Virus record (IMG/VR): IMGVR_UViG_3300010370_000050 | Coordinates: 1 to 54,190 of that record | Length of the DNA stretch: 54,190 nt | From: a virus | Lineage: Duplodnaviria > Caudoviricetes | Reading direction: 5' to 3' (one strand) | Shown here: positions 1 to 54,190 of the stretch, in pieces | How positions within the stretch are numbered: position 1 is the stretch's first letter | Layout: every line of letters begins with the position of its first letter | Made by a program: the position numbers and the translations under genes | The notes under the pieces: generated by a model | What the model saw: the letters and a program-made list of their open reading frames with translations, nothing else | What the model was told of the DNA's origin: nothing | The model's database searches: none

Positions 1-294
1 GCGGTCACCAATACGACCTACTGGACGGTCCTGGCCGCAAAGGGAACTGACGGAACCAATGGGACCAACGGCACCAATGGAACCTCGTTCGTCTTCCGCG
101 GGGAATATGCAGCAGGTACTGCCTACGTTGCCAATGACGTCGTGACCTCAGGTGGCTCAGCCTACATCTGCATCTTGGCGTCCACTGGAAACGCTCCAAC
201 GAACACCACCTACTGGTCAGTGCTTGCAGCCAAAGGCCAGGACGGCGTCACGATGGGCAAAGCGATCGCCGCCAGTTTGATCTTCGGTTTCTAA
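1..294 (+). CDS. 5'-truncated tail fibre/virion protein with collagen-like GTN repeats and a CBM5/12-like module
   Basis: Frame 1 read by hand: AVTNTTYWTVLAAKGTDGTNGTNGTNGTSFVFRGEYAAGTAYVANDVV...TGNAPTNTTYWSVLAAKG...IFGF, TAA at 292-294. Not in the ORF track. Confidence 0.8.
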   Translation, partial: AVTNTTYWTVLAAKGTDGTNGTNGTNGTSFVFRGEYAAGTAYVANDVVTSGGSAYICILASTGNAPTNTTYWSVLAAKGQDGVTMGKAIAASLIFGF

Positions 295-303
295 GGAACA
301 ACC

Positions 304-699
304 ATGCCTACACCAAATATTGTCAACGTTACCCAGATCGAGGGTAAGACAGCCGCCCTGATCCCCGCGGTAACCACAGCAGTCCACTGGTCTGCACTGA
401 CCCCGTCAGTCACAACCCCTCCCAAGATCCACAAGGTCGGGACGATCACGGCTTCGAACGTGACCAATGCTGCGGCAACCATCACTGTTGCGGTTCATAA
501 CGCTGCGACTCCAACTGGTACTGCGAATCGAATCGTCCATCAGATCTCGGTTCCTGCGAACTCGACCCTGGTGATCGTGGATAAGACCACACCGATCTAC
601 ATCGATGAGGGTCAGTCGATTGCTGTGACCGTCGGGACTGCAAGCGCCCTCGAGCTCGTGGCCTCTTACGAAGTCATCACCGGTACGGCAGCAGCGTAA
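304..699 (+). CDS. Small beta-rich virion/tail-fibre-associated protein
   Basis: AAGGA RBS; ends LVIVDKTTPIYIDEGQSI...ELVASYEVIT; lies between fibre genes. Confidence 0.65.
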   Translation: MPTPNIVNVTQIEGKTAALIPAVTTAVHWSALTPSVTTPPKIHKVGTITASNVTNAAATITVAVHNAATPTGTANRIVHQISVPANSTLVIVDKTTPIYIDEGQSIAVTVGTASALELVASYEVITGTAAA

Positions 700-3287
700 T
701 GCTTGACAGAAAACTCGGCGGCTTCATCAGCGCAAATCCTCCTGCGCCCACTCAGGCTTCGGCTCAAGGGGTGTGGGATGGGAACCAGCAGATCGTTGCG
801 CAGCTTCAGAACGCTTGGCCTTTGCCGCCTCATGTCGTTCAGCGGTCGCTGAGGTTTAACAGCGCGGATAGTCCAAGCCTGAGCCGTACTCCTGGTGTTG
901 CTAGCAACCGTAGGACATATACATGGAGCGGGTGGTGCAAGTTAACGTCGCTTGCTGAACAAGTGCTTTTTAACGCCCAGGCAAATTCAAGCGGCGGAAC
1001 GCAGCGCACGCTCATCTCGATCGCTTCAAGCGGATTTCTTTACGTCAATACTGACAATCTTAATACCGCGATGATCTGGACCGTAAGCAGCAACAACTTG
1101 CTGCGCGATTTCAGCGCTTGGTACCACATCGTTGTTGCGGTAGATACCACGCAAGCAACCGCTGCCAATCGAGTTCGGATGTATATCAATGGCGTTGAAG
1201 TCTCGTATGCGGCCTCGACTTATCCTAGTCAAAACTACGACGACGCCATCAACAACACGGTTCCGCATTACATCAGCTACGAGCAGCATCCCGCACAAGC
1301 AACCAAACGCCTGAACGGCTATCTGGCCGAGGTCAACTTTGTTGACGGCCAAGCTCTAACCCCATCCTCCTTTGGCGAGACCGATCCTCAGACCGGCATA
1401 TGGGTTCCCAAGCGCTACACCGGAACCTACGGCACCAACGGCTTTTGCCTTCCCTTCAGCAACAACTCGAGCACCACTGCTCTTGGCTTTGACGCCTCCG
1501 GCAACGGGAACAACTGGACGCCTAACAACTTCAGCGTCACGCCAGGATCAGGCAACGATTCGCTTCTGGATGTGCCGAGTCTGTATGGCGCGACCGATAC
1601 GGGGATTGGCGCGGAGATCCGGGGGAATTATGCGACTCTAAATCCGTTGGACAACGGTGGCGCAACGCTTTCCGATGGGAATTTGGTCTCGACAAGGTCA
1701 AGCGCATCGACAGTGGCGGTGCGGTCAACCATGGCCGTTAGCTCCGGCAAATGGTATTGGGAGGTGACGCCAACCGCTCTAGGAGCATTGACGGTCGGAA
1801 TCGGAACACAAAGCGCTTCTCTTACCGGGATCGTTGGTGGAGATGCTTTCGGCTATGGCTGGTACAACGATTCTGGCGGGACTTCATCGAAGTACAACAG
1901 CAACGCATCGTCGTCGTATTCGACAGCCCTGACGGTCGGGTCTGTGTGCGGAGTTGCGCTGGACCTGGATTCAACACCAACCACACTCACGTTTTACAGA
2001 AACGGGATCAGCCAGGGAGTCGCGTATTCAGGTCTTACCGCTGGAACGTATTTCGCAATGATCTCTCAGTGGGGCGGCACGACATCGACAGCTAGCATCA
2101 ACTTCGGCCAACGCCCCTTCGCTTTCCCCGCTCCCGCAGGATTCAAAGCCCTCTGCACCACCAACTTCGTCGCTCCTGCGATCGGTCAGACCGCAGCCAA
2201 TCAGGCGGACAACCACTTCGCTGCCATCGCATACCCTGGCAACGGATCGACTCAGAACGTCGTTACGGAATTCGCTCCCGATCTGGTCTGGATTAAGAAC
2301 CGCTCATCCAACTGGTCTCATCTCTTGTACGACACGTTGCGCGGGCCAAGCAATGGCACAACCAGCAAGGCGCTGTTCACGAATGGAAGTGATGGTGAGA
2401 ACGTCATCAACGACAACAGCACCTACGGTTATCTCTCAGCTTTCAACTCGAATGGCTTTACGGTCAACGCTGGTTCCTATGTTGGAGCCGGTGGATATGC
2501 CAACACCTCTGGTCAGAACTATGTGGCTTGGTGCTGGAATGCCGGTGGCAACTCGGTAACGAACAACGCCGGAAGTAATGGCGCGACGATCGCTAGTACC
2601 TATCGAGCCAACAAGGCAGCAGGATTCTCGGTTGTGACCTATACCGGGAACGGCGTAGATGGCGCAACGGTAGCCCACGGCCTTGGCGCAGCACCTGCAT
2701 TCATCATCGTGAAATCCAGGAGCAACGCTTTCAACTGGGGCGTCTGGCACAAAAACCTTGCCAAATACGACGCCAACCATGCTTATGCAATTGGCCTCAA
2801 TTTAACCAGACCCGCTGACGCGACGGCGCAATACGCTGTGTTTTATCCTGGCGTAAACACCGCAAACGTGTTTGGTCTCGGAAACGAGTCAACCGCTAAC
2901 CAGTCGAACGCGACCTACGTAGCTTATTGCTTTGCTGAGGTGCCTGGGTTTTCTGGATTCGGTAGCTACACCGGCAATGGTTCTGCTGATGGCCCGTTTG
3001 TTCACCTCGGGTTTAGGCCTGCGTTCATGCTGTTGAAGAACATCTCGCAAGCGTATGGCTGGCAGATTTATGACTCCAAGCGCAACCCAACCAACCGAGT
3101 AAATCTCGGCTTATATCCGAACGTGTCTAACGGGGAAGGCACAGAGGCTGGGGCTGGGCCGATCGATTTCTTGAGTAATGGCTTCAAGATCCGCGATGCC
3201 ACATGGGATGAACTCAACGGTAGCACTCGTACTTACCTTTACATCGCATTTGCCGAAGCCCCGTTCCGCCTGAGCTCTGCCCGATAG
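699..3287 (+). CDS. Receptor-binding/tail protein with ConA/LamG and SPRY-like domains
   Basis: AWYHIVVAVDT and GYLAEVNFVDG (LamG); SSGKWYWEV...GVALDLD...FYRNG (SPRY); coupled to upstream stop (TAATG). Confidence 0.8.
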   Translation: MLDRKLGGFISANPPAPTQASAQGVWDGNQQIVAQLQNAWPLPPHVVQRSLRFNSADSPSLSRTPGVASNRRTYTWSGWCKLTSLAEQVLFNAQANSSGGTQRTLISIASSGFLYVNTDNLNTAMIWTVSSNNLLRDFSAWYHIVVAVDTTQATAANRVRMYINGVEVSYAASTYPSQNYDDAINNTVPHYISYEQHPAQATKRLNGYLAEVNFVDGQALTPSSFGETDPQTGIWVPKRYTGTYGTNGFCLPFSNNSSTTALGFDASGNGNNWTPNNFSVTPGSGNDSLLDVPSLYGATDTGIGAEIRGNYATLNPLDNGGATLSDGNLVSTRSSASTVAVRSTMAVSSGKWYWEVTPTALGALTVGIGTQSASLTGIVGGDAFGYGWYNDSGGTSSKYNSNASSSYSTALTVGSVCGVALDLDSTPTTLTFYRNGISQGVAYSGLTAGTYFAMISQWGGTTSTASINFGQRPFAFPAPAGFKALCTTNFVAPAIGQTAANQADNHFAAIAYPGNGSTQNVVTEFAPDLVWIKNRSSNWSHLLYDTLRGPSNGTTSKALFTNGSDGENVINDNSTYGYLSAFNSNGFTVNAGSYVGAGGYANTSGQNYVAWCWNAGGNSVTNNAGSNGATIASTYRANKAAGFSVVTYTGNGVDGATVAHGLGAAPAFIIVKSRSNAFNWGVWHKNLAKYDANHAYAIGLNLTRPADATAQYAVFYPGVNTANVFGLGNESTANQSNATYVAYCFAEVPGFSGFGSYTGNGSADGPFVHLGFRPAFMLLKNISQAYGWQIYDSKRNPTNRVNLGLYPNVSNGEGTEAGAGPIDFLSNGFKIRDATWDELNGSTRTYLYIAFAEAPFRLSSAR

Positions 3288-3296
3288 GAAACAAGC

Positions 3297-6200
3297 ATGT
3301 CTCGATTCCCAGGACACATCATCAAGCTCCCTGCGAACACCCCGAGTCAGAGCTCGGCACCTGGTGTCTGGACGCTCAAGGACCAGCTCGTCGCACAACG
3401 CAACAACCAGTGGCCGTTCCAAAGGGATCCTGACTTCCGGTACACCACGCTGCTGCTCCAGGGCAACGTCCCCAACACGACAGGCCCACAGGCGATGAAC
3501 CTGCCCCTGGCCTACAACTCGGACGCCTCGAGCAACAACTTCCTGATCACGCCGAATGGGGATGTGTCGCCCAGGCCGTTCAGCCCGTACGGGGGTGGGA
3601 ACTACAGCAACGGCTTTGATGGGGCAGCAGACTTTCTGGGTATCGCAAACAATGCCCTCGTTCAGCTAACAAACGCAACAGCATTCACGATTGAGGCTTG
3701 GGTTTATCCAATTTCAATCGCAAACAATCCTCAAATTGTTTTTGCGTACAACCCATCCTCTCCGTATCAGGGATATTCGTTACGCATCCTGACCTCATCG
3801 GGCTTGTTTGAGATGTTTGATGGGACAAGCTGGATTTCGTTTGGGGCTGCTCAACTCAATACATGGCAACACATTGCGGTCTCTTACGAAGGCAACGGAA
3901 CAACCAGAAGGTTCTTTATCAACGGAGTTCAGCAAGGTCCGGCGATAACAGTGCCGTCAACCATCAACTGGACTTCTGGCGGCGTCAATATATCTAGTTC
4001 CGGAGAATCTTTTAATGGATATATCAGCAACCTCCGTATCGTCAAAGGCACGGCGGTTTACACCTCAAACTTCACGCCGCCATCCCAGCCGTTAACTGCG
4101 ATCACAAACACTTCGTTGCTTACCTGTCAAAGCAACCGCTTCATCGACAACAGCGGCAACAACCTCACCATCACTCGTAACGGCGACGTTAGGGTCACCG
4201 ACAACTCGCCTTTCGTATCCGCCGACTTCACGACCGGTAGCGGGTACTTCGATGGGAATGGGGATTATTTGAACGCCGGTGCAAGCACATCTCTTTCCTG
4301 TGGATCTGGCAGCTTTACAGTAGAGACATGGATTTATCCGTCAGTTCTGGCGCAAAGTTCCATTTATGCCAGCACCGCCAACGGAGGACAATTTTTCTCG
4401 TTTGCGTCAGGTCAAGGTATAGGCGTCGGCAGGGTTAACGTCGCTTGGGATTATTCGACAAACGTCTTCCCTGTTTACTACGCTTGGAATCACATCGTTT
4501 GGGTTAGAAGCGGCAACAACCTTTCCATCTACCTAAACGGGACGAGGATAGGAAACGTCCAAAACTCCCAAAATTTCACCTTAAACGGCGGCTCGGCAAC
4601 GATAGGCACGGAGGGTTCGATTGCCTCCACTATTCCTGCGTGCTACATGGCGGGATTTCGTGTAGTCACGGGCACAGCGGTGTATGACCCTACGCAAACA
4701 AGCATTCCAGTTCCCACCGCTCCACCAACCGCAGTTAGCGGGACACAGCTTTTGACGCTTCTTACCCGCGCCCCATCTCAGAACCACGGCTTCATCGACT
4801 CCAGCCCCAACGAGTTCATCGTTACCCGCAACGGCAATGTAAGCCAGGGTACGTTCAGTCCGTTCAGTCCTAGTGGGTGGGGCTATTATCTTGCTGAACA
4901 ACAAAACAACACCGTTAACTTTACAACGTCGGCGGGAACGGATTTTCAATTTTCCGGTGACTTCACAATTGAAGGCTGGGTTTATCCGCAAAACAGTTCT
5001 GGAGACGGAAGCCTGTTTGTCGTTAGTGATAACACAAATTACCTAGCCCTTAACATTAGTATCTCGGCGAACGTCTTCAATATCTATCTAAACGGTGGCA
5101 CCCCCGCTGCTGTGATTACAAGCGACATTCCTGTAGCCGCGTGGACTCACGTAGCAATGGTTAGAAACGGGTCTGGTACCGGGAACATAAAACTTTATGT
5201 AAATGGTGGGCTAAAGGGTTCGGCAACCAATACGTCCACATTAGGCTTCGCAAATCCTGCTGTTTGCAGAATAGGCGGCGGAGTAAGCGGAATTAACCGT
5301 TACTACTCAAATGTTCGTGTGTGCAAATCCGCTGTTTACACCGCAGCGTTTACGCCAAGCACACTACCTCTTTCAACAACTAGTCAAGGCGCAACCAATT
5401 GCGTTTTACTTACTGCTAATGCGAATCGTTTTCTAAATCAAACGGCTGGTGCTGCAGCAACTATTACCGGCTCCCCCTCCGTCCAAGCCTTCTCACCCTT
5501 CGCTCCGGCAAATTCGGTGTCGCCGCTGGTCACGGGCGGGAGTGGGTATTTTCCGGGAAGCACTTCTGTTTGGCTTGTCGCCCCGGACAATCCAGCGCTT
5601 GAGCTAAGTTCCAACGATTTCACGATTGAATGCTGGGTTTACAGCACTGCCGATTTTTCGGCGAATAGAATATTTACTTCTAAATGGAATCACTTTGTAT
5701 TTGGAATTAACTCCACTCCGGCTTTAAGTTTTACTTGGTATGGAACCACTAACGGATCTGCCACAGGTACTTTGATAAGCACTGCGCCAAACGCTTGGCA
5801 TCACTTTGCTGTTTGCCGTCAAGGCGGCACCCTTTATATGTTCCAGAATGGGCAAAAGCTCACGCAAAGCAACTCAACGATTACCGGTACTCTTAATAAC
5901 GACAGTTACGGGCCTATGCTCGGTGGAAATGAAAACGTCGTTAGTGGCGCTATTGCAAGTGCAAACGAACCTTGGTACGGCTACATATCTGGATACCGCA
6001 TGGTAAACGGAACTGCTCTTTACACCAGTAGCTTCCCCATCCCCACTGCCCCACCAACAGCCATCCCAGGCACCTCCCTCCTGCTCAACTTCACTGGCGG
6101 CGGGATTGTCGATGCGACAGGCAAGAACGTCATCGAGACATTCGGAAATGCTCAGCTTACGACGGCGCAGCCAAAATGGACGGGACAAGGATCGCTGTCC

Positions 6201-6707
6201 AATAACGGCGCAGCGGGGGCCAGGTTCCAAGTTAGCAGCAATTCTGCGCCACCGCTTTTCAATGTGGGGACGGGTGATTACACAGTAGAGTTTTGGGTCA
6301 ATACAGGAACTCCAGCATCGCAGCAGTGCATTTTAGACTTTAGAAACGCAGACGTCGCGGGTCAAGGCTATGCTTTGATATTTAATACGTCCCGCCAAAT
6401 TATCATGTATTACAACGTTGGCAATCGAATCACAACGTCTGCCATCTCTGCAAACGTTTGGACTCATATCGCTGTCGTTAGGTATAACGGGGTTTACACA
6501 ATTTATGTGAATGGTTCTGCATCTGGAGGTACATATAACAATTCTGATGCAGTTGCCCCTCCAGCAAATAGACCTTTAATTGGATCGGTAAGTGACGGCA
6601 GTCAGGTGTTTAACGGAAACTTTTCTGACTTCAGAATAAGCCGTATTGCCCGTTACACCGGCAACTTCAACATCAACACCATCCCCGGACCTTTCCCCAT
6701 AGGCTAA
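3297..6707 (+). CDS. Receptor-binding protein with five tandem ConA/LamG domains
   Basis: Five FT(I/V)E.W(V/I) ... W.H.A ... GYIS..R repeats joined by SPF/PTAPPT linkers. Confidence 0.82.
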   Translation: MSRFPGHIIKLPANTPSQSSAPGVWTLKDQLVAQRNNQWPFQRDPDFRYTTLLLQGNVPNTTGPQAMNLPLAYNSDASSNNFLITPNGDVSPRPFSPYGGGNYSNGFDGAADFLGIANNALVQLTNATAFTIEAWVYPISIANNPQIVFAYNPSSPYQGYSLRILTSSGLFEMFDGTSWISFGAAQLNTWQHIAVSYEGNGTTRRFFINGVQQGPAITVPSTINWTSGGVNISSSGESFNGYISNLRIVKGTAVYTSNFTPPSQPLTAITNTSLLTCQSNRFIDNSGNNLTITRNGDVRVTDNSPFVSADFTTGSGYFDGNGDYLNAGASTSLSCGSGSFTVETWIYPSVLAQSSIYASTANGGQFFSFASGQGIGVGRVNVAWDYSTNVFPVYYAWNHIVWVRSGNNLSIYLNGTRIGNVQNSQNFTLNGGSATIGTEGSIASTIPACYMAGFRVVTGTAVYDPTQTSIPVPTAPPTAVSGTQLLTLLTRAPSQNHGFIDSSPNEFIVTRNGNVSQGTFSPFSPSGWGYYLAEQQNNTVNFTTSAGTDFQFSGDFTIEGWVYPQNSSGDGSLFVVSDNTNYLALNISISANVFNIYLNGGTPAAVITSDIPVAAWTHVAMVRNGSGTGNIKLYVNGGLKGSATNTSTLGFANPAVCRIGGGVSGINRYYSNVRVCKSAVYTAAFTPSTLPLSTTSQGATNCVLLTANANRFLNQTAGAAATITGSPSVQAFSPFAPANSVSPLVTGGSGYFPGSTSVWLVAPDNPALELSSNDFTIECWVYSTADFSANRIFTSKWNHFVFGINSTPALSFTWYGTTNGSATGTLISTAPNAWHHFAVCRQGGTLYMFQNGQKLTQSNSTITGTLNNDSYGPMLGGNENVVSGAIASANEPWYGYISGYRMVNGTALYTSSFPIPTAPPTAIPGTSLLLNFTGGGIVDATGKNVIETFGNAQLTTAQPKWTGQGSLSNNGAAGARFQVSSNSAPPLFNVGTGDYTVEFWVNTGTPASQQCILDFRNADVAGQGYALIFNTSRQIIMYYNVGNRITTSAISANVWTHIAVVRYNGVYTIYVNGSASGGTYNNSDAVAPPANRPLIGSVSDGSQVFNGNFSDFRISRIARYTGNFNINTIPGPFPIG

Positions 6708-6709
6708 CC

Positions 6710-7051
6710 ATGTACGCAATCATCCGCGATGGCCGGATCGTCAACACCGGCACCCTCGAAGCAATGTTCATCTCGAACGTCTTCCCTGACTCGGCAACAC
6801 CCCAGTGGCTGGAAGAGCATGGCGTCTACGAGATCGTGATACCGCCTTACGACCCAGACACCCAGGTCATGGAGTCCTGCGATCCGATCATCGTTGGGCG
6901 CACTGTGCAGCTTCACATAGTCCGCGCAAAGACCGAGGAAGAGCTCACCCAGACTCATCCGAAGATGGATCCTGAGGGCGTTGTGATGTTTGCCGACACG
7001 GTTGTAACCGACGATATCCAGATCGAAGTCATCAACGGCGATTCGGTCTAA
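6710..7051 (+). CDS. Hypothetical protein, possible tail-fibre chaperone
   Basis: Acidic ORF directly after fibre genes, before a terminator. Confidence 0.55.
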   Translation: MYAIIRDGRIVNTGTLEAMFISNVFPDSATPQWLEEHGVYEIVIPPYDPDTQVMESCDPIIVGRTVQLHIVRAKTEEELTQTHPKMDPEGVVMFADTVVTDDIQIEVINGDSV

Positions 7052-7070
7052 CCCCAGCTCACCTAACTGC

Positions 7071-7092
7071 AACCCGCTTCGGCGGGTTTTTT
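7071..7092 (+). terminator. Rho-independent terminator
   Basis: AACCCGC-TTCG-GCGGGTT followed by a T run. Confidence 0.9.
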
Positions 7093-7098
7093 ATCGCC

Positions 7099-7251
7099 AT
7101 GAAAAAGCCAGTCTGGGAAAAGCCCAACCCTAAGGGCAAAAGCAAGCCTCTGACACCAGCTCAGAAGTCTGCAGCGAAGAAGTCGGCCAAGGCAGCAGGT
7201 AGGCCCTATCCGAATCTCGTGGACAACATGAATGCCGCGAGGAAGAAATGA
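7099..7251 (+). CDS. Small Lys-rich protein (50 aa)
   Basis: Read by hand: MKKPVWEKPNPKGKSKPLTPAQKSAAKKSAKAAGRPYPNLVDNMNAARKK; stop overlaps next start (ATGA). Confidence 0.75.
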   Translation: MKKPVWEKPNPKGKSKPLTPAQKSAAKKSAKAAGRPYPNLVDNMNAARKK

Positions 7252-7484
7252 GTGTCGAGCTGCATCGTGAGCTAGGCGAACATGACGCCAAGATCGAGAA
7301 CCTCGAGAAAGAAGTTCACCTGTTACGCAAAGACGTGGCCAGGATCTTCGAGAAGCTCGATGACATCAACCTGACTTTGTCCTCTGCTAAAGGTGGATGG
7401 AAGACCTTGTTACTGATTGGTGGGGCGATCTCTGGTCTGGTTGCTTTCTTCAACACGATCTTTCATTGGGTGACGTCCAAATGA
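7248..7484 (+). CDS. Coiled-coil protein with C-terminal membrane helix (XhlA/holin-like)
   Basis: Heptad N-terminus, then GGWKTLLLIGGAISGLVAFF. Confidence 0.6.
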   Translation: MSVELHRELGEHDAKIENLEKEVHLLRKDVARIFEKLDDINLTLSSAKGGWKTLLLIGGAISGLVAFFNTIFHWVTSK

Positions 7485-7502
7485 AACGGTTCTACAAGCC
7501 TG

Positions 7503-7769
7503 GTGATCCTTATGGTTAAGAAGCCAGATCTCGTGATGGTGATCTGGGAAGACGCCGCTCACGACACGCTGGGGTGGGGTCAAGGATTAGAAGCAGCAAA
7601 GAAGTTCGACATTCCAACCGTCGTATCAGTCGGTTGGTTGATGGCCAGGGATAAGAAGGGCGTCAAGATCGCCCAGTCTTTGTGCGACGACAACATCGCT
7701 CAAGCCCTGGTTGTTCCGGCAAGGATGATCAAGAAGGTCGTCAAGTTGCCCAGTCCGTTTAAGGGGTGA
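7503..7769 (+). CDS. Hypothetical protein (W.DA motif)
   Basis: VIWEDA...VSVGWL...VVPARMI; overlaps the phosphoesterase start. Confidence 0.65.
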   Translation: MILMVKKPDLVMVIWEDAAHDTLGWGQGLEAAKKFDIPTVVSVGWLMARDKKGVKIAQSLCDDNIAQALVVPARMIKKVVKLPSPFKG

Positions 7770-8719
7770 CTATGGCGAATCCAGTCTCCGATGAGGTCTT
7801 TATCGCGTTGTGGAAAGAGTTTGGCAGTCCAACAAAGGTTGCTGAGCATCTTGGCATCCACGTTAGAAGCGTATTCAACAGACGAAACAGAATTCAGAAC
7901 CGCTACAAGGTTTCTCTAGAAACCACGGTCGATCTTCGTAGCGGGATCAGCACAAGACTTGTTCATCCTTACGACGGTGTTCGAGCGATCGCTGACATCT
8001 CGGGCTACGTGATTGTCTTCTCCGACGCTCACTTCTTCCCTGGTGAGAAGAGCGTTGGGTACTGCGCACTGATCCAGCTCATCAAGCAGTTCAAGCCCAA
8101 GCTGATCGTTGCAAACGGCGACATCCTGGACGGGGCAACCATTCATGGCCATGGGCCTCAGGGTTGGGAGAGGCCTCCGACTCTGAAAGAAGAGCTTGAG
8201 GCGGTGCAACACAGCATGAAGGGTATCGAGAAAGCAGCTCGAGGTGCCCTGCTCCACCGGACTATTGGAAACCACGATCTTCGGTTTGAGCGTCGGTTAG
8301 CGATTGGCGCTCCTGAATATCGGGGTATCGAAGGCATGACCTTAAAGGACCACCTTCCTTTGTGGGGAGTCTCCTGGTCTTTGATGATCAACGACAACAC
8401 GATGATCAAGCACCGGATCCACGGTGGGATTCACTCAGGGCACAACAACACGGTCAAGGGTGGGATCAACGTCGTCACGGGACACACTCACCTTCTGTCT
8501 GTGTCTCCTTGGGCTGACTACAAGGGAAGGCGTTGGGGTGTTTCAACCGGCATGTTGGCTGATCCTCAAGACGCCCAGTTCCGTTACGCGGAGGACAACC
8601 CACGTCCTTGGGCTCAGGGCTTTGCGGTCCTGAAATATGACGAAGAGGGTGAACTTCTGCCGCCTGAACTCTGTGAGGTGATGAATGGCACCGCATATTT
8701 CCGAGGAGAGAAAGTGTGA
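7766..8719 (+). CDS. Calcineurin-like metallophosphoesterase with N-terminal HTH
   Basis: SDAH, NGDILD, GNHD, H..H and GHTH motifs; N-terminal SPTKVAEHLGIHVRSVFNR. Confidence 0.85.
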   Translation: MTMANPVSDEVFIALWKEFGSPTKVAEHLGIHVRSVFNRRNRIQNRYKVSLETTVDLRSGISTRLVHPYDGVRAIADISGYVIVFSDAHFFPGEKSVGYCALIQLIKQFKPKLIVANGDILDGATIHGHGPQGWERPPTLKEELEAVQHSMKGIEKAARGALLHRTIGNHDLRFERRLAIGAPEYRGIEGMTLKDHLPLWGVSWSLMINDNTMIKHRIHGGIHSGHNNTVKGGINVVTGHTHLLSVSPWADYKGRRWGVSTGMLADPQDAQFRYAEDNPRPWAQGFAVLKYDEEGELLPPELCEVMNGTAYFRGEKV

Positions 8720-8922
8720 TTCAGCTCTACGACAACTGGAAAGAGATCGTGAAGAAGGCTTGGTCCATTCGCTTCATGATCCTTGCCGGGATTCTTTCAG
8801 GAGTTGAAGTTGTTCTCCCCCTCTTTGCTCACCAGTTTCCTAACGGCGTCTTTGCGGCCCTATCTGGTTGTTGTGTGGCTGCAGCTTTCGTTGCTCGCCT
8901 CGTGGCACAAAAGGATGTCTGA
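8716..8922 (+). CDS. Holin
   Basis: Two hydrophobic helices (KKAWSIRF..., ...ARLVAQ) directly before the endolysin. Confidence 0.75.
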   Translation: MIQLYDNWKEIVKKAWSIRFMILAGILSGVEVVLPLFAHQFPNGVFAALSGCCVAAAFVARLVAQKDV

Positions 8923-9383
8923 TGACCAGAACCAAAGTAGCCGGTCTGGCCCTGAGCGCAGCGGCCCTGGTTTCTATCGCCCTTCATGAGGGCTATTCCG
9001 ATAGAGCCTATCAACCAGTACCAGGCGATAAGCAGACGATCGGGTTTGGAACCACGGAGGGTGTTAAGCCTGGTGATACGATCACCCCGCCAAAGGCCCT
9101 AGAACGCGCTCTACGCGACGTTCAGAAGTTTGAAGGGGCTATCAAGGACTGCGTCAAAGTTCCGCTCTACCAGCACGAATACGACGCTTACATCAGCTTC
9201 TCGTACAACATTGGATCCTCCGCCTTCTGTAATTCAACCCTCGTGAAGAAGTTAAATGCAGGGGATTACGAAGGTGCGTGTGCAGAGATCCGTCGCTGGG
9301 TGATGTTTCAGGGCAAGCCTCTACAGGGCTTGGTTAATCGTCGTGAAGCCGAATACAAGAAGTGCATCGGTGGATCCGTTTGA
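8922..9383 (+). CDS. SAR endolysin, GH24 lysozyme
   Basis: Hydrophobic N-terminus (MTRTKVAGLALSAAALVSIA); HEG...D..TIGFG triad; YNIG; GLVNRREAE. True start ATG at 8922. Confidence 0.92.
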   Translation: MTRTKVAGLALSAAALVSIALHEGYSDRAYQPVPGDKQTIGFGTTEGVKPGDTITPPKALERALRDVQKFEGAIKDCVKVPLYQHEYDAYISFSYNIGSSAFCNSTLVKKLNAGDYEGACAEIRRWVMFQGKPLQGLVNRREAEYKKCIGGSV

Positions 9384-9394
9384 AGGAGATCCGC

Positions 9395-9895
9395 GTGGAG
9401 GCTTTGGCAGTTCGCATCCTCATCTTTGTTCTTGTGGTGCTTGCTTCCCTTGGCGGCGGTTACTTGAAAGGCCGGTCGGACGCCAACAGTGGATGGGAGA
9501 AGAAAGCCCTGGAGATGGAAACCGCTTCGCAGAGAAAGTTAGCGGAGGTCACCTCTCAAGTCAGGAAGGTGGAGTTCGAGGCTCAGGAGAGTCTGAGCGC
9601 TCTGTCAGCGAAACACAGCAAGGAGACGAAGGATGCCAAGGCTAAGTCGGATCGTGTTCTTTCTGACGTTCGTGCTGGTGCTTACCGGCTGTCAGTCCCT
9701 GCCCTCCGTTGTCGAGACGCCGAAGCCCTCTATCCCACCACTCCCCGCGGAGATCGGACAGAAGCGAGAGCCGAACTTGCAACAGAGGCTGCTGCAACTC
9801 TTGTCTCCATCGCCGCAGAAGGAGACGACGCAATCAGGCAGTTAAACGCCTGTATCTCTGCCTACAACGACATCCGTGAGCGATTCAACAAATGA
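9395..9895 (+). CDS. Rz: i-spanin
   Basis: AAGGAG RBS then GTG; N-terminal membrane helix, coiled coil, C-terminal IRQLNAC. Confidence 0.85.
   Translation: MEALAVRILIFVLVVLASLGGGYLKGRSDANSGWEKKALEMETASQRKLAEVTSQVRKVEFEAQESLSALSAKHSKETKDAKAKSDRVLSDVRAGAYRLSVPALRCRDAEALYPTTPRGDRTEARAELATEAAATLVSIAAEGDDAIRQLNACISAYNDIRERFNK
9633..9845 (+). CDS. Rz1: o-spanin lipoprotein embedded in Rz (+1 frame)
   Basis: Signal peptide with lipobox VLTG-C and Pro-rich mature part; entirely inside Rz. Confidence 0.85.
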   Translation: MPRLSRIVFFLTFVLVLTGCQSLPSVVETPKPSIPPLPAEIGQKREPNLQQRLLQLLSPSPQKETTQSGS

Positions 9896-11841
9896 CAGTC
9901 ATTAGCGTCAAAGCATTCGGTGGACTGAGACCCATCTCTCAGCCACGTCTCTTGGATTCGTCTGAGGCCCAGGTTGCACAGAACGTCAAGCTGGTTTCTG
10001 GTGCGCTTGTTCCTATGAAAGGCACGAACGTCCTTAAGGCGACCACCAGTGCAAATCCGCAGACCATCTTCCGCTATGGGACTTCCGCGACTGAAACCAA
10101 CTACTGGCTCGAGTTCACCGGAGATGTGGACGTGGTCAAGTCTCCGATTGCTGGTGACCAGTACGACCGTCTCTATTGGACTGATGGCGTCCTTCCTCGT
10201 TACGCACCGAATAGCCTAATCGTCTCTGGCGCTTCTTATCCCGGGGCCTCCTATCAGCTTGGCATTCCGGCTCCCAGCACAGCTCCCACGATCTCAAACT
10301 ACACGGCTCCTGCCACCTTCACGATCGTCTCCAGGGACTACGTGATCTTCTTCTTCAACCCAACGACCAGTGCTCAAACAACAGCCACCAGGGTTGTCCC
10401 GGTCCAAGCGGTGGATGGAGAAGACGTCATCCTGAAGGATATGCCTGTTTCCACGGTGACCGGTTTCACGCAACTGAAGATCTACCGCAAGGTTTCAGGA
10501 ACCTTCCGCCTTGTGGCGACCATTGACCAGACCCAAACCTCTTACACGGATGCAGCTACCGATGCTTCCCTTGCGAGTGCGACTGCTGCGCCAACAGTCA
10601 CTAACGTCACGACTTCGTTCACGATCGAAGGCAAAATCCCTACTCGAGTGGTTCCTGAAGCCAGAACCTACGTCTACACCTACGTCACCGCCTACGGAGA
10701 AGAAGGTCCTCCTTCTGCCGCCTCTGCATTGGTGAATCTGGATCCAGCTCAGTCCGTCACGGTCACCGTCCCCTCAGGTTCTCCAAACGGTTCCTACAAC
10801 ATCACCAACAAGCGGATCTACAGATCCTCCACAGTAGGTTCTGCAGCCCAATTCCAGTTCGTTGCTGAGATTCCCCTCGCTACAGGCTCTTACGTGGATT
10901 CTGTGGCCCAGGCAAACCTTGGTGAGATCCTTCCCTCAGAAGACTGGGTTGCCCCTCCTGCCGGTCTTAAGGGCCTCAAGCTCATGGCCAATGGGGTTGG
11001 AGTTGGATTCGTTGGAAGGACCCTGTACCTCTCTGAGCCTTATCTGCTTCACGCATGGCCTCACCAGTACTCGGTTGATAGCGACATCGTGGGCCTGGGT
11101 GTGTTTGGTCAGAGTGTTGTTGTGCTGACAAAGGGTAACCCTTATGTCTTCAACGGCGTCGATCCTGCCGCGATGTCAGAGACAAGGCTTGCTGCACCGC
11201 AGTCCTGCACATCCAAGCAGTCCATCGTGGATATGGGTGACGGGGTTCTGTACGCCTCACCTGATGGTCTTGTGATGATCAATCCTGGTGGCGTTTCTCT
11301 GATCACAGAGAAGCTCTACTCCAGGGAACAGTGGCAAGCCTTTAACCCATCGAGCATCCGTGGCTCCGTCTACAACGGTCGCTATGTCATGAGCTATGAC
11401 GCAAGCGGTACTCGCGGGATTGTGATGCTTGACTTCACTGGACAAGGCGCAATCCTCACGACATCGAACATCAATTCATCCACTGCGATCACTGCTTCGT
11501 TCTACGACGCTACAACCGACACGCTGTACTTCGCACAAGGCGCGAATATCGTCCGCTTTGATAGAGGTTCGAACCTCACGTCCACTTGGAAGAGCAAGGT
11601 TTTCCGGCTTCCCTTTGAGGACAACTTCGCTATTGCCCAAGTCCAGGCTGAGTCTTATCCGGTGACCTTCAAGGTCTATGGGGATGGGACCCTTCGCCAC
11701 ACAGAGACCGTCGCAAGCAGTAAGGAATTCCGCTTGCCTTCAGGGTTCCGGTGCAGGGACTGGGAGTTCCAGATCGAAGGCTCTGCCACCGTGACTGAGG
11801 TCGCGATTGCCAACTCTGTTGCTGAATTGAGGGGCGTATGA
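9892..11841 (+). CDS. Tail nozzle/stabilisation-type protein
   Basis: FGGLRP start; YVYTYVTAYGEEGPPS; beta-propeller-like LYLSEPY...HAWP; WKSKVF. Confidence 0.7.
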   Translation: MTVISVKAFGGLRPISQPRLLDSSEAQVAQNVKLVSGALVPMKGTNVLKATTSANPQTIFRYGTSATETNYWLEFTGDVDVVKSPIAGDQYDRLYWTDGVLPRYAPNSLIVSGASYPGASYQLGIPAPSTAPTISNYTAPATFTIVSRDYVIFFFNPTTSAQTTATRVVPVQAVDGEDVILKDMPVSTVTGFTQLKIYRKVSGTFRLVATIDQTQTSYTDAATDASLASATAAPTVTNVTTSFTIEGKIPTRVVPEARTYVYTYVTAYGEEGPPSAASALVNLDPAQSVTVTVPSGSPNGSYNITNKRIYRSSTVGSAAQFQFVAEIPLATGSYVDSVAQANLGEILPSEDWVAPPAGLKGLKLMANGVGVGFVGRTLYLSEPYLLHAWPHQYSVDSDIVGLGVFGQSVVVLTKGNPYVFNGVDPAAMSETRLAAPQSCTSKQSIVDMGDGVLYASPDGLVMINPGGVSLITEKLYSREQWQAFNPSSIRGSVYNGRYVMSYDASGTRGIVMLDFTGQGAILTTSNINSSTAITASFYDATTDTLYFAQGANIVRFDRGSNLTSTWKSKVFRLPFEDNFAIAQVQAESYPVTFKVYGDGTLRHTETVASSKEFRLPSGFRCRDWEFQIEGSATVTEVAIANSVAELRGV

Positions 11842-14800
11842 GTCGCGAGACAAAAGTCCCCCAGATCCCTGCGATCACCAAAGACAATGTCACTGAGGTT
11901 CTTCAGGCGATCAAAGACATCCTCGAGGTCCGTGAAGGCGCTCGTGGCGATGCTCTCGATGAAAACGCCACCTTTCGAGATCTTCTTGCTCTACGCCTTG
12001 TTGAGTCTGGTGGTTCTATCAGTCGTGCTTCGGTTGGTGGCAATGGTTCTGTACCCGTTCTTCCGCCTGGTTCGTTCGGTGATGGCTATGACCCGAACTC
12101 GGATCTGACCGCACCCCCTGCTCCAACGAACCTCATTGCCCGTCCAGGGATCACGACGGTCCTTCTGTTCTGGGACAACGCCGCCTACAGAAACCACGCC
12201 TACACGGAGATCTGGCGCTCTGAGACCGACACCCTTGGTGATGCGGTCCGTGTCGCTACAACCGCTGCCTTCTCGTACTCTGATGCCGTCCAAGAGGGTA
12301 CGACCTACTACTACTGGGTGCGCTTTGTTTCGGTGACCAATGTCATCGGTCCATACAACGCCACCTCAGGAACCATCGCAGAGACCCGCTATGAGGTCGC
12401 CAAGCTCTTAAACGTCCTGTCTGGACAGATCACTGAGTCCCAGCTCTATACGGACCTTGGAGCCAGGATTGACCTGATTGACGGGCCTATTGGTTTGGTC
12501 GGCTCGGTGAACGCCAGGATCGGTGCGGTTCAGACTCAGGTGAATGACCTGGCCGGGACGTCTGAGTACGACAACGGCACCACCTATCAAGCCAACGCCA
12601 TCGTCAAATACAACGGTGGTCTGTATCGCGCCAAGTCAACCACGACCGGGAACCTTCCGACCAACACCACGTACTGGGACAAGATCGGGGACTACTCCTC
12701 CATCGGTGAAGCTGTCGCTGGGCTAGCGGTCCAGATGACGGATCGCTACACAAAGGCGGAGACTAACTCTGCGATCTCCTCTGCCACTTCGAGTTTGGTC
12801 TCATCGAATACGTTGAACCAGGCTCTTGGCCAGAAGAACCGCACCTACCGCCAAGCGAACCAACCTGACCCTGGGAGCTCAACTGCCGGTGATCTTTGGT
12901 TTGACTCTGACGACAACAACAAAGCCTATCGGTTCAATGGGACCGTATGGGAAGCGACTGATGACGCAAGGATCGGGTCAACGCTCGCGTCCCTGACTAA
13001 TGACTACTACACCAAAACGTCAACCGACCAGGCGATTGCTAGTGCCACATCCACCCTGGTCAGCAGCACAGCTCTGTCCAATGCCCTTGCAAACTACACG
13101 ACCACCGCTGGGCTGACGGCCAACTACTACACGAAGACTGCGACCGATCAAGCGATCAGCGCGGCAACAGCGAACCTTGTCTCGTCATCCACCCTGAACA
13201 ATTACGTTCAGACAGCGACCCTTACAACCAACTACTACACGAAGACCCAGACTGACGGAGCGATCTCCAATTCATCCTCGTTCCTTGTGGCGCGGATGGA
13301 TACCTCCTCGTCCAAGGTTTTCTACCAGACCGCCGCTCCTGTTCGTCGTGGCTACGACTCAAACAATGTCTCCCTGCCTCTGATCACCAATGACGTATGG
13401 GTGGACACCGACGACGGCAATAAGCAGTACCGCTGGAATGGAACGTCCTGGGTTGAGTCCACCGATACAAGGATCCAAGACGCTTTCAATGCCGCTGCTG
13501 CAGCCCAAGCTTCTGCTGACGGGACGATTAAGACCTACTTCCAGACTAGCCCGCCAACAGGACTGACGACTGGAGATGTTGGCGATCTCTGGTTCGACAC
13601 TGACGATACGAACAAGATTTACCGATGGAACGGTTCAAGCTGGTCAGCAGCTCAGGACACCAGGATCGCAACCGCAATTGCTGATGCGTCCAATGCGCTG
13701 TCCACCTCTCAGACCAAGATCACCACGTTTTTCCAGACCTCTCAGCCCACCGCAACAACGGTTGGAGACCTCTGGATTGATACCGATGACAGCAACCAGC
13801 CATATCGCTGGAACGGGTCTTCGTGGGTCAGCATCAGGGACGGGAACATTGCAGCGGTTGACGCTCGGGTAACCAATGTAGAGCGAGCCAAGATCGGCTA
13901 TGTGACCAGGAATTCCACCGGTCTGGCCTTTGAGGGCAACGGCTCCTTTGTTGTGTATCCGGTAGCTACATACCCGGATGCAAACTACCCTGAATACGCC
14001 GCAAACCGCACCACGATCATTGACAAGGTTGGCGTGGACCGTTGGAACGCTTCTTTCCCAGCGGACCAGGTTACATGGCGCATCGGGCTTCCGATGTCCA
14101 CTGCCGTCAAGCAGGTCTCTGTATCCGATGGTTCACAGAGCCTGACGCTTGAGCAAAGGTTCACCGCCCAGAAGAACACCAACGACACATTAACCGGTCA
14201 GTACACCGTCAAGATCGATGCTAACGGCCATGTGTCTGGCTTTGGTCTGGCAAGTGGCGCGGTTAACGGAACGCCGACCTCGTCCTTCATCGTCAGGGCA
14301 GACCGGTTTGCACTAGCTTCCCCGACTGACACATCAAACCCACTAGGAACGCTGAGCCCAACGCAGTCCAGCATGCCGTTCATGGTCTTCACGACCCCAA
14401 CAACGATCACGATCGGGGGCAAGACCAAGACTTATCCGGCAGGCGTGTGGATGAACGCCGCATTCATTGCGAATGCCACCATCGATTCGGCTCACATTGA
14501 AAGCCTGACTGCCAACAAGATCACCGCAGGGGAAATTTCAGCAGCCGTTTCAATGACGGCACCGGTCCTTAAGTACGGTCCAAGCTATGCCTTTGGCAAC
14601 ACAGGATTCTTCCTTGGTGATGACGGAGGCACACCTAAGTTCTACGTCGGTAACGGCAGTGACAGGTACATCAAGTGGGATGGAAGTCAGGCCACGATCT
14701 CCGGTCTGATCTACGCAGGTGGCGGTCAGATCGGCGGGATCAACATCGCCGGTGGCGGGATCTCAAGCGCCAACTATATCGACGGTTCCGCTGGGTTTGC

Positions 14801-15437
14801 CATGAACTTCGAGGGGTATGCCCAGTTCAATAACGTCTCTGTTCGAGGAAACGTCGTTGCAACGTCAGGGACGATTGGCGGAAACGTCATTGACTCAACG
14901 GGCGTTAGATCGTCCAACTACGCTGCAGGTTCTGCCGGTTGGAGGATCAACTCAAGCGGAAGTGCTGAGTTCAGGAACATCATCGCTCGTGGCGACATTG
15001 AAGCTTCGACCCTCAAAGCCAATACGGTCATGGTCGAGACGCTCAACATCAACGGCAATGCGGTCACGGTGCCGTTCTTCTCCAATAGCGCAGGCGGAAC
15101 GTTCACCTCATCAGCCGCCTTCTCGTTCGATACAAGCTCTCAGAACCTGGTATCCGGGACCCTATTGATGGTCACGGCTGTAGCCGAGATCAACAACGTT
15201 GCATTTGGCGGTGGGTTCAAGGGCGCTGCCATGCAAATCATTATGTATGGCCCATCCAACGCCTTGGTCTGTAGGACTGGGATTTCTTACAACAACTATG
15301 GAGTGATCGTAACGAGCGGCGGTGTTTTAATACCAACCACCGGAAGCTACTACTTGCACATTGATGTTTACACAACAGATGCATCAAGCGGAACCGTCAC
15401 AAGCGTTGCGGTTTCAGGATTTGGGGGTAAGCGATGA
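11838..15437 (+). CDS. Central tail fibre/host-specificity (J-like) protein with internal repeats
   Basis: FN3-like APTNL...YYWVRFVS; GDLWFD.DD.NK.YRWNG repeats; QYTVKIDANGHVSGFGLA...FIVRADRFA; GWRINSSGSAEFRNI. Confidence 0.8.
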   Translation: MSRETKVPQIPAITKDNVTEVLQAIKDILEVREGARGDALDENATFRDLLALRLVESGGSISRASVGGNGSVPVLPPGSFGDGYDPNSDLTAPPAPTNLIARPGITTVLLFWDNAAYRNHAYTEIWRSETDTLGDAVRVATTAAFSYSDAVQEGTTYYYWVRFVSVTNVIGPYNATSGTIAETRYEVAKLLNVLSGQITESQLYTDLGARIDLIDGPIGLVGSVNARIGAVQTQVNDLAGTSEYDNGTTYQANAIVKYNGGLYRAKSTTTGNLPTNTTYWDKIGDYSSIGEAVAGLAVQMTDRYTKAETNSAISSATSSLVSSNTLNQALGQKNRTYRQANQPDPGSSTAGDLWFDSDDNNKAYRFNGTVWEATDDARIGSTLASLTNDYYTKTSTDQAIASATSTLVSSTALSNALANYTTTAGLTANYYTKTATDQAISAATANLVSSSTLNNYVQTATLTTNYYTKTQTDGAISNSSSFLVARMDTSSSKVFYQTAAPVRRGYDSNNVSLPLITNDVWVDTDDGNKQYRWNGTSWVESTDTRIQDAFNAAAAAQASADGTIKTYFQTSPPTGLTTGDVGDLWFDTDDTNKIYRWNGSSWSAAQDTRIATAIADASNALSTSQTKITTFFQTSQPTATTVGDLWIDTDDSNQPYRWNGSSWVSIRDGNIAAVDARVTNVERAKIGYVTRNSTGLAFEGNGSFVVYPVATYPDANYPEYAANRTTIIDKVGVDRWNASFPADQVTWRIGLPMSTAVKQVSVSDGSQSLTLEQRFTAQKNTNDTLTGQYTVKIDANGHVSGFGLASGAVNGTPTSSFIVRADRFALASPTDTSNPLGTLSPTQSSMPFMVFTTPTTITIGGKTKTYPAGVWMNAAFIANATIDSAHIESLTANKITAGEISAAVSMTAPVLKYGPSYAFGNTGFFLGDDGGTPKFYVGNGSDRYIKWDGSQATISGLIYAGGGQIGGINIAGGGISSANYIDGSAGFAMNFEGYAQFNNVSVRGNVVATSGTIGGNVIDSTGVRSSNYAAGSAGWRINSSGSAEFRNIIARGDIEASTLKANTVMVETLNINGNAVTVPFFSNSAGGTFTSSAAFSFDTSSQNLVSGTLLMVTAVAEINNVAFGGGFKGAAMQIIMYGPSNALVCRTGISYNNYGVIVTSGGVLIPTTGSYYLHIDVYTTDASSGTVTSVAVSGFGGKR
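12745..13860 (+). repeat. Intragenic repeats in the fibre gene
   Basis: Four YTK..T..AI..A...LV units and four (GDLW/DVW).D.DD.N..YR.NG..W units. Confidence 0.75.
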
Positions 15438-15994
15438 TTATGTTTGCGCGGTATGACGCGAATGGTCGGTACACCTGGTACGGCAACGCGGGTTCTGATA
15501 CGGAGCTAAACGAACCTGGGGTCTACGTTGGCCTAGTTGACATCTACAGGCAGTACCACGATGTGGCCACGAACAGGCCGGTCAATATCCCAGCCAAGCC
15601 CTCACTAAATCACGTCTTTGACTACGCCCTTAAGCAGTGGGTTGACCCAAGGACCCTGGATCAGATCAAAGCAGCCCAGTGGGAACTCATCAAAGCGGCT
15701 CGAGATGCCGCTGAGTTCAGTTCGTTTATCTGGGATGGGTCGGAGTTCGACGCAGACGCCTTGAGTCAGCAGCGAATCATTGGGGCAGCTCAGCTTGCCG
15801 AGATCAACCCAGCCTTCGAGATCGACTGGACCCTGGCAGACAACTCCGTCAGGACCCTGAATGCAGCCCAGATGAAGTCAGTGGGCACCGCCCTTGGCGC
15901 TCACGTCAATGCCCAGCACGTCAAGGCTCGAGGGCTTAGGACACAGATTGAAAACGCAACCACCCGCGCAGAAGTCGAGGCGGTGACCTGGTAA
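15434..15994 (+). CDS. DUF4376-like tail-fibre-associated protein
   Basis: FDADALSQQRIIGA, IDWTLADNS, C-terminal AEVEAVTW. Confidence 0.75.
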   Translation: MIMFARYDANGRYTWYGNAGSDTELNEPGVYVGLVDIYRQYHDVATNRPVNIPAKPSLNHVFDYALKQWVDPRTLDQIKAAQWELIKAARDAAEFSSFIWDGSEFDADALSQQRIIGAAQLAEINPAFEIDWTLADNSVRTLNAAQMKSVGTALGAHVNAQHVKARGLRTQIENATTRAEVEAVTW

Positions 15995-15999
15995 GGACT

Positions 16000-16446
16000 A
16001 TGAACGACGACGAATACTTGATGCACTGCCTCCATGGAGACCGTGACGCTTACGACTTTTGCAAACAGATTGTGATGATCTCCAACGTTTGGGATGACCT
16101 GATTGACCAGGACAAGACAATCCCAGCAGAGATGATCAACAAGGCGTTTTACGCATCTCTCATTGAGATTCCATGCAACCCGTTCTTCCAACGGTTCATT
16201 TCGGTTCTTACCCCGATCATGGCCAACGGGATCATGAACTGGCACATCTCTAACACACTAGTGACCAAAGGTGAAAGAGCTTTGGAGATAGCCCACGTCT
16301 TGAGATACTCAGCCGGGGATGTAATTTGTCAGTGCGTGTTGTTAATTGGTGGAATGGATTGGGCAAGGCAGGTTTGTCCTGAACTAAGGATGCGCATTCA
16401 AAAGGATTCATTGGAGAATTTCAAAAAGGAAGTCAGCCATGCGTAG
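16000..16446 (+). CDS. Helical hypothetical protein with DDxxD motif
   Basis: VWDDLIDQD...IPCNPFF; AAGGA RBS. Confidence 0.6.
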   Translation: MNDDEYLMHCLHGDRDAYDFCKQIVMISNVWDDLIDQDKTIPAEMINKAFYASLIEIPCNPFFQRFISVLTPIMANGIMNWHISNTLVTKGERALEIAHVLRYSAGDVICQCVLLIGGMDWARQVCPELRMRIQKDSLENFKKEVSHA

Positions 16447-17497
16447 TTTCAAAGACATCATCTACGGCTGGTTCTGGAAGTACCTGACCAAGACTGGTCT
16501 GGTTATGTGCATCGACCTTGGTGGGGATGCTCCGGAACCGGATCCTCTCATCGGTCAAGCTGCAAAGCAAAACGCCGAACTCGGCAAAGAAGCCCTCGAT
16601 TTCTACAAGACGGTCTATGAGACAGACCTTAAGCCCATGCAGAAAGAGCAGATGGCTCTTGCTAAGGGCTTGGTCACCGACTACCTCGCGGACCGTCAGA
16701 CGCAGCGTGACTTTGCTGCCAGACAGAACGCCTACTACGAGGACACTTATCAGCCGATCGAACGTCGTATGGCTCAAGAGGCCATGGACTACGACAGCGC
16801 TGGGAACATCGCTCGTCGTCAGGGGATCGCTGCTGCCGGGGTGAACCAACAGTTCTCGAACGCTCGTGACCAGGGTATCCGTGCCCTGACCCGGATGGGC
16901 GTGAACCCCAACAGTTCAGCCTTTGCTCGAGCCAATGACCGACTGACTAATGCTCAGGCTCTGGCTTCCGCGGGAGCCCAGACCGGTGCTGCCTTCGACA
17001 CCGTAGATCGTGGGATCGCCCTTCGAGCTGGTGTCGCTAACTTCGGTCGGAACATGCCCAACACCGCTGCTCAGTACTTTGGACTGGCGAATCAGACAGG
17101 TGGCATGGCAAGCAACATATCCGCTCAGCAGATGGACGCAGCTCGTGCCAATGCAGGGATGGTTGGACAAGGGTTCAACACCGCGATCTCAGGCAACCAG
17201 TCCGCTGGGAACCTCATGCTCGGTGACTTCCAAGGCCGGATGCAGGGCTACCAGGCTGATCAGCAAGCGATGTCTGGACTCTTCCAGGGTCTCGGGATGT
17301 TGGGTGGTGCCTACCTTGGTATGCCCCCGCTCAAACGGGCTAAGGGTGGTGAGGTCGAAGGGCCAGGTACGTCAACCTCGGACAGCATCCCGGCAATGCT
17401 CTCTGATGGCGAATACGTCATCAACGCTGCCGCGGTCAAGAAGGTCGGTACCGACTTCCTCGACAAGATCAACAAGATGGGTTTGAAAGGAAACTGA
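16439..17497 (+). CDS. Ejection/internal virion protein
   Basis: Ala/Gln/Gly-rich helical sequence; C-terminal AKGGEVEGPGTSTSDSIPAMLSDGEYVINAAAVKK. Confidence 0.7.
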   Translation: MRSFKDIIYGWFWKYLTKTGLVMCIDLGGDAPEPDPLIGQAAKQNAELGKEALDFYKTVYETDLKPMQKEQMALAKGLVTDYLADRQTQRDFAARQNAYYEDTYQPIERRMAQEAMDYDSAGNIARRQGIAAAGVNQQFSNARDQGIRALTRMGVNPNSSAFARANDRLTNAQALASAGAQTGAAFDTVDRGIALRAGVANFGRNMPNTAAQYFGLANQTGGMASNISAQQMDAARANAGMVGQGFNTAISGNQSAGNLMLGDFQGRMQGYQADQQAMSGLFQGLGMLGGAYLGMPPLKRAKGGEVEGPGTSTSDSIPAMLSDGEYVINAAAVKKVGTDFLDKINKMGLKGN

Positions 17498-17498
17498 T

Positions 17499-18779
17499 AT
17501 GGCACTAGCTGCTGGGTTGGGCGGACTTGCCCAAGGCTTTGCTCAGGGCCTGAAGCTGAGATCTGATCTTGAGGACGCTCAAGCTAACCGTGAGTTCCGT
17601 CAGAAGCAAGCCGGAATCATGGAGCAGCAACGTGAGTTGAACCAGCTCGAGATCAACAAGGGCGCTCGGATGCAGGAGACCCAGCGTCGGATTGCTGAGG
17701 AGTTCCAGAACTTCAAGAACTACGGCGGTGATTACGCGCAGTTCAAGCCACAGACCGAAGGCGTTGGTGCAAACGCTCCGCTAGATCCCTTCCAGAACTT
17801 CAAGGCAATCGACTTCCACTATGACCGCATGAAGGGTCTGCTTCAAGAACAGGCTCTGATCGCCGGGAAAGATCCGTTCGAAGTGGAGAGATCTGTTCGC
17901 GCTCTTCGCAAAGAGAATTACATGGAGGACCTTGGCAGAGCAATGACCGCCTTCCGTCTTGGTGATCCTAGTGCTGTCGATACGATCAAGGGCGTCTACA
18001 ACAAGTCTTTCAGAGACGGCAACCAGATGACCGGTGGCACGTTCGATGAGGCTTCTGGCAAGTTTGTCTTCGAGTTCAAGACCAAGGACGGCAACGTGGT
18101 GCCAAGGTCTTTTTCCCGGGACGAGATCCTCGACACGCTCTCCCGCGGCGCAATGAATGTTGCCGATGCTGCAAAGCTCGACATGCAAGCGCGTGAAAAC
18201 GAGAAACAACGCGGCCACGAATCCAAGATGCTTGGCACCAAGCTGGAGTTCGAAGGCAAGGAAGGCGCTGCAAACCGCACCTCTCGCGAAAAGATCTCTG
18301 CGGAAGAGAACAAGTCAGCAGAAAAGCGCACTGGCATCTCTGCTGGTGCAACGATCCAGGCAGCAAACATTCGCGCAGCCAGTGACGAGAAAGTCGCAGG
18401 AATCAGCGCAGAGACCAGAAAGAGCGAAGCCATGCAAACTCGTATCGACAGGGTTCGTAAGGACTTTGGCGAAGAGTTGAACTCTGCCTTTGGCTACAAC
18501 GACAAGTCATCCTCTGCCCTTGAAGGTGCGGAGTTGAATCGCTTGAACGAGAACAAGACCATTGCTCGCGGGATTCTGGATGGTTATGTCGATCGCGGCA
18601 TGGGCATTAGCGCATCTGAAGCAGCTCTTGCAGTGAACGCCTTGCGCAATCCAAAGGGCACTAAGTTCGGTACCACGAAGGATGCGGATGGCAAGGAGAT
18701 CTACTTCGTTGAGACCAATGGCCAACGAATCATGGTGCCCAAGCGGTACGTGCCCCAAGAGTTCATGAAAGGAAAGTAA
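17499..18779 (+). CDS. Ejection/internal virion protein
   Basis: GLGGLAQGFAQG start; lies between ejection-type genes. Confidence 0.6.
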   Translation: MALAAGLGGLAQGFAQGLKLRSDLEDAQANREFRQKQAGIMEQQRELNQLEINKGARMQETQRRIAEEFQNFKNYGGDYAQFKPQTEGVGANAPLDPFQNFKAIDFHYDRMKGLLQEQALIAGKDPFEVERSVRALRKENYMEDLGRAMTAFRLGDPSAVDTIKGVYNKSFRDGNQMTGGTFDEASGKFVFEFKTKDGNVVPRSFSRDEILDTLSRGAMNVADAAKLDMQARENEKQRGHESKMLGTKLEFEGKEGAANRTSREKISAEENKSAEKRTGISAGATIQAANIRAASDEKVAGISAETRKSEAMQTRIDRVRKDFGEELNSAFGYNDKSSSALEGAELNRLNENKTIARGILDGYVDRGMGISASEAALAVNALRNPKGTKFGTTKDADGKEIYFVETNGQRIMVPKRYVPQEFMKGK

Positions 18780-18782
18780 GCC

Positions 18783-21700
18783 ATGCCGTTCGCCCTCACC
18801 CCAAGCAAGGGTAAGCCGATCGATCTGTACGGCGATGACGTCAAGATCTTCAAGACCAGTGAAGAAGCTGGTTCGGAAGTCAGGTCAGGTTTGTACCGGT
18901 CGCCTTTTGCGGATCCACTCGAACAAGAGAAGTCCCGTCTTGGGATCGGTGAACGCATCGATGCCGGTGTCTCTGCGCTTGGCGAGAGGATGTTTGGAAA
19001 GCCAGAGGTCAACCCTGCTGACGTCAACCAGGCTGGGCTTCAGTCTGTTGCTGCTCGTAATGCGGAGATTGATCGACGTGCTGCCGCATACCGTGCGGAG
19101 ATTGAGCAGAGGAACGGTCTCGAGAGAGCGATTGGTGCAGTCGTTGACCCGATTGCCGCCGGTATCGCGAACACCGTAGGTGGCGTTGCTGGGTACGCAG
19201 GGCGCAAGTTCGGCATCCAGTCTCTTCAAGATATCGAGATGAAGGCTGCGGCTGATGCCAAGGCCCTCATGGGAAACGACCCTAACCTGGCACAGAAGGT
19301 TCTCCAGGGTGTTGGATCTGCTGGTGCCGGTGTAGCTACGGCAATTCCTGCCGCTATTGGTGCCATGTATGCAGGTGCTCCGCTAGGCGTAGCGACCACC
19401 ATTGGTGCCCTTGCTTCTACCGCGGTTAACCAATCTGGTGTAGCTCAGGAAGCCTATCGCGGTGCCATGGAGGCGACCGGCAACGAGAAGGTTGCTGATG
19501 TCCGTGGAGATACGGCTGCTGCTGCAACCATGATCCCGAACTTCTTCCTCGATAAGTTCGGTGTGAAGCTTGGACTTGGTGCTGCTGCTGGTACCTCGAT
19601 GACCGCAAGAGCAGGTCGCGTCACTGGAGCTGGTCTCCTTGAAGGAGCGCAAGAAGGTTTCGTTGAGCAACCTGCAATCAACATCGCTTCATATCGTCCT
19701 GCTGGTGAGGGTGTTGCTGAATCCGCTTTGGTCGGTGGTCTTTCCGGGGCTGCAGTTCGTGGTGCCCAAGAGATCGGAATGCGTGGTGGTCAGCAGCAAC
19801 AAGATCCCCTGGCCAATCTCCCTGAACAGAACATCGATCAAGTTGTTCCTGGTTCTCAAGCTCGAGCAGCTCAGGAACCTGGCAAGCCCTTGCCTGATGT
19901 CTTTGTGGTCACGCCTGATGGCACAGCCATTCCTGCTCAGGACTTTTCCGCGGAAGCCTATGACCGTTACAAGCGGTCTCAGCAAGGCGATCCAGTCCCC
20001 CTGCTTGGGTTCTCTCAGCCTGAAGGCAACCGTCGCTTCCTGCTCACGGATCAGCGCAGTGGCGAACAGATCGTTGTTCTTCCTGATGGCACAGCAATCC
20101 CACGTTCCGAGTTCAACCAGGCTGAGTACGACTCGCTCGTTTCTGCTCGTGATGACCGGATCCAACGCGGTCTTCTTCTTGCCTACAGCCCAGAATCTGA
20201 CAGGCCATTCTTCGTAGCACCGGATGGAAGTGCCTTCCGCTCCTACGTGGACTATCGCTCTCATGTTGCTGAGCTCGCACAGAACACCGAAGACCAGCGC
20301 ATGGCAGCGCTTGCCGCCCAGAAGACCCCTCGTGTTCGCCTGAATGAACTAGAGACCACAGACAATGCATCTGTACTTGTATTCGACAAAGGTCGTAATG
20401 GGGTTCTAGGGACCATTCAGCCTGGTGCCAAGACCGTCGAGATCGATGGCACTCGTGTCCCGATCACCAAGTCCATGACCTTTATCCCGGTGGAAGAGAA
20501 GATCCTCCGTACCCGGGAAGAGATCCGTGCTGAGAACAGCCCTGCTTTTGACGTGCAGCTCCCGATGGACTTCGCATTCCAGGGCGCACCGAAAGCTGAT
20601 GGCTCGGTCACTGGTACGGTCAAGCAGGTTAGCTACGGTCTTTCGCTGGTTGCTGACCCAGAGATCCCTGGCCGTCTGCGCCCTGTACGGCACACTGACG
20701 TACTGATCAACGGGAAGATGGTTCGCCTACCAGGAACCCTGTCCCAAGAAGCCGTAGGTCAGAAGCTGCGTATTTCGACCGCTAAGGGCTCCGATGGCGT
20801 TCGGTATGGTATTGAGTCAACCCAGCTTCAAAAGCCCGTTGTAGCCCGTTCTGGCAAGCCTCAGGCCCTTCCTAACGTCAGTACTTCTCAACAAGCCCCT
20901 GCACTTCCGTCGGCAACCCAAGAAACTCAGCCGGTCACCGAGGCTCAAGCCCCAGCTCCGATCGTTAAGACCGTCAAGAAGACTCCTTCCAGGGCGATTG
21001 CCACTGGGGTTCAGCCACTGAACTACCAAGACGGGACTCGTGGTGCCATGGTCCGCATGGACAACGGCAGCGCGATTGAAATCCAGGAACAGGGCAAGCA
21101 GTGGGTAGACACCACTGGCCAGGTGCTTGGTAACAATCTTGAGCAAGCAGTCCAAGCTGTCCAGACTCGTGAGCGCAAGGGAGGTGAAGTTGCTCAGACA
21201 ACCAACGAACGCCTTGAGACCGTCAGCCAACAACAAGCCGGTACTCCGACGGAACCCGAAGCCGCGACTAAAGCTAAGCAGATATCCAAAGGAAAGCGAA
21301 ATGCCACTCAAAAAGGGAAGCAGCAACAAGACAATCAGCAGCAACGTCAAGAAGATCGTGGACGAGTGGAAACAGGACGGGACGATCGGCAACAGCAAAC
21401 CGAAGAACAAGGCAAAAGCAGTGCAACAAGCGGTAGCGATCGCCCTGCAAAAAGCAAGGAAGAAATAAAGAAGGAACGCCTTGAGCGGATCAACGCTGCT
21501 CAACGTGCAAAGAACCCTGACTACGGCAAGAAGATTGGTGACGTCACGGTTGCTGCCTTCAAGCGTATCTCTGCCCGTATTGAAGACACCTGGAACGCAT
21601 TCGTTCGTGCGCTTGACGGTATGGCTCGTGCAGCAGAACAACGCGATGACGGTGCTCGTACTGGTCGTGACACCGAAGAAGCTACGGTTGTTCGCTCTAC

Positions 21701-24700
21701 TCAGCGCCTTGATACAGCGTTGCGTGAAGTCTTTGGCAATGACGCAGAGATTGCTCGCCTTCGTCTACAGCAGAACGAGAATGCAGCGAACCTTGTGCGC
21801 GAGAAGCTCGAGAGCGGAAAGCTTGCTGTTCCTGGCAACGTAGACCGCGGTGTCTTGAAAGCGCTTGAGCCTACCGAGTTGCTCGAGAAGCTTGGCACTG
21901 GAAGGACTGAGCTCGAGGCACGGATGCAAAGCCTGATTGAACTGGCTTCACGTACGAACCCAACGCCTCTGATGCAAGCAGTCATCCGCTCCAAGACCAA
22001 AGACATCCAGGCATCGATCGCTCGGTACAAGGGAATCCCTGAAGACCAGCGTCAACAGGCCTTTGATGATCTTCGTCAGTTAGCCACAGCAAGAAGCAAT
22101 ATCCGAAATCAGACACCGGAAGTTGCGGAGTCCAAGAAAGCTAGAGCTGTTGAGCAAGACAAGGACCAGAACAATCAGATGGCCCTAGCTTTACAGCGAG
22201 CTTTTACCGGCGAATCTGAAAAGCCCATGGATCCTCGTGACCTTCGGGACACGATGAAGAACGGTCCGGTCAAAGATGTCCCCACAACCAAAGAGATCTC
22301 GGAAGCTCGTGAGCTCTATGACGAGAACCGTGCTGAGAACCAGCCGACCTTCGATCGCTTCGTGAAGGACGAGCCTCTGCTTGCTGCAGCTTGGATTGAC
22401 GCAGTCAACTCAAGCCCTTCCTACGCATCGATTGCCTACTTCGATGAACTTCAGGCTCGTTACAGCAAAAACCAACGTGCCACCAAGAGCAATGAGAAGG
22501 TGGCAGAGAACAGGATTGCTGCAGTCGAAGGCGCGAAGAACGACGTCATCACTGACCGTTACCTTGCGATCGTCAAGAAGTCCCTGTCTAAGGCTGACAA
22601 CCAGGTTCTCAATGACGTCTATGGGGATGCCAAGCAAAGCACCCTGAGGTCTGGCTTCGCTAAGGATCTGCTTGCCTTCTACAACGGCGAGAAGGTTGAT
22701 CCCAAGGTTGAGGCGATCATCAAGAAGGTTGACAAGGTCATCAAGGCTGCTGATATCCCCTCCATGCCGAGGACTCGTGAAGAGTTCTGGGGTGGGGACA
22801 TCGATAACCAGTTCTTTGACGCTGATCTTTCCGGTCGGCTTGAGACCACCAACGATATCCGTGACGTCCTCGAGTTCATCTATCGCGCCTCTCCAAATGC
22901 AGACATGCGTTCCCTGGCGAAACAGTTGATGGACGCTGGGGTGCAGGGTGATATTCGGATGGCGGACCAGAAAGATAATCCTGACGGTCGTGCCGCTGAT
23001 TCGAACCACTTCTTGCAGCGCATTCGTCTGTTTGGAGATGTGGACCTCGAACACAACATAATGCACGAGGCTGTCCACCTTGCAACGATGAACGGCTTAT
23101 TGCAGCGTACCCCTGCTGCTCGAGCCCTTGAGAAGCTCTATGAGCAGATCAACAAGAACGCTGATGCGAAACCCTATGGACTGAAGAACGTCAAGGAATT
23201 CGTTGCTGAACTCAAGAGCAACCCTGACTTCCAAGAGTTCTTAGCCAAGCAGCCTGGTGGCGGATTCTTCCGGACCATGTTTGACCGTGTGGTCAACGCT
23301 GTGCGTCGTGTCATTGGTCTTGAGCCTCGTGACAACAGCGCTCTGAAACGGGCAATGATGCTGTCAGACCAGCTCATCAAGGAAGACCGTGAGCTCACCG
23401 CTAAGGGTTCGATCGCGATGGGTGAGGATGTTGCTGCCCACTACAGCCGTCCTGTTGAGGTCTATGCCTACGACAAGAACGGTGACGTGGTGGGCCTTGC
23501 TCAAATGGATCCGTCATCTGGCGATTGGCGGGTGTTCTTATCTCAAAGTGGAGATATTCGGAAGACCTCCAACTACACAACTCAGCTCTTCAACAAGACT
23601 GATGATGCGATCAAAGCTATGCGTGGTCCTGGCATCCGTCTGGTCCGTCGCAAGGACTCTCCAGCTCGTGGATCTGTATCACCTGGTGATATGGTTGAGA
23701 TCTCCACTGACGTCGTACCGTCGAACAAGATCTCTGCTGCAATCGATGCAGCCCTTGGGAAGATGGGTATCCGTCCGGACAATGTCCGTCGCCTGATCAC
23801 GGATAGCGAGATCGACATTCGGTCGGTGATCGACAACCTCCGTAAAGAAGGCCATGCAGTTGGATCGGATCTTGACTTCTATGCTGCTCTAACACGCACA
23901 CCTGGTGCTACAGGTGCAGCGCTGGATAAGTTCAACCGCCAGTTTGTTGAGCCCCTTGAGAAGACCTATGCCGCACTCATGAAGAAGGGTGTGACTGCCA
24001 AGGAGATCAACCAGTACCTAACCGCCAAGCATGCTGAGGAGCGCAATGACGTAATCGCTCAGCGCAATCCTGCTATGCCTGATGGTGGATCTGGGATGAC
24101 TACGGCAGACGCTCGAGCTCTTCTTCAAAGCTTTGCCGGTCGGTCCTATGCGGCTGACCTCGATGCCCTCAGCAAGATCTTTGAGGACATGTCTGACTTC
24201 AAGGTCAAGCTCATGCAAGACAAGGGGCTGATCGACTCGAAGACTGCAGCCTCATTGAAGAAGTACAAGAACTACGTGAACCTTCGTGGCTTGGATGAAG
24301 ACCCTGAGGAAATTCACGCAGCAGTAGGCATTGCCAAGAAACCTGGTCCTGCATTGAAGACCGCCAAGGGTCGTTCTACAGAGGCAGCAAACATCATCCA
24401 GAACACGATCCTGGATGCCGAGGCTGTGATCCTCAAGGCTTATCAGAACGAGGCAAGGCAGTCCCTCTTAAAGCTTGCAGAGAAGTTCCCTGACCCTGAC
24501 TTCTGGGTCGTGGCTCCGATCAAATCCCGGATGGTCATCGACAAGAAGACCGGCAATGTCCGGTTTGCTGGTGACCCCACCCTGGCTAACAGCGTCCACT
24601 CTGCTGAGATCTTCGTGGATGGTGAGCTGGTCCGGGTTGAGATGAAGGACGCTCACTTTGCAACCGCGGTGAATAAAGCAGCAGACAAGCTACCAGATGT

Positions 24701-26390
24701 TGTGGATAAGGTGGCTAAAGTCTTGGCTGCATATAACCGGTGGAAGGCAATGCTGCTCACTCAGTTGAATCCTGAATGGGCAATCACCAACGCCTTCCGT
24801 GATGCCGGTGCTGCGATCGCCAACGTCAAGGTGGATGAGGCTGAAAAGCAGATCCCACAGGAAACCCTGAAAGAAGCTGCCAAGTCCTACGCCTCTTCCA
24901 TGCGCGAGATGTTTAAGTACGTCCGTGATCCTGATAACGCACCTGGTGCAGTGGCTTCAAAGATCCGTCGCTTCGAGGAGCTCGGTGGAACCACCAAGTT
25001 CTTCGGGCTAAACGACATCGAGCAGAAGCTCAACAAGTTCCGTGACCTAGAAGCCAAGGCTCAGAACAAGGGCGTTCGTGGCAAGGCACTGAACCTGATC
25101 GAGAAGAGCAAGGTTGGGAATCTGCTTGACGTGATCATGGATCTGAACTCCACCGTGGAGATGCTGCCCAGGTTCGCTGCCTTCGATGCACTAACCAAGC
25201 TCGGGGTTGATGATCAAACCGCTGCCACCTACGCCAAGAACCTGAACGTCAACTTCAATCGCCGCGGTGAGCTGGGTTGGCTGTCCAATGTCTACCTGTT
25301 CTTCAATGCTGCGGTGCAGGGTAACGTCCGTACCGTGAAGGCTTTGGGTACCAAGACTGGTGGCGCGATCGCAGGTGGTCTCTTTGTAGCTGGGTTGATC
25401 GAAGCAGCAATCGGTCACGCCCTGGATGACGATGAGAACGACAACGGAAAGCCCGACATCGAGGAGCTCTCTGACTACGACCGCAACACCAACATCGTGA
25501 TCCCAGTGGGTGGCAACAACTACTTCAAGATCCCGCTTCCGTATGGCTTTAACGCCATAAAGGCTGCAGGTTCCCACATGGGGGATTCGATCTGGGGTAC
25601 CAAGTCTCCGGTCAAAGCAGCATGGGCAACGCTTCGTGCGTTCTCTGATGCCTATAACCCGATCGGTGCTGGAGATTCATCCAGTGCTGCGAACACTGCG
25701 ATCAAGATGATCTCGCCTGAGATTACCGATCCGATCGTGGAGTACGCCTTAAACGAGAACCGCTACGGTGCCCCGATCAGGAAAGAGAACCGACCAGGGA
25801 TGCCGTCTTTGCCTGACTCCGAGCTCTACTTTGACTCGGTCTCTGGGGTCTCGAAGGCTGTGAGCTCGTTCCTGAACAGCGCGACTGGTGGCAACAAGTT
25901 TGTCTCTGGTGCGATCGACATCAACCCTGCAGCGATTGACCAGTTCTTTGGGGCGATCCTCCCGGGTACCCCGTCAGTCGTAACGCGTGGCGTTAATACC
26001 GCGGTGAAGGCTGCGACCAGTGAGGCAGAGATCGAGATCCGTGAGATCCCGTTTGTCCGTCGAGTCCTCACCGAACCGGCCAAGGCTTCGACCTACAAGG
26101 ATTACTCCGAGGTCAAGGCGCTGATCGACCAGCTCAAGAACATCGACAACAACGGTGTCCGTGAGCAGCGTCAGAAGCTCAAGGAGTTCCCGGGATGGAG
26201 AGGGGTAGAAGCTCAGCTCGATGCCGCAGAGAGCGTCCGGAAAGACTTGGTCACCAGGAAGCAGTCAATCCGCAACGGTGACGTCAAGGTGGCGGACAAG
26301 GACCTCGAGATCCAGAAGATCGATGAGAAGATCCTCAAGCTCGAGAACCGTGTCCTGAAGCGCTACAACGCGGTCTCAGACGCCTGGTAA
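18783..26390 (+). CDS. Large polyvalent/ejection protein with zincin-like motif and LPD38-like C-terminus
   Basis: 2535 aa; HEAVH (HExxH); C-terminal VNFNRRG...YLFFNAAVQG...KIPLPYGFN. Confidence 0.75.
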   Translation: MPFALTPSKGKPIDLYGDDVKIFKTSEEAGSEVRSGLYRSPFADPLEQEKSRLGIGERIDAGVSALGERMFGKPEVNPADVNQAGLQSVAARNAEIDRRAAAYRAEIEQRNGLERAIGAVVDPIAAGIANTVGGVAGYAGRKFGIQSLQDIEMKAAADAKALMGNDPNLAQKVLQGVGSAGAGVATAIPAAIGAMYAGAPLGVATTIGALASTAVNQSGVAQEAYRGAMEATGNEKVADVRGDTAAAATMIPNFFLDKFGVKLGLGAAAGTSMTARAGRVTGAGLLEGAQEGFVEQPAINIASYRPAGEGVAESALVGGLSGAAVRGAQEIGMRGGQQQQDPLANLPEQNIDQVVPGSQARAAQEPGKPLPDVFVVTPDGTAIPAQDFSAEAYDRYKRSQQGDPVPLLGFSQPEGNRRFLLTDQRSGEQIVVLPDGTAIPRSEFNQAEYDSLVSARDDRIQRGLLLAYSPESDRPFFVAPDGSAFRSYVDYRSHVAELAQNTEDQRMAALAAQKTPRVRLNELETTDNASVLVFDKGRNGVLGTIQPGAKTVEIDGTRVPITKSMTFIPVEEKILRTREEIRAENSPAFDVQLPMDFAFQGAPKADGSVTGTVKQVSYGLSLVADPEIPGRLRPVRHTDVLINGKMVRLPGTLSQEAVGQKLRISTAKGSDGVRYGIESTQLQKPVVARSGKPQALPNVSTSQQAPALPSATQETQPVTEAQAPAPIVKTVKKTPSRAIATGVQPLNYQDGTRGAMVRMDNGSAIEIQEQGKQWVDTTGQVLGNNLEQAVQAVQTRERKGGEVAQTTNERLETVSQQQAGTPTEPEAATKAKQISKGKRNATQKGKQQQDNQQQRQEDRGRVETGRDDRQQQTEEQGKSSATSGSDRPAKSKEEIKKERLERINAAQRAKNPDYGKKIGDVTVAAFKRISARIEDTWNAFVRALDGMARAAEQRDDGARTGRDTEEATVVRSTQRLDTALREVFGNDAEIARLRLQQNENAANLVREKLESGKLAVPGNVDRGVLKALEPTELLEKLGTGRTELEARMQSLIELASRTNPTPLMQAVIRSKTKDIQASIARYKGIPEDQRQQAFDDLRQLATARSNIRNQTPEVAESKKARAVEQDKDQNNQMALALQRAFTGESEKPMDPRDLRDTMKNGPVKDVPTTKEISEARELYDENRAENQPTFDRFVKDEPLLAAAWIDAVNSSPSYASIAYFDELQARYSKNQRATKSNEKVAENRIAAVEGAKNDVITDRYLAIVKKSLSKADNQVLNDVYGDAKQSTLRSGFAKDLLAFYNGEKVDPKVEAIIKKVDKVIKAADIPSMPRTREEFWGGDIDNQFFDADLSGRLETTNDIRDVLEFIYRASPNADMRSLAKQLMDAGVQGDIRMADQKDNPDGRAADSNHFLQRIRLFGDVDLEHNIMHEAVHLATMNGLLQRTPAARALEKLYEQINKNADAKPYGLKNVKEFVAELKSNPDFQEFLAKQPGGGFFRTMFDRVVNAVRRVIGLEPRDNSALKRAMMLSDQLIKEDRELTAKGSIAMGEDVAAHYSRPVEVYAYDKNGDVVGLAQMDPSSGDWRVFLSQSGDIRKTSNYTTQLFNKTDDAIKAMRGPGIRLVRRKDSPARGSVSPGDMVEISTDVVPSNKISAAIDAALGKMGIRPDNVRRLITDSEIDIRSVIDNLRKEGHAVGSDLDFYAALTRTPGATGAALDKFNRQFVEPLEKTYAALMKKGVTAKEINQYLTAKHAEERNDVIAQRNPAMPDGGSGMTTADARALLQSFAGRSYAADLDALSKIFEDMSDFKVKLMQDKGLIDSKTAASLKKYKNYVNLRGLDEDPEEIHAAVGIAKKPGPALKTAKGRSTEAANIIQNTILDAEAVILKAYQNEARQSLLKLAEKFPDPDFWVVAPIKSRMVIDKKTGNVRFAGDPTLANSVHSAEIFVDGELVRVEMKDAHFATAVNKAADKLPDVVDKVAKVLAAYNRWKAMLLTQLNPEWAITNAFRDAGAAIANVKVDEAEKQIPQETLKEAAKSYASSMREMFKYVRDPDNAPGAVASKIRRFEELGGTTKFFGLNDIEQKLNKFRDLEAKAQNKGVRGKALNLIEKSKVGNLLDVIMDLNSTVEMLPRFAAFDALTKLGVDDQTAATYAKNLNVNFNRRGELGWLSNVYLFFNAAVQGNVRTVKALGTKTGGAIAGGLFVAGLIEAAIGHALDDDENDNGKPDIEELSDYDRNTNIVIPVGGNNYFKIPLPYGFNAIKAAGSHMGDSIWGTKSPVKAAWATLRAFSDAYNPIGAGDSSSAANTAIKMISPEITDPIVEYALNENRYGAPIRKENRPGMPSLPDSELYFDSVSGVSKAVSSFLNSATGGNKFVSGAIDINPAAIDQFFGAILPGTPSVVTRGVNTAVKAATSEAEIEIREIPFVRRVLTEPAKASTYKDYSEVKALIDQLKNIDNNGVREQRQKLKEFPGWRGVEAQLDAAESVRKDLVTRKQSIRNGDVKVADKDLEIQKIDEKILKLENRVLKRYNAVSDAW
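21301..21468 (+). CDS. Nested out-of-frame small basic protein (55 aa)
   Basis: AAGGA RBS; MPLKKGSSNKTISSNVKKIVDEWKQDGTIGNSKPKNKAKAVQQAVAIALQKARKK. Confidence 0.72.
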   Translation: MPLKKGSSNKTISSNVKKIVDEWKQDGTIGNSKPKNKAKAVQQAVAIALQKARKK

Positions 26391-26648
26391 TCAGGCACCC
26401 TGAACGTCATTACTCGGAGCCCAAGGATGCAGCGGGATGTCACTCTCGCTCGTCCTTGAGTGCAACAGCATCCCATTGGGCATATGGGTCATGAACGCGA
26501 TCGGCTCAGGCCTGTTGGCCAAAGCTTTGCGCAGTGCAGCAATCGCCTCCTCTTCTTTGCCGTACTGAAGGGGCCAATCTCTAGGACAAGTCCCCGTCCC
26601 CTCAAGCGCATGTAGCGCCATCTGAGCTGCCTTCCTCAGGTCATTCAT
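26391..26648 (-). CDS. Hypothetical protein
   Basis: MNDLRKAAQMALHALE...EPIAF, a nin-region-like small ORF; GGAGG RBS. Confidence 0.6.
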   Translation of the reverse strand: MNDLRKAAQMALHALEGTGTCPRDWPLQYGKEEEAIAALRKALANRPEPIAFMTHMPNGMLLHSRTSESDIPLHPWAPSNDVQGA

Positions 26649-26892
26649 GGTCCGCCTCCCTCACCATGTAGTCGAATTTCAGGGCCTCAATACCACCCAC
26701 CATCTCGCAGTAGTTGTCATGCGGCATGAAACAGGTCACCCGTAGCCCATCGGACCTGAACCCCACTCCACAAAACGACTGCAACACCCCACTCTTTGCG
26801 TCCGCCAGGATGTCCTCGAGCATCTCGACCAAGGATTCATTCGGGCTTCCGTCGTTTACCTGTACCCCAGGCAGGGCCTTCACGTTACTCAC
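26641..26892 (-). CDS. Hypothetical protein
   Basis: Likely GTG start (MSNVKALPG) overlapping the upstream stop. Confidence 0.6.
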   Translation of the reverse strand: MSNVKALPGVQVNDGSPNESLVEMLEDILADAKSGVLQSFCGVGFRSDGLRVTCFMPHDNYCEMVGGIEALKFDYMVREADHE

Positions 26893-27008
26893 TTCGCCTC
26901 GCTTGCACGGACCATCAGGTACAGCGGAAGTACGCACACATACGTAGCCCACCACCCAAGCCCAGCGTCGAAGTGATACAGAAGGAACGCCGTCAACAAT
27001 GCAGTCAT
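26889..27008 (-). CDS. Small membrane protein (39 aa)
   Basis: Read by hand: GAGGA RBS; MTALLTAFLLYHFDAGLGWWATYVCVLPLYLMVRASEAK. Confidence 0.55.
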   Translation of the reverse strand: MTALLTAFLLYHFDAGLGWWATYVCVLPLYLMVRASEAK

Positions 27009-27023
27009 CGTTCTTCCTCGCTA

Positions 27024-27140
27024 TGACGTAAACCTGCCGTCGGACGACATAGGACTACGTCGGATCCAGGACCAATTAGTTCAACCGCTTACGCCGCTAC
27101 AACTTTCAGTTCAGGACGGCTTTGGCGTAAACCTGCCGCA
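27024..27140. other. Probable attP region with arm-type sites
   Basis: 13-bp direct repeat CGTAAACCTGCCG at 27027-27039 and 27126-27138, spanning the int 3' end. Confidence 0.55.
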
Positions 27141-28141
27141 AGAACTGTGTCCACCGCGGAAGCTGATTTCGTCAGCGCAGACAGGTCGGCCTTCGCATAG
27201 CGCCGCACCATCTTTTCCGACTTCCAACCCCCGAGATCCTGGATGTCCGCCAGGGAGATGCCGTTGTTCCTGAGCATCGAGGCCCATGTGTGGCGGTTGT
27301 CGTGCCACCGATAGTCCTCAATCCCTGCGCGTTGCAGTGCTTTCCTCCAGGATCCGGTGTTCACCTGCCCTACCGGATTGCCTTGATACGTGAACACGTA
27401 GTCTTCGTGCCTCCCGATTTGGGAGCTCAGAATTTCACGGGCCATTTCTGACAAAGGAAGCACCAACTCACGCTTGCCCTTGAACTGAGAGGCTGGGATC
27501 CTGATCACACGAGACTGCATATCCACCCACTCCCACCGCAGCTTGATCACGTTCGCCTGACGTAACCCAGTTGAGAGCGCGAACATGAACATTGCCCTTT
27601 GATGCTCGGGCAATTCCCCCATCAGCGCCTTCACCTCGGCAACAGACAGGCTGCGTGACCGCTCACGGTCTGACTCATCGAACTGCTTGAAGCGAGTCGG
27701 GGGATTCTTCAGCCACCCCCAGCTATCCGATGCCCGATACAACAGGGAACGGATGGCTGACAGATACCGGTTGGCTGTGGCCTTGGTGGTCTCCTTGGCC
27801 TTCTCATACACCCCAGACATCACCTCACCCTTCGTGACAGCGGACAGGTTCTTACCCTTGAACTTCGTCCCCCACCACTCGAGTTGCCGTTTGTAGTCAC
27901 GCAAACTGCGGTGACCTTCTACTTCCAGCTCCAGCAGAAAACGATTGACCGCTTCTTCCCAGGTGAACTCCTTGGCTCGGCCTAGCCTCACCTCGTCCCA
28001 CAACCGTGCCTTGAGCTTGTCGTGGTACTCCTGAGCTTTCTTGCGATCCGTCGTCTTCGTGCTGTGCCGGACCCTCTTCCCGTCAGGGCCTGTGATATCC
28101 ACCCACAGGTTGACGGACCCTTTAACCGCAATGACGGCCAT
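27089..28141 (-). CDS. int: Tyrosine integrase
   Basis: TGLRQAN (R), HDNRHTWAS (HxxR), LGGWKS..MVRRYA (W/Y). Confidence 0.95.
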   Translation of the reverse strand: MAVIAVKGSVNLWVDITGPDGKRVRHSTKTTDRKKAQEYHDKLKARLWDEVRLGRAKEFTWEEAVNRFLLELEVEGHRSLRDYKRQLEWWGTKFKGKNLSAVTKGEVMSGVYEKAKETTKATANRYLSAIRSLLYRASDSWGWLKNPPTRFKQFDESDRERSRSLSVAEVKALMGELPEHQRAMFMFALSTGLRQANVIKLRWEWVDMQSRVIRIPASQFKGKRELVLPLSEMAREILSSQIGRHEDYVFTYQGNPVGQVNTGSWRKALQRAGIEDYRWHDNRHTWASMLRNNGISLADIQDLGGWKSEKMVRRYAKADLSALTKSASAVDTVLAAGLRQSRPELKVVAA

Positions 28142-28356
28142 TACGCCTCCACTGCCGGTCGCTCGGAAGTTTGAGCGTACTGACTTTGGATGAAGGTCTC
28201 AAGGTCAGCTCGCATAATCCGCCACCGGCCATTGGCCCCAATGCGGAAGGCTGGGATCTTCCCCTCCCGGGCCCAACGACGGACGGTTTCGTAAGCCATA
28301 CCCAGCATCTCTGCGGCTTCGTAGAGATCCAAGGTCTGGCGATTCACATCACCCAT
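28141..28356 (-). CDS. xis: Excisionase-like HTH protein
   Basis: LDLYEAAEMLGMAYETVRRWAREGKIPAFRIG..WRI; abuts int. Confidence 0.85.
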   Translation of the reverse strand: MGDVNRQTLDLYEAAEMLGMAYETVRRWAREGKIPAFRIGANGRWRIMRADLETFIQSQYAQTSERPAVEA

Positions 28357-28750
28357 TGCTCTGCTCCATAACAAGTTGGATCAGGTTCGGTGAGCTCCAT
28401 CCCTCCGGCTTCAAGATCTTGCCGTCTTCGCGACGACGCACCTTGCCGGTTTTCGGATCCACCTTCGCCATGTTCGAACGTTGAACCTCATCCCACAGTG
28501 GCTGCGGGTCTATGCCCATCGCATGCATTGCACCGATGGAGACATAGATGATGTCGAGCAAGGCGTCACACACATAGGCCACCTCAGAGACGTGATTCCC
28601 ATTGACGCTTGGGAACCCGCCTTCACGAGTAGCTGCATGCAACTCGCTCACCTCTTCATCAACAAGGCTCAGGTACATGAGGACCAGGTCCCGTGAGGGC
28701 TTCTGGTCACACGCATCCATGAAAGCCTTCTGTTCCTTGAAGACACTCAT
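28349..28750 (-). CDS. MazG-like/PRA-PH nucleotide pyrophosphohydrolase
   Basis: EEVSEL, DALLDIIYV, EVQRSNMAK, DGKILKPEGW. Confidence 0.88.
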   Translation of the reverse strand: MSVFKEQKAFMDACDQKPSRDLVLMYLSLVDEEVSELHAATREGGFPSVNGNHVSEVAYVCDALLDIIYVSIGAMHAMGIDPQPLWDEVQRSNMAKVDPKTGKVRRREDGKILKPEGWSSPNLIQLVMEQSNG

Positions 28751-28959
28751 GCCGCTTCCTGGAACATGTCTTCCTGTTCGTGAGAAGTCTCTTGCACCTT
28801 GACGCCAACGCTCAGCAGATCGACCAGGTCGTCTTGCGTTGCGACTTCCACTGCCATCGTCGCTCGAGCAACGTGGCTTAGGGCTTGATGACGGTTAGCT
28901 GCACGGACCAGGTGGTTGCTGCCAACGCCTGTGTTAACAACGTAGATACGCTTTTTCAT
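28747..28959 (-). CDS. Hypothetical protein
   Basis: RIYVV...LVRAANRHQALSHVA; overlaps both neighbours. Confidence 0.65.
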   Translation of the reverse strand: MKKRIYVVNTGVGSNHLVRAANRHQALSHVARATMAVEVATQDDLVDLLSVGVKVQETSHEQEDMFQEAA

Positions 28960-29171
28960 TTGAACTTCCTCATAGTTGCAGGTTTTGGGGGACGTCCCCT
29001 GGGTTTAGAAACTTTTGTCTTGAGACTCACGATCTCTTGGTCGAGGTGAACAATCCGCTGCGTGAGTCCCTTGATTAGGTCACGAAGCGCATGAACTTCT
29101 CTCGTGAGCTGGTCGTACTTGCTTGGGCCGAAGAGACTCATTGCAGCCCTTTCGTCCATAAGCGTGGCCAC
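28956..29171 (-). CDS. Coiled-coil protein with AT-hook
   Basis: KPRGRPPK; start uncertain. Confidence 0.5.
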   Translation of the reverse strand: MATLMDERAAMSLFGPSKYDQLTREVHALRDLIKGLTQRIVHLDQEIVSLKTKVSKPRGRPPKPATMRKFK

Positions 29172-29362
29172 AACAACGTGGTGCCTCGCGTAGCGCCTCG
29201 AGCAAGAAGCTCAGACGTGGTGGCGAACCTTGGCTTGTCGTCCTCAGTCCTACCTGGAAGAGCCCACATATCAGGCTTGGTGTAGTGGGGAACGAGGGAC
29301 ATGTTTCCCAGGTGCATCACTGGGGTCCAGTCCATCTCCATTCGGCTATTCATGTCGGTCAT
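29138..29362 (-). CDS. Hypothetical protein
   Basis: AAGGAG RBS; in operon. Confidence 0.55.
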   Translation of the reverse strand: MTDMNSRMEMDWTPVMHLGNMSLVPHYTKPDMWALPGRTEDDKPRFATTSELLARGATRGTTLLWPRLWTKGLQ

Positions 29363-29379
29363 TTGTTACTCCTTTTAGA

Positions 29380-29787
29380 TCAGAATGGGATATCGTCCTC
29401 TGCTTCGTCCAATGAACGAGCTGGGGCCTTGGGTTTTGGTTTCGGCTTGTCTTCTTCGCGCTTGGTCAGCAGCACGACCTTGTCGGCCTTGATCTCAGTG
29501 GTCTGACGCTTGTTGCCTTGCTTGTCTTCCCACTCACGAGTCCGAAGAGAGCCCTCTACGTAGAGCTGGTCACCCTTCTTCACGTACTGCTCGATCACCT
29601 CAGCAGTGCGGCCATACGCCACGATGCGGTGCCATTCCGTGGCTTCCTTCATCTCGCCACTTGACTTGTCTTTCCAGCGCTCTGACGTGGCCACAGACGC
29701 CATCGCGATTGCGTTTCCGTCCGCGGTGTACTTAGCCTCAGGGTCCTTCCCCACTCGGCCAAGGATCGTTACTTTGTTGACTGACAT
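29380..29787 (-). CDS. ssb: Single-stranded DNA-binding protein
   Basis: SVNKVTILGRVGKDPE, TEWHRIV, C-terminal EDDIPF. Confidence 0.97.
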   Translation of the reverse strand: MSVNKVTILGRVGKDPEAKYTADGNAIAMASVATSERWKDKSSGEMKEATEWHRIVAYGRTAEVIEQYVKKGDQLYVEGSLRTREWEDKQGNKRQTTEIKADKVVLLTKREEDKPKPKPKAPARSLDEAEDDIPF

Positions 29788-29797
29788 TCGTTCTCCT

Positions 29798-30430
29798 TTA
29801 GAACAGATGGTTGGTCACTGAGATCGGCGTGATCTCGTTCGGGTAAAACTCTTTCTTCTTCAACCGACCAGGCTCGGTGTCCGCTACAACGTGGGCCCAG
29901 AACAACGCGAGCCTCGGCATCAACCATCCCCAGTACTCCCTACTTCTCGGAAGGCGGGTCACCGTCATGCCGAACGGTGTCCAGCAAACAAAGTCCCACC
30001 ACTCCCGATTCGTTACTTCCATCAAGCCCTGGCACTGCGCCATGTAGTACACAGGCACCCCGTCGTAGACCTTCTGATCGAACGGGCACTTGAACTCCAC
30101 CCCACCAGAATGCCCGACAAGCCCATCAGGAGAGCCGCCAAGCCACGAATACTCTTGGTGTGGTATGAACCCCACCTCCTCCACTAAATGGCCTGTATGG
30201 AGCTCATACGCAGCCAGAGCGACCTTCTCGTTCATGTCACCCCAAGCTGTTGCTGCGTTGCCTTCGAAGGTTTCGCGTTTCGTTAGGCGACGGAAGAGCT
30301 GTTGTCTGCTTCCTGGTGAGATTCCTGCTGCTTGGCCGAAGACGCTGCAGGTGAGCTTGCCTTCGCGCTCTTTGAACCACTCTTCTGTGCGCTGAGCTGC
30401 TCCTTCATGGCGTCCTTGATCGCTTCGCAT
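29798..30430 (-). CDS. YqaJ/lambda-exonuclease family nuclease
   Basis: QRTEEWF..R, GGSPDGLV, EFKCP, YMAQCQG. Confidence 0.92.
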   Translation of the reverse strand: MRSDQGRHEGAAQRTEEWFKEREGKLTCSVFGQAAGISPGSRQQLFRRLTKRETFEGNAATAWGDMNEKVALAAYELHTGHLVEEVGFIPHQEYSWLGGSPDGLVGHSGGVEFKCPFDQKVYDGVPVYYMAQCQGLMEVTNREWWDFVCWTPFGMTVTRLPRSREYWGWLMPRLALFWAHVVADTEPGRLKKKEFYPNEITPISVTNHLF

Positions 30431-30993
30431 GCCTTCTTCTCCGAGTTATCCAACTTCAAAAATTTCCCAGACAGTTCTTCCAGGGTTTTGCTGGACTCAA
30501 GTTCAGCTTTGATCTTGAGGATCCGTTCTTCTGATACGACTTGCTTCGGAGGATTGGCTTGCTGATGCACAGCGTTCTCCACCTCGTTAGCCGAGGCGAA
30601 CTCACCGCCGTGGATTCCGAGAGCTGCTAAGGCACGACCGATTGCGGAGGTCGCACAGTTCTCAACAGCACTGGTCTTGTTGATCTGAGATGCATTGCGC
30701 ATCTCTTCGGCATCACCCTCAGCGAAGGTGATCCATTCAATCGAGGCTGACATGCCGTCATGAGTCTTGATCGGGATATCAATGAAGGCCTTGATCTGAA
30801 CAACATCGTCGTCAGCCCTGATGATGTTGGTTCTGAATCTGCCGTACACACCGAACGCCTTGCGGAAGACTTCAACCCGCGTTGCTACTGTCGTGTAGCG
30901 CTTCCTTCCGATCTGGATTCCCTCGTCGTTCAGCCTTGCGCATTCCGTCATGGCTGTTTGCAGCGCCTTGTCTGCCTGGTCCATCGTGAACAT
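30283..30993 (-). CDS. Putative single-strand annealing protein
   Basis: Y..VATR...INKTSAVENCATSAIGRALAALG; next to exonuclease and ssb; AGGAG RBS before ATG 30993. Confidence 0.7.
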   Translation of the reverse strand: MFTMDQADKALQTAMTECARLNDEGIQIGRKRYTTVATRVEVFRKAFGVYGRFRTNIIRADDDVVQIKAFIDIPIKTHDGMSASIEWITFAEGDAEEMRNASQINKTSAVENCATSAIGRALAALGIHGGEFASANEVENAVHQQANPPKQVVSEERILKIKAELESSKTLEELSGKFLKLDNSEKKACEAIKDAMKEQLSAQKSGSKSAKASSPAASSAKQQESHQEADNSSSVA

Positions 30994-31038
30994 CGTTCGC
31001 TCCTGTGACATGGATGCTTGATTACATCCGATACAGGA

Positions 31039-31078
31039 ATCATACATCCTTGTTTGACGAATAACAAGTGAACTTGTT
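31039..31078 (-). promoter_or_regulatory. Leftward sigma70-like promoter (PL-like) with overlapping palindrome
   Basis: Minus strand TTGTTA-17-TATGAT; AACAAG-TGAA-CTTGTT at 31063-31078. Confidence 0.6.
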
Positions 31079-31141
31079 GGAAATATGCAGGAAAACGGAA
31101 CGCCTCTAGGGAAATGTCAGAAGCGTTGTGCGAATGCAGCA

Positions 31142-31168
31142 ATAAAAAACCCCGCCGGAGCGGGGCTT
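31142..31168 (-). terminator. Rho-independent terminator after the repressor remnant
   Basis: Minus strand CCCCGCTCCGGCGGGG then TTTTTTATT. Confidence 0.85.
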
Positions 31169-31184
31169 CGCTAAGCGATGGAGC

Positions 31185-31217
31185 TCAGCGTCGGTACTTG
31201 CGGTGCTCGACCACGGT
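31185..31217 (-). pseudogene. C-terminal remnant of a CI/S24-type repressor
   Basis: Reads TVVEHRKYRR-stop, like S24 repressor C-termini, at the expected cI position and just upstream of a terminator. Confidence 0.55.
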
Positions 31218-31221
31218 CCAC

Positions 31222-31251
31222 TTGCATGATCATCCGAAAATCAAGTATCCT
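31222..31251 (+). promoter_or_regulatory. Rightward sigma70-like promoter
   Basis: TTGCAT-18-TATCCT ahead of the structured leader. Confidence 0.5.
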
Positions 31252-31260
31252 TGTTGGAAC

Positions 31261-31353
31261 GCCGGGATAGGTGGGACCTCATGACCCCACTGAAAGCTAA
31301 CCAGCTCCAGCCTCCCGGCTCACTCCATTTCTTTGGAGCTGGAACGGAGCTGA
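31261..31353 (+). ncRNA. c4-antisense-like structured leader RNA with target sites
   Basis: Stems GCCGGGA/TCCCGGC and GTGGG/CCCAC; CCAGCTCC is complementary to GGAGCTGG (31335) and GGAGCTG (31346). Confidence 0.5.
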
Positions 31354-31356
31354 TAA

Positions 31357-31587
31357 ATGGAAAGTCCCTTCTACATGATGTGGGTCGCCGGAAAAGGCGC
31401 ACCGAAACGCATCCATCCAACACTCGAACGAGCTCGCGAAGCTGTCCAGGCCTACAAGGACGACGGCGGAACACGCGAGGTGTTCATTCTCCAGGTCGTT
31501 GAGCAGTACCCGGGCCGGAGACTTCTGACCCTGAAGCGTCGACCTGACTCAAACAAGGTCGAGCCCAAGCATCCAACACCTATCTGA
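31357..31587 (+). CDS. Hypothetical protein
   Basis: FYMMWVAGKGAPKRIHPTLERAREA; GGAG RBS. Confidence 0.65.
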   Translation: MESPFYMMWVAGKGAPKRIHPTLERAREAVQAYKDDGGTREVFILQVVEQYPGRRLLTLKRRPDSNKVEPKHPTPI

Positions 31588-31599
31588 CGTGAGGGAACC

Positions 31600-32271
31600 A
31601 TGCACTTCTACCCTCACCACATCGGAGACTTCCTCCGAGATACCCACTCCCTCACCCCACAAGAATCGTACTGGTACCTCAGGCTAATCTGGCTGTACTA
31701 CGAGACAGAAAAGCCCCTCCCCGATGACGTTCCGAACCTGTGTTTCAAGATCGGAGCTCGAGGTCATGAGGACACTGTCCGCATTCTGTTGCAGAACTTC
31801 TTCAGATTCGATCCGTATCTGAAATCACATACGCATCAGAGGATCGACAGAGAAATTGCCAAGTACCAACGCAAGGCAGCTTCTGCAAATCGTGCGAATC
31901 AGATGCGATGGGCATCTGAAACGGATCTGAAATCAGAAAAGAAATCGGATACGGATCAGATCCTAACCAAGAACCAAGAACCAAGAACCAATAAAGAACA
32001 TACGCCACAGGTGGCGGATCTTCTGCCTGATGTTGATCCTGCTGTCCTGAAAGACTTCGTTGCTTTGCGAAAGAAACTCCGTGCTCCGATCACTGAGGTC
32101 GCTGCAAAGGGTCTGATTCGCGAAGCAGAGAAAGCAGGGATCACTCTCACTCAAGCACTGACGATCTGCTGCGAGAGAAGTTGGCGTGGCTTCAACGCTG
32201 ACTGGCTCAAGGACAAGAAGGCCAAGTCCGACGAGTTCGATTGGGACGAAGCACTGCGAGGTGCAGCATGA
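31600..32271 (+). CDS. YdaU/DUF1376-family replication initiator
   Basis: MHFYPHHIGDFLRDTHSLT...YYETEKPL; NQEPRTNKE linker; C-terminal RSWRGFNADW. Confidence 0.88.
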   Translation: MHFYPHHIGDFLRDTHSLTPQESYWYLRLIWLYYETEKPLPDDVPNLCFKIGARGHEDTVRILLQNFFRFDPYLKSHTHQRIDREIAKYQRKAASANRANQMRWASETDLKSEKKSDTDQILTKNQEPRTNKEHTPQVADLLPDVDPAVLKDFVALRKKLRAPITEVAAKGLIREAEKAGITLTQALTICCERSWRGFNADWLKDKKAKSDEFDWDEALRGAA

Positions 32272-32690
32272 ACCAACACCTCGAGACAGTCTTAGGTCGC
32301 CTCAGGAAAGTCAAAGGTAGGAACGGGAACTGGGTTGCATGTTGCCCAGCTCACGATGATCACAACCCTTCCATGACGATTCGAGAAACGCCTGATGGCA
32401 CCATCCTCATGCACTGCTTCTCCGGCTGCTCGATCCACGAGATCGCTGACGCAATCGGAGTTGACCTCACCGATCTGTTCCCTCCTAAGACCGACTATCA
32501 CAGCTCCGGTCCTAAAGCCCAACGCTTCTACGCATCCGACCTGCTCAGGGTCATCGGATTCGAAGCGCTTGTTGTGCGCGTTGCTGCAGCCAACATGGCC
32601 CAGGGCAAATCCCTTTCCGAAGAAGACAGAGAGCGCTTGAACAAGGCGCAGTCCCGTATCGCAGAAGCACTGGAGCAAATCAATGGGTAG
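32268..32690 (+). CDS. Primase-type CHC2 zinc-finger protein
   Basis: CCPAHDDHNPSM...HCFSGC. Confidence 0.85.
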   Translation: MNQHLETVLGRLRKVKGRNGNWVACCPAHDDHNPSMTIRETPDGTILMHCFSGCSIHEIADAIGVDLTDLFPPKTDYHSSGPKAQRFYASDLLRVIGFEALVVRVAAANMAQGKSLSEEDRERLNKAQSRIAEALEQING

Positions 32691-33624
32691 CCTGACTTCA
32701 ATCGAGCGAGTAGCTCAGCGTCTCGATGACGAGAGATCCACCAGGCTACACAAGGAGGACGTTGACTTCGACGGGTACATGACTCAGCGAGACAAGGACA
32801 TTGCGAAGATCAAGGGACCCGAAGACTTCCGTGAGATGGTGCATCAAGAGTTCATGGGAGAGGCCAAGCTTGCTGGTCTCTTACTTCCATGGAGCAAGAT
32901 GGCTGACAAGTTTCGTGTCAGGCCTGGTGAAGTAACCATCTGGACTGGATTCAATGGTCACAAGAAGTCGATGGTTACAGGCTACGTAATACTTTCGTTG
33001 ATTGCGCAAGGTGCAAAAGCGGCGATAGCATCGTTTGAGATGAAGCCGCATAAGACATTAAAGCGTATGTGCTGTCAGGCAATTGGAACCAAGGAGCCAA
33101 CGACTAAGTACATCGATAAGTTTCTGGACAAGATGACCGGAAGCTTATGGCTTTACGACCAGCAAGGTGAGGTGACGGTGGATCGGATCATCGCCGTCGT
33201 CTACTACTGCGCTGAGCAGCTCGGTATCACCCAGTTCGTGATCGATTCCCTGATGAAGGTGGTCGCGAATGAGGACGACTACAACGGGCAGAAGCGCTTC
33301 ATCGATCGGCTCTGTGCTGCAGCTCGAGAGCTGAACGTCCACATCCATCTTGTCCATCACTCACGCAAGAGAGACGACGAGAAGACCCGCCCTGGCAAGC
33401 AAGACAGCAAGGGTTCCGGGGCGATCGTGGACCAGACCGATAACTTCGTTGTGGTGTTTTGTCCCCCGAAGAAGGAAGGTGAGGTTGATAAGCCTGACGT
33501 CCTTCTCTACGTGGACAAGCAGCGGCATGGCGACTACGAGGGTGTGTGCCCCCTCTGGTTCGATGACCGCAGTCTTCAATTCCGTGAGGGATCAAGCGTT
33601 CCTCGAAAGCTATGGGTTGATTGA
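32683..33624 (+). CDS. SF4 (DnaB/T7 gp4-like) replicative helicase
   Basis: Variant Walker A GFNGHKKS, SFEM, VIDSL, HLVHH, KQRHG. Confidence 0.85.
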   Translation: MGSLTSIERVAQRLDDERSTRLHKEDVDFDGYMTQRDKDIAKIKGPEDFREMVHQEFMGEAKLAGLLLPWSKMADKFRVRPGEVTIWTGFNGHKKSMVTGYVILSLIAQGAKAAIASFEMKPHKTLKRMCCQAIGTKEPTTKYIDKFLDKMTGSLWLYDQQGEVTVDRIIAVVYYCAEQLGITQFVIDSLMKVVANEDDYNGQKRFIDRLCAAARELNVHIHLVHHSRKRDDEKTRPGKQDSKGSGAIVDQTDNFVVVFCPPKKEGEVDKPDVLLYVDKQRHGDYEGVCPLWFDDRSLQFREGSSVPRKLWVD

Positions 33625-33965
33625 TGAAGCGCTTCAAACCGGACGCCGATTTCGTGGCAGTCCAATCTAACCGGATGCACGAGCTGCTTAGGCAACGTGC
33701 TTCCGTGTCCAGGGAAGACCTCGAGTACGCAGTGGAAGCGATAGCCAGGTTGAAAGACGAACGCCTGAAGGCTTGCGTTATCGAGCTCATTGGCTGGGGC
33801 GATGAGGAACGAGCAGAGATCGAGACCTTCGTTGCGATCGCCATCGAGGTGATGAAGCGGACCAACGTCTCCAAGCTTCGTGAGTGCGCTCGGATCGTTG
33901 AGCTACGTCACTTCTTCAACGGAGGGAATAATCGTGATCAAGCGACTCAAGAACATGTGGTGTGA
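33624..33965 (+). CDS. Hypothetical protein
   Basis: Coupled to the helicase stop. Confidence 0.6.
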   Translation: MKRFKPDADFVAVQSNRMHELLRQRASVSREDLEYAVEAIARLKDERLKACVIELIGWGDEERAEIETFVAIAIEVMKRTNVSKLRECARIVELRHFFNGGNNRDQATQEHVV

Positions 33966-34131
33966 CTGGTTCCACCACGGAGGAAGGATCACCCGGGATG
34001 AGAACGGGTTCATCAACTGGCGCTGCGATACCTGTGGTCGGTGGGCTTACCCGACAGCCGCGGAAGTCGAACGTGCCGTCATCAACCAGGACATCAAAGC
34101 GCATCTTGCAAAGAGGGGAAAGAACAAATGA
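33934..34131 (+). CDS. Small Cys/His protein
   Basis: GGAGG RBS and GTG start; WCDWFH...WRCDTCG. Confidence 0.55.
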   Translation: MIKRLKNMWCDWFHHGGRITRDENGFINWRCDTCGRWAYPTAAEVERAVINQDIKAHLAKRGKNK

Positions 34132-34445
34132 AGAAGCCAAAGACTTACACCACTCAGCTTGGCTGGGTCACCTTCGAGTTCCAGTCACATCACTTGAAGG
34201 TCGTGAACTTTCTCAAGTCGGTGGGTGGAACGGCAACCCTTCAGGAAATTACCGCGGCCTACGGCAAGGGAAAGATCTGTCCGGTAAAGGCCTTGCTCCA
34301 GCTCGGGAAGATGGGTGCTGTCTCAAGGGAGACCATCCGCCTTCGCGGTGGGCGAGGAGACAAGATCTCGTACTACACGCTATCCACCTACCGTCCAGCA
34401 CTCGATATCAACTTCAACAACCCATTCGGTCTGAGGGCAGCATGA
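34128..34445 (+). CDS. Possible winged-helix protein
   Basis: ATGA overlaps at both ends; ATLQEITAAY...LLQLGKMG. Confidence 0.55.
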   Translation: MKKPKTYTTQLGWVTFEFQSHHLKVVNFLKSVGGTATLQEITAAYGKGKICPVKALLQLGKMGAVSRETIRLRGGRGDKISYYTLSTYRPALDINFNNPFGLRAA

Positions 34446-34672
34446 ACAGAGAAGACATCATCCGCATGGCGCGGGAGGCTGCGTTCTCTGAACCAGCACA
34501 CCCATTCATTACTTGGGGCGCAAGCGACGAACAGCTTGAACGCTTCGCTGCCCTTGTCGCCGCCCATGAGCGTGAAGAGTGCGCGAAGGTGTGTGATGTG
34601 CTTGCTGTACATCCTGAATATGCGTCAGACATTACAAAAGTGGCCGCGCAAGCAATCCGAGCAAAGGGGTGA
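34442..34672 (+). CDS. Hypothetical protein
   Basis: MNREDIIRMAREA...LERFAALVAAHEREECAKVC...AIRA, a common Proteobacterial phage pattern. Confidence 0.7.
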   Translation: MNREDIIRMAREAAFSEPAHPFITWGASDEQLERFAALVAAHEREECAKVCDVLAVHPEYASDITKVAAQAIRAKG

Positions 34673-34890
34673 GCATGAAGGACTACGTCGCAGGAGAGGC
34701 TGTGTGGCGTACCTCAGAAGAGCAGTCACCCCCGCTTGGATCAAAGCTCTTGCTCTTGAATCCAGGTGGTGTCTGTGTCGTTGGCCATTGGGCTGACTGG
34801 GCGGTTGCATGGGCACCTCTCCCTAAGGTACCGAGCCACATCAAGGAGGTTCTCGATGGATCGAGAAGAACAAGCGAGGCGCAACCGTGA
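34669..34890 (+). CDS. DUF551-like hypothetical protein
   Basis: PPLGSKLLLLNPGGVC...AWAPLP. Confidence 0.6.
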   Translation: MSMKDYVAGEAVWRTSEEQSPPLGSKLLLLNPGGVCVVGHWADWAVAWAPLPKVPSHIKEVLDGSRRTSEAQP

Positions 34891-35107
34891 AGCAATGCCA
34901 AACGTGGCAGCAATCCTCGATGAGTTCCGAGAAGTCTTCGGGCCAGATTGCAAGCTGCTTTACGGCAAGGATCACGTCACTGGTCATGAGGTTGGGACAC
35001 CCTCACCTCGTGGTGTCGAACCAATAATTACCCCAAGGAAAGACGATGAAGATCTCAGACGAACAGATCGAAAGACGACTAGGCGAACTAAGGGGTATGG
35101 CCGGTGA
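34856..35107 (+). CDS. Hypothetical protein
   Basis: AAGGAGG RBS; MPNVAAILDEFREVFG. Confidence 0.6.
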   Translation: MDREEQARRNREAMPNVAAILDEFREVFGPDCKLLYGKDHVTGHEVGTPSPRGVEPIITPRKDDEDLRRTDRKTTRRTKGYGR

Positions 35108-35393
35108 GTACGCCGAGGCCTACGCCGAAAGGACCCACCTTGAAGAGTTCAAGAAGTCCAAGCTTGCGATGCTCATGAAGGAGGCAGAGATCGGTGGACA
35201 CAAGACCGTTGCCTCTCAAGAGCGTGAGGCCCTGGCGAACCAGGAATACATCAAATTGCTGGAGACCCTACGCATAGCAACCGAGAAGTCAGAGCGCCTT
35301 AGGTGGCAGCTCGAGGTGGCGAAGCTAGGAGTCGGTGTCTGGCAGACAGCTCAAGCAAACGAACGCATGGAGATGAAAGTGTATGGACGATAG
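35046..35393 (+). CDS. Coiled-coil protein (UvsY-like helical pattern)
   Basis: LEEFKKSKLA...QEREALA...WQTAQANER. Confidence 0.6.
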   Translation: MKISDEQIERRLGELRGMAGEYAEAYAERTHLEEFKKSKLAMLMKEAEIGGHKTVASQEREALANQEYIKLLETLRIATEKSERLRWQLEVAKLGVGVWQTAQANERMEMKVYGR

Positions 35394-35757
35394 GTACGTC
35401 GATGAACACGAGGCCCTGACATTCGGGCCAGTAGAGAAGGACCCCAATGGCCTAGACCCTCACACCCTTGGTGCCAAGCTGGACGCAGGGAAGGTCCGCC
35501 CTACCCTGATCTTGAACTCAATGCATCGAGCGATCCGTGCAGTCGTTGAGGTCGGGGAATACGGGGCCAGGAAGTACACCGAGGACGGATGGCAGCACGT
35601 TGAGCGTGGCTTTGAACGCTACAGCGATGCGATGCACCGCCACCTTCTGGCTGAGAACGACGAGATCCGCGACCCACAGACGGGCCTTACCCATGCAGCG
35701 CACGTCGCATGGAATGCATTGGCAAGGCTCGAGCTACTGCTGAGGGAGATCGAATGA
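35383..35757 (+). CDS. dATP/dGTP diphosphohydrolase (DUF5664-like)
   Basis: GAKLDAGK, YGARKY..DGW, RYSDAMHRH, GLTHAAHVAWNAL. Confidence 0.88.
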   Translation: MDDRYVDEHEALTFGPVEKDPNGLDPHTLGAKLDAGKVRPTLILNSMHRAIRAVVEVGEYGARKYTEDGWQHVERGFERYSDAMHRHLLAENDEIRDPQTGLTHAAHVAWNALARLELLLREIE

Positions 35758-36101
35758 AGATCATCCCTCCGTACCTCACCTTTCGTGACGCGCTTAGGCG
35801 TGGGTTTGTTGGCCGGATCGAGAACCGTAGCTACATGGAGTGGGTCAAGGGCTTGCCTTGTGTGAGCTGCAGCCAACCTGCTGATGACCCTCACCACCTG
35901 TACGGCAGCGGATACAAGGGCATGGGAACCAAGGTGCCTGACTACCTGACCATCCCTGTCTGTCGTAACTGTCACGACGCTCTCCATCACAACGTGTCTG
36001 GCTGGGAAGAAGTCAATGGATCCCAGTGGGAACACGCCGCCATGACCATGCTTCAAGCCATCTATCAAGGAGTCTTAAGTGAAAGAACCAAGTCTCGATG
36101 A
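35754..36101 (+). CDS. DUF968/HNH-like nuclease
   Basis: LPCVSC...DDPHH..G...GMGTK..D..TIPVCRNCH. Confidence 0.8.
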   Translation: MKIIPPYLTFRDALRRGFVGRIENRSYMEWVKGLPCVSCSQPADDPHHLYGSGYKGMGTKVPDYLTIPVCRNCHDALHHNVSGWEEVNGSQWEHAAMTMLQAIYQGVLSERTKSR

Positions 36102-36267
36102 CGTCGCCTTCATTAGCCAGAGGGCAAGGATTGAACTGCAGTTCATCCGTAAGCGGTGCGGTGAACTCAATGACCTGGTCAGCTCCCAGGCATCGGAGAT
36201 CCGGTACCTGAAGAACGAGCTGATGAAAGTGGAGCAGATGCTTGCCGTCGCGCAGAGGTTGTCATGA
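36079..36267 (+). CDS. Small coiled-coil protein
   Basis: AAGGAG RBS; overlaps neighbours. Confidence 0.5.
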   Translation: MKEPSLDDVAFISQRARIELQFIRKRCGELNDLVSSQASEIRYLKNELMKVEQMLAVAQRLS

Positions 36268-36968
36268 AGAAGAAGCGAGCAATGCGTGACGTCCTTGGGC
36301 CACAGCCTGTCCGCCTGATCTCATACTCCACGCCAAACCCGGAGGCCTTCCATGACCCAGACATGGACATCAAAGAGCTCGTTGCCTATTGCGCCCGTGT
36401 CTCCAACCCATCCAACCAACTCAACACAGAGACAGCAGACAAGCTCATCAGGTACCTCATCGCGAACAAGCACTGGTCCCCGTTCGAGATGGTTTCAATC
36501 TGTCTTGAGATCACTACTACCCGGGACATCGCAAGACAGATCCTCAGGCACCGAAGCTTCAGCTTCCAGGAGTTCAGCCAACGATACGCTGACCCAACTA
36601 AGGATCTCTCGTTCGTTTATCGGGAAGCAAGACTCCAAGACCCAAGCAACAGACAGAACTCCATAGACACGGACGACAGTCTGCTGCACGAGAAGTGGAA
36701 GTTCATGCAAGACCTGGTGCTGCACGAAGCCAAGCGAGCCTACAAGTGGGCCATCGAGAAAGGGATCGCGAAGGAGGTTGCTCGAGCTGTCCTGCCTGAA
36801 GGGCTGACCGAGAGTCGGATGTACATGAACGGGACCCTCCGGTCATGGATCCACTACATCGAGCTGCGCACAGCGAACGGTACCCAGAAAGAACACATCG
36901 AGATCGCCAGGGCTTGTGCCCATGTCATCGCTGACGTCTACCCAATGGAGGACGAGGATGAGCGGTGA
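36264..36968 (+). CDS. thyX: Flavin-dependent thymidylate synthase
   Basis: HWSPFE; RQILRHRSFSFQEFSQRY (RHRx7S); ARAVLP; QKEH. Confidence 0.96.
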   Translation: MKKKRAMRDVLGPQPVRLISYSTPNPEAFHDPDMDIKELVAYCARVSNPSNQLNTETADKLIRYLIANKHWSPFEMVSICLEITTTRDIARQILRHRSFSFQEFSQRYADPTKDLSFVYREARLQDPSNRQNSIDTDDSLLHEKWKFMQDLVLHEAKRAYKWAIEKGIAKEVARAVLPEGLTESRMYMNGTLRSWIHYIELRTANGTQKEHIEIARACAHVIADVYPMEDEDER

Positions 36969-37302
36969 TCACAACATGCACCAGAAGTCGCGGTCGTTTG
37001 TCGATCGTTATGAAAAAGTCCGTGAGCTAGTCAAAGACCCGACGCTTAGAGTCAAAGATATTGCAGAGCAGACTGGATACGACAAGGGCCATGTCAGCAG
37101 ACTACGCAAGGAAGCAATCAAGAAAGAATGGGTTGGGCTGACGCCGCGAGAAATTGAACTGCTTGACGGGATGATCGAGGTTCAACTGCACCACGCCGCG
37201 CAGTGCGACCACATCGCCAATCGGACAATGGCGGAAAAGCAAAAAGGCTGGGACATGGAGCGTGTTGCACTGCTTCGCAAGCTGCGGGAGAAGAACACAT
37301 GA
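36958..37302 (+). CDS. HTH-containing hypothetical protein
   Basis: LRVKDIAEQTGYDKGHVSRLR. Confidence 0.6.
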   Translation: MSGDHNMHQKSRSFVDRYEKVRELVKDPTLRVKDIAEQTGYDKGHVSRLRKEAIKKEWVGLTPREIELLDGMIEVQLHHAAQCDHIANRTMAEKQKGWDMERVALLRKLREKNT

Positions 37303-37778
37303 GCTTCATTGTTGGCTGCGACCCTGGCCTCAATGGGGCGATCGCTGTACTCACCAAGGACGGGGAGTTTGTGAAGGTCTTTGATACCCCGACCTACGAG
37401 GTGACCTCCGGGAAGAAGACAGTGCGCCGAGTCTTAGCTCCGGCCATCGTTGCTGAGCTCGAGCAATACACCAATGCCCAGGCCTTCATCGAGATGGTTG
37501 GATCACGTCCAGGCGAGGGTCACATGAACAGTTTCAACTTCGGAAAGTCTGCTGGAATCCTCGAGGGAATCATGGCTGGTCTCAGGATACCCTCTCAGAC
37601 CGTTTCTAGCATGGCCTGGACGCGTCAAATGCGAGTGGGTAAGGAGAAGGATCAGGCAAGGGCGATCGTCGCTCAGACGTGGCCTATTGCAGCCGCAGAG
37701 GTATCCAGGAAAAAAGACATAGGAAGAGCTGACGCATTACTGATTGCTGAATACGGGAGATTGACATGCGCTCGATAG
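37299..37778 (+). CDS. RuvC-like Holliday junction resolvase
   Basis: IVGCDPGLNGAIA, FIEMV, FNFG, GRADALLIA. Confidence 0.85.
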   Translation: MSFIVGCDPGLNGAIAVLTKDGEFVKVFDTPTYEVTSGKKTVRRVLAPAIVAELEQYTNAQAFIEMVGSRPGEGHMNSFNFGKSAGILEGIMAGLRIPSQTVSSMAWTRQMRVGKEKDQARAIVAQTWPIAAAEVSRKKDIGRADALLIAEYGRLTCAR

Positions 37779-38068
37779 GAAAGATGCACACCCCAGATGC
37801 CAAGCCTCTGTACGGAGGGAAGAAGAGACACGCTCTCCTTTCGGACGAAGGGTTCTGCCTGAACCAGGTGTCGATTGAGAAGCTGGGGTCACAGAAGAAG
37901 TTCAAGGTCCACATCCTGTCACCCCTTGGGCTGAACCGTAGGGTTGTGTCCTTCGTGACCATCTTCGACAGGCGTTACATCGCAGACGTGGTTACAGGAA
38001 CGCTGTACTCCACCATCACTGGACGCTGCATGACTAGTGATCAGCGCAGAATTGTGAGTGTGCAATGA
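37766..38068 (+). CDS. Hypothetical protein
   Basis: ADVVTGTLY...GRCMTS; start uncertain. Confidence 0.55.
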   Translation: MRSIGKMHTPDAKPLYGGKKRHALLSDEGFCLNQVSIEKLGSQKKFKVHILSPLGLNRRVVSFVTIFDRRYIADVVTGTLYSTITGRCMTSDQRRIVSVQ

Positions 38069-38532
38069 AGTTCAACAGCATCGAGAGTGCGCTGACGTTT
38101 GCGTTCTCTGTGCGTGAGCGCCAGGACTATGCGCGTCTCGACCTGCTGGGGGTGCGGTCAACAGGCGGTGATCGGATGACACCGTTGGATCTTCATGCAC
38201 AGGGGGCGATGATCATCTCCCGGGTAAACACATTGCCCGATGTGGAGATGCTTACGGTGTACGCACAGTGGGCGTACGGGAAAGAAAGGGATCTAGCAGT
38301 AGGGAGTTGGGCCCAGATCCATGCAGAGGGATTGGGCGTATCTGTATCTCAGGCGAGAGACAGTCTGTCGAACTGGGTGAAGAGATCCCCGAGTCTTCGC
38401 AAGATAGCGGCAGATCACGGGGCCTCATATCGACAGGCGAATACGTGGAGGAAGAAGGTCCTCGACACGTTCTTGCCGATGCAGCGCAGGGCATTGGACT
38501 CCCTGCACGATCAGCTAATCGATCGCAGTTGA
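38065..38532 (+). CDS. Putative late transcription regulator (Q-like)
   Basis: Last gene of the rightward operon; C-terminal HTH-like SLRKIAADHGASYRQA. Confidence 0.5.
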   Translation: MKFNSIESALTFAFSVRERQDYARLDLLGVRSTGGDRMTPLDLHAQGAMIISRVNTLPDVEMLTVYAQWAYGKERDLAVGSWAQIHAEGLGVSVSQARDSLSNWVKRSPSLRKIAADHGASYRQANTWRKKVLDTFLPMQRRALDSLHDQLIDRS

Positions 38533-38712
38533 CGGGTTCTTCGGTGGCCTCCCGGCCTTTGACTTCTTGATCACCAGCTTCCGCGGCACCATCCACACGG
38601 AAGCGAACTTCACTGCACCGATCACACGCCCCGCCTTGAGCAGGTAGTGCATGCGTTGGGTGCTGAACCCGAGCTGCTCACAAGCTTCCTTGACGGAGAT
38701 GTACTTGCTCAT
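38515..38712 (-). CDS. HTH DNA-binding protein with AT-hook-like tail
   Basis: ISVKEACEQLGFSTQRMHYLLKAGRV.GA.K....WMVP; AGRPPK. Confidence 0.8.
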   Translation of the reverse strand: MSKYISVKEACEQLGFSTQRMHYLLKAGRVIGAVKFASVWMVPRKLVIKKSKAGRPPKNPSTAID

Positions 38713-38715
38713 GGC

Positions 38716-39051
38716 TCACTCTACCTCATCAGGGCTGTGGGCTGCGGTCTCGACGGCGTCCTGCATTCTCTGTGCCCAGCCCATCGCCTCTTCGAAATCC
38801 TGCTCGGTGAATCCGGCAAGCTCGGTCATGTTCATGAAGACCACAGAGGCGCAGTTTGAGCAGGAATCCCTGAGGGTTTCGAGCGCAGGCTCAGGTGCAT
38901 CCACGCCATCAATGATCGCTCGGTTGATGATGCAGAAAGCCTGGAGGTGATAGCAGGTCTTGACGTAATCGGCAAAGCGCTCTCCCTTGTGGGCCGCAAT
39001 GGACACGAGGAAGTCAGCGACGGTTTGAACAGCTCGATGTCTCTTGTTCAT
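38716..39051 (-). CDS. Hypothetical protein
   Basis: In operon; AGGA RBS. Confidence 0.55.
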   Translation of the reverse strand: MNKRHRAVQTVADFLVSIAAHKGERFADYVKTCYHLQAFCIINRAIIDGVDAPEPALETLRDSCSNCASVVFMNMTELAGFTEQDFEEAMGWAQRMQDAVETAAHSPDEVE

Positions 39052-39053
39052 AG

Positions 39054-39233
39054 TTAAGGTTTCCTAGTTGTTGGTGATCTTTCCTTGGTCGAGAAGCGTG
39101 CCTTGCAGTGGGTGCATTCACGCCTCCGTTCCACGTAGTAGTAGCCGCGGGTTGGTTCCCACCAGTGCCTGGTCTCGAGGACCTTGGTCTTGTAGGCCTC
39201 GCCGTCCGGTGCCCTGCAGTAGGGGCACTGCAT
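39054..39233 (-). CDS. NrdR-N-like zinc-ribbon protein
   Basis: MQCPYC...TKVLETR...RRRECTHCKARFSTKE; GGAGG RBS. Confidence 0.75.
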   Translation of the reverse strand: MQCPYCRAPDGEAYKTKVLETRHWWEPTRGYYYVERRRECTHCKARFSTKERSPTTRKP

Positions 39234-39499
39234 TACATGGACCTCCAAAGGGCGCGACCTAGCAGGTTCAGGGCGACGACGACTGCGAACCAGAGGGTGA
39301 GTCCGAAGATCCACTCGGGTAGCTTCCAGCGGATCCAGGACCAGGGCGTCTTGCCGAAAGCCATAATGTCCTGGACCCAGAGTTGGTCGTACTCAACGTA
39401 GTTGTTGAGCGGGGGCTGGTAGTTGCTGCCGATCTTGACCTTCTTGCCTGGGGCAATCGGGATGGGGACGATTTCGTTGTCGCGGATGATGTGAGCCAT
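39233..39499 (-). CDS. Membrane-anchored hypothetical protein
   Basis: VKIGSNYQPP...DQLWVQ; C-terminal membrane helix. Confidence 0.65.
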   Translation of the reverse strand: MAHIIRDNEIVPIPIAPGKKVKIGSNYQPPLNNYVEYDQLWVQDIMAFGKTPWSWIRWKLPEWIFGLTLWFAVVVALNLLGRALWRSM

Positions 39500-39738
39500 T
39501 AGTTTTCTCCTGTTGCTTTGGCGGTGGCGTGTTGAGCCTCACGTTCTATCGTTCTGGACCAGTGCCGGTTATCCACCAGGGATATGTTGAGGATTGTGTG
39601 TAGCGCGCCCAATAGATCTTGGTTCACGGCATGTAATCGGCGCAGTTCGGCGGCAATGTACGGGGCAAGGTATAGCTTCGCATTCACCGGGTCTTCGAGT
39701 TGTGCAGCCAACCGCAGGGCTTCTGGTTGTGTGTTCAT
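39499..39738 (-). CDS. Hypothetical protein
   Basis: QPEALRLA...AAELRRLH...AKATGE; AGGAG RBS. Confidence 0.7.
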   Translation of the reverse strand: MNTQPEALRLAAQLEDPVNAKLYLAPYIAAELRRLHAVNQDLLGALHTILNISLVDNRHWSRTIEREAQHATAKATGEN

Positions 39739-39777
39739 GTGTTTCTCCTATGAAAGAAGGGGCCGAAGCCCCGGGAA

Positions 39778-40572
39778 TTAAGCGGCGAACTCTTCGGTCA
39801 AGGACCAGAGCTCTTTGTTGATGCGAAGGGTCTCGGCAACCGCGGTGATGCGCTTGGTGTTGGAGATGGACCCGTCGGTCTTGCGGACAGAGAATCCGCC
39901 GCGCATCAGGGTCTCTTGCACCCTGTTGTAGACACCCCAGAGGTTGTTCGAGGTGTCGTTGAAGCGACGGCGACGGGCCAGGGCATCAGGGCTGATGACG
40001 GTGGCCGTATCACCCAGGCGGATCTTCGAGGCGCGGACCTGGAACTCACGGATCATGGCGTCGGTCATGTCCTTAGCCTTCCACTCGGAGACCTTGTCTT
40101 GCAGCATGGGCAAGCGATCCATGATCGAGTGGGCTGCACCTACGACGCTGCTTGCAAGGCCATCGGTGTGGCGGAAGCGGAAGCTGCCGACCATGGACTC
40201 GGCTACGACCAGGCCGTTGGAGCAGATGAACCGGAAGAGCCCAGCGTGAAGCTGGTAGGACGTGCTCGCATCGTGGGAGTTGACGAGCAAGACCTCGGGC
40301 ACGAAGTCCTGACCCTGCACTCGGTTGTCACGCAGCACGACCATGTGCTTAGCGAACCCACGCTTGTCTGCGATACGGGTACGGGATTCCATGGCACGGG
40401 TGACGGTGAAGCCAGAGTCACGGAGGTTGTTGACCAGCTCGATGGTGGGCGTGAAGGTGTAGCGATCGGACACCTTGTGGTAGGGCTGGGTGGCGAAGAC
40501 TGAAGGGGCGAGGCGCTCGATACGGTCATCAGCGAGGGCAACGTTGGAAGACATGCGGGTGTAAGCGTTCAT
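39778..40572 (-). CDS. DUF932-family protein
   Basis: APSVFA...SDRY.F.PT, KHMV, NSHDASTSYQLHAGLFRFICSNGLV, LWGVYNRVQE. Confidence 0.9.
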   Translation of the reverse strand: MNAYTRMSSNVALADDRIERLAPSVFATQPYHKVSDRYTFTPTIELVNNLRDSGFTVTRAMESRTRIADKRGFAKHMVVLRDNRVQGQDFVPEVLLVNSHDASTSYQLHAGLFRFICSNGLVVAESMVGSFRFRHTDGLASSVVGAAHSIMDRLPMLQDKVSEWKAKDMTDAMIREFQVRASKIRLGDTATVISPDALARRRRFNDTSNNLWGVYNRVQETLMRGGFSVRKTDGSISNTKRITAVAETLRINKELWSLTEEFAA

Positions 40573-40617
40573 GTGAAACTCCTTGAGATAAGCCCCAGGA
40601 ATTGGGGCAGTGATTGA

Positions 40618-40646
40618 ATTAGAACAAAACCGTTGGAGAAAACCAA
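40618..40646 (-). promoter_or_regulatory. Early promoter copy 3
   Basis: TTGGTT-ttctccaacggttttgt(17)-TCTAAT. Confidence 0.7.
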
Positions 40647-40650
40647 AAAG

Positions 40651-41499
40651 CTAGGCAGCAAGAAGGAGACGCTCAAGCTTGGCGTCATAGGTCTTGACGA
40701 GGTGATCGGTGGCAGCAGGTGACATGATCGTGTCCCTCTCGAGCCCATCGCAGGTCAGAAGGATCTTGAAGGCAACCCGATCAGCCAACCAGGCAACGTG
40801 CTCTTCTGCCTTGTGGCTGTGCCTGTTGTGGTTCACGGCCACATTGGTGCTGTCGCTCGAGTCAAAGTCGTAGAGGTGGGCCATCGACTGAGCTCTCATC
40901 ATGTGGATCCATGGCCTACGGTAGGCACCATTGCTCTCGGCGCACATCGTGTCCACTGCCTTGAGCGCAGCCTGGATACGCTCGTGCCACTCAGGGGTCC
41001 CGACCTTGGCGTACTGACCTGAGCTACCGATGGCCACGTACTCGAACCCTGCCTCGATCAGGCCAGTGAGGCGGTGGATTGGCTCGTGCATGTGCCAGAC
41101 CACCATCATCCGGTGCATTGGTAGATCAACGCCCTCGAGCTCGAGCTCCGAGCAGATGAAGTCGTTGGTCATCTCGTCGTTGGCGATGGCGTCCCCGTCG
41201 ATGACGTCGGGCACCACGCACACGGCCTGAGGGCAGCGCTGCAGGATGTCCGATGCCCACCTTGCGAAGCCGTGCCAGTACTCACGGTCCATCTTCTGGC
41301 CTGACATCCAGGCGCTGAAGGCCCCGTTGTCCACCATGAGGATCTCATCCTGGCCGACGAGGTCGATGATCTTGTCGAGTTGCTTGCCGAGCCTCTGCCT
41401 GGACCAGTAGCTCACGCAGAAGGACCGGCCACTGAGCTGCTCGATGAGGTGGCTGGGGTTGATCGGGGTGCCGTAGACGATGCGCTTTCTCATGGTCAA
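40651..41499 (-). CDS. TGT (queuine tRNA-ribosyltransferase)-fold-like protein
   Basis: MVDNGAFS, PDVI, VVWH, VAIG, WIHMM, FDSSDST resemble TGT/DpdA barrel motifs. Confidence 0.6.
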   Translation of the reverse strand: MTMRKRIVYGTPINPSHLIEQLSGRSFCVSYWSRQRLGKQLDKIIDLVGQDEILMVDNGAFSAWMSGQKMDREYWHGFARWASDILQRCPQAVCVVPDVIDGDAIANDEMTNDFICSELELEGVDLPMHRMMVVWHMHEPIHRLTGLIEAGFEYVAIGSSGQYAKVGTPEWHERIQAALKAVDTMCAESNGAYRRPWIHMMRAQSMAHLYDFDSSDSTNVAVNHNRHSHKAEEHVAWLADRVAFKILLTCDGLERDTIMSPAATDHLVKTYDAKLERLLLAA

Positions 41500-41744
41500 A
41501 TCTCCTTGCTTAGGGCGGCGGTGAGTTTGAGACGGAGGTCTTCCGCGTAGGCGTTGACTGCCTGGGGCCGGAGAAGAACAGCGAAGGCAAGCTTGACCAC
41601 CTCCTCGTAATTGATCTGATCCACCAGGTCACCGAACTCCTCGAGGCTTAAGGTCTCGAACCGATGCTCGAGCCTTGCCTCTTGTGCCTCTGCCTCATCG
41701 CAGATACGGGCCCACTCACGGTCGCAGAAGGCGTCGTAGTTCAT
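41496..41744 (-). CDS. Acidic hypothetical protein
   Basis: Overlaps both neighbours; D/E-rich. Confidence 0.6.
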   Translation of the reverse strand: MNYDAFCDREWARICDEAEAQEARLEHRFETLSLEEFGDLVDQINYEEVVKLAFAVLLRPQAVNAYAEDLRLKLTAALSKEI

Positions 41745-41932
41745 GCTTCCCCCTTGATGAAGTGCGTTGCGGTATCGAGTGCGTCCTGCATGCTGTCCGT
41801 GTGGTAGGTGGCGGCGAAGTCACGCTTGCCGTCGGTGATGAAGTGGACGATGAACTCGCACCATTCGGGATCGACGTAGACCTTGGCAACACGAGGACCG
41901 AGGTTGAAGGTTGAGACTAAACGTTTGGTCAT
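41741..41932 (-). CDS. Hypothetical protein
   Basis: AKVY.D.EW.EF.V...ATYHTD..DA..TA. Confidence 0.65.
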   Translation of the reverse strand: MTKRLVSTFNLGPRVAKVYVDPEWCEFIVHFITDGKRDFAATYHTDSMQDALDTATHFIKGEA

Positions 41933-41935
41933 GAT

Positions 41936-42238
41936 TCAAGCTCCGGTAAAGACGAGGCGTTTAAGGGTGTCGATGACTTCGTTCATGGCCTGGGCGGGTA
42001 CGGTCCAGTCCTCGATCCCACAATCAAGGGTGAGGCCATAGCGACGGTCACGATTAAGGATCGTGTCGAGGTAGTAGCGGCTGACAAACTGGCCGTACTC
42101 GGTGTGCGGGTAGCGGCTGTCGTAGAACTCCACGAGCGGCATGATTCCCTCGTGAGTGAGGACAAAGTCGAGGCCGAACTTCTCGCCACGGGAAACGATG
42201 CGGACGTTGAACTTGTCTGCTTTGAAGACGATTGACAT
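41936..42238 (-). CDS. Hypothetical early protein
   Basis: GGAG RBS; PLVEFYDSRY...GQFVSRYYLDT...GL.L. Confidence 0.7.
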   Translation of the reverse strand: MSIVFKADKFNVRIVSRGEKFGLDFVLTHEGIMPLVEFYDSRYPHTEYGQFVSRYYLDTILNRDRRYGLTLDCGIEDWTVPAQAMNEVIDTLKRLVFTGA

Positions 42239-42287
42239 GGTGTTATCTCCGGAAAAAAGAAGAGCCCCGAGTGGGGCTGGTAGTTGA

Positions 42288-42683
42288 TTAAGCGATTGCC
42301 CAGTCGGCATCGCCGTATCCGTCCACATGACGGACAGCATCAGACTTGATGGCCTCGAGGATGGCGAAGGCCTCGGTTTTTTCCCAGTCGCTGGTCTCGC
42401 ATGACTGGTACTCGAGGCAGTTGCAAGCTTTGATGATCGCGATCGCCGGGAGGTTCACGTAGGCGATGGGAGCCTGGCGAAACACGAACCCATCGGTAGG
42501 TTCGCTCTCGTTGTAGTGGGTGTTCACGCTGCGGACGTTCTCGGCGTAGAGAGTCGCTGCGACAAGCTCGGCCTTGTCTTGGATCTCGTGCCGCTTGGAA
42601 TCGAAGATGTAGTTGACGCGGTGCTTAGCTGCCCATGAGACGAGGGTGTTGATGTGCAGGGTGGAAACGACGAATGCAGACAT
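42288..42683 (-). CDS. Hypothetical early protein
   Basis: AAGGAG RBS; MSAFVVS..HI...ENVRSVN...CLEYQSCE. Confidence 0.75.
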   Translation of the reverse strand: MSAFVVSTLHINTLVSWAAKHRVNYIFDSKRHEIQDKAELVAATLYAENVRSVNTHYNESEPTDGFVFRQAPIAYVNLPAIAIIKACNCLEYQSCETSDWEKTEAFAILEAIKSDAVRHVDGYGDADWAIA

Positions 42684-42739
42684 GGTGAAACTCCTTGATT
42701 GAATCGGGAAAAAGAAAAGCCCCGAGTGGGGCCGATTGA

Positions 42740-43075
42740 TTACTTGGGTTGGGGGTTAGCGAGGACGGCGTTGAACTTGTCGCTGCCAATGCGCTCGATC
42801 AATTCCTCGACAGAGTCGAGAGCAAAGCGGAACACTTCGCGCTTGGTAAGGCGGCTGTCGGACACGCGGGTGCCGAAAGGACCGCGCACTGGGCAGACGC
42901 TTGCGCCCGACTCGGGATGGCTGACCATCCAGTGACCGCCAGGGGCGATGCGGTGTAGCGCGAGGCGGTGGGTCTCGGTCCCAGCGATGACGATGAGCGG
43001 GGCGTAGTTGGTGGGGATGGGATCGCCCTTGCGGACGAGCATGTTGAAGACGTGCTTAGTGGCGAATTGAGTCAT
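42740..43075 (-). CDS. Hypothetical early protein
   Basis: AGGAG RBS; WMVSHPESG. Confidence 0.65.
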   Translation of the reverse strand: MTQFATKHVFNMLVRKGDPIPTNYAPLIVIAGTETHRLALHRIAPGGHWMVSHPESGASVCPVRGPFGTRVSDSRLTKREVFRFALDSVEELIERIGSDKFNAVLANPQPK

Positions 43076-43119
43076 GGCGTAGCTCCTGAATGAAGGCCCC
43101 GAGGTGGGGCGGTGATTGA

Positions 43120-43148
43120 ATTGTGCAAAAACCGTTGGTCAAAACCAA
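43120..43148 (-). promoter_or_regulatory. Early promoter copy 2
   Basis: TTGGTT-ttgaccaacggtttttg(17)-CACAAT. Confidence 0.7.
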
Positions 43149-43152
43149 AATG

Positions 43153-43920
43153 TTAGACGTGAACAACGAAGCCGGTGTCATCGGCCTTAGCCTTGCCCTT
43201 GGCGTAGAGGGCCACGACAACACCCTGGGGATCTAGGTGGCGGATGTCGGTGTTGTCACCGTCCACGCAAGCCATGCCTTCGAAGTACTGGGGGATCCGC
43301 TCTTGGTGGCTGAAGACGACCGCGATGCGCATGCCCTTGAACTTTGCCTTCTGGACGATAGGCTGGAACTCTTCGACGCCCGAATAGCTGAAGGTATGGT
43401 CGTAGTTGCTGGGGATATCGCGACGGTTAGGAATCTTGGTGTAGTCGTAGAACTGGACGCCCGGGAAGGCCTGGATCACGCCGTAGTTTTCCCAGCGGAT
43501 ATCGGACGTGCCATTGAGCCTAACGAGTAGGCGATCGCCGTACTTGGCGCTGAGCCGGGAAATCTCCTTGTGCAATTGGGCGAGGAACTGCTCTTCGTAC
43601 TGAAGAAAATAGAGAGTCTTGCGAAGCCTGGCCATTTGGACATTGGACATTGCGCCACGTCCTGCCGTAGCAAGACATGCGACGTCGCACTTAGCAGTCT
43701 TGGCCATAGGGCAGAGCTGAACCCCTGAGCCGTCTGCTGGTGTCAGATACAGGATTGCAGTAGCAAAACCTTGCTTAGCGCCCTTGATGGTCTTGGCGTC
43801 GTTACCCACGCCTAAAAGCTTGCTAGGAAACTTCGAAAACAAGCGAACAAGCTTTGGAGACGCAAGAATCTGTTCACGTACAGATGCAGGGATACCGGAC
43901 AAATCGTATTTAATGGACAT
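43153..43920 (-). CDS. Gp88-like protein (Cys cluster, radical-SAM-like)
   Basis: LCPMAKTAKCDVACLATAGRG, VRLNGTSDI, FYDYTK, DGD..D.R..D...VV.L.AKG. Confidence 0.75.
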   Translation of the reverse strand: MSIKYDLSGIPASVREQILASPKLVRLFSKFPSKLLGVGNDAKTIKGAKQGFATAILYLTPADGSGVQLCPMAKTAKCDVACLATAGRGAMSNVQMARLRKTLYFLQYEEQFLAQLHKEISRLSAKYGDRLLVRLNGTSDIRWENYGVIQAFPGVQFYDYTKIPNRRDIPSNYDHTFSYSGVEEFQPIVQKAKFKGMRIAVVFSHQERIPQYFEGMACVDGDNTDIRHLDPQGVVVALYAKGKAKADDTGFVVHV

Positions 43921-43966
43921 GTGAGACACCTTGTGAAAAGAGCAGCTGGACCGCTGCGGTGACTCA

Positions 43967-43995
43967 AATGTGCCAAAACCGTTGCCCAAAACCAA
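43967..43995 (-). promoter_or_regulatory. Early promoter copy 1
   Basis: TTGGTT-ttgggcaacggttttgg(17)-CACATT. Confidence 0.65.
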
Positions 43996-44009
43996 AAAAT
44001 AGGACCGCA

Positions 44010-44740
44010 AAAGGCACTAGCCCAAATTGGCTGAAAGCCTTATGCGACGGGCGTTTGCGCGTGTATATATATTTGGTTGGCCGGGAAAAGCCCTAGCCCC
44101 AAATGGCCGCGGATCCCCCTACTCTCATAGAGAATCTGTAAAGGGAACCAATAGAGGGGAATACAACCCTTTTTTCCGGGTACCGGATCAAACGATCCTA
44201 TTGATGCATAACGAGAATCAATCGATCGAAAACTCGCATGGGGCGCTTTAGTAGGCGCTACCCCACGAAAAACGCCCTTTTCGCCCTAGCGGACCCTGCT
44301 CGAGCCCACAAAGACACCCGGAAACACCCGTTTCGCCCATGTGGATCGGCCCAAATGGCCACTTGGACCACGGCAATCACGGCATGTTTACGCCATAGAC
44401 CCCTAGAAAAGCCCGTATTTACTGGGGAAACCTGCGGATTGTCGATCCGATCGCCTAGCAGAACCCCTCTCTAGACGCCTACCACCCCCCTATAGGCACC
44501 TGGCACCCCCTCCCCAGGGCATACCACCCCCCTACCAGGACCCTAGCCGCCCGACCCGGAGGGTACTGAGCCTCAATACGGTACCCAATCACACGCATTT
44601 CCCCTTCCCATCTCTCTCTACTGGAAAAGAGACCACCCACCCTCCCCTACGGGACCAAGGAAAGCTGACCCCAGGGGTGTATTGAGCCTCTCTCTACGGA
44701 AAATGAGACCGGATACCAGGATTCGTGGCAAAAACATCAA
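44010..44740. other. Non-coding region, likely genome terminus/packaging locus
   Basis: No credible ORF; C-rich runs and recurring CTAG; lies between divergent early promoters and terS. Confidence 0.5.
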
Positions 44741-44746
44741 GGATCC

Positions 44747-44776
44747 TTGACTAAAACGGATCGTTGCTGGTATAAG
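44747..44776 (+). promoter_or_regulatory. Late promoter
   Basis: TTGACT-18-TATAAG with extended -10 TG. Confidence 0.65.
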
Positions 44777-44784
44777 ACGTGCAG

Positions 44785-44922
44785 TTTGGCGCAGTGTTGC
44801 TTCGTTGTACGGCCACTCCCAGCGGAAGGTGGGGCAAAACATCCGCACCCCAGGCCTGACACCCTCAGAAGTACTCCTGGTTAGGTGACTCGGGCGAGTT
44901 GGCCCCGTAAGGGTCTACCAAA
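44785..44922 (+). ncRNA. Candidate structured RNA upstream of terS
   Basis: Nested stems TTTGG/CCAAA, GGCCACTC/GAGTTGGCC, GCGGA/TCCGC, CCAGG/CCTGG, and CCC-GTAA-GGG. Confidence 0.45.
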
Positions 44923-44938
44923 TTTCAAGTTCCACGAT

Positions 44939-45223
44939 ATGGCAAGGACAAAAAAGACTGTCGAACAAGAGCTCGCTGAATACGCAGAGGCAAGAAAGAA
45001 GACCAATGCGGAGATTGTTCGCGAGCGGATCCAGACAGTGAAGCTAGTGGAGCTTTTGAACAGCTACGCTTTAGGGAATTCCAAGGCAAAGCTCACTGGT
45101 CCGCGGCTAAAGGCTATTGAGATGCTCCTCGATAAATCCTTGCCTGACCTTGCGGCGATTAAACATGAGGTTCAGGCACAGCAAGTGACCTTCATGATCG
45201 CAGAAGAGCCTCCAAAGGCTTAA
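44939..45223 (+). CDS. terS: Terminase small subunit
   Basis: VRERIQ...RLKAIEMLLDKSLPDL; coupled to terL. Confidence 0.75.
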   Translation: MARTKKTVEQELAEYAEARKKTNAEIVRERIQTVKLVELLNSYALGNSKAKLTGPRLKAIEMLLDKSLPDLAAIKHEVQAQQVTFMIAEEPPKA

Positions 45224-46644
45224 TGGAAGCGATCAAGTACCACCCTCCTGGTTCGGTTGCTGCCGCATTTCACAGAAGCGAGGCGTTTGTTCGTGGACTA
45301 CTAGGGCCTGTGGGCTCAGGAAAGTCCTCAACGTGCGTGATGGAGATCATCAAGCACACCTTAAAGCAAAAGCCTCACAACGGTTGGCGCAAGGCTAGAT
45401 GGTGCGTGATTAGAAATACGTACCCGGAACTGAAGTCCACCACGATCAAGACCTGGCAGGACTGGATTCCGAATCATCTAAGCCCCATTAAGTACGACGC
45501 GCCGATCTCCACGGTATTCAAGGTTCAGGACTGCGGCGATGGCAATGGGTTGGAACTCGAGGTTCTCTTTATGGCGCTCGATAAGCCAGAGGAGACGGGA
45601 AAGCTTCGCTCTCTTGAACTTACAGGAGCCTGGATCAACGAAGCCTCAGAGGTCCCCAAAGAAGTTTTCGACATGGTCACCCAGCGGGTTGGACGTTACC
45701 CCGCGAAACGAAACGGTGGCCCCACACACCCCTGTGTGATCCTGGATACGAACCCACCAGATGACGACCACTGGTACTACAAGATTGCGGAAGAAGATAA
45801 GCCTGAGGGTTGGGACTTCTTCAAACAGCCTGGTGGGCTGATAAGAACAGAGGACGGTCTCTACGTTCCAAACCCGGATGCAGAGAACATCTTCAACCTA
45901 CCGAACGGATACGGGTACTACTTCCAGCAGTTAGGCGGAAAGAAGGACGACTGGATCAATGTCTTCCTCTTAGGTCGCTACGGAACCACCGCCACTGGTA
46001 AGCCTGTTTATCCGGAGTACAACGACAATATCCACGTCGCGAAAGAAGACTTAGAGCCACTTGCCGGAGTGCCGGTGATTGTTGGCTTTGACTTTGGGTT
46101 AACCCCAAGCGCGGCGATTATTCAGTTAACCCCTAAAGGTCAGCTCCTGATTCTTGATGAGCTGATCGGTGAGGACATGGGGATTCGGCAGTTCGCCTCT
46201 GATGTGGTGAGGCCGCTGTTAATGACCAAGTACTCACGAAACAAGATCACCTCCGTTGGTGACCCTGCAGGAATGAACAGGGCGCAGACCGATGAGCGGA
46301 CTTGTTTCCAGGAACTCTATGAAGTTGGGATCGCGGCAGAACCTGCGAACACCAACGACTTTCTTCCAAGACGTGAAGCAGTTGCTTTCTACCTGACCAA
46401 GATGGCAGGTGGCGAGCCAGGGATGTTGATCTCCCCCAGTTGCAAGACCATACGCAAAGGATTCATTGGCGGCTATCGGTACGAAAGACTGAGAGTTGCA
46501 GGTGAGCGATACAAGGACAGGCCCGTGAAAGACAAGTTCTCCCATCCGCATGATGCGCTGCAGTACGCGTGTCTGGCGACAAGGGTTCATGTGCCTACTG
46601 CTCGCGCTCGTACGGTCAGCAAGAAAGCGGTGGCCTGGACATGA
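45223..46644 (+). CDS. terL: Terminase large subunit
   Basis: GPVGSGKS, WINEA, DTNPP, GFDFG, SHPHDALQY. Confidence 0.95.
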   Translation: MEAIKYHPPGSVAAAFHRSEAFVRGLLGPVGSGKSSTCVMEIIKHTLKQKPHNGWRKARWCVIRNTYPELKSTTIKTWQDWIPNHLSPIKYDAPISTVFKVQDCGDGNGLELEVLFMALDKPEETGKLRSLELTGAWINEASEVPKEVFDMVTQRVGRYPAKRNGGPTHPCVILDTNPPDDDHWYYKIAEEDKPEGWDFFKQPGGLIRTEDGLYVPNPDAENIFNLPNGYGYYFQQLGGKKDDWINVFLLGRYGTTATGKPVYPEYNDNIHVAKEDLEPLAGVPVIVGFDFGLTPSAAIIQLTPKGQLLILDELIGEDMGIRQFASDVVRPLLMTKYSRNKITSVGDPAGMNRAQTDERTCFQELYEVGIAAEPANTNDFLPRREAVAFYLTKMAGGEPGMLISPSCKTIRKGFIGGYRYERLRVAGERYKDRPVKDKFSHPHDALQYACLATRVHVPTARARTVSKKAVAWT

Positions 46645-48611
46645 TCCTTCGCGTTGTTCCTCCTGCCCAGGTTGATGTCCAAGCTGAGACACCGTATCCA
46701 GAAAACCCATTAGTGATGGATGCCCTTGCTGGGCATATCAGTTCTGCGTGGTCTCGCGCAAAGAGTGCAAAGACTGAGATTCAGGAAAGGCTGCTTAGGT
46801 GTGAGCGTCAGCGCCGTGGCATCTACGAACCAGACAAGTTGCGATTGATTCGCGAGTCTGGTGGCTCTGAGATCTACATGATGCTCACGGACGTGAAGTG
46901 CCGTGCAGCAGAGTCATGGATCAAGGACGTGTTGTTTACCGCGGGTGAAAGGCCATTTGACCTTGAGCCTTCTGAGGATCCAGTTCTCCCTCCGGAGGTG
47001 AAGCTTGGAATCATTGACCTGGTTAAGACGGAGGCTGAGGAGTTTCTACGTCAAGGGGCGGAGATTCATCCGGAAGTCTTTCGTACGCGGATGGAAGAGG
47101 TTCACGACCAAATCCGCCTCAAGCTAAAAGAGGAAGCCCGGGACGCTGCAAGGCGCATGGGTGACTTAATTGAGGATCAGCTCCACGAAGGCAACTGGCC
47201 CAAGACCCTCAAAGAATTCATCAGCGACTACACAACGTACCCAACAGCAATCGCGATTGGACCTACGGTCCGTAGAAAGAAATCGCTTAAGTGGGGTGAG
47301 AACTACCTGCCAGTGATCTCTTCTGAGTTCACCCGGGAAGTGGAGCGTTGTTCGCCTTACGATTTTTACCCTGCTCCCAACGCATCCAATGTGGATGACG
47401 GGGACATGATCGTGATGCACAGACTCTCCAGGGCAAAGCTTGAAAGCTTCCTTGGGGTGCCTGGTTGGAACGCAGACAACATCAGGACTGTCCTTGAGCG
47501 CTATCGCAATGGCTACAAGGTCATCCAACAAGGCGAGACTGAGCGCAATGACATGGAGGGTAAGCCTCATGCATCGCTCAGCTCAGACAACGAACTAGAG
47601 ACGATTCGCTTCTGGGGATCCGTACAGGGCTTCAAGCTCCTCCAGTGGGGCATGAAAGATCTCGAGGCTCATCGCGAGTATGAGATCGAGGCCTGGATGG
47701 TTGGCGCTTATGTGGTCAAGGCCGTCATGAACCCTGATCCCTTAGGTCGTCGCCCGATTCATATCGCGTCTTGGGAAGAGATCCCTGGATCCATTTGGGG
47801 CTTGGCACTTGCCGAGCAGATGCGTGATGTTCAGGACCTCTGTAACGGCGCAGCTCGAGCGATTGCCAACAACATGGGCATCGCTTCAGGACCTCAGGTA
47901 GAAGTCCAGATCGATCGCTTAGCAGATGGTGAAGATGTAACCCAGCTCTTCCCATGGAGAGTTTGGCAGACCACGACAGACAGAACCGGTGGCGGTCAAC
48001 CTGCTATCAGGTTCTTCCAGCCGCAGATGAATGTGGACGCGCTTCTTACCGTCTACATGCAGTTCTCCCGTCAGGCCGATGAAGTCACCGGCATCCCTGC
48101 TTATCTGTACTCAGGGACCACAGGTTCTGGCGCAGGACGGACCGCTTCAGGTCTTTCCATGCTGATGGACAACGCTGCTAAGGGAATCAAGCAAGCGATC
48201 TCTCAGATTGACACGATGGTCGCTGGAGTGGTCTCCAGGTTCTACATCCACAACATGATGTTCCACCCTGACCCTTACGTGAAGGGCGACTTCAAGATTG
48301 TTGCTAAGGGTGCAATGGGTCTGATTCAACGTGAGCAGCTCGCCATCCGCAGGAATGAATTCCTGGCAGCTACCGCGAACCCAGTGGATCTGCAGATTCT
48401 CGGACCAGAAGGTCGGGCTTATCTGCTCAGAGAAAACGCCAAGTCGCTTCAGATGGACACCGACAAGCTGGTCCCGTCTATCGAAATGCTCAAGTACAAG
48501 CAGGAACAGCAAGCGCAACAAGCGCAACAAATGCAACAGCTTCCTGCCCCTCAAACAACAGACCCTGCCGGTAATCCAGCCGGTGGGATGAACCTCGTAG
48601 GAGCCGCGTAA
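46641..48611 (+). CDS. Portal protein
   Basis: Follows terL; SPYDFYP; GSIWG..LA...RDVQ; TASGLSML. Confidence 0.85.
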   Translation: MILRVVPPAQVDVQAETPYPENPLVMDALAGHISSAWSRAKSAKTEIQERLLRCERQRRGIYEPDKLRLIRESGGSEIYMMLTDVKCRAAESWIKDVLFTAGERPFDLEPSEDPVLPPEVKLGIIDLVKTEAEEFLRQGAEIHPEVFRTRMEEVHDQIRLKLKEEARDAARRMGDLIEDQLHEGNWPKTLKEFISDYTTYPTAIAIGPTVRRKKSLKWGENYLPVISSEFTREVERCSPYDFYPAPNASNVDDGDMIVMHRLSRAKLESFLGVPGWNADNIRTVLERYRNGYKVIQQGETERNDMEGKPHASLSSDNELETIRFWGSVQGFKLLQWGMKDLEAHREYEIEAWMVGAYVVKAVMNPDPLGRRPIHIASWEEIPGSIWGLALAEQMRDVQDLCNGAARAIANNMGIASGPQVEVQIDRLADGEDVTQLFPWRVWQTTTDRTGGGQPAIRFFQPQMNVDALLTVYMQFSRQADEVTGIPAYLYSGTTGSGAGRTASGLSMLMDNAAKGIKQAISQIDTMVAGVVSRFYIHNMMFHPDPYVKGDFKIVAKGAMGLIQREQLAIRRNEFLAATANPVDLQILGPEGRAYLLRENAKSLQMDTDKLVPSIEMLKYKQEQQAQQAQQMQQLPAPQTTDPAGNPAGGMNLVGAA

Positions 48612-48781
48612 TGAAAGCCAAGATGATGAAGCGTCCCATGAAAGGCACTGTTCCAATGGGTTACGCCAAAGGTGGCAAGGTGTTCAAGCCTTGTGCCGAC
48701 TGCCCTACCCCTGCTGCTTGCGCAAAAGGCGGCATGTGTAAGGCCAAAGGAATGAAGAAAGGCGGCATGGTCAAGAAGTGA
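48611..48781 (+). CDS. Small basic Cys/KGG-repeat protein (56 aa)
   Basis: Read by hand: MKAKMMKRPMKGTVPMGYAKGGKVFKPCADCPTPAACAKGGMCKAKGMKKGGMVKK; coupled on both sides. Confidence 0.75.
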   Translation: MKAKMMKRPMKGTVPMGYAKGGKVFKPCADCPTPAACAKGGMCKAKGMKKGGMVKK

Positions 48782-49002
48782 GACGACCGCCGCAAAAAGT
48801 AATTTCCGCCCTTGCTTCATTGCAGGGCAACCCCAGTTTCGAGACGCTCCGTGAATGGATCGTTGAGGAACGAGAAGACCTCGTGCAGTCCTTAACCAAC
48901 ACGAAAGAGGAAACCCTCCTTCGCTGGTCTCAAGGACAGAAACAGGCTCTCGATCACCTCTACGACTACATGACCGAGGCGTCCAAATTGGCGTCCCGCT
49001 AA
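48778..49002 (+). CDS. Small conserved head-region protein
   Basis: LLRWSQGQ..AL pattern; sits between portal and scaffold. Confidence 0.7.
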   Translation: MRRPPQKVISALASLQGNPSFETLREWIVEEREDLVQSLTNTKEETLLRWSQGQKQALDHLYDYMTEASKLASR

Positions 49003-49015
49003 GGGACTTTATTAA

Positions 49016-49085
49016 CCCGAACACCGTCATGAGACACGGACGAACACCTTAATGGCTCGTCCCTGTTGGATTGCGGCTCGTGGAG
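49016..49085 (+). promoter_or_regulatory. Structured scaffold-mRNA leader
   Basis: CGAACACC at 49018 and 49041 pair in nested fashion with GGCTCG at 49075 and 49054; abuts the GGAG RBS. Confidence 0.55.
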
Positions 49086-49092
49086 ATCATTG

Positions 49093-49965
49093 ATGTCTTT
49101 ACCTCGTGCAGTAGAAGAGCAAGGCCGTAAGGCCGATGAGGCTTGGCAACAGGCCTATAACCCGCAGCAAACCCCGCCTCCGGCACCTACCCCACCAGAG
49201 CCTGTCGGCTCTCAGGAACCTCCTCCCGCTCCTCCGGAAAACGCTGAGCAGGATTCCTGGGAAAACCGCTACAAGATTCTCAGTGGCAAGTACAACGCTG
49301 AGGTTCCACGTCTCGCCTCCGAGAACCGTGATCTCAAGTCACAGCTTCGCCTGTTGGAAGACAGGATGAAGAAGCTTGAGTCTGGTGCTCCAGCAGAGCG
49401 CTACGTGAAGCCAGAGGAAGTGGAAGAGTACGGCGAGAACTTGGTGGATCTGATCCGCCGCGCCGCAAGAGAGGAAGTCGCAGCTAAGCAGTCAGAGATC
49501 GAAGCCCTTAAGGCTAAGGTTGATGGCTTCGAAGGCAAGGTGACCGCCAATGTCGAAGTGGACTTCTACAGTCGCCTCAGCGACAAAGTCTCAGACTGGC
49601 GAGTGATCAACGACGACCCAAGATTCCACACCTGGTTGAACGACTTTGACGACTACGGCAACCGCCGACAGGACATGCTGTCGATGGCCGAGTCAGAAAA
49701 GAACGCGGAAAAGGTTGCGAAGTTCTTCGACGCATTCAAGAAAAGCATCACCTCACAGGCCGCAGCCGCTAATTCAAGTCTGGAGCAACAAGTCGCTCCG
49801 GATGTCAATCGCGCTGTCGCACCGCCGAAAGGCAAGCGTCTTTGGACTAGAGCTGAGATCACTGAGTTCTACAACCAGATGCGCAGAGGTGCGATTAAAG
49901 CGAGTGACGCGGTTGCATTGGAAGCAGATATCCAAGCAGCAATCGTCGAAGGTCGCATCAGATGA
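49093..49965 (+). CDS. Capsid scaffolding protein
   Basis: Pro-rich start; RYKILSGKYNAEVPRL; C-terminal AIVEGRIR; precedes the capsid gene. Confidence 0.8.
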   Translation: MSLPRAVEEQGRKADEAWQQAYNPQQTPPPAPTPPEPVGSQEPPPAPPENAEQDSWENRYKILSGKYNAEVPRLASENRDLKSQLRLLEDRMKKLESGAPAERYVKPEEVEEYGENLVDLIRRAAREEVAAKQSEIEALKAKVDGFEGKVTANVEVDFYSRLSDKVSDWRVINDDPRFHTWLNDFDDYGNRRQDMLSMAESEKNAEKVAKFFDAFKKSITSQAAAANSSLEQQVAPDVNRAVAPPKGKRLWTRAEITEFYNQMRRGAIKASDAVALEADIQAAIVEGRIR

Positions 49966-50001
49966 TGCCCCGGCGAGAGCTGCATATGAAAGGAAACTGA
50001 A

Positions 50002-50943
50002 ATGTCTCTCGCAATTGCAGCATCCCCAGCTCTAGTAGGAAGCTACCCCGACTTCTCCTCTGGCGGAGCCGGTGGTAAGTTCATCCCCGAGGTTTGGTCT
50101 GGCAAGCTCCAGGTCAAGTTCTATGCCGCCACCGTTCTTGGTGAGATCACCAACAACGACTGGGAAGGCGAGATCAAAGACCAGGGCGACAAGGTCTATA
50201 TCCGCTCGGTTCCCACCGTTACGGTCCGGAACTACGAGAAGGGTCAGTCTCTGACCAACGAAGTGCCCACCAGCACTCCGCTCGAGCTCTTGATCGACAA
50301 GGGCAAGTACTTCTCGGTGGTTCTCGATGACGTTGACGCGATCCAGTCTGACATCAAGCAGATGGATCTCTTCAGCCAGGACGCCGCTGAGCAGGTGAAG
50401 ATCGCCACTGACACCGACGTTCTCGCCGGTATCGTTGGCGCAGCAGCAGCCGCTAACCGTGGTGCAACCGCTGGTGCAATCACCGCCGGTATCAACCTCG
50501 GCACGACGGCAACTCCTGTGTCGATCACCAAGACCAACATCCTCGATCTGATCGTGGACGCAGGTCTCGTACTTGACGAGCAGAACGTTCCTGAGTCTGG
50601 TCGTTGGATGGTGATCCCCGCTTGGGCTGCAGCTCACCTCAAGAAGTCGGACCTCAAAGATGCATCCATCACTGGCGACGGTGCTTCCGTTCTCCGTAAT
50701 GGCCGCGTCGGTCAGATCGACCGTTTCACCCTGTACGTCTCGAACCTGCTTCCGGTCGCTTCGGGCAAGTTCACGATGTACGCTGGTACCCGTGATGCGT
50801 TGACTTTCGCTTCGCAGATCACCAAGGTTGAAACGCTCCGTGCCCAGTCGACCTTTGGCGACATCATGCGTGGCCTGAACGTGTTCGGCTACAAGGTTGT
50901 CAAGCCCGAGGCCTTGGTGCAGATCGTCGGCACCCGCGGCTAA
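50002..50943 (+). CDS. Major capsid protein
   Basis: FIPEVWSGKL, EGEIK..GDKVYI, RGLNVFGYKVVKPEAL; followed by a hairpin. Confidence 0.9.
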   Translation: MSLAIAASPALVGSYPDFSSGGAGGKFIPEVWSGKLQVKFYAATVLGEITNNDWEGEIKDQGDKVYIRSVPTVTVRNYEKGQSLTNEVPTSTPLELLIDKGKYFSVVLDDVDAIQSDIKQMDLFSQDAAEQVKIATDTDVLAGIVGAAAAANRGATAGAITAGINLGTTATPVSITKTNILDLIVDAGLVLDEQNVPESGRWMVIPAWAAAHLKKSDLKDASITGDGASVLRNGRVGQIDRFTLYVSNLLPVASGKFTMYAGTRDALTFASQITKVETLRAQSTFGDIMRGLNVFGYKVVKPEALVQIVGTRG

Positions 50944-50948
50944 TGAAG

Positions 50949-50979
50949 ATGGGGTGGGCTTCGGCTCACCCTGTTTCTC
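50949..50979 (+). terminator. Hairpin/terminator after the capsid gene
   Basis: GGGTGGGC-TTCG-GCTCACCC then TGTTT. Confidence 0.65.
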
Positions 50980-51369
50980 ATGCAGCGCACAAGACTCCTT
51001 ATCAACCGCAAGACCGGGTTCGAGTACGCGTGGAATGCCACGCTTGCCCAGGATCCGGACTTCGAACCCTACGAGCCTGAACATGCCCAAAGCGTCATCG
51101 ATCAAGCGGGAGGGCGGGAAGCTCCAGTACAGGGGACACGAGTTCCCGGGCTTCAACAAGCCGATCAAAGCCCCGGAGGGCTCGACCAAAAAGAAGATAG
51201 TCCTCGCGAAGAAGGGGGACGAGGTGAAGTTGGTGAGCTTCGGACATCGTGGCTACGAAGACTTCACGCAGCACAAGGACCCAAAAAGACGCGCAAATTA
51301 TCTGGCGCGGTCAGCGGGTATCAAAGACAAGTCCGGGAATCCGACGAAGGACGACGTGTTCTCGCCTAA
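50980..51369 (+). CDS. Small head-associated protein whose C-terminus overlaps the next gene
   Basis: Plausible N-terminus RLLINRKTGFEYAWNATLAQDPDFEPYE; the rest is the alternate frame of 51083-51397. Confidence 0.5.
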   Translation: MQRTRLLINRKTGFEYAWNATLAQDPDFEPYEPEHAQSVIDQAGGREAPVQGTRVPGLQQADQSPGGLDQKEDSPREEGGRGEVGELRTSWLRRLHAAQGPKKTRKLSGAVSGYQRQVRESDEGRRVLA

Positions 51370-51397
51370 TCACTGGGCTCGCAAAACTCTCTGGTGA
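51083..51397 (+). CDS. Basic protein, DUF5754-like
   Basis: VSFGHRGYEDFTQHKDPKRRANYLARS...SPNHWARKTLW. Confidence 0.7.
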   Translation: MPKASSIKREGGKLQYRGHEFPGFNKPIKAPEGSTKKKIVLAKKGDEVKLVSFGHRGYEDFTQHKDPKRRANYLARSAGIKDKSGNPTKDDVFSPNHWARKTLW

Positions 51398-51400
51398 CCT

Positions 51401-52078
51401 ATGCCTGTAGCTGTCTCGACCATCCTCACCCAAGCTGGTGACATCCTGCAAGACGCAGGAAACGTCCGCTGGACGTCCGCTGAGCTTGTCCGGTACCTGA
51501 ATGCCGGTCGTCGTGAGATCGCGCAGCTACGCCCCGATATCTACGCTACGCACCAGCATGTCACCCTAGTTGCTGGAGCCAAGCAAACAATCCCTGCAAG
51601 TGGGCACAAGTTCATCGACGCAATCAGCAACATCGATGCGGCAACCAATACCAACAAGAACGCAGTAAGACTCATTGAGCGCGAAGTGCTGGATGCTCAA
51701 GCCCCTGGTTGGCACACTGAGACAGCCACCTCGAACATCGAGCACTTCATGTTTGACGAGCGGTACCCCAAGATTTATTACGTCTACCCACCTGCAATCG
51801 CTGGATCCAAGCTCGAGATCATCTACTCGCAGATCCCTTCGGATGTCGCAGCAGGGGATAACCTGACAGACGAAGAGCTCTACAGCTCTGCCCTAGTGGA
51901 CTACCTCTGCTATCGAGCCTTCTCCAAGGATGCTGAGGTGGCTCTGAATCTCCAACGAGCACAGGCTCACTACCTCGCATTCGCGAATTCGTTGGGCGTT
52001 GATGTGAAGAACGTCATGAAGTTCAGCCCGAATCTAGCCAATCAAGGCGGCAACGTACCTCGTACTGCCGCGGTTTAA
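51401..52078 (+). CDS. Head-tail adaptor
   Basis: ILQD..NVRW...EL..YLN; YYVYPP; ALVDYLCYRAFSKD. Confidence 0.75.
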   Translation: MPVAVSTILTQAGDILQDAGNVRWTSAELVRYLNAGRREIAQLRPDIYATHQHVTLVAGAKQTIPASGHKFIDAISNIDAATNTNKNAVRLIEREVLDAQAPGWHTETATSNIEHFMFDERYPKIYYVYPPAIAGSKLEIIYSQIPSDVAAGDNLTDEELYSSALVDYLCYRAFSKDAEVALNLQRAQAHYLAFANSLGVDVKNVMKFSPNLANQGGNVPRTAAV

Positions 52079-52081
52079 GCC

Positions 52082-52711
52082 ATGAACTACTCAGATCTCG
52101 TATCCGACATCATGCCGGAGGTCCTCGGCTGTCCGAGCGTCACGATCAAAAGAGCTGTGCGTGATTCGGTCATCGAGTTCTTCGAGCGTTCCATGGCCTA
52201 CAAGGTCGAGAACGACCCAGCAAAACTTCCCAAGAACGTTCAAGAGATCGACCTTGAACTTCCCACCAAGACCCGTCTTGTCAAAGTACTGACGGTTCGA
52301 TACGGCGGGGCTGAACTGCAGCCCGTGACCCGCGAGGACATGGACCGCCTGGGGTATGACTGGCCAACGCTGACCGGAACTCCTCAGGGCTACACCTTCG
52401 CTACGCCCACTTCAATCCGCTTAGTCCCATTCCCCTCTGATTCGACCGCTACGAAGGCCTACGTTCGCTTTGCAGTGGCTCCAACAAGGGTGAGTACCAG
52501 TCTGCCTGATGAGCTCGGTGAGCGGTACTACGAGGCGATCTGTGCTGGTGCCAAGTTCCGTCTAATGCGCATGCCAAAGATGGCGTGGACTGACGCAAAC
52601 CTGGCTGCATTCAACGGCTCCCAGTTTGAAAAAGGCATCAACAAGGCACGTCTTGATTCGGCTCACGACAACGTTCGAGCTGTGCGTCGTGTTGTCATGA
52701 GGAGAGTCTGA
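52082..52711 (+). CDS. Neck/adaptor protein
   Basis: PEVLGCP...IEFFERS; AICAGAKFRL..MP...W. Confidence 0.7.
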   Translation: MNYSDLVSDIMPEVLGCPSVTIKRAVRDSVIEFFERSMAYKVENDPAKLPKNVQEIDLELPTKTRLVKVLTVRYGGAELQPVTREDMDRLGYDWPTLTGTPQGYTFATPTSIRLVPFPSDSTATKAYVRFAVAPTRVSTSLPDELGERYYEAICAGAKFRLMRMPKMAWTDANLAAFNGSQFEKGINKARLDSAHDNVRAVRRVVMRRV

Positions 52712-53034
52712 TGTCCGACAAGATCCTTTTGGTCCAGGGTGACACCAGACCAATCCTGACCTGCACGTTGACCGACGAGACCACTGGCCTTGCGATCAAC
52801 ATCACTGGGGCTACGGTCCTTCTGAAGTTTCGTGAGGCAGGTAGCACCACCGTCAAGTCCACGATCACTGGCGCTGTGACCAATGGCGCTACCGGGACTG
52901 TTGAGTTCACCTGGTCGAACACTGCACTAGATACAGCCGGGGAATTCGAAGGCGAAGTGGAGATCACGTTCGCTTCAGGTGGGATTCAAACCGTTTACGA
53001 CAAGCTCAAGTTCAAGGTGCGTGAGCAGTTCTGA
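52711..53034 (+). CDS. BppU-N-like virion protein
   Basis: LVQGDTRP...GTVEFTW...AGEFEGEVEIT. Confidence 0.7.
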   Translation: MSDKILLVQGDTRPILTCTLTDETTGLAINITGATVLLKFREAGSTTVKSTITGAVTNGATGTVEFTWSNTALDTAGEFEGEVEITFASGGIQTVYDKLKFKVREQF

Positions 53035-54122
53035 TGAGCAATTTGCGTCTGCTCACTTCGCTGATCAAGGCCAAGCTCGAGACCTCTAGTCAAAAGCCAG
53101 TTGCCGCAGTCAGTTATGTACTGGCCAGATTAGCCACTGAGCTTCGATCGATCGGCTTTAACCCGGTCATCTCAGATCAAGTCAACACGTCTGACCAGGT
53201 CTCGTTTGAGATCGTCAAGAACCTGTTTGACACGGTTATCGCCACCGAGAACCTCCAGCTCACAGACCTTCGTGAGAACCCAACCGATGTTCTGACGTTG
53301 GTTGAAGCGGTCCAGATCGTGATGGACTGGCTGCGGACCTTCGATGATGCGGTTATCGCTGATGACCTGGCCGCGAAGTCTGTCACCAAGAACATTGCAG
53401 ACGCAGTTTCAGCGATCGATCAGTTGGTGGATGTTTCCTTAGCGAAACTCCAACAGAACGCCGATGCAGCTTCGGTGGGCGATGTCATGGCATTCGCCCT
53501 CGAGAAACTGGTCACAGACGCCGCTACGGCCTCTGACGTGCTCAGCTATGTGATGAGCTATGTCAGGAACCTTCAGGACGCTGTAGCCCCATCTGATGCC
53601 CTTAGCGTCCAGTTTGTAAAGGCGCTTTCAGATTCGGTCTCGGTGGCCGACGAGCTCTCGACCTCTGCGGAACAGCTCATCGGGAAGGATGACACGCTTG
53701 GCGTCTCGGACTCCTTTGCCCTGGCGGTAATCAAGAACCTCACGGAGTCGATCGCGACCAGCGAGACGGTAGCCTGGGACTTCATGAAGGCGCTGTCGGA
53801 AACGATCGGCACCACAGAGACCCTTGCGTATGTCTTTACCAAGGAGCTGACAGAGACCGTCACCTCGGTAGAGACCTTCGCAGTAGACATCTACAAGTAC
53901 GTTGCAGGAGCTGATGACCTAACGGTCGCGGATGCTGCAGCGTTTGATTTCACAAAGCCAGTCACCGAGTCGATCGCTCTTGCTGATGCAAGCGTGTTTG
54001 ATTTTGTGAAGGGCTTGACCGAATCCCTCACGGCGGGGGACAGCGGTCTGTTGTTCGCAACGGACTACGCCGACATTTCGTACTTTGCAGAAGACTTTGT
54101 GGGTACCTCCCGCACGTTCTAG
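53034..54122 (+). CDS. Acidic repeat-containing virion protein
   Basis: About 19-aa repeats of the form F.K.L.(D/E).V...D. Confidence 0.65.
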   Translation: MSNLRLLTSLIKAKLETSSQKPVAAVSYVLARLATELRSIGFNPVISDQVNTSDQVSFEIVKNLFDTVIATENLQLTDLRENPTDVLTLVEAVQIVMDWLRTFDDAVIADDLAAKSVTKNIADAVSAIDQLVDVSLAKLQQNADAASVGDVMAFALEKLVTDAATASDVLSYVMSYVRNLQDAVAPSDALSVQFVKALSDSVSVADELSTSAEQLIGKDDTLGVSDSFALAVIKNLTESIATSETVAWDFMKALSETIGTTETLAYVFTKELTETVTSVETFAVDIYKYVAGADDLTVADAAAFDFTKPVTESIALADASVFDFVKGLTESLTAGDSGLLFATDYADISYFAEDFVGTSRTF

Positions 54123-54131
54123 GAGAATCAA

Positions 54132-54190
54132 ATGATCTCGGATCAAATCAAAGCAGTTGGCAAACTGGTTATCACCGTTACCGGTGAAGA
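54132..54190 (+). CDS. 3'-truncated virion protein
   Basis: AGGAG RBS; MISDQIKAVGKLVITVTGE... Confidence 0.6.
   Translation, partial: MISDQIKAVGKLVITVTGE

Follow-up and report, generated by a model that had tools for sequence, protein, structure and literature searches.

The window analysed here, a stretch of 54,190 nucleotides of DNA from a tailed phage, encodes a giant virion protein of the polyvalent type whose reading frame runs continuously through a second, small open reading frame (ORF) on the same strand (Table 1). The nested ORF, with the translation MPLKKGSSNKTISSNVKKIVDEWKQDGTIGNSKPKNKAKAVQQAVAIALQKARKK, specifies a small, basic product of 55 amino acids. A ribosome binding site AAGGA, an ATG and a 55-codon ORF in the +1 frame had been claimed in the original prediction, and motif, start, stop and translation were all recovered as written there. 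The host frame over this span had been described as a low-complexity linker, in agreement with its translation, which reads ...KGKRNATQKGKQQQDNQQQRQEDRGRVETGRDDRQQQTEEQGKSS....

Table 1. Features of the giant gene and the nested gene (positions in the window)
Feature	Position	Strand	Remarks
Host gene, giant virion ('polyvalent'-type) protein	18783..26390	+	2535 aa; frame uninterrupted across the nested gene
N-terminal conserved domain of the giant protein	18828..19772	+	residues about 16-330; common to giant proteins of 2448-4251 aa
AAGGA, Shine-Dalgarno-like	21289..21293	+	7 nt 5' of the nested ATG
Host-frame segment over the nested gene	21300..21470	+	residues about 840-896; Q/G/K/R-rich low-complexity linker
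Nested gene	21301..21468	+	55 sense codons; ATG 21301, TAA 21466-21468; +1 frame of 18783-26390, at host residues about 840-895
Host codon CAA	21309..21311	+	within the nested codons CTC AAA
C-terminal conserved region of the giant protein	22986..26363	+	residues 1402-2527; homologous to a 3058-aa giant protein without the nested gene

Judged by homology, the giant ORF is one genuine gene: its N-terminal domain recurs at the N-termini of other giant proteins, and one protein of 3058 amino acids without the small gene holds homologues of both the N- and the C-terminal regions of the host. The domain LPD38 (PF18857) was detected at host residues 2226-2425 (E-value 2.1e-34; 119.7 bits against a gathering cut-off of 27). 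With this domain above the gathering score and a length of more than 2000 amino acids, the host classifies as a large polyvalent protein, a concept named after the Pfam entry 'Large polyvalent protein associated domain 38'. The giant multi-module architecture and the location among internal-virion and tail genes are further features shared with these proteins. To our knowledge, no polyvalent protein gene is known to contain a second, out-of-frame gene.

The region is poor in T (AT skew of up to 0.57 at 21150-21449) and has several open frames. The +1 frame contains a single stop codon between 21127 and 21843, an ORF of 274 amino acids is open on the opposite strand, and the giant gene holds eleven out-of-frame ATG ORFs longer than the nested one. 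Hence, the length of the nested ORF proves nothing. In terms of sequence comparison, the excess over chance comes from homology and conservation and not from the open frame, and homology is decisive. Three neighbouring frames, the +1 ORF at 21481-21843, the upstream part of the +1 frame at 21127-21300 and the minus-strand ORF at 20817-21641, gave no PHROG match and were treated as compositional. A scan of positions 20700-21700 for sigma-70-like promoters returned no site, with a consensus that may not suit the bacterial host.

The nested protein matched the profile phrog_2423 (E-value 5.2e-8, 33.8 bits) with residues 1-22 only, aligned to positions 1-22 of the 52 in the profile. Seven database proteins of 45-80 amino acids showed 63-86% identity, five of them over 95-98% of the query, and stand-alone full-length proteins were 63% identical over 95-98% of the query. 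At least 458 stretches in IMG/VR encode a relative (458 of 598 pattern-matching stretches), and the gene was located outside any long ORF in 81 of the 82 loci inspected, which bears out the earlier statement of a stand-alone family of small genes. In these loci the gene directly follows a gene for a portal, a head-morphogenesis protein or a head protease, usually the portal gene, and its ATG is most often located 8 nt before the stop codon of the latter. The residues M1, P2, L3, K4, K5, G6, S8, K10, N15 and A46 are invariant in 27 aligned members including that of the window, and the conserved columns of the motifs MPLKKG.S.K...N, G.IG.S.P and QA.A are all present in the window's protein. By these sequence comparisons, the nested protein is a member of an old and widespread phage family of the phrog_2423 type. 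It shares 63-72% identity, the core size and the N-terminal motif with the closer members among phrog_2423 and the stand-alone 'MPLKKGSS...' genes, but lacks the C-terminal extension of about 30 amino acids, ending in ...DGNRPVKIY, that many of the stand-alone genes encode. The context differs, not the protein family: the window's copy is located inside a giant ORF, some 25 kb away from the gene (46569-48611) for the portal, which belongs to another family. Cultured carriers found were an unclassified lake phage and cyanophages, and DSL-LC04 is one cultured phage that has the gene in its stand-alone form; the small basic protein is common in aquatic phages. Matches to phages of the Caulobacter phiCbK type in tblastn (E-values 2-10, N-terminal 22 amino acids only, among tRNA genes) were too weak and were rejected.

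Pfam yielded no significant family for the window's small protein. DUF6496 (PF20106) is of similar size and had weak matches in 5 of the 27 family members (best E-value 9.5e-4), but the protein of the window gave no match at E-values up to 1, and none at the Pfam gathering score. DUF6496 was annotated on 17% of the members of one similar Atlas cluster, the Atlas otherwise offering only unnamed viral clusters, and it was nowhere mentioned in the literature searched. An AlphaFold2 model of the small protein is a two-helix hairpin (pLDDT 76.6), for which Foldseek returned no match in the PDB at E-values up to 0.001; the best match in a profile search of PDB sequences, with an E-value of 1.1, was at chance level. 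A complex prediction with portal and small-protein alignments from the stand-alone loci scored 0.00, which counts neither way. Only the gene neighbourhood in other phages hints at a function, and the proposal that the small protein may be a head- or DNA-associated protein of virion assembly is the weakest step of this analysis.

Nested relatives were retrieved from IMG/VR with a pattern made from the first 30 bases of the gene. In all 20 loci obtained, the small gene lies within a giant ORF, with an unchanged frame relation between the two. In 19 loci the small ORF is covered in full by the host ORF, and in the remaining one the locus breaks off; stop codons in the nested frame of relatives, named beforehand as evidence against a gene, were not observed in the 19 intact copies. 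The carriers are syntenic phages of about 54 kb, with complete hosts of 2683 and 2835 codons and nested ORFs of 58-61 amino acids. The host-frame peptides (DAAQEG...) of two further giant proteins, P0018 and P0024, would be compatible with a nested MPLKKG. One of the syntenic phages (G001, 56,046 bp) runs collinear to the window, with matches in order to ten further ORFs, at identities of 38% for TerL, 42% for the portal and 57% for the major capsid protein, and the giant proteins of the two phages resemble each other in BLASTP across the overlap only. The nested gene is single-copy in both genomes and the only copy in each of four nested-type records (G000, G001, G007 and G008), in a search with the stand-alone record G009 as control. 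None of five records from phages further away, whose giant genes are homologous or similar, contained it in a search with a working positive control (three of these records are at least 90% complete), and it is thus not universally required. Of the window type, close relatives appeared solely in the form of two proteins and of contigs from public runs. A 733-aa query in the host frame had no relative in the viral and metagenome contigs searched, a longer DNA pattern was without match in metagenome contigs, and blastn of positions 20800-22000 gave no match among cultured phages.

Programmed +1 frameshifting out of the giant frame, with CAA-AAA-G at 21309-21315 as a possible site, would yield an N-terminal product of about 840 amino acids ending in nested residues 6-55 and no separate small protein. 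Where the nested gene starts, the window and most of its relatives show an A-run (CTCAAAAAGGG) that suits such an event, and a +1 slip of the Lys-tRNA from AAA to AAG is conceivable from general knowledge of slippery sites. The run is not conserved, however, and reads CTCAAGAAGGGA in L094, L096 and L098 and CTCAAGAAAGGA in L090. Frameshifting would require neither the ATG and the MPLKKG start, which are invariant in the 27 members, nor a Shine-Dalgarno core, which 13 of the 14 distinct contexts upstream of nested copies contain as a 4-mer at -18 to -4 (background in the giant ORF: 14% of positions), a count to be read with the caveat that purine-rich sequence readily yields such motifs. Moreover, the protein of the stand-alone relatives is the same and begins at the same start. 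On these counts frameshifting was rejected as improbable.

Selection on the two frames was assessed with 15 unique nested sequences, which are related and represent perhaps 6-8 upstream contexts, so that counts are not independent events. Sites at nested codon positions 1, 2 and 3 were variable in 20, 22 and 47 of 55 cases, respectively. The pooled NG86 dN/dS was 0.23 for the nested, 1.74 for the host and 2.67 for the third frame, ratios that are comparative and not absolute since the method is biased on overlapping frames, where the 'synonymous' sites of one frame are the constrained sites of the other. This comparison of both frames across relatives, proposed earlier as a check, indicates purifying selection on the nested frame. 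Among 12 unique relatives, the host-frame flanks had pS values of 0.69 and 0.71 and dN/dS ratios of 0.20 and 0.27, and the overlap read in the host frame had a pS of 0.085 and a dN/dS of 2.0. Variants from the window's own lineage show the same switch. In two proteins with 97-98% identity, the overlap has four differences of the host protein, all at nested third positions; three of these cannot alter the nested protein, and the fourth leaves it unaltered under one of two possible changes. In contigs from four public runs, 31 of the 36 variants listed for the flanks were synonymous in the host frame, and three of the four listed in the nested gene were nonsynonymous in the host frame but synonymous in the nested frame; 9 further variants lie outside the listing. 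One natural variant, N36S in the nested protein and silent in the host, counts against this pattern.

A cis-acting nucleic-acid element, be it an RNA structure or a recombination or packaging site, with the ORF being incidental, would suit the drop of about 8-fold in the synonymous divergence of the host over the overlap, which any overlapping functional element would bring about, and the stretch indeed marks a junction, with adjoining parts of the giant gene that vary between relatives. However, the substitutions track the nested codon periodicity, start, stop and length are kept, and hundreds of free-standing genes in other contexts encode full-length homologues of the peptide; the element was rejected as very unlikely. 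An equally low probability was assigned to a relic, that is, a small gene swallowed by the giant ORF, unexpressed and not yet decayed. Its absence from some related phages would agree with this reading, but the window and 19 of the 20 loci have the gene intact, in phages as distant as 38% identity in TerL and 57% in the capsid protein indicate, it is the sole copy in the four nested-type records, and its low dN/dS stands beside flanks that are saturated at synonymous sites (pS about 0.7).

The host frame was found stop-free in all 15 nested copies and in none of 72 unique stand-alone copies (in 5 of 72 once the stop that belongs to the upstream gene is disregarded). The triplet equivalent to the host codon CAA is the stop of the upstream gene in 55 of the 72 stand-alone relatives (e.g. 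CTT AAA). That most other phages have the end of the equivalent frame at nt 9-11 of the small gene, together with the several open frames of the T-poor region, would fit two genes flanking the small gene, with a host frame open by chance, yet this was dismissed as hardly credible: apart from the contrast between nested and stand-alone copies, the host frame was open in 0.2% of synonymous resamplings of the small protein (20,000 draws with the codon usage of the giant gene), the other forward frame contains 1-4 stops in every nested copy, the low host-frame dN/dS extends right up to both sides of the overlap, and the homologue without the small gene unites the N- and C-terminal regions in a single protein. 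The amino acid sequence of the linker over the nested gene is unconserved, yet stop-free. Both readings appear to be kept by selection, the nested frame by its sequence and the host frame by its openness. A complete ORF in another frame, purifying selection on it and a maintained host frame are among the marks of a functional internal same-strand overlap, and all three were observed here.

We consider it very probable, on the comparative evidence, that positions 21301-21468 constitute a functional gene placed out of frame (+1) in the gene of the 2535-aa virion protein, the stretch being dual-coding. The amino acid sequence of the small protein would be the constrained reading, and the sequence of the host linker would be free to change. 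The linker would have to stay stop-free for the N- and C-terminal parts of the giant protein to be made as one chain. Most likely, the late mRNA of the giant gene would also serve the small gene, with ribosomes starting independently at the internal Shine-Dalgarno-like site and ATG. A search of sequencing runs listed no RNA run that contains the stretch, an outcome that counts neither for nor against expression.

Phage Lambda offers a tailed-phage example of a gene with start signals of its own that is fully embedded in the +1 frame of another, namely Rz1 in Rz. The two products are subunits of a single complex and, as far as is known, always occur in association, whereas the nested gene of the window normally stands free beside unrelated genes. 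Among small phages, internal same-strand overlap is represented by gene E inside gene D of phiX174 (PMC8227390). According to this review, gene E is likewise contained wholly in another gene on the same strand and in a shifted frame, both genes are maintained and the synonymous rate of the host gene is suppressed (PMC8227390). The review describes the contained gene of phiX174 as de novo and narrowly distributed (PMC8227390), whereas in our phages the contained gene is widespread and the linker of the container is novel. The host gene is also not part of a compact ssDNA genome but a 2535-aa virion gene of a tailed phage of about 54 kb. Internal overlap is thus a known kind of arrangement; new here, as judged from the distribution of the two genes, is that the contained gene is the older one, a reversal of the usual genealogy of known internal overlaps, in which the contained gene is new. 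Comparative evidence for both frames is rare among overlaps in tailed phages, and the present case is unusually clean, with constraint on the sequence of one frame and, for the other, only on its openness.

Gene callers forbid full nesting on the same strand. Five of six nested proteins that were looked up were absent from a collection of about 15 billion proteins, in which the stand-alone control was present, consistent with the earlier expectation that standard annotation would miss the nested gene. A literature search, with supplementary files outside its scope, returned no mention of this gene, its family or the arrangement. The locus offers a handle on an uncharacterised family, and the retention of the gene inside another one argues that the small protein matters to the phages.

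By the phylogenetic criterion, the small gene is most likely the ancestral frame and the linker of the giant gene the newer reading, because the small gene has a far wider distribution and giant homologues without it exist. The notion that the giant ORF grew through or captured an existing gene fits these observations, and the two routes are equally compatible with them. The arrangement suggests a route by which giant multi-module virion proteins may grow across neighbouring genes without losing them. A more speculative scenario, which we regard as possible but rather doubtful, is an inverse overprinting, in which a pre-existing gene of the head module was threaded by a new frame and turned into the linker between the two halves of a protein with 2500-2800 amino acids. 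If so, the small protein might be a dedicated partner of the giant protein, encoded on the same mRNA. Being the one strongly conserved piece of DNA in the centre of the giant gene, which evolves fast, the nested gene would in this scenario also act as a homology island for swapping N- and C-terminal halves between phages. The latter part is suggested by the sequence 3' of the nested gene, which is of two unrelated types that begin right after it, and by a repeat-rich insert located directly 5' of the nested gene in some relatives.

The sequence comparisons make it very probable that the window holds a real, selected, dual-coding locus, in which a small gene lies within the giant gene for a polyvalent-type virion protein. 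The small ORF is complete, with its start and stop both inside another ORF on the same strand and in a different frame. The AAGGA, the ATG and the 55-codon ORF of the original prediction were confirmed, the translation being the peptide given there, as was the low complexity of the host frame over this span (Q/G/K/R-rich). The open nested frame by itself carries no weight, since the stretch is T-poor, several frames are open and the giant gene contains eleven longer out-of-frame ATG ORFs. AT skew reaches 0.57, and the +1 frame has a single stop between 21127 and 21843. The 274-aa minus-strand and 120-aa +1 frames are probably compositional artefacts; the other open frames of the stretch matched no phage family in PHROG.

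Coordinates of features at the nested locus
Feature	Position	Strand	Remark
Giant ORF	18783-26390	+	2535 aa (P0002)
Minus-strand ORF	20817-21641	-	274 aa; open frame in T-poor stretch
AAGGA	21289-21293	+	7 nt upstream of nested ATG
Small ORF	21301-21468	+	ATG start, 55 codons, TAA stop; +1 frame of giant ORF
+1-frame ORF	21481-21843	+	120 aa; directly after nested gene, T-poor stretch
HEAVH motif	23058-23072		Host residues 1426-1430

The small protein (P0001) matched the profile phrog_2423 (E 5.2e-8), and among 5.8 billion proteins searched, seven of 45-80 aa had 63-86% identity to it, five of them at 95-98% query coverage. Relatives were encoded by 458 of 598 pattern-matching IMG/VR stretches. 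Inspection covered 82 loci, namely the best 80 of the 458 IMG/VR relatives, phage DSL-LC04 and cyanophage KBS-S-2A. No other forward frame spanned the small ORF in 80 loci; the exceptions are L036, with a trivial open stretch of 61 codons across it, and L066, with a 2717-codon frame. The stand-alone small-gene family named in the original prediction thus exists and is mostly free-standing.

In 55 of the 72 unique stand-alone copies, the frame equivalent to that of the window host has a stop at nucleotides 9-11, which terminates an ORF of 774-896 aa in the 30 loci where the upstream ORF is complete. Both such ORFs tested matched the portal family phrog_1216, the one in DSL-LC04 is annotated as portal, and 26 of the 27 others aligned had 56-88% identity to a tested portal. 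In those 55 copies, from loci L003-L082, the upstream gene (portal where tested) ends in this way, as in ATGCCNCTTAAA. The 11-nt start/stop overlap suggests translational coupling of the small gene to the upstream gene. Further contexts are a position 3' of a head-morphogenesis gene, of a portal gene of another type (L039) and of a gene for a head maturation protease (L053). This constant location in head/packaging modules suggests a possible role in head- or DNA-associated assembly. The protein is highly basic and predicted to form a hairpin of two helices (7-26 and 37-54, pLDDT 76.6); a structure search gave nothing at E of 0.001 or lower, and no sequence relatives were found in the PDB. DUF6496 was matched weakly by five of 27 family members (best E 9.5e-4) and found on 17% of one Atlas cluster; a literature search found no paper on DUF6496, phrog_2423 or the motif.

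A degenerate pattern of the small gene's first 30 bases, run on IMG/VR, recovered 20 contigs, many of 46-58 kb. In all 20 the small gene is set within a very long ORF, with the frame offset unchanged; the long ORF spans it fully in 19, and the remaining locus ends inside the small ORF. Complete host ORFs have 2683 and 2835 codons. The nested ORFs (58-61 aa) are intact, free of the stops in relatives that the original prediction had named as evidence against it. One of these contigs, G001 (the record of L066; 56,046 bp, CheckV 100%), shares its gene order with the window, in which ten other ORFs had collinear matches, at identities of 38% for TerL, 42% for the portal and 57% for the major capsid protein. 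The window's order of terminase, SU10-type portal, capsid and downstream genes, then tail/internal-virion genes and the giant gene (45223-54122 and 304-18779) is circularly permuted relative to that of G001. The small gene is single-copy in both, and the profile search for its protein gave exactly one match in each of five positive-control records. The window and L066 share the first 30 nt of the nested gene without a mismatch, and similarity between the two giant proteins by BLASTP, and likewise by tblastn, is confined to the overlap. In a tree of 82 unique small proteins, all 15 nested and three stand-alone sequences formed one clade (SH-aLRT 86). Forcing the nested ones into a single clade was not rejected by an AU test (p 0.78) and gave a tree better by 14 log-likelihood units; this is compatible with a single origin of the nested arrangement, with the reservation that the alignment is short. 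A tblastn search for the small protein in a Rhizobium phage, the closest cultured relative by capsid (49%), gave no match.

Selection differs between the frames. In the 15 unique nested sequences, variable sites at nested codon positions 1, 2 and 3 numbered 20, 22 and 47, of 55 columns each, and pooled Nei-Gojobori dN/dS was 0.23 for the nested, 1.74 for the host and 2.67 for the third frame. Among 12 unique relatives with about 650 aligned host codons, the host frame had pS of 0.69 upstream and 0.71 downstream (dN/dS 0.20 and 0.27), a purifying pattern showing that the giant frame is coding on either side, against pS 0.085 and dN/dS 2.0 in the overlap. This contrast is the classic signature expected of an overlapping coding element. 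The host frame is stop-free in all 15 nested copies, and the equivalent frame is interrupted by one or more stops in each of the 72 unique stand-alone copies; ignoring the upstream gene's own stop, five of the 72 are open. Every nested copy has 1-4 stops in the third forward frame. Nested copies are 9% T and stand-alone copies 17%, and the host frame stayed open in 0.2% of 20,000 synonymous resamplings of the window small protein under giant-gene codon usage. By these measures the host frame across the overlap is selected, but only to stay open.

The same asymmetry appears within the lineage of the window itself. Over residues 700-1100 the window giant protein has two counterparts at 97-98% identity, of 2535 and 2801 aa; their four differences in the overlap all lie at host first, hence nested third, positions, three necessarily nested-silent and the fourth silent under one of two possible changes. 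Contigs from four public runs of four studies (freshwater, estuary, aquatic, one unlabelled) were compared over 20900-21900. Among the 40 of 49 variants listed, 31 of 36 in the flanks are host-synonymous, and three of four in the nested gene are host-nonsynonymous and nested-synonymous; the fourth is host-synonymous and alters the nested protein (N36S), towards the family's commonest residue.

Ribosomes would most plausibly initiate independently at the small gene on the giant gene's mRNA. This is favoured by the Shine-Dalgarno cores, by closure of the nested frame 2 to 49 codons 5' of the ATG in relatives, and by an A-run with potential for +1 slip that is not kept across relatives. A core 4-mer at -18 to -4 occurs in 13 of 14 distinct upstream contexts, which differ greatly in sequence, against 14% of positions in the giant ORF; the 14th context carries GAAGGGGAAAG. 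No sigma-70-like promoters were seen near the nested gene, which says little, since the sigma-70 consensus need not be that of the virus's host.

The giant ORF has internal-virion and tail genes for neighbours. Its protein carries LPD38 at residues 2226-2425, and its C-terminal 860 residues match giant-protein PHROGs. An N-terminal domain (residues about 16-330) gave 23 hits, i.e. 22 further proteins and the near-identical P0010, most of 2448-4251 aa with the domain at their own N-termini. A 3058-aa homologue (L113) aligns with the N-terminal part as well as with residues 1402-2527, and lacks the small gene. The small gene was absent from all seven loci with such giant homologues and from all five whole records, three of them at least 90% complete. 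Giant homologues without the nested gene and small genes without giant genes indicate that either occurs independently. In the review PMC8227390, the more widely distributed frame of an overlap is taken as ancestral. By this phylogenetic criterion the small protein is judged the ancestral frame and the host's low-complexity linker the newer reading, in line with the predicted capture of, or growth through, an existing gene. The small gene may have entered a tolerant linker of the giant gene by capture; alternatively, it may have been taken in by read-through from an upstream gene, the window having CAA at the place of the upstream gene's TAA in stand-alone relatives, a single change silent for the nested Leu codon.

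Same-strand internal overlaps are known from phages, as with lambda Rz1 in Rz. The window likewise has one; new with respect to this case and to phiX174 E in D are the inverse genealogy, in which the contained gene would be the older, a host gene that encodes a giant polyvalent-type virion protein in a tailed phage, and the retention across a clade known from metagenomes only. The phiX174 pair is described in the review PMC8227390. A literature search of main texts found no description of the present case. A collection of some 15 billion proteins lacked five of six nested proteins looked up, including the window's, and had a stand-alone control on 13 contigs; annotation thus overlooks the nested gene, as had been anticipated.

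The giant proteins are alignable in all relatives upstream of the nested gene and fall into two unrelated types after it (L066 versus L083/L086/L088/L095; columns about 480-840), reading ...AAKLQKGPSGLAAMVGQL... and ...LSPAEAWEDMKPEGGVAY..., which places the nested gene at a mosaic junction. Directly 5' of it, six relatives (L089, L097, L090, L096, L098, L102) carry a repeat insert of about 70-75 aa of the form G..Y.GQ.K.G.P.G.G...Y.D.STYTGQ.K.G (alignment columns about 285-360), which by eye resembles MORN repeats; it is missing from L066, L083, L086, L088, L091, L092 and L095. In two more distant giant proteins, P0018 (2743 aa) and P0024 (2998 aa), host-frame peptides ...DAAQEG(N/Q)... at residues about 797-910 would allow a nested MPLKKG start in the corresponding position. 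The HEAVH (HExxH-type) motif opens the region conserved with L113, which has HETYGH there; this region may be a metallopeptidase-like module, and a Pfam search of the giant protein gave no match over it. Compared with P0002, the near-identical 2801-aa P0033 has a replaced and longer middle segment (host residues about 1300-1757), where differences rise from 0-6 to 23-52 per 100 aa and the alignment breaks at residues 1511-1551, another sign of cassette exchange within the giant gene.
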